From contig MU062239.1 in the NCBI GenBank assembly GCA_013265495.1, positions 1,365,860-1,429,859 on the forward strand: a stretch of 64,000 bases of DNA, read 5' to 3'. How positions within the stretch are numbered: the stretch's first letter is position 1; each line of letters starts with the position of its first letter. The position numbers and the translations under genes are program-made. The notes under the pieces are model-generated. The model made no database searches and was not told where the DNA came from. It saw nothing but the letters and a program-made list of their open reading frames with translations. This DNA is from Vicugna vicugna. Its lineage: Eukaryota. Positions 1 to 64,000 of the stretch are shown here, in pieces.

Positions 1-42
1 ACTACTCACAACAACTCAGTGAGTCACAGAGGACAAGGACTG

Positions 43-361
43 CAGGCGGACCTGGGAGACACTGCAGGTTTGGTTCCACCACAATAAAGCAAATATCACA
101 ATAAAGCAAGCCATACACATTTTTTTTGTTTCCCAGGGCATATAAAGTTATGCTTGCACCATACTGTATGTAGTCCATTAACGGTACAAAAGCATTATGT
201 CTAAAAAAACAATGTACAGGCCTTAATTTAGAAATAATTTATCAGTAAAAAATGCTAACCATCATCTGACAATGCAGGGTTGCCACAAACTTTCAATTGG
301 TAAAACCCACAGTATCTGCAAAGCACAATCAAGTGAAGCATAATAAAGTCAGGTATGCCTG
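43..361 (+). mobile_element. Tigger1-derived non-autonomous DNA transposon (TcMar-Tigger MITE)
   Basis: Ends caggcggacct (43) and aggtatgcctg (361) are degenerate inverted repeats; the interior (aataaagcaaatatcacaataaagc ... aaaaatgctaaccatcatctgac) resembles recalled Tigger1 5' end sequence. Confidence 0.8.
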
Positions 362-959
362 TGTTATCCCCAGTCACAGGTGAAAAACTTAAGGTTCAGA
401 GAGATGAAGTCATCAAACCAGGATCACAAACTGGCAGAGCTGGGACTAGAGGTCAGGTCTTTCCGGCCCACGTTTTCTACAGGATGGTGTGCCTTCCTGC
501 TTTCCCACATCTGTGCCTGTGGCGAGTTTTGCACAGCAGGTCTCCCAACTCATCTCTCTGAAGCTGGTCCTCACCTTTCACCACTCAGCTCTCGTCTTCT
601 AACATACGTCTCTGCACGCAGCCCTAGAAAATTCTCCACATTTCCTCCACAGTATCATAAATGAGCCCCCCAACACCCAGAACGCGTTACTGTGATTTGC
701 AGCTCAGAAGCCTCTTCCTGTTCTGTTACACTTCTTCGCAGAGCCGCTCACTTAAGTGCCTAACTATGTGCCAGCCCCTGGGCTACCACCAAGGACATAA
801 GGGCAAAGAGACATCACAGTTGTCCTGAGGGAAATCCCAGGACAGTAAATATCTAACAGTAACTGAGTAAGTTAGATTGTGCTGCATTCATGATGGAAGC
901 GCTGCACTAAGCTATGGAGGTTCCACAGAATCAGCAGAAAATTGAGAAATAAATCAGAT

Positions 960-3900
960 GAAAACCGGACTAATATATAACTTTCAAATCAGTAGAGGAA
1001 ACAAAATGAAACAAGAAACATTTGATTAACATAGTAAATTACAACAAAGAAAAAAGTGACAAATGAAAAACAAAATAAGGTAGAAAGAAGTTCAAATGTG
1101 TTATTAATCTCAGTAAATGTAAGTAGGTTAAATACAGAACTGTACAACAGGGATAAAAATACCAATTATTTGCAAGGAACATTCTTAAAACAGCGAAGTA
1201 AGGGATGGAAAATGTTATTCTAGGCAAATGCCTAACAAATTTGGTAGATGAAACAATATTAATATCAAACAAAACAGACTCCAAAGTGAACAACATTAAA
1301 AAGACAGAGACATTTAAAAATAACACTTAAAATCCACCAAAAAAGGTTTATCAGTAAGGAACTCATGCATCTAATAGCACAACTTCAAAATGTATAAAAC
1401 AAAAATGAATAGAAATACAATGAGAAATTTTAAAAGTCTCAAGTATCACAAGAGACTTTAACATACCTTTATATCAATCACCTACAGATCAAGCAAATAA
1501 AACCAGAAAACTATAGAAGAAAAAGAACATAAGGAATAAAGATTGGAAAGGAGGAAATAAACCAGTGGTTATATTTAAGATGATATGACTGTATACACTG
1601 CAAAACAAATAATCTGCAGATAAATTATTAGAAAAAATTAGCTTAGCAAGGTTGCTAGATACAAGATTAATACACAAAATCAACTACATGACTATACATC
1701 CACAATATACATTAGAAATCAAATTTTAAAAAGACATCATTTACCAGAGCACTGAAAATATCAATACCAAGGAATAAACTTAATTAGAGAGAGCAAAACC
1801 ATAAACACACACACTATAAATTACTGAGAGTATTTAAAGACACCCTAAATAAATGGAATGACATACCCTGTTCATGGATTGGGAAATTCAATACTGTAAA
1901 GATACCAATTCCTCATCAGAATTCTAATAGGTTGTTTGTTGTTGGGATGGGAGATGGTGAAAAGCAACAAATTCTGATCCTAAAATTTTTATGGAAATAC
2001 CAAAGGTCAATATTAGCCAAGACATTCTGGAAGAACAGATGGCAAAAGCTGTTCTACTAGATACTCAGACTTAGAATAATTAAGATACTGTGCACTAGCA
2101 TAAGAACCAACAATCAAACAATAAGTTTACACTGTATAGAACAGGGAACTATATTCAGTATCTTGTAACTCATGGTGAAAAAGAATATGAAAATGAATAT
2201 ATGTATGTTCATGTATGACTGAACCATTATGCTATACACCAGAAATTGACATAATACTGTAAACTGACTATACTTCAATAAATATATATATATATATTTT
2301 TTAAAGAACCAACAATTAGATCAATGGATGAGAACAGAGGACCCAGAAATTGACCCACATCTATGTGGACACAATTTACGACAGAAGTGGCACTGTAAAC
2401 CACTGTAGAACAAGTAATGCTAGTTCATCTGGATATCCATGGGAAGAAAATGAAACTTTTCTAGGAGATAACATTTAAAAAAGTCTTCTTAACTTTGGCA
2501 TAGGGATAAGCTTCTTAAATAGGATCCAAAAACAAACCCAAAAACAACTATACAGGAAGAGACTGCTACACCGGACTACAGTGAAATTAAGAATTCTGTT
2601 CATCAAAAGATACCACTGCAACATTTAAAAGCTAACCACATCTTATTTCTAAGAGGATACTTATAACACAGGTAACTGAGAATGGGTCCATGTGCAGAAT
2701 ACTCCCGCAAAGAACTCCTACAAATCAATAAAAAAAAAAGAATAAAGAGAAAGAAAGGGAAAAAAGAGTAGAAAACAAGAAGGTGAAAGAGAGAGAGAAA
2801 GTCAGGGAGGGAGCAGTGGGCAAGAGACCTAACTGGCACATCACAAAAGAAGACATGAAAATGGCCCATAAACACATGAAAAAGGACTCACCATTAATCA
2901 TCCAGAAAATGTAAACTAAAACCACAATGACAGCCTTCCGCACCAACCAGGTGCCTAAAATTTAAAAAACTAATAACTAGTGCTGGCAAGGATGCATAGC
3001 AACTGTTGTCATATACTCTTGGTTGGAGTATAAAAGGATAAAATGACTTTGAAAAAAATCTTATTAGAGTTGAACAAATACATACCCTAATGACCTATCA
3101 ATTATACTCCTGGGAATATGTCCAACAGAAACACCCACATACATGTACCAAGAGACATTTACAAAAAACAATCACAGTAGTTTCCCTTATAATCACCCAA
3201 AACTGGAAAAACACCCAAAGATGAAAACAATGGGACAGATAAATAAATGGCTAATAGTAATACAATGGAATATAGCAATGAACAGAAACAAATCACAGCA
3301 ACACAAACACAGCAGATGAACCTCACAAAGTGTAAAGTGGAAGAAGCCAGTCACAAGAAAACACCTACTGTATGATTCTATTTTTATAAAGTTCCAAATC
3401 AGGCAAACCCAAAGTACAGCATTAAAGACCAGAATGGTAGTTAACACATGGGAAGAAGCATGGGAGAGAGACTGTGAGAAGAGAGAACAGGGGGCCTTCT
3501 TAGTGCTTGTAATGTTCTGTGTCTTGGCTTGCATAGTGGTCACGCATAAAAGTCTGTTTTCTGATAACTGAGCTGCAAATTTATATTCGTGTACTTTTCT
3601 ATCTGTACATTCCACTTCTATTAAAAAAAAAAAGGAAAACTAGTTTACTGGATTTGTCCACACTCTTCAATATAAATGGTACAATAAAAAATTCAATATT
3701 AAAATCTTAAAACTACTTTAAAACACTATCAATGCATATGTCAGCTTAAGGAAAAAAAAAGAGGAAAAGAAAATCTCTTAGTAAAACAGAATAGAAGAAA
3801 ATTTCCTTAACTTCATATGTAGATTTGCCAAAAATCAGCAGTCAGCAAAACATAAAAAAACAGCATTTTCTTTAAACTGGGAAGGGGGAGTTGCAGGGAG

Positions 3901-5250
3901 AGCTGATATCCACCACTACAGCTATTATTCAATATTATCCTGAACTAAAATCCATTTAATAAAGCAAAAAGAGAAAAAAAGAAAGGTATAAAGGTTGCAA
4001 AAAGAGAGGTAAAACTTTACTTATATGTAGGTGAGCTCATCTATCTGTTAATCCAAAATTAACAAAATCTCATCATTTCATCAAATCTGAAATATCAAGT
4101 ATAAGACATATACATATTTTATGCACCATTGGGAAAGTTTAAAATATCATCAGCTAATTATGAGATCTCATCAATCTAAGAATGCATCCCAATTTCAGAA
4201 ATGTTCAAATGTATACCTTAGAACAATAAATACAAAAGCAATGTACAAATCCAGCAGTTCTCATGTAAGTAGTAATAACCAATCCCAAAATGTAACTTAA
4301 AAAAAAATTCCGTTCAGAATAGCAATAAAAACTATAAAATATAGAACCTGGAAATAAACCTAATAAGGAATTTATGAATTCTTATGTATTCCTATGTCAG
4401 GAATCCTGATATGAAAAAATTCTAAAATTTAACTAAAGAGATTGAAAAGAAGCATAAATAAATTGATAAGATAATTTCACATTGTAAAGATGTCATTTCT
4501 CCCCTAATTAAACTATGAACTCAACGTAATACCCATCAAAATCCCAACAGCATTTTTTGTGGAGTTTGACAAGCTCATTCTAAATTCCTCTTAAGATAAA
4601 GCAATCACCATCAGCAAAATTTTGAAAAATAAGAACAAAGAGGGAAGAATTGCCTCATAAAATATTAAAATATGTAGGAAAGAATGGTTTTGCCTAGAAA
4701 ATAAAAATTCTCTGTGCAAGAAAAGATATAAACAAAATTCAAAAGTAAGTGTCTAAGAGAAAATATTCACAATATATGTAAACTAGAAGAGGATTAAGAT
4801 CCAAAATGTATAAAGAACTAGTATACATCCATAAGCAAAAGAAAGAACCCAGCGTGGAGCCGGTAAAGGATATGAACAGACAAATCACAGAAGAGGAAAT
4901 AAACAAGGCTAAGGAACACATAAAAGAATAACCTTCCTCACTAGGAATCAGGAAAATGCAATATAAAACTAAGATGCCATTTTTCACTGACAGCCTAGAA
5001 AATTTTTTATATTTCACTATATAAAGTACTTGGCAAGGATGTGGGGAAATACATACTGATGGTCACTGCTAGTCAAAACATAATTGTATGCTCATTTTCA
5101 AGGGCAAGTTGGCAGTATTTGTTTAAATGTGCAATTCCACTTATTGGAATAAGAATTTATTTATTACCTATGTAAAAAAATACATATATATCAAACAAAT
5201 GTCTGCGTGTGCTTATGTATATATCTATCATTAAACTGTAAATAAACAAA
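960..5250 (+). mobile_element. Old fragmented L1 (L1M/L1ME-type ORF2 and 3' remnants), KIAA0753 intron 7
   Basis: A-rich plus strand with decayed ORF2 motifs (e.g. gatgatatgactgtatacac, aatactgtaaagataccaattc, gtaaagatgtcatttctcccc); no intact ORF; boundaries approximate. Confidence 0.75.
2115..2303 (+). mobile_element. Short 5'-truncated young L1 3' end nested in older L1
   Basis: 13 bp TSD aagaaccaacaat at 2102-2114 and 2304-2316; body matches the L1 3' UTRs at 7240-7410 and 19500-19670. Confidence 0.85.
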
Positions 5251-5525
5251 TTAAAAAAAAAAAGTAGAGTTCTAACTTCCAGCTTGGTTAGCCCAAACAT
5301 GATGATGCAGGAAAAGGGAAATGACTTTTCCCCACCCTTCTCTATAGAAAAATACTCCAGCCTCTAGCCTAAGGAAGCATCTTGGTTGCTATTCACTTAT
5401 CATAGTTCAAGTGCACCTCCTGTGGACTAGGTTTTAAATCCTGACTTTTCCCTCAGTGCAGTAACTGTTACAGTCCACACAATTTTAAACAAATTATCTT
5501 GCAATAAACACTGTAGGACACATAC

Positions 5526-5736
5526 CAGCAAGAAGCTTCTTTGCCACTGAAGGTCGTCCTGTTTCCTGGGGAAGTACCTCCTTTGCTATGAAGGGCCTCC
5601 TCTCACTCTTCGGAGATGTACTTTGCCATCTCTCTAAGGCCCTTTGGCTACTGATAGGAAATCTGCTCTGAACTTCACTGAAACATTTCTTTGCCTTTTT
5701 TGGTGACAGTTTCTTTTCCAGGAGGGATTCCAAAGC
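5526..5736 (-). CDS. KIAA0753: KIAA0753 (Moonraker/OFIP) exon 7, 211 bp, [27 protein letters not shown]...AKKLLA
   Basis: tggcag|GCT acceptor and G|gtatg donor; peptide matches recalled human KIAA0753; phase continuous with exon 6. Confidence 0.95.
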
Positions 5737-6863
5737 CTGCCATAAAACAGTCAATCATTCTCTTAGTTTATCTCACAAAAGTCGGACTTTTAATCACAAA
5801 ACTAAAAATGAGGAGAGAAATGTGTTATCAAATGACTATCTCTAATGGTTAATGAAATGTAACTTAATTTTAAAACCTGATTATTTAGGACATCCAATTA
5901 ATAAAAGAAATTCTGCATGTCTTTTTTCATGTTTAGCTCATAAAACCAATAGCAAAAAAAAAAAAAAAAAAAAGGAGAGAGAATATGACTACTTTTAAAG
6001 GCATCCAAATCCTAAAAGTAAGGGTCATCATTTAAGAAACCATATTAGCAGGGTGGTAAAGAGGGTGGGAAGGGATAAATTGGGAATTCAAAATTTGCAC
6101 CTTTTGGGGAATGATGGAAATGTTAGTTATCTTGATTGTGGTGGTGGTTCATAGGTGTATACATCTATCAAAATGCATCAAATTGTACATCTGAAATATG
6201 TGCAGTTTACTGTACAGGAATCATACTATAATAAAGGTGTTAAAAAATTTAAAAAGATAGAAAACTAACCACAGTCTTTAGAATATAACCCTATATGCTA
6301 TATAACCATTTTAATTCTCAACGAAAACTTCATAAACTCAATCTTTTAAGTGGTCACACTAACTATTAATTGTGTACTGTTTAATATACATTTTCATAAA
6401 CTTAAAGAAACTTAGCATGTCCAGTGGCTTTGGTCACTCATCTACCACAATGACAGGGACCTGTGCCCTGGCCTTTCTAAGAGAGGCACGCCCTCTACCG
6501 AGTAACCACTCACTCATCACCAGGCAGCAAGGGCCCATTCTCCTCTGGTCGGCACATGCTAAGGACAACTGAACATAGCCAGGGACACTGAGTTCAGATG
6601 ACAGTAAGGCAATAAAGAAACACTAAGCTGTAGGATGGTGCGGTACACATTGACAAGAAAGAAGATACTTCTTGCACTACTGAATATTTTCAAATGTAGG
6701 GGAGATAAACATTATGTTTAAGAAACATTAAGGAACTCTTGCTCAAAATTTGGGAAAGGGACTTCGGCTCTTGAGCCTTTCTAGGATTATCAAGACTTGT
6801 CTGCTAAATGAAATCATTTGGTCAATAAATGTTTCTTATAGATAAGTTTAAAAAGCATCACAT

Positions 6864-7460
6864 GTCCATCAATAGGCAACTGGATAAAGAAGTTGTAGTA
6901 TATTTATACGATGGAATACTACTCAGTGATAAAAAAGAATAAAAATGCCATTTGCAGCAACACTGGATGGACCTGGAGATAGTCATTCTAAGTAAAGTAA
7001 GCCAGAAAGGAAAGAAAAATACCATATGATATTATTCATATGTGGAATCTAAAAAAGAAAAAAAAAGAAAAGAAAAGAAAAAAGAGGACACTAATGAACT
7101 CATTTACACAACAGAAACAAACTCATAGACATAATAAACAATTTTATGGTTACCAGGGGAAATGGGGTGGGAAGGGATAAATTTGGAAGTCTGAGATTTG
7201 CAAAGGTTAAACACTATATACAAAAATAGATAAAAAAACAAATTTCTTCTGTATAGCACAGGGACTATAACTATATTCAATATCTTGTAATAACCTTTAA
7301 TGAAAAAGAATATGAAAATGAATATACGTGTATATATATGCATGACTGGGACATGATCCTGTACACCAGAAATGGACACAATACAACTAATACTTCAATA
7401 AAATTAAAAAAAAAACAAAGAACAACAAAAATTTTAAAATAAATAGCTAGCTAGCTAGCT
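6864..7460 (+). mobile_element. 5'-truncated young L1 (ORF2 end plus 3' UTR and A tail)
   Basis: TSD agcatcacat at 6854-6863 and 7461-7470; typical gcagcaacactggatggacctggag motif; A-rich tail ending in (TAGC)n. Confidence 0.9.
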
Positions 7461-8512
7461 AGCATCACATAACTTGATATGCTATCCAAAGGTCTCCATT
7501 TGACAATAACATTTCTGATAGTTTTACATACACAAATGTAACCAATGTAAATCACAAACACATTTGCTGAGTGATGAACCTGTAAAGGTAGAAGAAGGGG
7601 CCCTGAAGACTCCGAGAGCTAGCTGATGGCAGAACTGGCCTGTCACTTAGTCCAGAATCCTCCCCACCAGGCACCCTTCCCCTACAGCTAGCAGCTTGCT
7701 ACATCACACTAACACGGAGGTCGTCTTTTTACTTATGGATGAAAACGTGTGGTGGAGTGGAAATAACAGTGGCATGGAAGTCAGAAGATAGGCATTTGAT
7801 TCCCAGCTCTCAAAAGAAGTAACTGTCATCTCTTTGACCTTTGCCTTTTTTTTTTTTCCAATCTGTAAAAGAGTAGTCACACAACCTACTGCAAATTCTA
7901 GCAGTGCAGTAAGGATGAAATGGTAGCACTCTGCACCCTTCAGAGAACTGTAAAGATTTAAGGACACAATGCTTTTGCTGTCTTTGTCACCAGTAAAAAC
8001 TACGGACACTATCCATTCCTGACTAGTACACACCGGCTGTGATTTCCAGAAGTCTCCAGCCATATCACGAGACTTTGGGCTCTGCTTCCATATATTTTTG
8101 TGTTTCTTCATTTCAAAAATCTATCTAGATTACACACTGATAATTTAATCTAAGCACTAATCTAAACAGTGCTTTACTGTCTTCCTTTTATATGCTAATA
8201 TATTCTTTATTAAATAGCATGATCATGGAATGGAACATTCTGTTAAATTAATGGACCTAGTTAAGAGTTGTTACATGTTCTAGACTCAAGTCACCAATTC
8301 TCAAAAAAGTGAAATACAGTATTATAGACTAGACTGTAAAAACAGTAAGATTAAAGTGAAGTGTTTGTTTTGCCCTCTGCAAAGCCTGTATTTACTAGGT
8401 ACCAGCCTTGTCTTATATTCTCCACGAATCTCAACGAGATTAGGCAATGGTAAACATTCTTCCCTGCTCAGAAACAATGCACTTTAAACAAAAACTGGGG
8501 TCAATTTCATAC

Positions 8513-8728
8513 CTCAATTTGTTGCAGGATATCTATAACCACATCTGGAACAGAAGAGTCAGCCTCCAGCTTGGCGGAACAGAGTGAAAGCTGGCGAATA
8601 AGACTGCCCAGTTCCCTGCACCGAGTAGGAACTGGGTGTTCCCCTCGGTCAGTAAACTGAGTGACAAACATCTGTAAGGCCCGGATGGCTCCTCGATGGG
8701 CAGCTGCCAGCCTGGACGCTGCCCATGA
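8513..8728 (-). CDS. KIAA0753: KIAA0753 exon 6, 216 bp, [25 protein letters not shown]...VIDILQQIE
   Basis: ttgccag| acceptor and |gtatga donor; phase 0/0; matches recalled human protein. Confidence 0.95.
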
Positions 8729-9128
8729 CTGGCAATAAATGAGACACGAGAGTTATTTCAATACTCAGAACTTCTAAACAATAACTCAGCCCTTAAGAAC
8801 ATTTACAGTCAATCTTCTTTCTATGCAAGAACAATTTCTATTGTGAAAACTTTCCAGTAAAGGGAATTGTAAAGTTTAAGAGTTTCTAATGACAAAGTCT
8901 TTTCCCTCCTATGCTCAGTTTCTTATACCAGCACCAACAACAAAAATCTATTTTCAGAACCTGTTTCTCAGCAGGTAACCCCAAATTCAGAACATTTAAG
9001 GTGCTCACTCCCCAACAGGTTTCTACAAGCACTAAAAATAGTATTAGTGCAGAGAACCCATACACAATACTAACAAAACACTGAAAACATAGTTTGTAAA
9101 CAGTATTAATCATAATTAAATTGCATCA

Positions 9129-9302
<174 letters not shown>

Positions 9303-10399
9303 TCACTTGCAAATGAGACAAGGCTCTTCATTCATGCACCCAAAAAGAGTTTTTGTTTTCCAGTTCAAGATGGTGACTAGTGCACAGGGCTCACCTTCCA
9401 TCCCTTGGTCCCCACTGTAATGGGAATTTAACATGAAGGAGTGAAGGTGGAGGCAACTCTGGAAAGGCAGGAGGGCCAGATCAGGGGGTCTTCATAGCCG
9501 TGCTAAAGAATTTAGCTTTCACTCTCTGAGTTACAGAGAGCCACTGAAATCTTTAAGCAGTAAGGCCTGACAGGGTAAGATTCGTGTTTCAGAACAATCT
9601 CACTGGCAGCAATACAGATTAAGGACCAAAATAGAACCCCAAAACAATACAGAACAAAATCTAACACAGGGCTTACCTTTTAAATCAAAGAGTCCAGTTT
9701 TGGGTGCAAGCAGTAAGGCCAATACATGATCTCAGTGACCAGAAATGAGTTCAAGGCTTGCTAATGAGTAAGGCACTGAAGTTAAAACTAATAGTTAAAG
9801 AAATCTATCCACAATGTAAAGAATGTAAATGCCTGTTTGTCAGTCACTAAATGTGTCGTAAAAGACAAAACACATTCCTCATTCTTTACTATTTAGTAAA
9901 GACAATCAAATTCTTCATTATCTACTGAACTTCTGCTACAAAATAAACATGAGACAGATGGGAAACTAACACGGTCCCTTTTCTTTAAGACTATAGGGTG
10001 CATTAGTGGGAACCAAGGGTTTCAGAGTAACCGATCCACTTAAATTTGTCTGCAAAAATATGTGCTGGAAAAGCATTTTTTTTCTGGGGAAAGGACACAC
10101 AGTTTTTAATAGATTCTCAATAGTCTATGAACCAACCCCAAAAGTAAAAACAAACAAGCAAACCCCACTATTTAAGGATTTTGGCCATATACACACAACA
10201 CACAAACACACATAAAGGCAGAGGATGAAAAAAAAAAGAATTCTTTGTCCACGTGTTCAGTAAATTTAGCCTCACAAACATATTAGAATTCATATAGGAC
10301 ACTCTGGTGCTGATACTCCTGAGACAAAAGGAAAATGGAAGTTCCCTGAGAAGGCAATACTCAGGGCAGGACGCCCCGTCCCTCCCTGCGTTCCCGCAC

Positions 10400-10506
10400 C
10401 TGCTGCTGGAGGACGTAGAGCATTCGGGCAGAACGAACAGCTTGCTCCTGCCTCCTGACCCGGATCCTCTGCTCTTCATCTGGATCCAAAGCTTCTTGCA
10501 TGCGAT
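10400..10506 (-). CDS. KIAA0753: KIAA0753 exon 4, 107 bp, (D)[35 protein letters not shown]
   Basis: ttttcag| acceptor and CAG|gtgcgg donor; phase 1 start fits the end of exon 3. Confidence 0.95.
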
Positions 10507-12976
10507 CTGAAAATATTTTTTCCCAGAAGTGGATTATAAACCATATAGAAAACTTATAAAAACTTCAATTACTCAAAGAGATGATACGGTTGAGGAGCTC
10601 AAGTTTTATTAAGAAAAAGAAAAATGAGGTTGTTGTAACAAAAAATTTCTGTTTTCATCAGCCAAGAAACTAGGAACGAGGGAGTGGGCCTGTGTCCTGA
10701 CTCAGAGATGGAAGAGACATGGACACTTTAACTAGATCAAGCTCCCCTCCAGGCAGGAATTCCCTGAACCAGATCCCGCTGGACAGCTGACTCCACTGTT
10801 ACGCATCTCTTACTATTTTTAAATTCTTTATATTGAGCCTAAATAGGTAATGTTTTCTATGTTTTAAAAAGCCATTTATTGGCCTATTTTTCTGTTTAGG
10901 AAGATTTCTTTTATATTCTCCTTTCTTGAACCTAAAAGAGAAACCTTTTCTCCTACATGCTAAGATAGCAGTTGCTAAAATGCTTAGTGTCCAAAGTCTT
11001 CACATTTTTGTCAGGAAGCACACCCTTGTACACACTGGTGCTCCGCATTTTCAAAAGATTCACTCAAAGAAATTGCTTCTGGAAGACTGCCTGAGGGATT
11101 TGCAGCCTATCGACTCCTTCTAGTCAGCGGCTTTAAAAGATGTTCATACAAAACAACTTCTTATGCGAAACTCCAATATACAAGTCAGATAAAAGAAGTA
11201 TTTTATCAGTAAAAGTGTATTTTATAATCTCAAATTTTAAGTACTTACTCACAAAAAATTAGACGTGAAAACAGTAAGGAAGGAAGCAAAAATCTGAAAT
11301 CAGGAGTTGTAAATACAGGTGCAGTCTCCTAGGAGCCAAACTGGTTCTATTGCTTGCTCGGGCTGCACAGCGGGGAAAGCCCCAGATTCACATACTTACG
11401 TGACCACACACGGTAAGGGGCTCCTGTGGGGTTCTTAACTGCTCGCCGTGCAGGCGGCTCTGAGGCCACCAGTCTCCAGAGCAGCACGGAGGAGGCACCT
11501 CAGGGCTACTGAGCGGGCAGCTGCAGATCGGGCCATCGCAGACGTGACCAGCCCACAATGAGGTATGTGCAGAAATTCACAGTATGCCCTGACAGGTTTT
11601 TATGGCAATTTACCACTGTCATGACATTTTTATTATAGTTTACAAAGTACTTTCTTGTGACAGGCAGAAAATGTAAACTAAAAACCAACAGAGCAAAAAA
11701 CCACCCAACCAGTCCTTCCCACAGTTTGAGCAGCTCTGCCCCAAGGTCCCCAGTGTGAGGCTCCGCCCCCGGGGCAGCGGGCCTGGGGCTTTGCTCCCTG
11801 GGAGGCCAGGCCGCAGGCTGCCACCCAGGGATGTCAGGGAGCCATAATACTTCGTATTTTGATGTAGGAATGTTTTCAAATTGTTCTCGATATTACACAA
11901 CATACTCTTTACAAAGACCCACCCGAGAAATTTCTTTCTGGCCTTAGACAATTTTTCCTTACACAATTGTTCTTTCTTTGTAAATTCTGCAATTAATCAT
12001 TCTCCTCTTTAATTGACTGTGAGGAAGCTCAGAAACAAACTGCAACCCATTCCTAATAAATCTTGTTTTCCCTTTCCTTACTTTATCCTTTCCTTTATTT
12101 TTTCCTGTGCTAAAATATCCTCATCTATATATTTTTCCTCTATTTTGTTCGATCTGTTTTTGTAAGGCATCTTAAATTCCCTATGTAACATGCATACATG
12201 AACACATGCATATATTACTAGACTTTAAAATACAAAACATCATTACAGACTGTATTATCCTAGCCTAGTAGCTCCTTTTGATGCTGACTTCCTATTCCTT
12301 GCAGTCTGAAAGCTGGGCTTAAGTCTCCTATTTGTTAGCTAGGGTAACCCCAAATTTTCCACGTGGAACCAATCTTACTCTCCCCACGGAAATGCAAGGG
12401 CACATGGAATGCGGAAGAATTGTAGAGAACACTATACGATGATGATACACCTTCCTATCTACCCTGGGGTCTGATATTTGATACTGACATTTGTAATTCC
12501 CCTTGTCACGGCTGTGTACTCATCTTAACACTGCCAAAGTTAGAACTGGTTTTATCTACAATACACATATACTATGCTCTTTTCTGAACAAATTAAAAAT
12601 AATTTTGCCAGAAAGATTTCTGATTAAGAAGCAAAACATTACAGGATCATTTGCACACAGATGCCAGAAAACCTAAGGTTCAGACATCAGGGGCCACAGT
12701 TACTAGGCTGGGCCCTCAGTCGACTTACCAAGTGCAGCCTACAGAAAACCGGCTATTTCAGGTGCCTCTGCCGGAAAGAGGGGCTAGGGTAGGGCAAACT
12801 CTTCAGAAAAAAAGACACTGGTCAAACTCAAAGTCCACCTGTCTTGTCACAAATGCTCACTCTAGTGACAGAAGGAGAGACTGGAATGTGACAGGGGCAA
12901 GGGGTCCTGAAGGACTGTATTTGAATTGTACCCTCTCACGATATCTTTTCAAAGTCAGGAATACAATTTTTCTCAC

Positions 12977-13601
12977 CTCTTTTAGTTACTTCTTCAATTT
13001 TACGGATACAACTGCTCAATTCTTTCTGGAGTTGCTGAACTTCCAGCAGGCTTCTGTGTTCACACCGGCTTTTGTGGTCACCTATCCTGGCATGTGGCTG
13101 AAGTCCTGGATCGTGAGTGGGTGGCGAATTTGGCATGGCAAGATCTGACTGTCCTGGATGAGACGTGTACAGGTATACCTTGGCACCTGAGCTGGAAATT
13201 TCTACCTTGGACGGCTGGTGGCTGCCGTGATGGACTTCCCGACTCTCTGATTCCTTTCTTTCCACCCTATGGTCAGATATTTTATGCTTAGAGTGTCCAC
13301 ATTTCTGAGAGATTTGGGGCTGACTTCTGAGATGATGTTCTTTTATATGTTCTTCAAATTGTCTTCGTTTCACATCTCTTTTGGCTAGGTGGACAGCATA
13401 GCTAAGTCTCTCTTCTGATATGACAGAAAATGAAACAGAACTGCTTAGGTCAGGACCATCTCTAAAACCCAAATCTCCACAATGGTATGACTCATTGTAT
13501 GAGTGCTTCAGTTTTTCAATTCTAATTCCATGTGGGCAAGAATAGCGGATTGCCAAGTTGCTTGAATGTGTAGGAACATTCTTATTAAACTGCAGCTGGT
13601 T
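12977..13601 (-). CDS. KIAA0753: KIAA0753 exon 3, 625 bp, [20 protein letters not shown]...KIEEVTKR
   Basis: Within ORF 12936-13628; ttttaaag| acceptor and G|gtgag donor; strong similarity to recalled human N-terminal region. Confidence 0.97.
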
Positions 13602-14799
13602 CTTTAAAAAATAAATAAAAGTAAGCACACATTAGAAAAATAACATATTGCATAGTTGGTATATGTCTATAATCAAGTTTCTAAAATCTCACCTACACAA
13701 TTAGCAGTGCTAAGAGGCATTTTCCCGCTGTACTGATAGAATCGGTCAATCTCATACACCCTTGAATGAATCACACACCCCTGGTTCTACCCTGCAATCA
13801 CCCAGTCCCCAGTATTATCCTTCTGTTTACTAACAGTATACTGAAGGCCTCCTCACAAAGTCAACATGGAAAGCTTCAAGTAGAACCAGTGAGTTCAACT
13901 GTCTGGTTATGGAATTCTGCCCTGTTTCAAAATGTCAGGTTCCAGCAAGTGATCAATACAGTTCATGAGTGCTCCTAAAAATTGCTCCACAGATGCACCA
14001 CACAGAATCTAAACCATTGACAATACTGCTTCAAGTCTCCCTGAGATTTTTCATCTAGTGGTTGGACTTTCTATCCTGCACCTAAGTGCATCTTGCTCAG
14101 AGCAGCCCACTTATACCTTCTCATGCAAGCTTTTGACAGTTATAATGACAAAAGACACAAGTTTTATTGTTCACTTAACAAATATAGGCATGTTTCCATA
14201 TTCCCACAGGTTTCATTATTTTTCACAGTTGCATTTTCTAAAATCCAATGAATGGCCTTTTCATGCTTAACCTAACTGTAACTTTCTTACTAAACATTTA
14301 GATTGTTCCAGCTTTTCCACTAATAGGAATATTACTTCAGTTAGTATCTCCATGCATTTAGTTTTTTTCTCTTTTAAAATTATTTCCTTAGGATAAATTA
14401 TCTGTTCTGGGATTACTACATCAAAGGGAGCAAACAATTCTGTGGCTTTCGGCCTGTCAATGACAGGTAAACAGCCTTAGGAGACTTGTGCCTACAAATT
14501 CAGGGAGGCCTGTGCTGTGATGCTGTTCTTGGGGACGGCCTCCCCAACTCTCATGGCTTACACAATGAAGTATGGTTATATAATCACGTGTATGAAGAGT
14601 CAGCTTAAAATAAACCTATTGTGATATAACTTAAGGAGAGTATTTTGGGGGAAAAAAGTAGTTAAAAACCTCACTAGAGGTTATGAGAGAAAAAACACGG
14701 TTACCATCTGAAGGGTGCATGGAACTTATAGCCTTAATGGAGAAAGTCTTTCCTACCAGAGTAAAATTAACCTAAAATACTTGGGGGATTTGATACAAA

Positions 14800-17711
14800 T
14801 ATTAGGGGGAAAACGGGTGAATTCCTCCTTAACCTGAGTGTAGAGAAAGGTTTTCTAACTGTGACTCAAAATCCATATGTAATAAAAGTGATAAATTTTA
14901 CAACAGTACATAAAAATTTTTTAAACAAATTCTGGTTTTTGTGATTAAAAAACTCCATAAACAAAGTCAAAGAAGTGGAAAACTGGAGGAAAAATATTTG
15001 TAAATACAAAAGGCTCCTTATATATAAAGAAATCTTAAAAGCTGAGGTAAAAAAAGATCAAAACTCGGTAGAAAATGGTAAAAACACATAAACAATTAAC
15101 AACAACCAAAAAAAATATAAACATGGCCCTTAAATATATGAAAAGTTGGTCAAGCTCATAAAAATACAAATTAAAAATACAGGGAGACAGCAACAGATTA
15201 GTAAAAATTAAAAGGTGTAACAACATATGCTGTCGTTGAGGCCGGGGGAAACAGGCCCTCTCACAGAGCACGGCCGGGAGCACGGCCCTCAGAGAGGGGC
15301 TCCGGTAACATCAAAAAAGCCACACACGCCTTTACCTTTGGCCCAGCAGTCTCACTTCTAGGAATTTATGCCGAAGGTACACCCCCAACCATACATATGC
15401 ACAGGGTTACTCACTGCTGTCTTGTCTGTAATTGCAAAGTACTGAAACCAACCTAAATGCCCATGTAGGAGTGTGTCTCAAATGATCCTATGTCCACACA
15501 GAGGAGTACTATGAAGATGTAAAAAAGAATAAGGAAGATCTCTATGCATATCTCTAAGAACTCAGGTGGAAGGATTTCTCAGCAAAAAGAGCACAGTGCA
15601 AAAAAAGAATATCTGTAACCTTCTACCCTTCAAAAAAAGGGGAGAAATATTTCATGAGAAAATACACAAGCATCTGATCATTTGTGCAAAAAGAAACAAG
15701 GAAACAAAAATTAGAGACTAGCAAGATTAGGAATCACAGGGTGTGGGTAGGAACTGGCTGGAAAGGACAGAGGGAAACGGGGAGGGGCTAACACTTCCAT
15801 TTTGTACAGGCTTGTTTGGAACCATGTTAATGTTTCACATACACTAGAGAGATAGGAAGGAAGGGAGAGAAGAAGGGAGGGAAAGGATAAACAAAATTCA
15901 TAAGGATGAAGGAAAACCCTAAATATGAATGCTAACAGAAACTAACGAACCAAACTCAATTTCGAATGAATAACATAACCACACTAAAAAAGGGAGGGTT
16001 TAGTTTTATATGAAAAAAATAAAGTGAACGAAGCCTGTTAAAAAAAAAAAGTGAGGGTTAAAAAAAAAATTAACCCACTTCACTTTTGAACAGAGCATTT
16101 GGACTAAATGCCCTCAGGCCAAAGACAAAAATTCTCTAAACAAATACCGAACTCTAATTTTACGCTTCTTTTTTCATGGAAGCCTGGATTGCAGTTCTCA
16201 GTTTTGTACATTCTAGGATCGAGCACAGAGGTATACAGACTGTGGATAACGAGGCAGGTTTCCCACTGCTGAATAAGGGAGTTACAGATGGGAAAAGGTG
16301 GATCAGAATTGGAGGCATTTGTGTGAACTCATGGGTTTCAGTATAGACAGATAGGCAGATAGACAGACAGAGAGGGAGGCGAGGAGAGAGTAGGGGTGGG
16401 AGGAGCAGAAGGATGGAGCAAGGGATCCAGATGTGAGTGCAGATCTGCATATGAATATGTACACAGGCCCACAGGGGTATACATCTGCTTTCCAGTTATG
16501 TCCCCTGAGAGGGCATATGGGACAAACACAGACATCCAAGAACCAACAAGCGAGCATATCCAGTACCCAGACACGGATTTCTAAATTCCATCCTCCATCA
16601 AAGGGATGAAGCCTCCTTCGACAAACGGCTAATTTTAGGGCTGGGACAGAGGGAAAGTATGCTGGGCCTAGAATATCTTTTTATACCTAAAGTGGTCAGA
16701 GATGGATGGTAACGTGCAAGGGACACTGGAATCAGGTTCAAGTGGCTCTCACTTCACTGGCCACATCAGAGACCATTTGAATACCACACTGAATTAAGTA
16801 AGACTCTGTGAGCCTGCTCTGATACAAATAAATAAGTCACCACTTGCCAACCGTCATAATAAAAAATTGATTCAAGCAAATCATCAATGAACGCTAAACT
16901 AGCAAATGAAGTTCAGGGAGTAAACTTTATTAACAGAGTCTCAAAGGCAGAGACTTTCAATGATAAAGGTAAAAGAGTAACTTCACAGTGGAAAACCTGG
17001 CAGACACCACCTTAATTAAATGATTACAGTTAACACTGTCAGTAACTGGACAAAATGATGCCAGGCACTGAGAAGAATTCAGCATTACTTCAGTGGTTTT
17101 CCCACCACAGGTGCATAACCTGAATGTAATTATGAGAAAATTTCACACAAACCAAAACCGAGAAGAAATCCTCAAATAATCAGCCTGTATTTTTCAAAAA
17201 ATGTCAATGTCATGAAATACAGAGACATCGTTCAGATTAAAGGAAACTAAATAAACATGAAAACTAATGAAACTCATGATCTTGGGTTTTCTTTTGCTAC
17301 AAAGGACATTACTGGAACAACTAACAAAATCTTTGTAAGGTCTGTAGATTACATGATAGCATTTTAATGTTAATTTCCGGATTTTGATCACTGTACTACG
17401 ATTATATAAGAGAAATCCTTGTTTTTTAGGAAATACAAACACAAGTACTTATGGATAAAGGGGCATCACGTCTGGAACTTGCTCTTAGCCAATTTAGAAA
17501 ATAATTGTGTGTGCGTGTGTGTGTGTGTGAGTGTATGTGCACAGCGAGCCAGAGAGAGGGGGATAAAAAAGGGAGGGAAAGAGAGAGGGAGTAAAAAGGT
17601 AATAAAGTACTAACATTTGGGGAATCTGGAAGAAGGGTATCCAGGAATTCTGTGTACTATTCTTGTACCTTTTCTGTCAGTCTGAAATTATGTCAAAATT
17701 AAAAAAAAAAA
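14800..17711 (+). mobile_element. Old L1 (L1MB/L1MC-type) ORF2 end and long 3' UTR fragments
   Basis: L1 3' motifs (ctcacttctaggaatttat, cctaaatgcccat, aaaacctggcagacaccaccttaa) ending in an A tail at 17700-17711; subfamily not resolved. Confidence 0.7.
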
Positions 17712-17971
17712 NNNNNNNNNNNNNNNNNNNNNNNNNNNNNNNNNNNNNNNNNNNNNNNNNNNNNNNNNNNNNNNNNNNNNNNNNNNNNNNNNNNNNNNNN
17801 NNNNNNNNNNNNNNNNNNNNNNNNNNNNNNNNNNNNNNNNNNNNNNNNNNNNNNNNNNNNNNNNNNNNNNNNNNNNNNNNNNNNNNNNNNNNNNNNNNNN
17901 NNNNNNNNNNNNNNNNNNNNNNNNNNNNNNNNNNNNNNNNNNNNNNNNNNNNNNNNNNNNNNNNNNNNNNN
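17712..17971. other. Assembly gap (260 N); further N runs at 19090-19244, 19348-19357 and 19755-19885
   Basis: Direct reading; all gaps lie in or beside young L1/SINE sequence, as expected for short-read assembly or masking. Confidence 0.95.
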
Positions 17972-19680
17972 AAATGGTCACACTGCCCAAGGCAATCTAC
18001 AGATTTAATGCAATCCCTATCAAATTACCCAGGACATATTTCACAGAACTAGAACAAATCATAATAAAATTTATATGGAACCACAAAAGACCTAGAATTG
18101 CCAAAGCATTACTGAAGAAAAAGAAAGAGGCTGGAGGAATAACTCTCCTAGACTTCAGACAACACTACAGAGCTACAGTCATCAAGACAGCATGGTATTG
18201 GTACAAAAACAGACATATGGACCAATGGAACAGAATAGAGAGCCCAGAAATGAACCCACAAACTTTTGGTCAACTCATCTTCGACAGAGGAGGCAAGAAT
18301 ATACAATGGAATAAAGATAGCCACTTCAGCAAATGGTGTGGGGAAAACTGGACAGCAGCATGTAAAGCAATGAAGCTAGAACACTCCCTTACACCATACA
18401 CAAAAATAAACTCAAAATGGATCAAAGACTTAAACATAAGGCAAGATACAATAAACCTCCTAGAAGAAAATATACGCAAAACATTATCTCACATACATCT
18501 CAAAAATGTTCTCCTAGGGCAGTCTACCCAAGCAATAGAAATAAAAGCAGGAATAAACAAATGGGACCTAATGAAACTTACAAGCTTCTGCACAGCAAAG
18601 GAAACCATAAGTAAAACAAAACGACAACCTACGGAATGCGAGAAAATTTTTGCAAACGATGAAACCAACAAAGGCTTTATCTCCAGAATATATAAGCAGC
18701 TCATATGACATAATAAGCAAAAAACAAACCACCCAATCCAAAAATGGGCAGAAGATCTAAACAAGCAATTCTCCAAGAAGAAATGATCAATAGGCACATG
18801 AAAAAATACTCAGTATCGCTCATTATCAGAGAAATGCAAATCAAAACTATGATGAGGTATATCACCTTACACCAGTCAGAATGGCCATCATTCAAAAGTC
18901 CACAAATGACAAATGCTGCAGAGGCTGTGGAGAAATGGGAACCTTCCTACACTGCTGGTGGGAATGCAGTTTGGTGCAGCCACTGTGGAAAACAGTATGG
19001 AGATTCCTCAAAAGACTAGGAATAGACTTATCATATGACCCAGGAATCCTACTCCTGGGCATATATCCAGAAGGAACCCTACTTCAAAANNNNNNNNNNN
19101 NNNNNNNNNNNNNNNNNNNNNNNNNNNNNNNNNNNNNNNNNNNNNNNNNNNNNNNNNNNNNNNNNNNNNNNNNNNNNNNNNNNNNNNNNNNNNNNNNNNN
19201 NNNNNNNNNNNNNNNNNNNNNNNNNNNNNNNNNNNNNNNNNNNNTTGCAGCAACATGGATGTTCCTGGAGAATGTCATTCTAAGTGAAGTAAGCCAGAAA
19301 GAGAAAGAAAAATACCATATCAGATCACTCAGATGTGGAATCTTTAANNNNNNNNNNAAAAAAAGAACATAAATACAAAACAGAAACAGACTCATAGACA
19401 TAGAATACAAACTTGTGGTTGCCAAGGGGGCGGGAGTGGGAAGGGACAGACTGGAATTTCAAAATTTGTAGACACTGACAGGCATATGCAGAACAGATAA
19501 ACAAGATTATACTATATAGCACAGGGAAATATACGTAAGATCTTGTGGTAGCTCACAGTGGAAAAAAATGTGACAAAGAATATATGCATGTTCATGTATA
19601 ACTGAAAAATTGTGCTCTACACTGGAATTTGACACAACATTGTAAAATGACAATAACTCAATAAAAAATGTTAAAAAAAG
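17972..19680 (+). mobile_element. Young but inactivated L1: 3' part of ORF2 plus 3' UTR, antisense in KIAA0753 intron 2
   Basis: ORF 17974-18708 ([16 protein letters not shown]...[10 protein letters not shown]...) is typical L1 ORF2; premature TGA at 18706-18708 and later frameshifts; C-terminal Cys/His motif ([18 protein letters not shown]) in 18881-19089. Confidence 0.97.
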
Positions 19681-19688
19681 AGTATCTC

Positions 19689-19754
19689 GAGGGAGGGTAT
19701 AGCTCAAATGGTAGAGCGCATGCTTAGAATGCATGAGGTCCTGGGTTCAATCCC
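19689..19754 (+). mobile_element. tRNA-derived camelid SINE (Vic-1-like), head only, rest in gap
   Basis: gggagggtatagctcaaatggtagagcgcatgcttagaatgcatgaggtcctgggttcaatccc: A and B boxes; same family as 29366-29492 and 47125-47310. Confidence 0.85.
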
Positions 19755-19885
19755 NNNNNNNNNNNNNNNNNNNNNNNNNNNNNNNNNNNNNNNNNNNNNN
19801 NNNNNNNNNNNNNNNNNNNNNNNNNNNNNNNNNNNNNNNNNNNNNNNNNNNNNNNNNNNNNNNNNNNNNNNNNNNNNNNNNNNNN

Positions 19886-20830
19886 AATGATTATAATTTT
19901 TTAAAAACCACTAAATGCTGTCAAAGATGTGGAGCGATTAGCGCTCTCATTCATTATTGGTAGGAATGTAACATGGTACAACTACTTCGGAAAAAGTTTG
20001 TCGGTTTGTTAAAAAACTAAACATACACCTACACTATGATTCAGCAATTTTACTCCCAGGTATTTGCCAAGAAAAATAAAAACATGTTTACAAAAAGATT
20101 TGTACAAAAAGGCTTACAGCAGCTTTGTTTATAATAACCCAAACTAGAACAGCCCAGGTGTCCATCAGCTGGCGAATGGATAAGCAGTGGTACATGGTTA
20201 CTACTATGGTACACCACTCAGTATTAAAAAGTAACAAACTACTGATACACACAACTTGGAGGAACCTCAGAAACATTACACCAAATCTCAGAAACATTAT
20301 ACCCAGAGAAAGCAACCTCACACAGAAGAGTACATGGTATGTGATTCTATTTACAGGAAGTTTTAGAAAAGGCAAAACTAATCTATGGTGGAAAGAAATC
20401 AAAACAGTGTTGCTTCTGGAGAGTCCAAGAGGGACTGACTAGGAAGGGGCTCAAGACACCTTTCTGGGGTAATGGAAATGATCTGCATCTTATTAGAGGT
20501 ATGAGTTATACATGCGCACACATTTGTCAAAACTCAGCAAATGTGACAACACATTTCAGCATATTGCTGCAGATGTAAAATTTACATCAAAAGAAAAAAG
20601 GTAAAGAACAAATTCTAGTGTATGATGTGCATGCTTAAGTAATGAAGGTACTCACGTCTGTAATTTATTTTGATATGAGTCCAAAAATAAGAATGAATGG
20701 ATTCTAGAGGGATGGATTGAGGACAGATAAGCAATGAAATAGTAATGTGGTGAAACAGTAGTGGAATCTGGATGTTCACTGTAAAATTCTGTTTGCTGTG
20801 TTTTTGAAGATTTTCATAAATACAATGTTG
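19886..20830 (+). mobile_element. Old L1 3' end fragments
   Basis: Motifs gattcagcaattttactcccaggtatttg, gtgattctatttacaggaagtt, ggggtaatggaaatgatctgcatct; boundaries approximate. Confidence 0.75.
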
Positions 20831-21175
20831 GAAGAAAAGATATTTTGGGTGAAGCTGAATAAAGACTGGCTATCAGATAATATCAGGGAATTATTTTTTG
20901 TCCATTTTCTTAGGTGTGATAATGGTATTACGGTTAAGCTGGAGAGTTTATTTTCACAAACAATAGTCTAAAATAGATGTGACATGTCACCTGCAACTTA
21001 CTTTGAGATGGTTCTGCAAAAATTTTAGAGCAATGGGAAGACAGAAAAACAGATGGGACAAATTGCTAACAAGTGTTAAACCTAAAAGGTGTTTTAAAAG
21101 GTGCTCATTGTCCTTTTCTTTGTTTGAAATGCCTCAACAAAACTCAAAATAAAGAGAAAAACAAAATGAAAATAC

Positions 21176-21268
21176 CTGGGTCTGAAGTTTCCCGGGGTCA
21201 CTCCTCCCATCCAGTTGGACACTAGATGCTGGATGAACGCAGGCTGAGGCTGGCCTGCCTGGTCCCAT
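21176..21268 (-). CDS. KIAA0753: KIAA0753 exon 2 coding part, 93 bp, [31 protein letters not shown]; whole exon 21176-21336
   Basis: ATG at 21268 with -3A/+4G; CAG|gtatt donor; acceptor ctttctttgattttag| at 21336 (alternative AG at 21323); matches recalled human N-terminus. Confidence 0.93.
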
Positions 21269-21333
21269 TATGTCAGAGTGTAGAACAACAGTGAAAGCTT
21301 AGTCATCGGCCAACTGTTCTTCCCTAAAATCAT
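21268..21333 (-). other. 21-codon uORF ([21 protein letters not shown]) whose TAA shares its last base with the KIAA0753 ATG
   Basis: Read directly: GCA ATG ATT TTA ... CTG ACA TAA TG G; depends on use of the 21336 acceptor (a 12-codon version from the ATG at 21306 exists with either acceptor). Confidence 0.7.
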
Positions 21334-22912
21334 TGCCTAAAATCAAAGAAAGTACCTTCAGACCAATGGTATACAAAGGGAAACAGTAAGTAAAATACAA
21401 TGCTATGCTCATACATCAGTATTCTAGCAGTCCACAGCAACCTCACACTACAGAGCGAATGCTTAAACAGGTACGTAAGTTTCTTTCATTTACAATAGCA
21501 ACTACACTTTTGAAATTCAACCTTCCAAGAGAACAGGGGAACACACTATTTTAACGACTACCTCTTGAGCCTTTTTCATTCCAAATTTCAAATCTCAGGG
21601 GCCACCAGTTAAGATTTTATTCCAAAAACAGAGGTCCACTACGATACACTAGCACTTTCTAGCAAGGGAGTTTTATAGATACACAGCCTACGTTAATAAA
21701 TCTTAACTACTAATCAAAAAGCAGCATGCTTTACCTTTCTAGATAGCTCAAAAGGATAGAACTCTGAATGGCTCTAAGTAAACCTGCGGCATCAGAATTC
21801 CTAGACTGATGCCAGGAACTGCCATTAACTAGCTGAATGACCTCTATACATCTTCGATTTCCCCCCAAATGCCCCTCACCATATATTCACACACAGTGTT
21901 CAACAGATAAGTGTTCCGTAAACTACACACAAAACAGCGCCTCTCCCTACTCTGAACACCTGCTCACAGACACTATTACTATCCCTGCACTCACACACTT
22001 GCTCACATTGTTATTTACCTATTTCACGGGTATCTGTCTCATCTTCCCAGCTAGACAAGGTTCCTTGAGGGTAAGGGCCTTGTCTTGCTCGTCTCTGAGA
22101 TTTCCCACAACACAGTGCTTTGAGTATAGTTGACAAATTTAACTCAACATTCGTCGACTTAAGCAGATTTTCCATAAACTGACTAGTGTTACACGTATGG
22201 GAGAATTTGTCGTCTTTAAGAATCCCATAGGAACTCAACTGAGAAATTCAGGTTTAAAAAAAAAAATCCCTAACTTAAGCTTTCAAATAAACCCAAGGTT
22301 TGCAGACTGGATTTGCTTTAAGATTGATACATCTGTAGGAATATAAAGGCAGTGTCCAAGATTCCTTATTTCTAAGGCTGCAGAGAGATGATCAAAGGCG
22401 AAGACGGGAGGAGGCACATTGAGTGAGGCAATCCCAAATAGCCTGACTTCACCACAGTTCCGGGGCTGGGGCCGCAGAATGAAGGAGCCTGCAGGGTTGG
22501 TGCCAGGGCGTCTGCGACTTTTATGTGGTCATCCCTTTCCCTCTGGATGCCAAAGGCCTAACAGTCCATTCTCCAATAGGAAAAACCCCGGTGATCCCCA
22601 CAATTCCAGGATACCTCGAGTGAGGCTACACACACACACAAACACAAACACACACAAAGTCCAGGGACACCCACCCTGAACTGTTCCCCTATACAAAGTC
22701 CTGGGACAGCCCTCTCCTTGCAGCCTGTCCCTTTCCCACTGCTCCAGGAAATCTCCCAATTTGCTACCCCACATACTGTGAGGCTTCTCCACGCCGTATC
22801 TCTCCGCCCCATCCTAAGACACCCTCCAGCCTGTGCCTTCATCTACAACCCAGGACAAATCTCCCCCCAACCTCTTCCCCCCCAGAGCCCCAGGATCCTC
22901 ACAACTTGTGCC

Positions 22913-25900
22913 CTACATATACTCCTGGAACACCCCTGTCAATCTGTCCTCCCCCTCATAATTTTCTCCCAAGTTGTCCCCCCTCACTCTGACTCCAGAC
23001 CCTTCCCCAGTCTGTCTCCTCCCACTCTGCTGTGCATGCTGTCCGAAATGGCCAATGCCTGTTTCCCCCCTTGAATCCGGGGGCACATCCTCAGATTCAT
23101 TCAATCCCACAGCCATGCTTGTCCCGGACACTCCTGGCACATTCTCAGGGTCTGGTTCTTCCCCTACAGACCTTCGACAGCTCCATAACCTGGTCCCGCG
23201 CCCACAAGTGTAAGACACCCCGACTGCCTGGCTCCTCCCTGCCAGGCCCAGGAAACTTCTACCTCCCGACTCCCCGACTAAAGCCCCAGGGCCCTCTGTG
23301 GACTGTCTCCTCGCCACGGCGCAGCCTGAGACCGCCGCGTTCGTTTCTTCTGCGCACCCAGTCACCCACACTGCGGCAGGCCCACGCCCCGCCGTGGGAA
23401 CCCCTCCAGCTGCAAGCACCCTCCCAGACAGAGGGACCCTCACAGCCTCGGGGACAGCTCCATTGGGTCTCCTTCTCCACAGACCTGCGACACCTTCAGA
23501 GCCAGTGTTCCCGTCCATGGGTCCTGAAGCCCCGGCAGCCATGGGCACCTCAGTCCCCTGTCTCCTTCCCCACATACCTGAGCCATCCCCAGAGCTACCA
23601 TGGCCCACCAGCGGCCCGGGAACCCCAGCAGCTGTGGGGACCCTTGCAGCCATGAGAACACCAGCAGTCACTGGCGCCTCAGCAGCCTGCCTTCTTCCCA
23701 ATAAGCCCAAGAGAGCCCCAGAGGGCACCTCTTCCCCCACAGGCCTGGGCACCCCCGCAGTTGTGCGCAGCCCCATGGCCACAGGTGCTCCTGTGGTCTG
23801 TCTCCCTCCTGCCCAGTCTGAGATGCCTCCAGGGCCCAGCTTTTCCCCCACGGGCCCAGGCACCCTGAGAGTGGCAGGCACCCCCATCCTGGTGGGACCC
23901 TTGGCATCTGCAGGTCCCCACACTGTCTCTCTCTCCCCCCACAAGCCTGAGACATCTCCAGAACCAGCCGCCTCTCGCACAGGCCTAGGTGCCCTGAGAG
24001 CCACAGGCAGCCCGGCAGCTACAGACACTCCTGCTGTCACAGGTACCCCTGGAGTTGCTCTCCTTCCCGGCAAGTGTGAGAAACCCCCAGAGCCAGTCTC
24101 TGTCCCTAGCGGATCCGGCACCCTAGGAGCGGCGGGCACCTCAGCAGCCACAGGGACCCTGGTATTGTGTCTCCTTCCCCAAGACCCTGGGACAGCCCCA
24201 GAGCCCATCTCCTCACCCCCCAGCCCTGGAACCTCAGGGGCCACAGGAACCCTGTCAGTCACAGGAACCCCAATAGCCGGTCTCCTTCCCCATGATCCTG
24301 GGAAGGCCTCAGAACCAGCATCTTCCCCTACAGACCATAGCTCCTTGGGAGCCATGGGAATCCCTGAAGCCATGGCTCTCCTGGCAGTATGAACCCTTCC
24401 CCACAGGCTCAAGTCATCCCTGGAGCTGTTCCCCTGACACGCGGAGCCAGGCACCCACCCAGCAGCAGGCACCCGGACAGGTACTCTTCCAGACCCCGGC
24501 ACACCCACAGCCGTGGGCACCCCTGCTGGGGCACACCTGCGTTTGGGTACACCTGCTGCCTCTGACCTCCCCCCTGTCTCTGACAACACCACAGCCTGTC
24601 TCTTTCTACACAGACACAAAGCATCCCCATAGCTAGTCTCTTGAGCCACAGATCCAGTTCCTCCTAAAGCTGTAGGCACCAGAGCCTCTTGCTCCCCCAT
24701 TGCCTGCCTCCTTTCCCACAGACTTAAGATATTTCCACTGCATGTCTCCTCTCGGATAACCCCCGGCACCGCCTCAGCCAGAGGAACCCCCAGAGCCTGC
24801 CGCCTGCCCCACGAGCCTGGGAGACCATCATAGCCTGTCTGTCCTCCCATGGCTCCTGGAACCACCACAGCCTGGGCCACTCCCATGGGCTGTTCTGTCC
24901 CCCACAGACCCGGGACACTCCCACAGCCTGTCTCCTTCCCCAAAGCCCCAGCTACCCCCACAGGTCGTCCTGTCCCCCACAGGCCTGGGGCGTCCCCAGC
25001 ACCTGCCTCCTGCTCTTCAGGACCAGATACCTCTGCAGTCTGTACGGCTTCCCATGACCCCGAGTCACCTCCAGAGCCTGTCTCTACCCACACTGCCTGT
25101 CCCCTTTCCCTGAATCCCGGGTCACCCCCACATCTCATTCTTTCTCCAATAGCACAAGGTACCCCAACAGGCTGTCTCGTGCCCCACGGGCTAGGGAGAC
25201 TCCCAGGGCCTGTCTCCTCTACAGCTGGTCTCATCTGCCACACAACTGGGGCACCCACAGAGGTAGCTTCCTCCTCCATAGTTCTGAATACCCCTCTAGC
25301 ATCAGGCACTGCTGCGGCCTGCTCCCTCGCCCGTAAGCCTGGGGTATCCCCACAGACTGCCTCCTGTGCCAGTGCCCCAGGCACCTGCACTGACTGCTCT
25401 CTCTCCCAGAGACCTGGGGCACCACCACAGCCCAGCTCTCCCTCCACAGCTCTGGGTACCTCCACAACCTCGGGCCACCCCATGGTCCCAGGCACTCCCC
25501 TAGTTGCTCCTTTTCCCCAAGAGCCTGGGGCAACCCCACAGCCTATCCCTTCCACAGCTCCAGGCACCCCTGCAACCTGCCCTCTCCCTAGCAGGTGTGG
25601 GGCAATCCCAGAATTTGCCTCCATAGTCCCAGGCACGGTCACAGCCCAACCCTGCCCACACAGGCCTGAGGCCCTCTCATAGCCTGCCTCTTGGGAACGA
25701 GCTATTGACACCCCTGTGGCCCGGGGGAATGCCCTAGCCTGTCCTTTCACCCACGGTCCAGTAAGACCACCACGGCTGGTTTCTACCCACGAAGCCTGGC
25801 CAGGGACCCCCCTTTCAACAGGGCCCCCTCCTGCAGGCATAGGATGGAGCTCGACCCTGCTTCCTTCTCCACAACCTGAAGCTGCCCTCATAGCCTGCAC

Positions 25901-26416
25901 CTTCAACCATAGTTCCAGAATGCTCTCATGCCCCATAGACCCCGGGCGGCCTTTTCTCTCGCAGCCCCGGGGGCTCCTATAAACCATCTCCTCCTCCCCA
26001 GTGCCAGTCGCCCACACAGAGCCGACAGGCCCCACCACCTGGGGTTCCCCCACAGCCCCGTTCACCCACACAGCCCCAGAGTCCCTTGCGGCCTCCACAG
26101 AGCGTGCAGTGCCAGGTGTCCCCGCAGCCTCATTCACCCCGGCGGCCTGGGCTGTCCCTTCCGCTTGTCTTCTCCCCCACGGCCGCCTACAGTCCTGCAG
26201 CCTTTCTGCGCCCACACAGCGCGCCTCCCGCACCAAGGATCTCTCCCGGCGCCTCGCCCCACGGCTTTGGGACGTCCCTGCACCGCATCTCTTCCCCCAC
26301 GGCCGCCGGACTCCTCGCCCGGACCTGCTGGGCCCCACGCAGCGGCCGGGCGCCTCTGACGCTAGCTCGCCCCCGCGCAGCCCGGGCAAGGCCCCGCGGC
26401 CAGCCGCCCTGCTCAT
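22913..26416 (-). CDS. Uncharacterised 1167 aa Gly/Ala/Val/Pro/Arg-rich repeat protein, single-exon ORF nested in KIAA0753 intron 1
   Basis: Stop-free frame 26512-22913; first ATG at 26416, strong-context ATG at 25987; about 30 Trp codons; recurring PGxWGRRQ motif at mostly 25+6n aa spacing; the other five frames are repeatedly interrupted. Confidence 0.7.
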   Translation of the reverse strand: MSRAAGRGALPGLRGGELASEAPGRCVGPSRSGRGVRRPWGKRCGAGTSQSRGARRRERSLVREARCVGAERLQDCRRPWGRRQAEGTAQAAGVNEAAGTPGTARSVEAARDSGAVWVNGAVGEPQVVGPVGSVWATGTGEEEMVYRSPRGCERKGRPGSMGHESILELWLKVQAMRAASGCGEGSRVELHPMPAGGGPVERGVPGQASWVETSRGGLTGPWVKGQARAFPRATGVSIARSQEAGYERASGLCGQGWAVTVPGTMEANSGIAPHLLGRGQVAGVPGAVEGIGCGVAPGSWGKGATRGVPGTMGWPEVVEVPRAVEGELGCGGAPGLWEREQSVQVPGALAQEAVCGDTPGLRAREQAAAVPDARGVFRTMEEEATSVGAPVVWQMRPAVEETGPGSLPSPWGTRQPVGVPCAIGERMRCGGDPGFRERGQAVWVETGSGGDSGSWEAVQTAEVSGPEEQEAGAGDAPGLWGTGRPVGVAGALGKETGCGSVPGLWGTEQPMGVAQAVVVPGAMGGQTGYDGLPGSWGRRQALGVPLAEAVPGVIREETCSGNILSLWERRQAMGEQEALVPTALGGTGSVAQETSYGDALCLCRKRQAVVLSETGGRSEAAGVPKRRCAPAGVPTAVGVPGSGRVPVRVPAAGWVPGSACQGNSSRDDLSLWGRVHTARRAMASGIPMAPKELWSVGEDAGSEAFPGSWGRRPAIGVPVTDRVPVAPEVPGLGGEEMGSGAVPGSWGRRHNTRVPVAAEVPAAPRVPDPLGTETGSGGFSHLPGRRATPGVPVTAGVSVAAGLPVALRAPRPVREAAGSGDVSGLWGERETVWGPADAKGPTRMGVPATLRVPGPVGEKLGPGGISDWAGGRQTTGAPVAMGLRTTAGVPRPVGEEVPSGALLGLLGRRQAAEAPVTAGVLMAARVPTAAGVPGPLVGHGSSGDGSGMWGRRQGTEVPMAAGASGPMDGNTGSEGVAGLWRRRPNGAVPEAVRVPLSGRVLAAGGVPTAGRGPAAVWVTGCAEETNAAVSGCAVARRQSTEGPGALVGESGGRSFLGLAGRSQAVGVSYTCGRGTRLWSCRRSVGEEPDPENVPGVSGTSMAVGLNESEDVPPDSRGETGIGHFGQHAQQSGRRQTGEGSGVRVRGDNLGENYEGEDRLTGVFQEYM

Positions 26417-26821
26417 AGCCCCAGGACGACTCCCGCCTTCCCAGCGCAGCTCCGGGGCACTTTCTGTTTTAGCACCAGCTCCCAAGGAGGCTCCACACAC
26501 CCACTCACACACTCAGCTCCAGCTCTCGCAGCCTTCCTCAGTCCCAGCCCCCTACCCCCGCCCAGTCCTGGACGCCCGCCCCCTACTGGTCCCGGCCCCC
26601 ACCCCCACCAAGCCCTGGCAGGAGAAAAGGTAAATAGGCCCGACGAGCGGAAGGATCTGCCCCGGCTCAAGGTCTCCTCTACCCCAGGTCCATGACTCCT
26701 AGCGCAGCTTCCCAGAATCCCCCCAGCTCTGGCCCGAGCCCACCTGGCCTGGGGCGCGGCGCGGCTACCCGGAACCGGGCAGGGGGGCCGCAACTAGGCC
26801 TCGCTTCCGGCCGCTCGCCCA

Positions 26822-26835
26822 GTCGCCATGGCAAC
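26822..26835. promoter_or_regulatory. RFX X-box GTCGCCATGGCAAC
   Basis: 13 of 14 match to the palindromic X-box GTTGCCATGGCAAC, inside the promoter CpG island of a ciliopathy gene. Confidence 0.75.
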
Positions 26836-26877
26836 GGGCGCAAGGCAGCTTGGGAGCCGTTAAGGCTCCAAAGTCAC

Positions 26878-27060
26878 CTAAAGGTCCAGGGACTGCGTAG
26901 CGGTAGGCTTTACAGCCACTGCTTATGGGGCTGGGGCCAGGACCAGTTTGGGGCAGAAGCCAGGGTTTTAGGTGCAGCCAGCACGGGAAGACCTGCGAAA
27001 CGGAGCAGAATGACGGCACGGAGGAGTTACGACCATCAGAGGCTCCCGTAGCACCCCAGC
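26878..27060 (-). other. KIAA0753: Putative non-coding exon 1 of KIAA0753 (5' limit uncertain)
   Basis: Donor TAG|GTGACT at 26878/26877 in the CpG island; exon 2 has an acceptor upstream of its ATG, so an upstream exon is needed. Confidence 0.5.
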
Positions 27061-27182
27061 GCCTGGCTGGTTCCCTCAGGCCCCGCCCACCCGGAAACAG
27101 CTTCGCCCCGCCCTGCGTGGGGTCACTCCCCGCGGCAGCGTGACCCAAGAACACCTCCCGCGGTTCCAGTAGCGCGCTCCGG

Positions 27183-27327
27183 ATGGCCGGCTACAAGGAG
27201 GTGAGTGTCGCCGGCTACGAGGACTTCATGCAGGCTGTGGAGCAGCACAATGGCAAGACCGTATTCGCCTACTTTTCCGGTTCTAAGGACGCCGAAGGGA
27301 AAAGCTGGTGCCCGGACTGCGTGCAGG
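27183..27327 (+). CDS. TXNDC17: TXNDC17 (TRP14) exon 1, MAGYKEVSV...KSWCPDCVQ, contains the WCPDC active site
   Basis: ATG at 27183, G|gtgagt donor; WCPDC is the TRP14 redox motif. Confidence 0.97.
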
Positions 27328-27896
27328 GTGAGTCCGCGATTCGGGGGTTGCTGCCCAGAGGAAGTGGCAGGAGGCCGAGGCTATGGCCAGAGAGCAGGGT
27401 GGGGAAGAAGCGGAAGGGAGACTTCTTGCTCCGGGAGTTCCAGGGGGCGATCTGAGCTATCATCTTGCCTTTCCCTACCCTGTTCCCGACTCTCCTCCTG
27501 TCTTTCTCCGCCCCGCCGAAAGTGCTTTTCTACTGTTCGACCCACGTAATCCTGGAATCTAGTTCTTTAAACCTTTTTCATTTCTCCAGTATGATTAGTG
27601 TCTTACAGAAGACGTGAGTTGATTTCCTTTAGTTAAGTCAGCAAATATTTGTCTTTCATTGTTAAAGGCGCTGTGGCGCGGGGACAAATCGGGACTGAGT
27701 TCGTCTTTACCCTTAAAGTGACTCTCAAATCAGGAAAAAAAAAAAAACAAAAACCCGATTTCTGTTAACTTACTCAGTTAACTCCAGGTTAAAGTCTGAG
27801 TACTACCAAGACCGAGGAGAGGGAAGAGGGACGCTGTTTATCAGTACCTGACTGTAGAATTGGGGTGTAATTATTTTTATCAACTTTTCTTGAAAG

Positions 27897-27978
27897 CTGA
27901 ACCAGTCGTACGAGAGGGGCTGAAGCATGTTGGTGAAGGATGTGTGTTCATCTACTGCCAAGTAGGAGAAAAACCTTA
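27897..27978 (+). CDS. TXNDC17: TXNDC17 exon 2, 82 bp, (A)[26 protein letters not shown](Y)
   Basis: tcttgaaag| acceptor and |gtaagt donor; phase-consistent. Confidence 0.95.
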
Positions 27979-28397
27979 GTAAGTGGCAACGTGTATTCTG
28001 TTTCCCAGACATGCACTAGACTCTTGCAGACTTAGGCGAGAATGGCCTGGGATTCAGGTTGATTTCTAAGGTATAGTCGGGTAAGTTAAATAAGTAGAAG
28101 ATATTAAATTCAAACTAAAAATTTGAATGTTCAGCCATTTGTATTAGTTAAGGGTAATTCAGTGAATTTGGCCTGATGTTAGTCCAGAACTTAACTGTCT
28201 TCAAATTTATTTTATATCTTAGCATATATTCACTTAAATGAAAACTTTGCACAGGAGAATAAGGGATAAGTCATACTCAAGGTTTTCAAAATGTTTACAA
28301 CAATGAATACTAAAAGACTAAATTATACCCAACATTAAGCAAACTGTAAGAAACCAAATAAATGTTTTTCACGATCATCTTTTTTTTCTTTTAATAG

Positions 28398-28473
28398 TTG
28401 GAAAGATCCAAATAATGACTTTAGGAAAAAGCTGAAATTAACTGCAGTGCCTACACTACTTAAATATGGAACA
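28398..28473 (+). CDS. TXNDC17: TXNDC17 exon 3, 76 bp, [25 protein letters not shown]
   Basis: Long T tract then aatag|; |gtgagt donor. Confidence 0.95.
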
Positions 28474-29110
28474 GTGAGTATCTTTCTTTAACTGTGTTGA
28501 GGATACAATTCACCCTGTTAAAACTTTCTTAACTTGTTCTGGATTCAAATTTGAACAGATCTTGACATTTCATCCCAAACATCACGCGTTGCTATTCAGA
28601 ACACATTCAAAACACAACCTGGCTGTCCATCTCTATGGCCAATCACAATAAATTATTAATAATGCAAATATTAGGTCTTTTCATACCTCTTAAAGCCAAT
28701 CTTATTTTAAAATTCTATAAGCACTGTTGAAGAAAGTTGGTTAACATATAATGCCTTAAAACAATGGCATCAATAGTTGTTCTCTACTAAATTCATAATT
28801 CTCAGTGAAAAGTAAGGGCACCTCTTCTAGTTTAATCATGGCCATGGGATTCTAAATTAAAGAGTCAAGGGCAAGGGGAGGCATTGGGCTTGCTGTCTCC
28901 TGTTTTAGTCCACGGGAGCCAAGTATTTTAATGATTCACCTTAAGGCAAATATCTTAACTATTTCGTAAAACTTGTTACAAGTAGTTGATAGTTTCTGAA
29001 TGGCATAATTTCTCTGATCCAAGATTTGTGTCATTCAAGGCAGAACAATTCATTTCTCTCCTAATAACATTTTTGTAGCTGTGGGTTAAGATATGACTGT
29101 TCTCTTACAG

Positions 29111-29179
29111 CCTCACAAACTGGTAGAATCTGAGTGTCTTCAGGCTAACCTCGTGGAGATGTTGTTCTCTGAAGATTAG
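29111..29179 (+). CDS. TXNDC17: TXNDC17 exon 4, PHKLVESECLQANLVEMLFSED*; total 123 aa
   Basis: tctcttacag| acceptor; TAG at 29177-29179; 145+82+76+69 = 372 nt. Confidence 0.96.
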   Translation, partial: PHKLVESECLQANLVEMLFSED

Positions 29180-29263
29180 TAAGATTTGATGACGGCAATT
29201 GTGTCTTGATTTCATCAAGTATAAAAGAAACTGCATACCTGTTTTGAATTCATGTTAGCAGTA

Positions 29264-29269
29264 AATAAA
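29264..29269 (+). terminator. Likely TXNDC17 poly(A) signal AATAAA
   Basis: First AATAAA, 85 nt after the stop codon. Confidence 0.6.
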
Positions 29270-29365
29270 CGATGATGTAAAAAAAATTCATGTATGTCTA
29301 AAACAGTAGAGTGCTATTAAAAATGCTCATGAAGCCCCGAGTTTGCTTTAATATATGGACTTTTT

Positions 29366-29492
29366 CTTTTGTTTTATGAGAGGGAGGTAATTGGGTTTAT
29401 TTATTTATATTTGGAGGAGGTACTGGAGATTGAACCCAGGACCTCCTGCATGCTAAGCATGCGCTCTACCACTTGAGCTATACCCTGCCCCC
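29366..29492 (-). mobile_element. tRNA-derived camelid SINE (Vic-1-like)
   Basis: Reverse complement gggggcagggtatagctcaagtggtagagcgcatgcttagcatgcaggaggtcctgggttcaatc; imperfect TSD taata(t/c)atggac(t/a)tttt at 29349 and 29493. Confidence 0.88.
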
Positions 29493-29877
29493 TAATACAT
29501 GGACATTTTTAAGCTACAGGTAAAATAAGTCTTCAGGAGTGGCAGTAGAGCACAAAGGAAGGTGTTACTAGAGATAGAAATATCTAAAAGCCCCAAATAG
29601 TGCAGTAGACAGCCTCCAAGTCTCTAAAGGAGTTAGGATCTTTTAGCTTAAATTCCATTAATTTACAAAGAACTGTTATTCCTAAAACACCTTCTTTGGC
29701 TTTAGAATGTACAACTTAACCTAACCACTGGAGAAAAGCACAGCACATCCAACCCAGCCTCTGCTTAACGCTGGCAGCTGTTTACAGCTGTCTGAATGTG
29801 CTTCACTACCTGGGATGAGGTGGGTGGCAGAGGTCAGAGTCCATATAACCTAGTGGTGGGAAGGACTCCTGCCTGTG

Positions 29878-30055
29878 AGTCAGTCTCACTGATTATCACC
29901 GACTAGCTGTATAACCATAGGCAAGTTACTTAACCTTTCTAAACCTCAGTTTCCTCCTTTATGAACAAGGATTGCTCGGAGGATAAAATGAGAATGCAAT
30001 TAAGCACTTAACATAGGGCCTGGTTTGTGCTATCTGCCAAATAAATGTTAGCTTT
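29878..30055 (+). mobile_element. MIR SINE (other MIR fragments near 365-455, 31080-31200, 33075-33170, 41990-42200, 43180-43360, 47890-48000, 49470-49580, 56620-56830)
   Basis: Core actagctgtataaccataggcaagttacttaacctttctaaacctcagtttcctc. Confidence 0.8.
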
Positions 30056-30700
30056 CTTTCCCAAGTGAGCACAAGTATTTGAGACTCCCCAGTTTTGTTC
30101 TAGTTTTAAGGTTGAGTCCACAATTAATAGTTAACCACCAATCTTCTCCCTGCCATCACTGGGTCAGTGACATAGCAATGATTCTTCCTTAAAGCTCTCT
30201 TGCAAAGCAGCTGGTGATCCTGTAGAATTTAAGAACCTTTATGCAGTTCCTGTTCTGATTTAAAAGAGGTCATTGACTCCACTCCTCTCACTCTGAGGGG
30301 GGCCGGGTGGTTGACCTGAGGGACAGCAAGGTTCCAGGAGACAGACTTGCCCCAGGCCCCACTGTACATCAGGATCAGAGCTCAACTGAGAATTTGGGAT
30401 ATTTGGTAGCCCTCTCCTTGTCCCACCCCCCACCTCCTTAAACTGGTCTAAAGCACCTAACGTTTTTATTCTTAGTTGACTGTTAAATACTCATAAAAGC
30501 TTACAAACCCACAGGGAAACCAAAATGGAACAATTCTGGTTTAACAGAAATAATCTATTAACAATAAAAAGTTCAATTAAATAGCACACTAACAGTTCTA
30601 GGTGCTACCACAATAAAGATACGTAGGAAGAGTCTTTTTTGTCTTCACTGTACAAAAGCAATATATACATGTCTTAAGAGCCTGGTCTGGATCCAGCTTT

Positions 30701-30893
30701 TCATTTTCCTGATGTGTTATTTTGCTGTTGCTGCTCTGCCAGGGCTTGCTGAAGACGCATCCGCTTCCGGGAATAGTGCTGCCAGTGCAGAATTTGCTGC
30801 TCATCAATAAATTTCGCACACTGAGCATTCACCAGCTCCTTGCGGAAGTGTTCATACTGGAGCAGTTCTAACATGTGTAAACACTGAGGGTAC
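30701..30893 (-). CDS. MED31: MED31 exon 4, (K)YPQCLHMLELLQYEHFRKELVNAQCAKFIDEQQILHWQHYSRKRMRLQQALAEQQQQNNTSGK*
   Basis: accccag| acceptor; TGA at 30703-30701; total CDS 28+78+97+193 = 396 nt (131 aa); candidate AATAAA on - strand at 30465-30470. Confidence 0.97.
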
Positions 30894-31579
30894 CTGGGGT
30901 TAAGTTTATAAGTTAATGATCGACGTAATGTAAGTCAAAAACATCATGCTCTAATTCATTTACTCACTGAAACGATCCTGTAGCCTACCATTTCTGCAAC
31001 GTTAACTTAGTATACTTTGGTAGTATAGTTCTTTTTTTCCCTGCTTATGCGGGAAAGCTCATCATCAACAGTCAGCAGTCAGGAAAATTTTCAAAAGTGA
31101 GAAAACTTAAGTTCAGAAAGGTTAAATAACTTGCCCAAGACCACACAGTAACTGGTAAGCAGAGTCAACATTTGGGGGCAAATCAAGCTATTCTGTTCTG
31201 ATGGTTTCCAAAGTGAGGAACATGAACACTTTATTTTAGTAATTATGTGTTTAATGAAAATCAAATGGTTTTCCATAGATAATGATAAAAAACAACTTTT
31301 ACTTTAAAAGTGAGTTAATTTTAGAAAGAATTATGCACAAATATTGTATTCTAGTTTTCCATGGGGATATAACAATTCTGAAATTATGTACATATACTCT
31401 AAGATTGAGCAAATATGACAGTAAATACACTGTAGACAGAAAGCCAAATTTTCTGGCTCTCAGAAAAGGAGTTTCAGATGAGGAAAGGGAAAGGCTAGAA
31501 TGAAGCCTGTTATTGAGTTGGAACTGAAAATATCAGTCTGCACTCGTGGTTTTTAATACAGGCAGGTAATAGAATTAGA

Positions 31580-32660
31580 TACAGGTGTGTGTGTTTGTGT
31601 GTATACATACAAGTATACACACAGTTCCTAGCTTTGAGTGCTGAGAGAGCCTAGGAGCAATGACACTGTGGTACCAATGAGTACTCTGTACCCAGATCCT
31701 GAGTTTTAAACAGCATTATCCAGGGTTCTTTGGAGAAATGGCTGATTCTAGGGCTCACACAGGGAAAGTACAAGATAAGCCTGGAATATTATATAGCTCC
31801 AGAAAGAAAAATGCTCAAAAAATTATAGGCACATGTCAAAAGTGCTCAGTAGCCAATCTGAAGGGGCTCCCAATGGCTATATCAGGGATCACAAATGCAA
31901 GAAGATACATAACTATAACCTACAAGATAAAGAATCCAAGAGTCCATATTGATGTGACTTTTAAAAATGAATAAATAAATAAATCAGGAACAAGGAAATG
32001 TTCCTTCCTTACAAGTGAATTCTGATAAATGAGTAGAAAATGATGGAATTAGAAAATCACAGTAAAAATTGTTTCAAGGAAGTATTTTCAACAGATGCTA
32101 AAGTTAGTGCATAAAAGAATGAAATATGAAGTGAGATATTTACATAGTTTCAAAGTATTTCCTCACGAGATAAAGTATTAAATACAAAAGGAAAAATAGT
32201 AACTTGATATGAAGAAAACTGGCAACCACCATCTCAACCAAGTGATCAAAATTAACATCACCAGCAGTGGGACACATGGACTTCCTGTGACTCCTGATAT
32301 ACCAAGAAGGATATAACATCACTTCTGTGTCACAATTAAGGGGAAAAAAAAAAAAAAACTCAGATGAACTCAGATGAATGGAGACTCAGAAGACATGACA
32401 ACAGAATGCAGCATGAGGACAGACTAGATACTATACCAGCCACAGACGTTAATGAGACAGCTGGCGAAGTGTGACTGAGGTCTTTCCCTTAGATAGTAAG
32501 ATTAGATAATGTATTCGTGTTATGACTTTGATCATTGTACTATAATTATGAAAGAAGTTTACATTTAGACTATCTGGCAGAAGAATACACAGGAATTCTC
32601 CTTACTGTTTTCCCAGTTGTTTTGTAAGTGAAATTATTTCAAATAGAAAAGACATAAAAT
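31580..32660 (+). mobile_element. Old L1MC-type 3' UTR fragment in MED31 intron 3
   Basis: Shares motifs with 16500-17700 (ggagaaatggctgattctagggct, aaaactggcaaccaccatctcaaccaagtgatcaaaattaacatcaccag). Confidence 0.75.
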
Positions 32661-32769
32661 TTAAATGAGTCAATCAAAAAACATTTAGTCATATAGGGGG
32701 TACACAGACAGAGCCAAATTGAACAAGTGGTTCTACAAATGACTGAAGTTTGCGGACAACACACTACAG

Positions 32770-32908
32770 CAGTGCTTCTTAACTTTAAACGTTCACATGG
32801 ATCACTTTTTAAAATGCAGATCAGTAAGTCTGTGGTGGAGACTGCATTTCTAACAAGCTACCAAATGATGCCAACGCTGCTGGTCTCGGGAGCAGACTGA
32901 GGAGCAGA
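32770..32908. mobile_element. MER5A-like hAT-Charlie element
   Basis: cagtgcttcttaacttt ... ctgcatttctaacaagct ... tgatgccaacgctgctggtc. Confidence 0.7.
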
Positions 32909-35073
32909 GCCCAACACCATGTTGTCCTCCAAACATACTTCAGGTTTGCTCTCTATACTCCAAAGATACATAGTTGCTTGTAATTGCTGGCAGCTATGCC
33001 TGGAATGACCTACTCATACCTACCCTCCCTATTTCCTTTTCAGAAGGACATTAGTAGCTTAAAAAAAAACCTATCAGCTCTGCCATTCACCAGCTGGGTG
33101 GCCTTGAACAAGGTACTTAACCTCTCTTACGGTTTAGTTTCTTCATCTGTGAAATAAGTTAATGTGACAATGAGGAAAATGATCTTCCAAGTAGCATTCA
33201 GTCAATAACTGTAATTCAGACATGCAGTGATCATTTATCGAACTTGCAGAAGACAATACTCAGAATACATTAAATGACAGAAAAAGGAACTATAAATATT
33301 TTGATAGGCTACAATTATAGTAACCAACAAGATGAAATACAAGAGGTACAAAAGGAAGTTCTGCATTTAGATTTTTTAAAAATAAACAAGACATAAATGG
33401 AGAATTCAACTAATAACACTGACGAAAATAAGAACTGAAGTATTTCAGTTGACAAGCTCCCAGCAAATCAACAATGTGAATCCTTGCCCCGTCACCACCA
33501 CCCCCAAAAAGGTAATATAAACTTAAGTTGAACTAACAGAAGTTTAATGTCCATATGAAGGAAAAAAATGTGATTGGTCCACCGTACCCTGACATCTGAA
33601 GGCCTGTGTTTAGTTCTTGGCTGAATAACGTAAAGCACAAGAGTAAAATATCCAAAGGAGGGCATATGAGAAATGGCTGAAGGGAGGTGAGAAAAATAGT
33701 TGTAAGAGATACATCAAAGTTGCAGGTCCTGGCTATTCACGAAACGGTGCCAAGTGTCTAGAAGTGGCAGCTGCTCCTCTGCTCTAGCCAGTGGTTGACC
33801 TCGGAGAACAAAGACCTGCAATTACCAGATCTTCCAGAATTTTACAGAGTAGCTAGAAATCTGGAATGAAATATGAAACTTACCAATCTTTAAAGGTTGG
33901 CAACTATTAAATAAAAACCCTGTGCAGAAATGAAATGGGGGTTAATTTGCAACCTCTCTTGAATTTAAATATCTGAAGAGATTGGTTCTTAATTAATTCA
34001 GGGACAAAACTCAGAACATGAGTTGAAGCTACATGGAGGTATATCATATTATAATATAAGGTAGAACTTTCTAGCATCTAGCTAACAAGGGTAATTGGCT
34101 GTCCCTGAACAGAGTATAGTATGTGCTCACTGGAATCCTCCAGCCAGCGTCCAATGACCATCTCAGCAATGTTGGGGATGAAACTGAACTTGATGATGTG
34201 TAAGGCTCAGTGTCCAACACTGAGTCTCTAAGTCCACATACATACAACCTACTGCAATCTATTTTAAAAAAAAAAAAGTCTTTTTGCTGGATTAGTAAAT
34301 GAATAAGTGGTTTTTTATAAAGAGCTTGTAAGGGTACAAGGGGTCCTCCTGCAGGCAGAAGGATGTGGGCTTCATGATTCAGCTGGTATTAGACACAGAT
34401 CAGAAAAGTGACTTGGATAAAGTAAACGTTTGAAACATTTTCCTCTCAAACTTGTGGGTAGGGAAAGAAAGACAAAAAGTTTCACCATTGCCTTCTTTGT
34501 TAAAGAAAAAAAACAAACAAAAGTTTTACCACTGCTTTTTTCACTGCCTAGTTAAAACAAAGCAGAGGTGGCAGTTATTTTTTACCATTAAAAAGAAATA
34601 GGTTCATGATTAGAATATGCTTCTTGCAATTCAATAAACCTTAAAATGACAGCATCTGTTGCACAACCTGAATAAATAAATACATAAACATATATATACA
34701 CATACACACATATATATATGGTTTGGTTTTTTTTTTCCTCTCCTAAATGAGCATAGCGCCTGACACATAGGAGGCCCTAAAATAAGCAAGCAGCTCCTAA
34801 GACTCAGGTAAGATTATCTCCTCCAGAAAACCCTCCTCACAAGTACCCCTTTCTACATTCTTTCATTTTCAGCCTATGGCTATGTCATTGCATATACAGA
34901 TTGTAGGTTTCTTGGGGCAAGAAACCCACTGAGAGTACAAGATAAGGTGAAAAAAGACAGGGCCAGATCAGTAGAACTTTAGCTTGAGGAAAAAGACTAG
35001 ATTTTATTCTGCCTGCAAGGGAAGCCACTGAAAGGTTCTAATGGAATGCTGTGATTTACATTTGTAAGAGATC

Positions 35074-35195
35074 TAGTTGGGGCCATTCTTCCTCTCTTGG
35101 ATTGGCCCACTCCTAATTCTTGGGAGTGTACTATCTTTTTTTTTTTTTGTTTACTTCACTAATAAAAATCTTGTTTGTATCACGCTAGAAAAAAA
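35074..35195 (+). mobile_element. Short ERV-LTR-like (R region) fragment ending in an A tail
   Basis: cactcc...ggagtgtact hairpin, T run, aataaa at 35161, then cacgctag and A8; weak flanking repeat a(g/a)agatc. Confidence 0.45.
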
Positions 35196-35462
35196 GATCA
35201 AGTTGGCATTTATGTAGAAAATGGTTTTGCTTTGCTTGTCTTTGGAGGTGGGATGGAAGTTGGGATACCAGTGAATAGATTACTAGAATAATCTTGAGTT
35301 AGATTAGAGATAAGTGTGTCTTGTATTAAAGTGGTGGCAACTAAAATGCAGATATTCAAAGTATATTTTTTTCCAATGTGAAACTAAGAAGTCTATTAAA
35401 TATCAGTGTTTTGAAATATAATAAAGTATACACATATTTAGGACTATAAAAATTAAACTTAC

Positions 35463-35559
35463 TTTAGATACTTGGCATATTCTGGTTCTTTCCAGTAAAG
35501 CAAGTACTTAAGATAATTAACAAAAGCTTTGTCTTTGAAGTAACCTCTCTGGGCAAGAA
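35463..35559 (-). CDS. MED31: MED31 exon 3, 97 bp, (F)LAQRGYFKDKAFVNYLKYLLYWKEPEYAKYL(K)
   Basis: cctttcag| acceptor and |gtaagt donor; SOH1/MED31 domain peptide. Confidence 0.96.
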
Positions 35560-35711
35560 CTGAAAGGCATAAAAAAAAAAAAAAAATCTGTAGAGCAAAC
35601 CAATCCTTGGACTACTGATTTGTGACTCCTAACATAAACAAAGAATTTACTTACATTAACATCCCCAACACCAACACATGCTGAATTCAAAACACAAAGG
35701 TTGCTCGATTT

Positions 35712-35743
<32 letters not shown>

Positions 35744-35807
35744 CATATATATTGGCATAAGTATAGCAGTAATTCCACTCAATTGAGAATATGTAAAAGT
35801 AGATACT

Positions 35808-35989
35808 AAAGTCATCCTCTGGAATCTGCAAGGGGATTGGCTCCAGGAGACCCCGTGGATACCAAAATCCACAGATGCCCAAGTCCCTTATACAACATGG
35901 CACAGCACAATGACTGGTAATATTGTCACCCTCCGTATCCAGGGATTCAACCAACTGCAGTTGAAACCTCGGATACAAAGAGCCAACAG
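35808..35989 (+). mobile_element. MER2-like TcMar-Tigger MITE (~180 bp)
   Basis: ggattggctccaggagaccccgtggataccaaaatccacagatgcccaagtcccttata; inverted copy at 54890-55067. Confidence 0.75.
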
Positions 35990-36062
35990 CACTATGAATT
36001 GCAACTCTTCTGTCAAAAATCATTAATTACTACTCAATTCAATGAGGTGCTCGACAACTTAC

Positions 36063-36140
36063 AATTAAGGTAATTTGGGTTGGCCAAACACTGCACAAAT
36101 TCCAACTCCAACTGAAACCGAAGTCGATTTCCAGCATCGT
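36063..36140 (-). CDS. MED31: MED31 exon 2, 78 bp, (D)DAGNRLRFQLELEFVQCLANPNYLN
   Basis: ttttctcctag| acceptor and |gtaagt donor; hallmark RFQLELEFVQCLANPNYL motif. Confidence 0.97.
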
Positions 36141-36986
36141 CTAGGAGAAAAGATAGCAAAAACCATCCAAAATAAACTACTGTATATAATACTGATTTGT
36201 AGCAAGAAAACAGTAGTAAAGACACCTGACTAATGCTGAGATACATTTCCACATAAAAGAAGGGCATGGGTTGGTTTTCCTAAACTGGACGTGGGAGGAG
36301 AAAAACCTTCCTTAGAAGTCTAAGAAAAGCAAAGCCTTGATTAAAAGGAATAACTCAGACGTTTCTCTAAAGTTAAAGAGAAGTCATCAAAGAAAACAAG
36401 AATACACTCGTTTTCATAAGCCACTATGTAGGGATTTTAACAGCGATCACTGGAATAGGTTGTGGTAACTACGCTTTCCCGTATTTTAATAATGTGTTAC
36501 AAGTTGTTAAGCGATTAAGTTAAGCAGAAACAAAGGGAATGAATGCTAAATTCATCAAGAAAAAGTTCAGAATGCAAGCTGAAAGGGACTACGGCGAGTA
36601 CTGAAGATCAAGGAGCGTGTGCTCAGGTGAGTAGCGTCAGTGGCAGACTAATACACAAGTCTGTCGACGATATTGAAAACTTCTGCAAGCTCATATGAGA
36701 CGCAGAAAACACATGGAGGCAGTTTAAGATAAAAATCCTCTCCCTTAGTTTCGCCGAAAGCCGTCGGTGTTTGAATAGCAAGTGAGGAAAAAGGAAATGA
36801 CCACAAACCAAACTCTGAAGAAGCCAAACCACCTGTGCTCTTCCAGACACTAGAAGAGATGCCCCAGTCTGAACTCTCGCCCAGCCGAGAGTTAGGCCTA
36901 GGAGGAGACCCCGGGGAAGCGGAAACAGGTGTCTGAACCCAGGACAGTTCTACTCGCGAAGAAGCGCGGCTCCGGGTGTTACTCAC

Positions 36987-37014
36987 CTGTCTCCATAGCG
37001 ACGGCCGCGGCCAT
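36987..37014 (-). CDS. MED31: MED31 exon 1 coding part, MAAAVAMET
   Basis: ATG at 37014; G|gtgagt donor at 36987/36986. Confidence 0.93.
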
Positions 37015-37834
<820 letters not shown>

Positions 37835-38488
37835 GATGCTTCCTTTCCTGGGGCCCTGAGAGGTCCGTGGCCCTTGGCCAGGGCAGAATTGCAGCCAGTT
37901 CGAAGGCAGCCTGCTGCCAGATGGGCCCATCATCTTTGGTTTCCTGGAAACGGTCCACAAATCAATGTGAGAAAAAGCCAAGATGCGGTTTCGGGATTCA
38001 GCCAACATTCATTGACCCTGCTGCACCTTGGACCATCCTGCCTTTGACCCAATGAACTATTTTAACTTGAAGCCACCGCAAAAAAAGTTTTCAGGCCCTA
38101 GATACTGTGTAAATTGAGTTGATGGACGTAGAGGCTGTTTGAACCTCTGACCCAGGTGAGTTTTGGATTCTTAGCCCCCTGAATGACTTTCGCTGCTTCA
38201 AATTTAGGGACAGGCAGCAAGCCGAAATCATGACTGGTGGAATGATTGTATACCTACCGAAAACTGAGGGGCAAAGAACAGGCTTTTCTTAATTAACTAG
38301 TTGGCTTTTGTTTATGTTTCAGAATAAGCAGTTCTTTGTGCTAAGCCGTTGTGCATGGCAGCCCCAGCCACATATGTTTTAACATAGGCCAAATGTAGGT
38401 CAAAATGAAAAATGAAGGTCCACATCAGGAATCAAGAATAGTCTTAAAAGGGAATCTTGACCTGTGATTCGAGGAGGTGCAGGGGAGG

Positions 38489-39790
38489 AATATTTATTGA
38501 GCACCTACTCTGCGCCAGGCATTATTCTAGCACTGGGGCTACAGCAGTGGCCAAGGCAAATAGGGTCCTGGTGCTTGGGGAGCATACACTCTGGTGAAGA
38601 TGCAGACAACAAATGACAAAATGAGAGTTTTCAGTTGTGACTAACACCATGAAGGAAATAAACAAGTAGTGGGATAGAGAATGTATGTAAGGGGGTTCTT
38701 TAGATAAAATGGTCAGGGAAGGCCTTGCAGTTCAGGCAACATTTGGTCTGGGACTTGTGTAGTGAAGAGTGAACCGTGCAAAGATCTGCGAAGTGCATTC
38801 TAGGTAGAGTAAATAGCAAGTTCAAAGAGTGGAGGGGAGCAAGCTTGGAATGTTCAAGGAGCAGAAAGAAGACCAGTGTGGTTGGAGCTTAGAGAAGGAG
38901 AGTAATATATGGAAGAGAGGATGTTAGAGAAGTAGGCAGTGGCCAGTCCTTAGAGGGTCTTGAAAGCCACCATAAGGAGCTTGAGTTTTATTTTAAGGCC
39001 GAAGGGAAGACATTAGGAGGGTTTTCAGCATGGGAGTGACATGATGCAATTTGTATTTTTAAAATATCCTAGTTCTTGTGTGTAGAATGTGGTAGTTCTC
39101 GACCAAGGGTGATTTTTAGCCCCCAAGGAACATTTGACAATGTCTGTAGACTTTTTTGTCACAATTTGGGGGGTGGGAGAGGATGCCATTGACATCTAGT
39201 GAGTGGAGACCAGAGATGCTGCTAAGCATCCTAAAATGTGCAAGACAGCTACACACACACACACACACACACCCTCCCCCCAAAAGGACTGGAGACTTAG
39301 TCTAAAATGTCAGTAGTGTGAGGCTGAGAACCCCTGATGTAAGAGGCAAGAGAGGAAGCAGGAACTCATTAGAAAGCTAATGCCATGGTCCAGTAAGAGT
39401 TGACAGTGGCTGTACTAGGGTGGCAGAAGTGGAGCTGGAGAAGAGGGAGCAGATTAGGGGTGTGTTCTGGAGGCGGAGCTGACATGACTGATGGATAAGA
39501 AAGGTGAGGGAAGAGGAATAATAGAGAATCAAGGATGACTTCTGAGTTTTGGTTTGAGCAGTTTGGTGTACGGTGGTGCCATTTACTAGGGGGAGAAATA
39601 CTAAGGGAAGATCAGCTTCAGGAGGGAAAATCAGTTCTATTTTGGCCTTATTGAATTTCAGGTGCTATCAAGTACCCAAGTAGACTGAGTGGCAGCTGAA
39701 AGCAAGAGGCTGGCTACCGTAAGAGAGGAGAGGATTGGAAATATAAAATGTGGGGTCATCAGGACATAGATGGTATTTAAAGCCAGAGGA
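38489..39790 (-). mobile_element. L2 LINE 3' region, interrupted by MER20
   Basis: tatttattgagcacctactctgcgccaggcattattctagcactgggg is the reverse complement of the L2 3' end. Confidence 0.8.
39090..39336. mobile_element. MER20 (hAT-Charlie)
   Basis: gttctc ... acatttgacaatgtctgtagac ... gatgctgctaagcatcct ... aaaatgtcagtagtgtgaggctgagaacccctg; internal (CA)n. Confidence 0.8.
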
Positions 39791-40190
39791 CTGAACGACA
39801 ATCGTCTGCCAGTCTATCTCCCTCATTTTATGCCCCATGAGTGAATTTGAGATCTTGTTCTCCAGGGAGCACCAGCTGGATAAACACCTCTTCCCCTTCT
39901 GTCACCCCCACAGGATCTGCCTTGACCTACCCAACTTCTCCTTGCCTGTAGACCTTTGGTAGGCACCAATAAGGGAGAAAATTTGCACTGAAGTGTGATG
40001 CAGATGCTTCAGAAAACTTGACTTTCACAGGCAATGTTACACTGTTCCCGGGAAGTAGGCCTTAAAGGTCCAAAGTTCAAATTTTGGGGGTTTTGGGAGG
40101 GGTTTGGGGGGGGTTGGCATGGATATCAATGTGTAGTCCTAGTCCCAGGTTCTCCTGGGGTGGCTGAAGAACAGCTAAATTGATCTATAA

Positions 40191-40419
40191 CAGTTGGTTC
40201 TCAACCCAAGGCAGTTTTGCCCGGCAGGGGACGCTTGGCAATGTCTGGAGGTATTTCTGTCACAACCTTGGGGGTTGGATGCTAATGACATCTGGTGGGT
40301 GAAGACCAGGGATGCCACTAAACATCCTACCATGCACAGGGTCATGTCCCCACCGGACCGCCAACAACAAAGAATCACTTGGCCCAAAATGTCAATAGTA
40401 CCAAGGTTGAAAAACCCTG
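40191..40419. mobile_element. MER20 (hAT-Charlie)
   Basis: cagttggttctcaacc ... ttggcaatgtctggag ... gatgccactaaacatcctaccatgcacagg ... ggcccaaaatgtcaatagtaccaaggttgaaaaaccctg. Confidence 0.85.
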
Positions 40420-40579
40420 AAGATTCTAGCAGCTTAGAAAGCTAGAGCATGGCCCATTAGGGGAAGCACCCCACTTCGTAGCAGATTTGCTGTGGGAAAG
40501 GCGTAGTGGCCTCGGTCAGATGTCGGGGCAGGAGCTCTCAGAGGGGAAAGATAATGTTGTTTTTTGAGGAGACCTTACA

Positions 40580-41400
40580 CCCCTGCTTTCAACAATATGT
40601 GATATTTACCCCAGCTTTCTTTTGACTATTATTAGAACAGTGCATCTTTTTCTAACCTATTTGTGTCTTTATATTCAAAATTAATTTGTTGTTAGTATTA
40701 TATAGTTGGATCTTGTTTTTTTTAACTTAATAATTTCTGCCTTTTAATTGGGCTGTTTAGACAATTTATATTTTCTGTGGTTATTGATGTGGCTGGATTT
40801 AAATCTACCATCTAGCTGTTTGTTTTCTATTTGTTCCCTCTGGTCTTTGTTCCCTTTTCTTTTTTTTTTTTTAAGATTAATTTAGTATTCTTAATTATTC
40901 CATTTTATCTCCTTTGTTGGCTTACTCATTCTTTTTTACTTTAGTAGTTTTCATGAGGCTTTATAGTATACATTTTTAAGTTATCATCTTCCACCTTAAT
41001 GTGATATTGTACGACTTGACACACACTATAAGAATCCTACAAGAGTATCCTTCTGTTTTTCTTGGCCTTTTTGCTCTTGTTTTCGTACGTTTTACTTATA
41101 CATGTTGCAAACGGCACAGTACATTGTTAGCATATTTGCTTTTAAACAGTTGATTGTCTTTAAAAGAAATTTAAGTGATAACTTTTGAAAGCTTTTTATA
41201 TTTAGCCTCATAGTTAGCATTTTGGGTGCTTTCCTGTGTGTAAACCAGATTTCCACCTGGCAACATTTTCCTTCTGCTTAAAAGACTTCCTTAATCATTT
41301 CTTCTAGTGCAGGTTTGCTGGTGATGGATTCTCTTAGTTTTTGTATGTCCAGTAAAATCTTGATTTTGCCCTCATTTTTGAAATATATTTTGAGAGTCAT
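40580..41400 (-). mobile_element. Old L1 fragment, reverse orientation
   Basis: T-rich; motifs tttctgccttttaattggg, tttcttctagtgcaggtttgctggtgatggattctcttagtttttg. Confidence 0.7.
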
Positions 41401-43899
41401 CAGTCAAATCTAATCCCATCAGTCGAATCTAATCCCTTTGTTTTACTTACTGAGGAAACAGGCCTAGAGTAAGAGCATTTTGCCAGTTACGCAGCATTTG
41501 GCCCCACCTGCAATGGCACTGCTCGCTCCGGTCTCCCAGAACAGCAAAGATTTCTCCACTGGAAACTCACGCGTTTAGATGTCAATGGCCTGTCCGTGTT
41601 CCCCTTTACAGATACCAGAGGAGAGGGCTGAAGTCATTAAGTTGCTCTTTAGTGTGTTTTTTAAATCAGATTCCTTTACCAGATCCAGGGCCACTTCATC
41701 CGTTAGGCACGGCAGGTTGTAAACCTAGGGGCTGTGAACTTCGTAGGGGGCTGCAAAAGTGGTTGTAGTTTGAAAAATTCATTGACTTCAAAATACAGAA
41801 AGAAAACAACAAAATTGAAATTAGTAAGTTTCAAGATGCACACATTGTAATATGTGTGATATGATATGGACCAGGACCTTCAGAAATAAGGGTGTCTAAG
41901 ACCCAGGTCTTAAAGTGGCTCTGCCAAGGTCATGATAAACTGACATCTGGGCTCTGGGTGAGATGACAGGGTGGGGGCTCTCTCTAAAAGTGATAAGACT
42001 GGTAGACTTTGTTTCCTTTTTCCCCTCCTGTGACCAGACTGACCTTCCCACTAACTGAGGAACTAGACCTCGGATAAGTGAATTCACCTCTCTGGGCCTC
42101 ACTGCGCCCACTGAAAATGAGATGTTTGGACTAATCTGTAGATCTAAGATTCCCAAGACAAGGAATGCAGACACTACTGCTGTGCAAGATGATTTTAGAA
42201 GGTATGGAAACATTTTTTATTTTGATAATTAAATGTTTTCTTTCGTGTATATTAGATTAAAAAAATGCACCTAGCCCTCAAACTTGCTGCTTCCTCAGTA
42301 TTTGACCTTGACTATAGTAGGCATTTTTAAATGTTTAAATGAATTGATTCAAAGAAAAAATAATCAAGTTCTCCGTAAACAGTTGGCCTTGGGTGTGGCC
42401 AGAGGTTCGAAAGTGATGTGGAACACACTGACTGACATTTGGGAAATAAGGTACTAATTTAGTTCCCTAAGTGAAGGTTTTTTGAACTCCAGGAGAAAGC
42501 CTGATTATAATTAGCATTTTTCTTATTAATGAAGTAAAAAATAAAATGTATAGAATATATAAGAGTGTCCACACATAGTAAAGGTAAGAATTGCTTTGTG
42601 AAACTTTTGTGTATGTCACAGTATAAAATAAGTTAATACTGGGAGTCACTGTGGAAAGTTGGAGAAAAGTGCCTCCTCTGAGTCGGTGACCATCTCTGAG
42701 TTTGTGCCATGACAGATGGTAGACAGCAGAGGTCAGACGGTCCCCACGCGGCTGCAAGGGCTGAGCCTTAACTGAGCAGAAATCTCAGAGGCATGCCAAG
42801 TAGACAGAGGCCTGAGGCCAGGCCTGAGGTGACAACTGTCAGGAAACCCGCTCTTTTGCCTTCAAGGGTGACCACTTCTGAGAGAGATCAGAGTACCCTG
42901 GTCCTCCCCTGGGCACTCAAGGGGGCACAGCCCCAGCCACTTTCCATTCTCCTTCCCCATACTGAATTCTTGTCTCTGGCCTTTCAGAACACCCTGGGGA
43001 TACTTCAGTGCCTAGTGTCTCTCAGACCGAGCCCTGTGATTCAGGACTGGGCCCTAGCCATGTTCATCTGGGAAAAACCTAAGCATCTTCATGTGACGTG
43101 CCCACCTTGATTTAAGGGAGAACGCTCATGTTTCACGTTCCCTTCCAAAAGGAACCTTGCTGTCTGAGCGCAGCGAACACGCACTGAGCACTCGTTTTCC
43201 CCCAGGCACTGTTCAGCGCACTCAGGCCTTCCTCACGTCTGCATTAGGTAGATCAGGACACTGGGACACAGAGAGGTTAAGTGACTTGCACCGGGTTACT
43301 AGCTAGGAAGAAGGGGAGCCAAGATTCAAACCCAGAGCTTGTGCTCTAAACCACTGGCTTCTGCTGGTCCAAGAGGACTAGAGATCTATTCTGCTATGTG
43401 TTGTATATACTTCAAAGGATCATGAGGGGGTAGTTTGTCCAGAGAAATCCTGGAGGCCATCAGAAGAGCCTGGCCTTCAGTTCTTGGGCATCTCTACCAC
43501 TAGGTCGCTCTGGACCCCCTGAGCCACAGCCACTTTGTGCTTGTACTCTCTCCTGGAAGCACGTTTTTTGTGACCTAGTTCCAAGTTCTGCTGGGAATCC
43601 AACACCACTCCCTGGAGGAACAGGAGGAGGAACATAGGCATGGGAGTTGGTGAAACCAAAGCAGCTGCAGGACTTGGTGTTCTGTGAGCACGATGCAGCA
43701 GGTGTCACACGACCCAGCGGGCACTTCTGGATGAGGGTGTGACATGTACCAGCACTCTGTCAAGGGCATTAGTGTGCAGGGCCTGCATCCAGTCCTGAGA
43801 CCTTTAACTCATGGCCAGAGCCTGGCTGTGATGCAAGAGATGCTATAATTTCCTGGAGCCCAGGAGCCAGCGTCAGGAGCAGGCCTGGCTCCTCACTGC

Positions 43900-44366
43900 C
43901 TCTCTGATCTCACCTCCTACCCTTGACCGCCAGCCCCAGTTCCTTTCCATCTTGTTTGTCTTCATGCTAATCCTTAAATATGCCATTTATTCCTGCCTCA
44001 GGGCCTTTGTACTTTCCATGTATGTTGCCTAGAATGTTTTTCCCCAGATTTTTAAATGATTTGCCTCTTCACATCATTTAAGCATGAAATAAAATATGAA
44101 TTTTACTGATTAAATACCTGCCTTCCTCCCTGATCCTCCATCACCCTTAGCCCCTAATCTTTATTTCACAATTTTCCATAGCACCTTCCACAATGTGAAT
44201 TTATTTGATTTGCTGCATGTTTACTGTCTGTGTTCCCCACTGGAAGGGCAAGGACCCTGACTTGTTTGTCACTATATGCCCAAAAGCATATGATAGTACC
44301 TAGCACAGAGGAGGTGTGCAATAAGTGTTTGTGGTACATGTGACTGAATCAATGAATGAACAGTCG
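43900..44366 (+). mobile_element. L2 LINE 3' end
   Basis: cctgcctcagggcctttgtac ... cctagcacagaggaggtgtgcaataagtgtttg ... tgaatcaatgaatgaa. Confidence 0.75.
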
Positions 44367-45530
44367 GGATGCACCTCAGGACCCTCAGCATTTGGGCTTA
44401 GACTGAGGCTGCCTCTGCGCTCTGCCCGTCTGGGCAGGATCGGCCGGGGCTGAGCCAAGGTCTTGGCAGGCTCAAGGGTAAGGAGCTGGGGGAGGCCTAG
44501 GTGGCTTCTCCCACCTGTCCTTGGCCCTCTGATGTTCCTTCTGCCAGGTAAAGTCGTGCCTGTCCTCAAAGCCCTGCTCCATTGCCACCTCCCCTTGCCT
44601 AGTCCTGCACACCATCCTGAGCCCACTTCCAAGTGTTCTCACTCCCCACTGCTGCTGCCTCTTCTGACAGCACCCCATGTGACTGCTCTTTGAATTGCTC
44701 CTCATTGATTACTCCTGTCTCTCTCTCCCATGAGATTGGAAAAACATCAAGGGCAGGGACAATCATGAAGCCTCTTTGTGTTCAGTAACTCTGCACGGAC
44801 CGAATGAACAAGGTTAGGTTTGTCTGGACCAGGCATGGTCACTGAATGTTCTTGGCCCCTGTAGGGCAGGGCATCCCCTGACAGTAAGCAAGTACATGGG
44901 GTGTAGCTTCTCCAGAGCATGAGTGAGGGCACATTTGGAAAGTCAGACAGGTTTTGAATAAAGGCAGAATTGTTCCGTGACGCTTGCTCACTCATGTACT
45001 ATGTGGTCTTTTCTCCTTCTCCTTTTTGTTCACCCACAATATACTGAGTTCCTACTCAGTGCCAGCTTCTGTGAGCTAGGGGAAGACATAAACTGGACGA
45101 TTCAAGTTCAGAATCAGATCTGTGCCTGCTGTTGGGGCAGGCCAGGAGGGGGTGACCCCATGGTCCCTGCTCCCTTTGCCTTCAATCTGTTGCAAGTTGC
45201 TTTCACCCCGTGATGCTTCAGTCGGGAGTCCAGACTTCAGCTGACTTAAATGGATTACTGTGCTTGCAAATAGCAAGACACTTCAGAGCCTGCAAAATCA
45301 CTTTATCCCTTTTCTTAAATGAGGATCTAACTCCACCATACCTCTTCTGGTTTGGCTTTTTGGGGTACGACCTTGGAGTGACTCAGTAGGCATCACCCAG
45401 ACTCCCCGGGGCCACCAGAGTAAGCTGGCCAGGTGGGCAGGCTCGGTTGTGACTGTCTCCCAACCAGTCTGAGGTCGTGGTTGGAGAGTTCCAGACAGGG
45501 AGCGGCAGGGCAGGTCCCTAGGGAAGACAG

Positions 45531-45532
<2 letters not shown>

Positions 45533-45571
<39 letters not shown>
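45533..45571. repeat. (GT)19 microsatellite (other dinucleotide/tetranucleotide tracts near 17508, 35725, 39250, 47256)
   Basis: Direct reading. Confidence 0.95.
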
Positions 45572-45573
<2 letters not shown>

Positions 45574-47124
45574 ACCAGCTGGGAGTCAAGAACCACTGTT
45601 CACCAGAAGGGTGGGGCCACCGGAGCATCCAGCTGGCTGTCTTATATAATTACTAAGTTTTATGTACAAGTAGTTTTATTTTCTATTTACACATAGCATA
45701 AGGATCTTTAAATCTTATTACATAGTCTCCATCTTCCCTATTTGTAAAAATAGTCACAGTGGCCATACTATAGCGTGTGGGACGTAACAGATAGCACCTC
45801 ACTCATCTTTTATGAACAAACCTGTTATTTTTCTGTTGAATTACTTCCTTGCAACCCATTCCCAGGTGTGGAATTACCACGTGAAAGGGGATGAACATTT
45901 TAGTAGCTCTGGAGCCGTACTGCCCAATTTCTTCCTTTAAAGGCCGTGCTAATTTCCCAGGCCCCTGGCAGTGTTTTTAAGCTGGTTTTACCACAGCCTC
46001 AAGAGTGTGAGATGGTATCATTTTGTTAACGTGTGCTAATTTAGTAGGTGTGGAGGCTGCTCTAACGTGCATTTCCCTGACTGCGGCGAGGATGAGCGTG
46101 GTGCCGGTGTTGGTCTCCTCCCTGTAGTTCACCCTTGGCCATGGCCTGCCTGTTGCGTTGCAGCCCCTGTGTCACAGCCTGTCTCTCTCCCCCTCTCTGC
46201 CTCTCACTGACTGCGTGTCGTCCTCACTCTTTCTTCAAGCCTGTCTGTCTGTCTTGGTCTTTCAGCTTCTAAAACCTGTCTTTCTCAGGTTTCTAACCGG
46301 GCAGACACGTGGCTGGTTCACGGAGGTCCTGGAAGAGCCCTGACAAGCTGCCAGCTGGACCTGGACACTGGACACTGGCTTCTAAGGCCTCCTTCCCCAG
46401 GGAACTCATTCGGGGCCCTTCCTTGCAGCAGGGGCTCATCAGGAGCCCTTTCCATCTCTCCAGGTGTCCTCATCCCAGGAAATGGCTGGGAATGACCAGT
46501 CTGGGAATGACCTCCAACAGTGTGTTCCAGGCTCTCCATACTCAGGACAACTTGCCAGACGGACCTGCATGTCCTGGCAGTTGGCAGTGCGTGGTCTGAC
46601 AGAACCAATGAGTGGGGTCCCCAAAGTCCAGATGTGCGGCAGTAGGCGGGCCCACAGCAGTGACAGCAGCTTGGCTTGTCTTCCTGCTCCAACAAGTCCC
46701 TTGGTTGAAGTGGCAGAAAGAGCTCACCTCTCAGATGGAAAACCCACTTGGCCCGGGTGAATAGGGAGCCCCCAGTGCTCTGTAGTGTGGTAGGGACAGC
46801 GGGGGCTGGCACACTGCTCCACTTCAATGGCCATGAAGGTTCTTGGATGCTTGGGAAGATTTCAGAAGGGCAGCTGACCTCAAGGGAAGTCTTGTGAACC
46901 CCAGTGGTTGGTGAGTTGCTGACTCCAGGCACTGGACCCGTCACTGCTTGTCACTGAGGCAGACGGTCCTTCAGAGTTTGAACCTTTACATTACCTCCCA
47001 GACTCCCTGGATGGTTCTAGCACGTAAGAGATTGTTAAAAGCCAGATGGGAACTCAGACATCAAGTTCTGTCCTTTCATTTAATAGTTTTAACACTCAGC
47101 TCCTTTAAAAATGATTATTGTAGT

Positions 47125-47310
47125 GGGGAGGGTATAGCTCAAAGTGGCAGAGCACATGCTTAGCATGCACAAGGTCCTAGGTTCAATCCCCAGCACCTCC
47201 TCTTAAAAAAAAAAAAAGGAAATAAATAAATAAACCTGATTACTTCCTTCCCCCTGACACACACACACACGCACACATGCACACATGCACACGCACACGC
47301 ACAAGCAAAC
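47125..47310 (+). mobile_element. tRNA-derived camelid SINE (Vic-1-like) with (CA)-expanded tail
   Basis: A/B-box head; 16 bp TSD aaaaatgattat(t/g)gta at 47107-47122 and 47311-47326. Confidence 0.9.
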
Positions 47311-50300
47311 AAAAATGATTATGGTATAAGAAATGCATGCCCATTCTAAAATATTTAGAAAATACAGAAAACAAAGAAGAAAATACACTACTATAGATTC
47401 ACCAAAGGTAACTGCTGTTACATTTCCATCTCAGTGTTTTTTCTGTGGTTGTATGTATTTTTATTATCACTGAGATCATATAGTATATGTAATTTGTATC
47501 TGTTTTATTCACTTTAAATTAGATTATAAGCATTTTCAACATAGTGAAATGTTCTTCATAAACACTTTAAGCGACTGCGTAGAAGTTTTGAGTGGACCCA
47601 CCATAAATACTGTCACCCGAATGTTGGGCATTTTTCAGTTGCTCAAGAATATAAAACCACACTGAAGTCACCATCTTTTAAATATAAATCTTTGTCCATA
47701 ATTTGAATTTTCTCTTAGATTAGATTCATAGTTACAGGGTATAAACATGTTCTTAGTCTTTCCAGAAAGATTTGCTTTCCAGAAAGATTGAACTGATAAC
47801 ACGCCTATCTCACCACACACAACTACACGAAGAAATAGCACTTTAAAAAACATTTACTGATTTGAAAGGCAGTGAGACTATTGCTTCCTTTTAATAGGTA
47901 AACTGAGACTTGGTGAGGGAAAGGGATGTGCCTGGGGTCACCCTAGGAGAGTGTTGCCTCGTTCCATGCTCACACAGCCTATGATCACGGGGGAGCTAAG
48001 GCGCACGGATGACATAACCTGCCCAGACTCACATCAGCTCCTGAGTTGGGGAGCCTGAGTTTAATCCCCACGGTCAGAACCCGAGGTCTTTTACCTCTGT
48101 TCCGTACTTCACCTCTCTTCTATAGCTGCTGTTTGTCCCCAGATAGGCTGCTAAAAGGTGGTCTGGGGTCAAGACCTGAAAGAACTCAGGGTTTGGATTT
48201 ACTCTCTAGACAGTGGAGTGCCATTAATGGGTTCTTAAGCCTCAAGACTGTTTTACAAAGATGTTTCTGGTGGACTGGCTGGGGGGAGCCGGAGATAGGG
48301 CGGCCAGCTGGGGAGATGCGGCATACAGATAGCGTGCACAGCCCCATGCGCATGTGTGCTTGTGGTTTGCGGGCCGTGGGCAGTCAGGAACATTAGGGGT
48401 CTGGGGAGGCCTCCTGCCATGCCCTTTTCCCTGGGCAAGGGCCATTTTTATCTGCTACACGTCAGGCAGAACGTGTGCCAACTGCCAAAGACTCCACCTC
48501 AAATCTAGCAAATAAGAGAGAGGACGGTATGGATTACGTTATATTTAAAACAAGCCCACACAATGCCTGTAATTTTTTATCCTGACACCATAATTATAGC
48601 TCAAGACCAGTCAGATCATAGTTATCCCCACACCGACCCGCTGTTGAGACACATTGAATTAAAGGCTTTGCTGCTCCTCCAGATTCTATTTTAGATGCCA
48701 AGCACTGGCAGGTAACTGGCCTTTCACAAGGCCTGTCTTGGTGGAGCCCCTCCCAGGGCAGCCTGCACAAAGGCCAGGTCAGCACCAGGCTCTGGAAAAG
48801 ACCACCAATGCTTGGGATGCTTTGCCCAGCCTGAGCCTCGGGCCTGAGCCAGCGATATGGGGAGCTGAGGAAGCATCATCCTTGGAGCAGACCAGCCTCC
48901 CTTGGTCAGCCTGATCTCAGAGCCTCTGCACTCTAGAAGATTCCTGGATGCTGCTGTCCCCAAGACCGTGACCAGGGTCCCAGGGCCAGACAGGCCAAGA
49001 GCTGGCTGTGGGGCACAGTTGTCCCAGACAGGCTGGCATTGCCCAAAGGGGCCTAATTCAAAAAAGAGGAGAAAAAGAAAATCAGAGGCGCACAAGCCAG
49101 CCAGGCTTACAGAGACAGACCCTGCGACTAACCAGGCCTGGGTCAACGAAGGCCCCCATCCTGGTGGGCTGTGCCCCCTCCCTGTCCTGGGATCCACCGA
49201 AGAACACCACCTCTCAGCCCTAGGAAGACGCCCCTGACAGAGCTAGAGTGAAGCTGGGTCCCTGCCCACAGACCTGGAGCCCCACTGCCCCTTCCCCCAC
49301 GTGGCCCCCACACCCAGTCGGCCTCTGGGTAGTGCCATGGGGGAGACAGACTAGCTCCCGTTTATCTGTAAACTGCAGGACTGGGCTCTGTTAGATGCCT
49401 TCACATGTCCCATCCCATCTGTTCACGTCACCCCTGCCAAGTAGATGTGACTAGTGTTACCATAATTTCCCCTTTAGACGCAAGGAGATGGCGCTCAGAG
49501 AGGTAAAGTGTGGGGCTCCAGGCCACCCAGCCCATATGTGAAGAAGTGAGAGCTGGAACCCAGTTGTCCAGACTCCTCCAGACCACATGGCTCAGCCACA
49601 GGCTGCTTGCCTGAAACCACCAGGCCTGCTCCCACCTGCTGCTCAGTGGTCTCACGCCCCCAGGCAGCTCACTGAGTCCTTGGGCCTGAGAAAGCGCAGT
49701 CCCAGTTCCTGCCTCAGCACAGCCCTCCTGCTGCGCACAGCCCCCCCTGCCTCGGCCAGCTCCCTGCGCAGACCCTTGCTCCCGTGTCCCCACATAGAAC
49801 GGAGGGGTCCTTCCTCTGGCCTTTGATGCGTCTTGCACACACTTCAGTTTTAACATTTAAGACATTCTTGTCCCCATTCACATGACTTCCCCTACTAGAC
49901 TTCTCAGAGCAGAGCCTGTGTGCTGTCTCTCTGCTACTAGTTTAACACCCGGCACATAGTGGCTGCTTACTATTGTTGCAAGAAAAAAGGAGAGTCTGAA
50001 AAGCTATTCATCCTTCAAAACTGCTTGGGATAGATCCTGAGAAGCCTCTCCTGAGTCACACAGAGTGAGTGGACCCCGTCCACTCGTATACAATCAGAGG
50101 AAGAACTGTTTACTTCGGTCCACCCTTGGGGCCAGGGACAGAACCTGGTTCTTCCCTGTGACCCCACCTCACAGCACTGACCAGGCATCCTTCAGGGGTT
50201 GGTAAATGTAGAACTGAATTGCTCTTTGCTTCAGAGACCCAGATCAAGGGCCCCGTGACCTGAACCAGCTAGACGCCTCAGCCACCAGGCTGAAAACCAC

Positions 50301-62599: not shown

Positions 62600-63730
62600 A
62601 GGCTTACAGTTCCTTCAGAGCCAGGAGGGACCTTCCTCTTTCTGCAAGGAGCTCAGCCCATCCTTCACTTCTGACTCTCTCTCTGCATATGTACCATAGG
62701 TGATCTCATCTGTGCCCACAATTTCAGTCTCGTCCTCACTCTGCTGTCTCTTAAATCTGTGTTTCCAGCCCAGCCTGTCTACTATCCTGATTTCTACCCA
62801 GGTGTCCCATGAGCATATCAGACTCCACATGCCAACCTGAATTCACCCTCTACAGCCCAGAATCTGCTCCCCTGGGGCTCCCCAGCTCACTGAATAGATT
62901 CATCTGCTGTCCAACCTAGAAGGCCAGGGGGTCATCCTGGGATTTCCATCCCCCTTATTCCTTGTGCCCAGTCAGTCACCCACCAGTCACCCAGAACACC
63001 TCATGATCATCATCTCCTCTCATTCTCCCATGATTCTTAGAGCTCAAGAGAGTGATTTGAGCCAGAAGTTGGGAATTTATATTTGGGGCTTTGGGCTGAG
63101 AATAGATTATCCAGGAAGAGAATGAAAAGTGAAGACAGAACCTTCATGAACACTCATATTTAAGGGAGAACAGAGGAAAAGACAGCAAATGAGGCAGAGT
63201 AGGAATAGTCAGAGTTAGAAGGAAACAGAAGAGAATGATGTAATGGGGACCAAAGGAGGGGGTAGTTTTAGGAAGGAGAGAGCAGTCCATGGAGGCCAGT
63301 GTTCTGAGCCTGTGTTAGATGAAGGCTCTATAGAGCCTCGGCCCTGCCTAGGCCTCTACTCCACCCAGGCCTCCGCTCCGACATCAGAGATTTTTCCCAA
63401 GTGCACATCTGACCAAGTTACTCTTTGGCCTCAACCCTGCAGCAGCTACCCACCACCTTCAGAATAAAGTCCACATTCCCTATCTTGACCCTCAGTGAAG
63501 TGGCTGCTGCGAGCCTCACCAGCCTTATCTCCTACTGTTCCTCATCTAGACACAACAGGCTTATTTCTTTACTCGTATCACTTCCTCCTGAAATGCTCTT
63601 CCAGGTATGTCCTCTTCTCTAGGTTGTGAACGCCTCAAGAACAGGGACCAATGAAATCAATCTCCTCTGTAATTACTGTGCCTGACCTAACGTAGACATA
63701 ATAGGATTGTTTGGTGAAGAATGAATGGAG
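62600..63730. mobile_element. Cluster of L2 fragments in mixed orientation
   Basis: tgatctcatctgtgcccacaatttcagt, cagactccacatgccaacctgaattc, accttcagaataaagtccacattcc; boundaries approximate. Confidence 0.65.
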
Positions 63731-64000
63731 AGATTAACAGATGGATGACTGGATGGAGAGGTGACAGAATGGATGGATTTTTCATCAGAAAAATAGTTAC
63801 GTACCCACTATGCACCAGGCCCCATCCTAGATGCCGAGGAAACGCCAATAGCAAGACAGACCGAGTCTATCACATTCTATTCCTGGATGCATGGACAGAT
63901 GCATGGTTGGGTGGAGGACAGCAGCGCCAAGGTGTTTATCCCTCCCTCTGGCTCATTTCTTCCCAATCAGGGAAGGGGGCAGGTAAGAAAATTGTATTTT

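Follow-up and report, generated by a model that had tools for sequence, protein, structure and literature searches.

The ciliopathy gene KIAA0753 has a first intron that is usually regarded as non-coding. In the 64,000 nucleotides of Vicugna vicugna DNA that we analyzed (hereafter, the window), a very long frame without stop codons lies in this intron, on the same strand as KIAA0753. Does this frame encode a protein and, if so, on which transcript is the protein encoded? Our analysis showed that, across placental mammals, purifying selection acts on the frame, which stays open and in phase at a site between the bidirectional promoter of TXNDC17 and KIAA0753 and the first coding exon of KIAA0753. 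We think, with a probability of about 0.8, that this frame of 3.5 kb is a genuine protein-coding cistron that is restricted to placental mammals, lies on an alternative first exon of KIAA0753, and has mouse LOC122526781 and human uKIAA0753 as its orthologues. The gene is already known, from a mouse RefSeq record and from human peptides reported in a preprint; what we add to it here is measurements of selection, a domain layout, and a transcript model.

The open frame and its position

The frame, on the minus strand, runs without stop codons over 3597 nt (22916-26512) and is closed by the stop codon at 22913-22915. Its first in-frame ATG is at 26416, and the coding sequence (22913..26416, minus strand) is thus a single exon of 1167 codons plus the stop. 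In the same 3.6 kb, the remaining minus-strand frames contain 33 and 37 stops, and the plus-strand frames contain 9, 26, and 28.

An earlier note on this DNA, which had been made from the sequence alone, pointed out the long frame and held that all other frames are broken within 1.1 kb. All of them are indeed interrupted, but this limit was slightly low: the next-longest stop-free stretch, on the plus strand, measures 1176 nt. The note's estimate of about 30 TGG codons is close to our count of 31, and both of the peptides it quoted are found in the translated frame. The CpG depletion that it described outside the 5' CpG island is also seen, as the observed/expected CpG ratio is 0.8 over the initial 400 nt of the open reading frame (ORF) and 0.17-0.45 beyond. 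An ORF of 364 aa on the plus strand (23298-24389), which we checked for antisense coding, had zero Pfam matches.

The identity and the strand of the host gene are fixed by a large KIAA0753/MNR coding exon at 12945..13604 (minus strand), which matches PF15718 (MNR) with E = 5e-113 and was also found by tblastn. KIAA0753 exon 2 is located at 21176..21323 (minus strand) and carries the MNR start codon at 21268; this ATG is aligned in five species, and tblastn matched the exon to MNR residues 1-32. The canonical non-coding exon 1, mapped with the mouse transcript, lies at 26744..26955 (minus strand). Its donor, CCAG|GTGGGC, is conserved, and its 5' end is approximate, since it was estimated from how long the exon is in mouse. 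Within this exon there is a mini-uORF of 11 codons (MATGRAAGSEA and a stop; 26794..26829, minus strand), which is conserved in the window, the mouse transcript, cow, and bat and is shortened in warthog. On the other side of the shared CpG island, coding exon 1 of TXNDC17 (27183..27326, plus strand; PF06110, E = 2e-13) diverges from KIAA0753, and the same divergent arrangement is present in warthog, cow, bat, and mouse. The long ORF lies wholly within the canonical intron 1 mapped in this way, where the note had placed it.

Transcripts that carry the ORF

The contigs that we recovered from cow, bats (one of them Rousettus-like), and other species were genomic; the transcript support consists of mouse RNA contigs and the human preprint. 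We therefore infer the exon structure of the window from these sources. In mouse, the ORF is carried by an alternative first exon of 3.9 kb, which is spliced to KIAA0753 exon 2 and lies upstream of the entire MNR coding sequence (CDS). Four of the five mouse RNA contigs, from different runs, join this long exon to KIAA0753 exons 2-5. One contig (L005) contains, with the introns removed, both the ORF (251-3139) and the complete 959-aa MNR CDS (3944-6823). The remaining one (L008) runs unspliced beyond the donor of the long exon. In the canonical contig (L012), exon 1 is spliced straight to exon 2 and the ORF is skipped. Thus, the ORF is present in mouse RNA, and the alternatively spliced transcript of the KIAA0753 locus that the earlier note had suggested does occur in this species.

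When the mouse structure is carried over to the window, the alternative long first exon would extend over 22019..26640 (minus strand). Its 3' end is the donor GAAATAG|GTAAAT. Its 5' end is approximate: we placed it at the position homologous to where four mouse RNA contigs begin, and the beginning of an assembled contig is not a mapped transcription start. The ORF RNA could also come from transcripts that begin at the canonical start and keep intron 1, instead of from a separate downstream start. The putative intron from the long exon to KIAA0753 exon 2 is at 21324..22018 (minus strand), with the acceptor at 21324 or 21319. The window, warthog, cow, bat, and mouse share the identical donor, which is found in the best-conserved part of the interval between the ORF stop and exon 2.

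The ORF might also belong to an independent monocistronic gene that is nested in intron 1, has its own promoter and 3' end, and has no functional link to the KIAA0753 transcripts. Such a gene would agree with the separate NCBI gene identifiers (mouse LOC122526781 and the XP models), with the unspliced mouse contig L008, and with an AATAAA in the window at 21621, about 400 nt beyond the donor. However, four of the five mouse contigs are spliced to KIAA0753 exon 2, one of them with the whole MNR CDS. The aligned sequences of warthog, cow, bat, and mouse lack the AATAAA, and from the ORF stop to exon 2 the window and these four species have no other poly(A) signal in common. The donor of the long exon, unlike the AATAAA, is the same in all five. 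We consider the independent gene unlikely. The earlier note had left the choice between an independent and an alternatively spliced transcript; the results favor the upstream cistron of an alternative KIAA0753 transcript and not a free-standing nested gene.

Orthologues and selection

The protein search returned 61 full-length orthologues (890-1203 aa, E from 0 to 1e-159, 40-70 % identity, 71-99 % coverage). They come from all four placental superorders and include those of elephant, tenrec, armadillo, primates, rodents, bats, ungulates, and carnivores. The window protein is 52 % identical to the mouse orthologue and 72 % identical to that of warthog. The order Med31, TXNDC17, ORF, MNR and the single-exon CDS are common to warthog, cow, vampire bat, mouse, and elephant, and the window has the TXNDC17 exon at 27183-27326 (plus strand), the ORF at 26416-22913 (minus strand), and the MNR ATG at 21268 (minus strand). 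An exhaustive phmmer search with the conserved core of the protein against 1.84 billion representatives gave 14 matches, every one a placental orthologue or a fragment of one; no paralogue, marsupial relative, or non-mammalian relative was among them. An origin of the ORF from a transposon or retrovirus was rejected, as there were no Pfam domains and this search found single-copy orthologues only. The protein searches returned no camelid copy of the upstream protein; the best match for the window's MNR exons was Camelus (92 %).

The in-frame dN/dS was 0.43-0.47 (bootstrap 95 % CI 0.37-0.56), while the shifted frames of the same alignments gave 0.87-1.04. Divergence at third codon positions was about 1.5 times that at first and second positions. 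Indels in the ORF were multiples of 3 in 10 of 10 cases in cow, 11 of 11 in bat, 28 of 28 in mouse, and 7 of 9 in warthog; in the adjoining intron the majority were not. That is, the selection for a protein that the earlier note had claimed is seen in frame-specific dN/dS and in indel phase, and the scattered stops and frameshifts in orthologues that the note had named as a refutation were not found. On the other hand, the DNA identity of the ORF (0.78-0.81) is on par with that of the flanking intron (0.80-0.83), indicating that most of the protein is weakly constrained.

The constraint is strongest in a core of residues ~105-225 (25742..26104, minus strand), which holds all invariant columns of an alignment of 42 sequences. 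These are 29 in number, and all fall within window residues 116-225. Residues 151-200 show 87 % identity in 62 sequences, and here dN/dS is 0.11 with a normal dS of 0.6. About 20 of the 31 Trp residues are retained in more than 70 % of the 62 sequences, and the substitutes seen at Trp positions are R, C, L, S, G, or Q but never a stop.

It could be argued that the ORF acts purely in cis, its translation itself restraining MNR synthesis and the peptide being a by-product. The position of the ORF upstream of the MNR CDS on one mouse mRNA would suit such a role, and the preprint argues that long alternative ORFs regulate the reference CDS in cis, a case that was tested on other genes (10.1101/2025.07.27.667088). 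But this explanation gives no account of the core dN/dS of 0.11, the conservation of Trp, and the in-frame indels. Moreover, because a premature stop would not lift the block exerted by a uORF, it gives no reason why 3.5 kb should have stayed open for about 100 million years. We therefore regard a purely cis-acting ORF as improbable, although a cis effect may exist alongside a functional product.

Finally, a long non-coding frame might arise by chance where repeat-derived sequence, rich in G and skewed in GC, follows a CpG-island promoter, and the ORF region does have a GC content of 62-71 % and a strong G excess on the transcribed strand, with much of it derived from old internal duplications. 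When the stop density was taken from the other frames, the probability of zero stops in 1199 codons was ~4e-16. We also simulated the 5-kb GC-rich island 400 times each with first-order and second-order Markov models. The mean length of the longest run without a stop was 509 nt and 702 nt, respectively; the maximum was 1506 nt, and none of the 800 simulations reached 3597 nt. These values exclude a chance origin, which was also rejected by the frame-specific dN/dS and the indel phase and does not agree with intact orthologues in about 60 species or with the human peptides reported (10.1101/2025.07.27.667088). A tandem-repeat origin of the open frame was rejected as well, since TRF found no tandem array in the ORF that could account for it.

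Features of the encoded protein

The protein consists of 18.6 % G, 11.9 % A, 10.5 % V, 9.3 % R, and 8.5 % P. AlphaFold2 gave a mean pLDDT of 33, and disorder was predicted in 1144 of the 1167 residues. The description in the earlier note of a disordered protein rich in Gly, Ala, Val, and Pro was thus apt. The sole confidently predicted structural element is an alpha-helix of residues 166-180 inside the core (25877..25921, minus strand), whose pLDDT is 63-76 compared with ~30 elsewhere. The whole protein, the core, and the 42-sequence profile had no relatives in Pfam or the PDB.

Downstream of the core, about 900 residues form a disordered, Trp-anchored part. Within it, residues ~280-1000 (23417..25579, minus strand) are made up of degenerate repeats, as judged from Trp spacing, DNA self-matches, and Trp conservation. 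There are about 25-30 units of 31-43 aa each, arranged around a conserved Trp (PG[LS]WG[RT]RQ..GVP). The ORF DNA shows 18 self-matches of 68-80 % identity, 16 of them with an in-frame offset, and blastp of the protein against itself detected no repeats at E <= 1e-3. That is, the internal repeats are old and degenerate and can be detected only as DNA self-matches. Large, mostly disordered, and restricted to one lineage, the upstream protein illustrates well growth by internal duplication around a small, strongly constrained core.

Trp-repeat disordered regions are known from the GW/WG "Ago-hook" regions of GW182/TNRC6. The upstream protein resembles these in that its disordered, Gly-rich chain carries many conserved Trp residues at regular intervals, and the window protein contains 13 WG and 3 GW, that is, 16 motifs. 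However, the orthologues have a median of 9 such motifs (8 WG and 1 GW; range 4-13). The Gly beside the Trp is poorly kept, the Trp being far better conserved than the neighboring Gly in the orthologue comparison. The Trp usually comes after Leu, Ser, or Val and before basic residues, and Pfam, protein, and exhaustive core searches found no sequence similarity to GW/WG-type proteins.

A collagen or collagen-like extracellular protein, as suggested by the Gly- and Pro-rich composition and the automatic names of most NCBI orthologues ("collagen alpha-1(I)/alpha-2(I)/alpha-2(IV) chain"), was rejected, since there are zero Pfam collagen matches (PF01391) even at E <= 1, Gly-X-Y runs are at most 5 triplets long, G..G..G was counted 11 times where chance would give 7.5, the 42-orthologue profile finds no PDB collagen chain, and a hydrophobic N-terminal signal is absent. 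The label "collagen" is an error in dozens of database entries and should not be carried forward.

As for its action, the product would be a mildly basic, almost fully disordered protein of 118 kDa. It may act through the strongly conserved N-proximal module of ~120 residues, in which the amphipathic helix would be the likely partner-binding motif, and the Trp/Arg "sticker" repeats, set in Gly/Ala/Val/Pro spacers, could make it a multivalent scaffold. Such a scaffold or partner-binding role is proposed from the composition and the single predicted helix.

Proposed working of the locus

We infer that two classes of transcript leave the CpG island; both are seen in mouse, and identical splice signals point to them in the window. 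In the canonical class, the short non-coding exon 1 would be spliced over the ORF to exon 2, and ribosomes could thereby reach the MNR start codon. The second class would start ~100-200 nt further downstream, with a first exon of ~4 kb that holds the whole ORF, and would then be joined to exon 2 and the remaining KIAA0753 exons through the conserved donor ~0.9 kb beyond the ORF stop. On the long-exon mRNA in the window, warthog, and cow, no AUG precedes that of the ORF. The ORF, having the first AUG, would therefore be translated by normal cap-dependent scanning. The MNR CDS begins 947 nt and 12 AUGs downstream of the ORF, and this mRNA probably yields little MNR or none. If so, the choice of first exon would determine which of two unrelated proteins the locus makes. 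A stop codon that lies more than 50-55 nt upstream of an exon junction usually makes an mRNA a target of nonsense-mediated decay. The ORF stop is far upstream of many exon junctions, so the mRNA should be such a target, which would limit the output of the protein.

SNURF-SNRPN and MOCS2A/MOCS2B are two-cistron transcripts of mammals. The KIAA0753 transcript is similar to these in that one mature mRNA holds two conserved, unrelated, non-overlapping frames, of which the upstream one is read first; this is seen in mouse (L005) and would also hold for the window. In contrast to these systems, the upstream cistron of KIAA0753 is very large (about 1000-1200 codons, equal in length to the main CDS), is separated from the main CDS by the 947 nt and 12 AUGs mentioned above, and is confined to the isoform with the alternative first exon. 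This spacer argues against translation of both ORFs from the same mRNA, and because of the confinement to one isoform, each protein probably comes from an mRNA of its own, and the two would not be made together.

Could the two proteins also work together? We entertain, as a doubtful proposal, that the upstream protein acts at centriolar satellites, either as a functional partner of MNR/KIAA0753 or as its antagonist. Its helix would dock on a satellite or centriole component, and its Trp/Arg repeats would give multivalent contacts. The grounds for this proposal are the shared promoter and mRNA and the composition of the protein. If it is true, some "intron 1" variants of this gene of Joubert and oral-facial-digital syndromes would be coding changes in a second protein.

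On our main reading, the intron 1 interval of KIAA0753 codes for a second protein that is unrelated to MNR, equally long, and conserved in all four placental superorders. Variants within the ORF would then need to be read as coding changes, and two proteins may be lost when the 5' end of KIAA0753 is deleted or edited.

Relation to known records

The mouse orthologue is LOC122526781 (RefSeq NP_001382938.1; UniProt A0A0N4SUT6, filed under 4933427D14Rik = Kiaa0753). It is probably also MGI Gm43951, a link that comes from one UniProt name; in the literature, Gm43951 appears only in differential-expression lists of mouse heart and endothelial cells. Our literature search found nothing on the mouse accessions of the upstream protein or on PhyloCSF for KIAA0753. 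The earlier note had guessed that gene models already exist in other mammals, and predicted XP models are present in about 60 placental species.

In human, Nomura and Dohmae (2025 preprint) described uKIAA0753, the uORF product of KIAA0753 variant X2, with mass-spectrometry evidence from SH-SY5Y cells in which the peptides were checked against synthetic standards (10.1101/2025.07.27.667088). By this description it resembles the present protein in lying upstream of the KIAA0753 CDS on X2, out of frame, and in being BLAST-similar only to predictions named "collagen"; the preprint differs from our study in that it is without analysis of conservation, domains, or transcript structure and takes the collagen similarity at face value (10.1101/2025.07.27.667088). 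The mouse gene and the XP models share with the window ORF the position between TXNDC17 and MNR, the single-exon CDS, a similar length, and the same invariant core. They differ in being from other species and at the C-terminal end, where the window protein extends three codons beyond the end of the other orthologues.

The open frame and its host locus

The earlier note had described a stop-free minus-strand frame of 1167 amino acids. We found the frame open over 3597 nt (22916-26512, with its stop codon at 22913-22915), and the first in-frame ATG, at 26416, gives a protein of 1167 residues that contains both peptides quoted in that note. Across the same interval the other minus frames hold 33 and 37 stops and the plus frames 9, 26 and 28, and no other stop-free stretch anywhere in the 64-kb window exceeds 1176 nt. 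The frame sits within a 5-kb GC-rich island (62-71% GC) with a strong excess of G on the minus strand. Its first codon positions are 51% G, it has 31 TGG codons, and its observed/expected CpG ratio falls from 0.8 over the first 400 nt to 0.17-0.45 beyond them. TRF detected no tandem array in it. Chance as the origin of the frame is ruled out, because 1199 codons without a stop have a probability of about 4e-16 at the stop density of the other frames, and because the longest open stretch in Markov simulations modelled on the island averaged 509 nt in the 400 first-order runs and 702 nt in the 400 second-order runs, with a maximum of 1506 nt.

The host gene and strand proposed earlier, KIAA0753 (moonraker, MNR) on the minus strand, were confirmed by a large MNR exon recognized with Pfam at 12945-13604 (-) and by tblastn with MNR proteins, which placed six coding exons (residues 1-440) between 21271 and 5524 (-). 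These exons show 92% identity to MNR of Camelus dromedarius versus 74-86% to that of other orders. Pfam also identified exon 1 of TXNDC17 at 27183-27326 (+). The order Med31, TXNDC17 (on the opposite strand), ORF and MNR coding sequence is common to warthog, cow, vampire bat, mouse and elephant; in all five the ORF is a single exon, and the MNR coding sequence begins 1.4-1.9 kb beyond it. The window is collinear with the comparison loci at 75-80% DNA identity, in exons and introns alike. Downstream of exon 2, the KIAA0753 intron contains four runs of N (17712-17971, 19090-19244, 19348-19357 and 19755-19885), which total 556 bases and inflate an apparently stop-free plus-strand stretch at 17686-18705.

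Selection on the frame

We calculated dN/dS by the Nei-Gojobori method for the window against each of warthog, cow, bat and mouse, and for these four against one another. The values were 0.42-0.47, with bootstrap 95% intervals of 0.37-0.56. As a control for the skewed composition, the same nucleotide alignments were re-read in both shifted frames and gave 0.87-1.04. Third codon positions diverge about 1.5 times as much as first and second positions. Indels were counted on pairwise DNA-level alignments built independently of the protein. All were divisible by three against cow (10/10), vampire bat (11/11) and mouse (28/28); against warthog seven of nine were, and the two that were not add up to 45 nt. 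Per kb, the 1.6 kb of intron next to the ORF carries two to four times as many indels, most of them not multiples of three. That is, keeping the frame open and in phase is a strict constraint. At the DNA level the ORF and the intron have the same overall identity, and thus most residues of the ORF are only weakly constrained. These results show a coding frame that is under selection, as the earlier note had supposed, and that is shared across placental mammals.

Transcripts in mouse

The decisive evidence on expression comes from mouse contigs built from public sequencing runs, because introns are absent from them. In four contigs from different runs, a long 5' exon is joined to KIAA0753 exons 2, 3, 4 and 5. 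In coordinates of the mouse genome locus (L004), the long exon has its 5' ends at 9751-9840 and its 3' end at 13647, and the ORF within it occupies 10001-12889; one of the contigs begins inside the ORF, at 10264. A 7.9-kb contig carries the complete 959-aa MNR coding sequence about 800 nt past the ORF stop. A fifth contig reads unspliced past the long-exon donor. The canonical contig has a short exon 1 (L004 9434-9645) spliced straight to exon 2, so the ORF is wholly intronic for the canonical mRNA, in agreement with its proposed place in intron 1. In the second mRNA class it lies within a 3.9-kb first exon. Mouse therefore has an mRNA isoform with the ORF upstream of the MNR coding sequence, and the alternatively spliced transcript, one of the two options offered in the earlier note, exists there. 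The scattered stops and frameshifts, dN/dS near 1 and lack of a transcript that had been named beforehand as evidence against a gene were not found; both the observation and its interpretation were correct.

The long-exon class could arise by simple intron retention or by an alternative start. All its 5' ends fall 90-200 nt past the canonical exon-1 donor, which favours an alternative start in the same CpG island, although contig ends are not mapped starts. Mouse exon 2 has two acceptors 4 nt apart (L004 14285-14291), both in the 5' UTR, giving introns of 639 and 643 nt; AG dinucleotides occur at comparable positions in the window (21318-21324).

Architecture of the protein

The upstream protein is rich in Gly (18.6%), Ala (11.9%), Val (10.5%), Arg (9.3%) and Pro (8.5%), with a mass of 118 kDa, a pI of 8.6 and no hydrophobic N-terminus. 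AlphaFold2, given a 42-sequence alignment, returned a mean pLDDT of 33, and this value and the composition bear out the predicted Gly/Ala/Val/Pro-rich, probably disordered protein. Conservation along it is very uneven. The 29 invariant columns of that alignment all fall within residues 116-225, and residues 151-200 are 87% identical among 62 sequences. The latter have a dN/dS of 0.11 with an ordinary dS of 0.6, which indicates constraint on the protein and not on the DNA. The sole confident AlphaFold2 element is a helix at residues 166-180 (pLDDT 63-76), within this conserved core.

Residues ~280-1000 form an array of about 25-30 degenerate units of 31-43 residues around Trp, with the pattern PG[LS]WG[RT]RQ..GVP. 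DNA self-comparison gave 18 same-strand matches (68-80% identity), 16 of them at in-frame offsets, and thus the region expanded by old duplications that kept the frame. Among residue types Trp is the most strongly conserved: some 20 of the 31 are retained in more than 70% of orthologues, and the substitutions are R, C, L, S, G or Q. The composition and the one predicted helix are best read as pointing to a disordered multivalent scaffold, which may engage a partner via the core helix.

Orthologues and prior annotation

We searched 5.8 billion proteins and obtained 61 full-length relatives (892-1203 aa). They come from warthog, ruminants, many bats, lemurs, monkeys, gibbons, colugo, shrews, mole, carnivores, rabbit, pika, many rodents, armadillo, elephant and tenrecs, and thus cover all four placental superorders. 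The earlier guess that gene models already exist in other mammals was right: the mouse entry is RefSeq NP_001382938.1, "uncharacterized protein LOC122526781", which UniProt files under 4933427D14Rik, that is, mouse Kiaa0753. Protein searches returned no camelid orthologue, and the protein may be unannotated in this family. Neither the whole protein, the core nor the profile matched Pfam or PDB, and when the core was searched exhaustively by phmmer against 1.84 billion representative proteins, the 14 recovered were without exception placental orthologues or fragments.

Most relatives bear automatic names such as "collagen alpha-2(I) chain". We reject a collagen identity, since no Gly-X-Y run exceeds five triplets and G..G..G occurs at chance level. 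A 2025 preprint describes human "uKIAA0753", a long alternative-ORF protein encoded by a uORF of KIAA0753 variant X2, identified in SH-SY5Y cells by mass spectrometry, with synthetic peptide spectra as a check, and resembling only "collagen" entries (10.1101/2025.07.27.667088). Those entries are misnamed orthologues of the upstream protein. Gm43951 is listed in mouse expression data from heart and endothelial cells, and we found no functional study of the protein in the literature. The feature is thus a real gene, already annotated, of uncharacterised function. What our analysis contributes is the tests of selection, the layout of a core followed by repeats, a model of the transcripts and the rejection of the name collagen.

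Splice signals and a possible mode of expression

In the window, the canonical exon 1 ends at 26744 (-) with the donor CCAG|GTGGGC, which is conserved among the species compared. The long exon ends at 22019 (-); its donor, GAAATAG|GTAAAT, does not differ between window, warthog, cow, bat and mouse and falls in the best-conserved part of the interval. Exon 2 starts at 21323 or 21318 (-), with the MNR ATG at 21268. The ORF-bearing isoform is thus probably made in this species also. In window, warthog and cow the ORF ATG is the first one after the presumed start (~26640); in mouse a single six-codon mini-ORF comes before it. The spliced spacer from ORF to MNR ATG is 947 nt with 12 ATGs, and no conserved poly(A) signal was found between the ORF stop and exon 2. 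Ribosomes scanning the long-exon isoform would translate the ORF and seldom reach the MNR AUG, so that the choice of first exon would determine which of two proteins is made. The ORF stop lies far upstream of many exon junctions, and by the usual rule such an mRNA should be sensitive to nonsense-mediated decay.

A purely cis-regulatory role, in which the ORF would serve to block downstream translation, fails to account for the data: with an early stop that block would persist, yet none is tolerated, and the dN/dS of the core is at odds with such a role.

Other elements of the locus

The canonical non-coding exon 1 contains an 11-codon mini-uORF (MATGRAAGSEA*, 26794-26829, -), which cow, bat and the canonical transcript of mouse have in nearly the same form and warthog in a version shorter by two codons. 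On the canonical mRNA this mini-uORF may play a part in regulating MNR translation. Just past the canonical donor, about 40 nt (GAGCTGGGGGGATTCTGGGAAGCTGCG..., 26700-26740, -) are almost unchanged between window, warthog, cow, bat and mouse. This stretch lies immediately upstream of the mouse long-exon transcript starts and could be a core promoter or splicing element. An (AC)14 microsatellite (22628-22656) is present about 260 nt past the ORF stop, in the 3' part of the long exon.

Beyond MED31, warthog and mouse have a small gene of 123-129 aa without a Pfam domain, presumably a C17orf100 homologue, which aligns to 37450-37800 (+) of the window via a comparison locus (L001 167-538). A contig assembled from SRR13177417 holds contiguous, spliced-looking Med31 and TXD17-like ORFs together with the upstream ORF, which suggests that the assembler merged transcripts that overlap along MED31, TXNDC17 and the 5' end of KIAA0753.

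What the first reader, a model, noticed from the sequence alone, without database searches (positions are those of the whole stretch)
23300..25480. Hierarchical 25+6n amino-acid repeat grammar in the nested ORF
Seen: the motif G-E-E-x-G-(S/C)-G-x-x-P-G-(L/S)-W-G-R-R-Q recurs. Counting between Trp-equivalent positions gives 25, 25, 31, 31, 37, 37, 43, 43, 37, 43, 31 residues (one unit counted 36; not every unit was counted). This is a 25 aa core plus 0-3 inserted hexapeptides of type (A/T)AGVP(x). Unit lengths change in whole codons while the DNA units are highly diverged. Inference: old tandem expansion under frame constraint, giving a sticker-and-spacer design (Trp/Arg stickers, elastin-like GVP spacers) that could suit condensate formation or multivalent scaffolding.
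Basis: partly seen in the sequence, partly recalled or inferred. Interest (0 to 1): 0.7.

Follow-up and report, generated by a model that had tools for sequence, protein, structure and literature searches.

The report
Conserved disordered Trp-repeat protein gene
The repeat pattern is real: it is the body of an unstudied 1,167-residue, probably unfolded protein found in all placental mammals examined, encoded just upstream of the centriole gene KIAA0753 and built from about 21 copies of a 19-residue tryptophan/arginine motif, each followed by 0 to 5 six-residue Val-Pro spacers.

Summary
On the minus strand, 22916-26416 is a 1,167-codon ORF. It holds about 21 copies of a 19-residue core (P-x-G-E-E-T-G-S-G-G-x-P-G-L-W-G-R-R-Q), each followed by 0-5 hexapeptides (A/T)-x-(G/R/E)-V-P-x. 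18 of 20 Trp-to-Trp spacings equal 1 mod 6 (P about 1e-12).

It is a real gene:
- Full-length orthologues occur across placental mammals in fixed synteny (TXNDC17, this ORF, KIAA0753).
- dN/dS is about 0.45, and 0.1-0.2 in a conserved N-terminal domain.
- 44 of 44 indels are in frame, against 12/71 and 10/35 in the flanks.

The mouse orthologue is RefSeq LOC122526781 (Gm43951 is inferred to be its Ensembl name), uncharacterised. I found no paper, Pfam family, solved structure or non-placental relative. AlphaFold2 predicts disorder (mean pLDDT 34) apart from one conserved helix.

The array was complete before the placental radiation and shows no concerted evolution. Third codon positions are almost as alike between units as first and second positions, so much of the grammar is a fossil of DNA amplification (57 + 18n nt). 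Only anchor residues show clear selection.

The sticker-and-spacer reading fits composition and predicted disorder but is untested. Gene and grammar: high confidence. Function: inferred.

The parts
22916..26416 (-). Coding sequence of the repeat protein: 1,167 codons, with stop TAG at 22913-22915. The ATG at 26414-26416 is the start shared with the orthologues.
   Evidence: zero stops in this frame against 8-53 in the other five frames in five species
26126..26416 (-). Arg-rich N-terminal region (residues 1-97; 22 R+K against 8 D+E in the first 100). It holds two degenerate R-R-P-W-G-(K/R)-R motifs and has no hydrophobic signal-peptide segment.
25733..26104 (-). Strongly conserved N-domain (residues 105-228). 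It has 28 invariant columns in 41 species and is itself built from degenerate units (V-W-V-N-G, S-W-V-E-T-S-R-G-G-L-T-G-P-W).
   Evidence: dN/dS 0.10-0.23
25877..25921 (-). The only confidently predicted secondary-structure element: an amphipathic helix I-L-E-L-W-L-K-V-Q-A-M-R-A-A-S (residues 166-180).
   Evidence: AF2 block pLDDT about 75 in the full-length run and 50-65 in the domain-only run
23225..25561 (-). Repeat array (residues 286-1064): about 21 units of a 19-residue core plus 0-5 hexapeptides.
24701..25561 (-). N-half unit subfamily: core ends W-G-x-G-Q, position 8 is often Cys, spacers are short (spacings mostly 19-31, two of 37 and 49).
23462..24334 (-). C-half unit subfamily: core G-E-E-T-G-S-G-G-x-S-G-L-W-G-R-R-Q-T, spacers are long (spacings 31-43).
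22916..23224 (-). C-terminal tail (residues 1065-1167). It is conserved to the last residues in the orthologues.
   Evidence: dN/dS 0.4-0.8
26001..28000 (.). CpG island (CpG o/e 0.55-0.79) between the ORF start and TXNDC17. It is taken to be the bidirectional promoter. The repeat body itself is 62-66% G+C but CpG-poor (o/e 0.20-0.26).
27183..27282 (+). Start of the TXNDC17 coding sequence, head to head with the ORF and 767 bp from its ATG.
   Evidence: Pfam TXD17-like on the cattle, warthog, elephant and Apodemus neighbours
21095..21268 (-). First coding exon of KIAA0753 (moonraker, MNR), on the same strand. Its ATG is at about 21268, roughly 1.65 kb downstream of the ORF stop.
12939..13628 (-). 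A large internal KIAA0753/MNR exon, which confirms the identity of the downstream gene.
   Evidence: Pfam PF15718 MNR, E = 1.4e-113

Best explanation
The repeats are the body of a genuine protein-coding gene with an intronless 1,167-codon ORF, restricted to placental mammals as far as the databases show. It is the orthologue of mouse LOC122526781 (RefSeq); Gm43951 is inferred to be the same gene's Ensembl name. It sits on the same strand as KIAA0753, between the CpG-island promoter shared with TXNDC17 and the first KIAA0753 coding exon.

Shown:
- The protein has an Arg-rich head, a strongly conserved 120-residue N-domain with one amphipathic helix, about 21 units of a 19-residue core plus k hexapeptides, and a conserved tail.
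- The array was complete before the placental radiation.
- It is inherited unit by unit, without concerted evolution.
- It is kept open by purifying selection.

Inferred, origin: the array arose by in-frame DNA amplification of a 57-nt module carrying a variable number of 18-nt sub-repeats, on the lineage leading to placentals. The synonymous distance between units is about 1.1, against 0.76 between the window species and a murid.

Inferred, mode of action: the protein is a long flexible chain. Its regularly spaced modules (Glu-Glu, ten residues, then Trp-Gly-Arg-Arg) are weak reiterated contact sites. The Val-Pro hexapeptides are elastin-like spacers. The conserved N-domain helix gives a specific anchor. 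Together these make a multivalent scaffold for self-association or for gathering many copies of a partner.
For: Evidence that it is a real gene:
- 65 full-length relatives, all from placental mammals, including Afrotheria and Xenarthra.
- Conserved synteny MED31, TXNDC17, ORF, MNR in cattle, warthog, elephant and Apodemus.
- dN/dS of 0.44-0.51 overall and 0.10-0.23 in the N-domain.
- 44 of 44 indels in frame, against 12/71 and 10/35 in the flanks.
- Between orthologues, codon position 3 diverges about 1.5 times faster than positions 1 and 2.
- A RefSeq NP_ entry in mouse, and a UniProt entry filed under the Kiaa0753 orthologue 4933427D14Rik.

Grammar.

Ancient and not homogenised.

DNA-level ancestry of the units:
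- Fourfold-degenerate sites are 0.46 identical between units, against 0.32 expected from codon usage, with column-specific codons.
- Between paralogous units dS = 1.09 and dN/dS = 0.55.

Disorder: mean pLDDT 34, with 1,140 of 1,167 residues below 50; the N-domain alone gives pLDDT 39.

Sticker-like composition is conserved in 63 orthologues: W 2.0-3.3%, F+Y 0.6-2.0%, R 7-11%, K 0.3-2.2%. Core columns 4-5 are Glu and columns 17-18 are Arg.
Against: - There is no direct evidence of translation, location or self-association.
- Transcript evidence here is second-hand. Gm43951 appears in two mouse RNA-seq gene lists, and equating it with this gene rests on a UniRef name given to a hamster orthologue. 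The public contigs I fetched are collinear with the genome, so they are uninformative.
- Constraint on the repeats is weak. dN/dS is about 0.5, and codon positions 1 and 2 diverge about as fast as the flanking non-coding DNA.
- Core columns are only slightly better conserved than spacer columns (0.66 against 0.61).
- One- to three-residue indels in the spacers are tolerated, so the six-residue quantisation is not strictly maintained by selection.
- G, A, P, R and V richness is also what a G+C-rich sequence gives by default.
Confidence: 0.6

Rival explanations
1. The reiterated Trp motif is a ligand platform for one specific partner that has tryptophan-binding pockets. This is the way the WG/GW repeats of GW182/TNRC6, NRPE1 and SPT5L bind Argonautes. 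On this view it is not a self-associating sticker.
For: About 20-30 Trp lie in a predicted disordered, fast-evolving tandem array. The Trp columns are among the best kept in the core (0.73). Many individual Trp are present in 70-95% of 41 species. Plant WG/GW platforms likewise conserve little beyond the Trp context (PMC2910046).
Against: Only 32% of Trp are next to a Gly in the orthologues. That is roughly what the Gly content alone would give (my own arithmetic from the composition, about 31-34%). The composition is V/A/P/R-rich with N at 1.1% and L at 5%. WG/GW domains are G/S/N/D/E-rich and L/M/C-poor. Basic residues follow the Trp. No homology was found.
Confidence: 0.15
2. The repeats are mainly a fossil that now serves as a long entropic tether or bulk spacer. 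On this view, function resides in the conserved N-domain and C-tail. Length and disorder matter; the motif does not.
For: The N-domain has dN/dS of 0.1-0.2, against about 0.5 in the repeats. Non-anchor core columns have dN/dS of 0.85 between units. Core columns are hardly better conserved than spacer columns. Rodents and carnivores have lost whole units; their proteins are 890-980 residues.
Against: The Trp, Pro-Gly, Arg-Arg and Glu-Glu columns are kept in most units and most species. Aromatic residues are almost exclusively Trp, and Arg outnumbers Lys by about eight to ten to one, in all 63 orthologues. A pure spacer would not need that.
Confidence: 0.2
3. The frame is kept open for a cis-regulatory reason and the peptide is irrelevant. 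It would be translated as a giant upstream ORF, or as an intron-retaining isoform, that tunes KIAA0753 expression.
For: The ORF lies in the 5' region of KIAA0753, on the same strand. No conserved poly(A) signal lies between its stop and the first MNR exon. UniProt files the mouse protein under the Kiaa0753 orthologue. A ruminant gene model splices codons 68-1071 out.
Against: The amino-acid sequence of the N-domain is under strong constraint (dN/dS 0.1-0.2, with 28 invariant columns). The C-tail is conserved. No regulatory upstream ORF needs 1,100 codons.
Confidence: 0.04
4. It is a secreted matrix protein of the collagen or elastin type, as the automatic database names suggest.
For: RefSeq models are named 'collagen alpha chain'. 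The protein is Gly/Pro/Val-rich, with hexapeptides that recall elastin.
Against: There is no Pfam collagen hit. The longest Gly-X-Y run is 5 triplets. The N-terminus is Arg-rich, with a maximum hydropathy of 0.10 in the first 40 windows, so no signal peptide is apparent. Lys is 0.9%, so there are no Lys-Ala cross-link domains.
Confidence: 0.01

Closest known systems
Mouse LOC122526781 (NP_001382938.1, UniProt A0A0N4SUT6; Gm43951 / ENSMUSG00000107877 inferred to be the same gene) and the RefSeq or Ensembl models in about 60 placental species
   Same: They are orthologues: full-length alignment at 40-72% identity, the same synteny, the same N-domain and the same unit-by-unit repeat layout.
   Different: They differ only by species. 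These entries are uncharacterised, or misnamed 'collagen alpha chain' or 'mucin-19'. No description of the repeat grammar or of any function was found in the searchable literature.
WG/GW Argonaute-binding platforms (GW182/TNRC6 N-terminus, plant NRPE1 C-terminal domain, SPT5L/KTF1)
   Same: Reiterated Trp in disordered, rapidly evolving tandem repeats, giving multivalent display.
   Different: Trp-Gly adjacency is near chance level (32%). The composition is V/A/P/R-rich rather than G/S/N/D/E-rich. Arg-Arg follows the Trp. There is no sequence homology.
Tropoelastin hydrophobic domains and elastin-like polypeptides
   Same: Short Val-Pro-Gly-rich repeats, including a hexapeptide period, and predicted disorder. 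This comparison rests on my own knowledge of elastin.
   Different: No signal peptide and no Lys-Ala cross-linking domains. The hexapeptide is (A/T)-x-(G/R/E)-V-P-x and comes only in runs of 0-5 between charged Trp cores.
Sticker-and-spacer disordered regions of FUS-family and RGG proteins
   Same: Aromatic and Arg residues spaced along a Gly-rich disordered chain. This is a design class, not a homologous family; the comparison rests on my own knowledge.
   Different: The aromatic residue is Trp, not Tyr. The units are true tandem repeats with quantised spacing and a Glu-Glu patch. There is no RRM or prion-like Q/N/S/Y composition.

Membership tests
Placental orthologous group of mouse LOC122526781 (Gm43951 by inference) | Full-length sequence homology | tested here: met
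   E = 0, 40-70% BLASTP identity at mostly 73-100% coverage; alignment A1 has 58% mean column identity
Placental orthologous group of mouse LOC122526781 (Gm43951 by inference) | Position between TXNDC17 (head to head) and KIAA0753/MNR (same strand) | tested here: met
   The window is collinear with the cattle, warthog and Apodemus loci. Gene calls with Pfam hits. TXNDC17 and MNR starts mapped. MNR exon.
Placental orthologous group of mouse LOC122526781 (Gm43951 by inference) | Conserved N-domain with invariant Trp, Gly and Leu columns | tested here: met
   All 28 invariant columns are present in the window protein
WG/GW Argonaute-binding platform | Many Trp in a disordered repeat region | tested here: met
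   31 Trp; pLDDT below 50 over 98% of the chain
WG/GW Argonaute-binding platform | Trp predominantly adjacent to Gly (WG, GW, GWG) | tested here: not met
   A mean of 32% of Trp are next to Gly in 63 orthologues. My own arithmetic from the Gly content gives about 31-34% by chance.
WG/GW Argonaute-binding platform | Composition rich in G, S, N, D, E and poor in L, I, M, Y, C (PMC2910046) | tested here: not met
   G 18.6% fits, but V 10.5, A 11.9, R 9.3, P 8.5, L 5.1 and N 1.1% do not
WG/GW Argonaute-binding platform | Binds the Trp pockets of an Argonaute PIWI domain | not testable with these tools
   Needs a binding assay
Collagen (the name given by automatic annotation) | Long uninterrupted Gly-X-Y triplet repeats; Pfam PF01391 | tested here: not met
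   No Pfam hit at E up to 1; longest Gly-X-Y run is 5 triplets
Elastin / elastin-like | Signal peptide and Lys-Ala cross-linking domains alternating with hydrophobic V-P-G repeats | tested here: not met
   Arg-rich N-terminus without a hydrophobic segment; K 0.9%. Only the short Val-Pro hexapeptides resemble elastin.
Sticker-and-spacer phase-separating disordered proteins (design class) | Intrinsic disorder over most of the chain | tested here: met
   By prediction only: mean pLDDT 34
Sticker-and-spacer phase-separating disordered proteins (design class) | Aromatic and Arg residues distributed at regular intervals in Gly-rich spacers | tested here: met
   Trp every 19-49 residues; R:K about 10:1 in the window protein; Trp outnumbers Phe+Tyr by about 2:1
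Sticker-and-spacer phase-separating disordered proteins (design class) | Concentration-dependent condensation that depends on the stickers | not testable with these tools
   Needs purified protein or live-cell imaging with sticker mutants

The most novel reading that the evidence does not exclude
A 1,100-residue protein was born on the placental stem lineage. An 18-nt/57-nt module amplified in frame inside the 5' region of the centriolar-satellite gene KIAA0753. The new ORF is still expressed from the same promoter and first exon by skipping the first splice. It acts as a Trp/Arg multivalent scaffold, possibly in the same granular compartment as its host gene's product. The locus would then be a dual-output one, in which the splicing choice decides between two unrelated proteins.
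Probability: 0.15. Interest if true: 0.75.

Novelty: new variant of a known kind. Interest (0 to 1): 0.55.

Why it matters
A protein of more than 1,100 residues, kept open in every placental order examined, has no name, no family, no structure and no paper.

Its architecture is unusually legible: a fixed core plus a countable number of hexapeptide spacers, with units that can be matched one to one across about 100 million years. That makes it a natural system for asking what selection preserves in a disordered repeat protein: motif, spacing, valence or only length. It also offers a clean example of how amplification of a stop-free minisatellite can create a very long new ORF.

Its position in the 5' region of KIAA0753, a ciliopathy gene, has a practical side. 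Variants and knock-out alleles aimed at the start of KIAA0753 may also hit this gene.

Tried and rejected
- Tandem Repeats Finder on 22000-27500 found no array in the ORF.
- Pfam on the whole protein found nothing at E up to 1.
- A profile search of PDB sequences gave only a chance hit at E = 0.81.
- A profile search of 1.84 billion representative proteins gave only orthologues and fragments, with no paralogue or distant relative.
- AlphaFold2 on the N-domain alone did not give a fold (pLDDT 39). I therefore ran no structure search, because matches to such models are meaningless.
- I tried to get transcript evidence from public short contigs of cattle, an unnamed species and a Mus-like species. 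All are collinear with genomic DNA, so they say nothing about splicing or transcript ends.
- I looked for a conserved poly(A) signal downstream of the stop. The single AATAAA is not conserved.
- The Ago-hook idea was checked against published composition rules and failed on Trp-Gly adjacency and composition.
- The collagen and elastin names were rejected.
- Antisense dual coding was considered and rejected. The mirror frame has few stops (8-11) but is not open in any species.
- Literature searches for the mouse gene symbols, accessions and the locus found only gene-list mentions.
- I could not search marsupial, monotreme or other vertebrate genomes with these tools.
Full report
WHAT IS THERE

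The window is mammalian. G+C is 32-45% over most of it, with a 56-62% block at 22-28 kb. On the minus strand an ORF runs from 26512 to 22913 (1,199 codons from a GTG). All orthologues start at the ATG at 26416, giving 1,167 codons and a TAG stop at 22913-22915.

CHECKING THE OBSERVATION

I seeded a 20-residue HMM from 12 regex matches and iterated it on the protein. It finds 21-24 copies of a core with consensus P-V-G-E-E-T-G-S-G-G-x-P-G-L-W-G-R-R-Q-A.

Spacings between successive Trp-equivalent positions are 37, 25, 49, 25, 19, 25, 25, 31, 31, 36, 69, 37, 37, 37, 43, 43, 37, 43, 31, 79. Eighteen of the twenty equal 1 mod 6 (P = 1.3e-12).

One unit is only 19 residues long, and 32 of 34 species keep that length. 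The grammar is therefore best written as a 19-residue core plus k hexapeptides, with k = 0-5.

Cutting the spacers into sixes from the residue after Gln gives the consensus (A/T)-x-(G/R/E)-V-P-x. 25 of 31 spacer Val-Pro dipeptides lie in one phase relative to the preceding Trp.

The units fall into two blocks:
- An N-half subfamily, whose core ends W-G-x-G-Q, often has Cys at column 8, and has short spacers.
- A C-half subfamily, with W-G-R-R-Q-T and long spacers.

There are thus three levels: hexapeptide, unit and block. The conserved N-domain is itself made of degenerate units, for example S-W-V-E-T-S-R-G-G-L-T-G-P-W-V-K-G-Q-A.

IS IT A GENE?

Yes.
- A word-seeded search found 65 relatives of 720-1,203 residues, all from placental mammals. 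They include elephant, tenrecs, armadillo, primates, bats, ungulates, carnivores, shrews, lagomorphs and rodents.
- In cattle, warthog, elephant and Apodemus the neighbours are always MED31, TXNDC17 (opposite strand, start about 750-790 bp away), the ORF, then KIAA0753/MNR on the same strand 1.5-1.8 kb downstream.
- The window is collinear with the cattle, warthog and Apodemus loci. Here the TXNDC17 ATG is at 27183 (+), the MNR ATG is at about 21268 (-), and an MNR exon at 12939-13628 (-) matches Pfam PF15718 at 1.4e-113.
- Pairwise dN/dS among five species is 0.44-0.51 overall, 0.10-0.23 in the N-domain and 0.46-0.54 in the repeats, with dS of 0.36-0.93.
- A nucleotide alignment made without any codon guidance has 44 unique internal gaps, all multiples of three. 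The downstream and upstream flanks have 12 of 71 and 10 of 35.
- The sense frame has no stop in any of the five species. The other frames have 8-53.
- Between orthologues, codon position 3 differs at 0.24-0.44 of sites, against 0.15-0.33 for positions 1 and 2.
- The mouse protein has a RefSeq NP_ accession, 'uncharacterized protein LOC122526781'. UniProt files it under 4933427D14Rik, which I recall to be the Kiaa0753 orthologue.
- A hamster orthologue is called 'Gm43951 protein' in UniRef. I take Gm43951 (ENSMUSG00000107877) to be the Ensembl name of the mouse gene, but I did not verify this. That symbol appears only in two RNA-seq gene lists, from heart and endothelial cells.
- I found no paper about the gene or protein.

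AGE AND MODE OF ORIGIN

Orthologous units are 0.47-0.63 identical between the window and cattle, macaque, elephant, armadillo or Apodemus. Non-orthologous units are 0.27-0.33 identical. The array was therefore complete in the placental ancestor and has not been homogenised since.

The modal spacings over 41 species are 37, 25, 49, 25, 19, 25, 25, 31, 31, 36, 65, 37, 37, 37, 43, 43, 37, 44, 31, 80. This is the same grammar.

A profile of 41 orthologues, searched against 1.84 billion representative proteins of all lengths, returned 30 hits. The weaker ones I inspected are orthologues, fragments or artefacts. No paralogue or non-placental relative is visible in protein databases. I could not search non-placental genomes directly.

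Inside the window protein the 60-nt cores are on average 55% identical. This is too low for TRF. A permissive search does see them: 13-15 copies at 60-75% identity, with spacings of 75, 93, 111, 129 and 147 nt.

Third codon positions are almost as alike between units (0.51) as first and second positions (0.55, 0.58). At fourfold-degenerate sites of the same codon family, identity is 0.46 against 0.32 expected from codon usage. Columns keep their own codons (GGC at column 7, GGG at 9, GGT at 10), or their own third base even when the residue differs (NNT at column 8, NNC at 11).

Pooled over unit pairs, dS is 1.09 and dN/dS is 0.55. It is 0.38 in the anchor columns and 0.85 in the rest. I chose the anchor columns by their conservation, so that contrast is partly circular.

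My reading is that the units still carry the imprint of a DNA-level amplification. That amplification happened somewhat before the placental radiation; for comparison, dS between the window species and a murid is 0.76. Selection since then has acted mostly on the frame and on a handful of residues (Glu-Glu, the Gly residues, Pro-Gly, Trp, Arg-Arg).

Between species, the commonest multi-residue change in unit length is loss of exactly six residues: 50 species-by-unit cells, not phylogenetically independent. Changes of one to three residues are also frequent. The six-residue quantum is therefore mainly historical, with some continuing slippage. It is not a strictly enforced ruler.

WHAT THE PROTEIN LOOKS LIKE

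AlphaFold2 with the 41-sequence alignment gives a mean pLDDT of 34, with 1,140 of 1,167 residues below 50. The one confident element is a helix at residues 166-180 (I-L-E-L-W-L-K-V-Q-A-M-R-A-A-S), in the most conserved part of the N-domain. The N-domain alone does no better (pLDDT 39).

There is no Pfam match and no PDB relative.

Composition of the window protein: G 18.6, A 11.9, V 10.5, R 9.3, P 8.5 and E 7.5%. K is 0.9%. There are 31 Trp against 8 Phe and 7 Tyr. Net charge is +8 and pI is 8.6. These biases hold in 63 orthologues.

The first 100 residues carry 22 basic against 8 acidic residues and have no hydrophobic segment, so a signal peptide is unlikely.

Each unit is a small charge dipole, with Glu-Glu at columns 4-5 and Arg-Arg at columns 17-18 flanking the Trp.

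HOW IT MOST LIKELY WORKS

Shown: a conserved, translated-looking, predicted-disordered chain with regularly spaced Trp/Arg/Glu modules and Val-Pro spacers.

Inferred: a multivalent flexible scaffold in which the modules are weak reiterated contacts (cation-pi, pi-pi, Glu-Arg). The hexapeptides set spacing and add elastin-like hydrophobicity. The N-domain helix docks a specific partner.

It fits the data, but I could not test it.

Rivals:
- A Trp-pocket ligand platform like WG/GW Ago hooks. This is weakened because Trp-Gly adjacency is near chance level and the composition does not match the published rules.
- A mostly fossil entropic tether whose function lies in the N-domain and tail.
- A purely cis-regulatory giant upstream ORF of KIAA0753. 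This is contradicted by amino-acid-level constraint in the N-domain.
- A secreted collagen- or elastin-like protein, as the database names suggest. This is rejected: the longest Gly-X-Y run is 5, there is no signal peptide and almost no Lys.

RELATION TO THE HOST GENE

The ORF begins inside the CpG island shared with TXNDC17 (CpG o/e 0.55-0.79 at 26001-28000). It then runs into G+C-rich but CpG-poor sequence (o/e 0.20-0.26).

No conserved poly(A) signal lies between its stop and the first MNR exon.

A gene model in one ruminant assembly joins codon 67 to codon 1072 through a GTGAGT donor and a CAG acceptor, although the full ORF is open there too. That donor is GTGGGC in the window and GTGAAT in cattle.

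These points, together with the UniProt filing of the mouse protein under the KIAA0753 orthologue, suggest that the ORF is read from transcripts of the KIAA0753 promoter that do not splice out this region. I could not verify the transcript structure. The public contigs I retrieved are collinear with genomic DNA.

VERDICT

The evolutionary inference is supported, with one qualification: much of the grammar is inherited DNA structure rather than maintained design. The functional inference remains open.

The gene exists in databases as an uncharacterised or misnamed model. Its architecture, age and constraint pattern appear to be undescribed.

I did not fill or look up the N-masked stretches.

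Noticed in passing
L007:10001-13360 (ruminant assembly GCA_054642885.1); corresponds to window about 26216 and 23200: An annotated gene model (P0076, 115 aa) splices codon 67 directly to codon 1072 of the ORF, in frame, using a GTGAGT donor and a CAG acceptor. The full 1,119-codon ORF is also open there. The donor is GTGAGT in two species but GTGGGC in the window and GTGAAT in cattle.
   Followed up: partly
window 26417-26512 (-): The frame stays open for 32 codons upstream of the conserved ATG. A related sequence in an ENA metagenome contig (P0071, L008) has a similar extension that starts with ATG. Some species may therefore make an N-terminally longer form.
   Followed up: no
window 23298-24392 (+) and 24849-25682 (+): Long mirror ORFs (364 and 277 aa) lie on the opposite strand of the repeats. 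That antisense frame has only 8-11 stops in five species but is never fully open. It looks like a by-product of the codon bias (GNN-rich sense codons), not a second gene.
   Followed up: yes
window 22916-26416 against flanks 21300-22912 and 26417-27160: Third codon positions of the ORF diverge faster between Laurasiatherian species (0.24-0.29) than the alignable flanking non-coding DNA (0.16-0.30). First and second positions diverge about as fast as the flanks. Either the flanks (promoter, 5' intron) are themselves constrained, or the G+C-rich body mutates faster.
   Followed up: partly
window 17712-17971, 19090-19244, 19348-19357, 19755-19885: Four runs of N (556 bases) lie in a KIAA0753 intron. 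Next to them are two ORFs (17974-18708 +, 18881-19372 +) with no Pfam match.
   Followed up: no
window 29419-29484 (-), 19700-19756 (+), 47128-47201 (+): Three weak Rfam tRNA matches (30-36 bits, just above the gathering score). In a mammalian genome these are most likely tRNA-derived SINE fragments.
   Followed up: no
P0079, P0081 (protein database entries): Two fragments of this protein have Pro and Ala systematically replaced by Phe/Leu and Val. They look like translations of bisulfite-converted reads and are database artefacts, not variants.
   Followed up: no
window 36001-38000, 48001-52000, 56001-60000: Further G+C-rich blocks (55-59%) lie beyond MED31. The ORFs of 150-208 aa that I tested from these and neighbouring stretches have no Pfam match. 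I did not identify the genes there.
   Followed up: partly
orthologues P0047-P0063 (rodents), P0042 and P0046 (carnivores): Rodent and carnivore proteins are 890-1,030 residues, against 1,110-1,170 in most other orders. Nucleotide alignments show whole-unit deletions of 129-132 nt. Unit number is therefore not fixed.
   Followed up: partly
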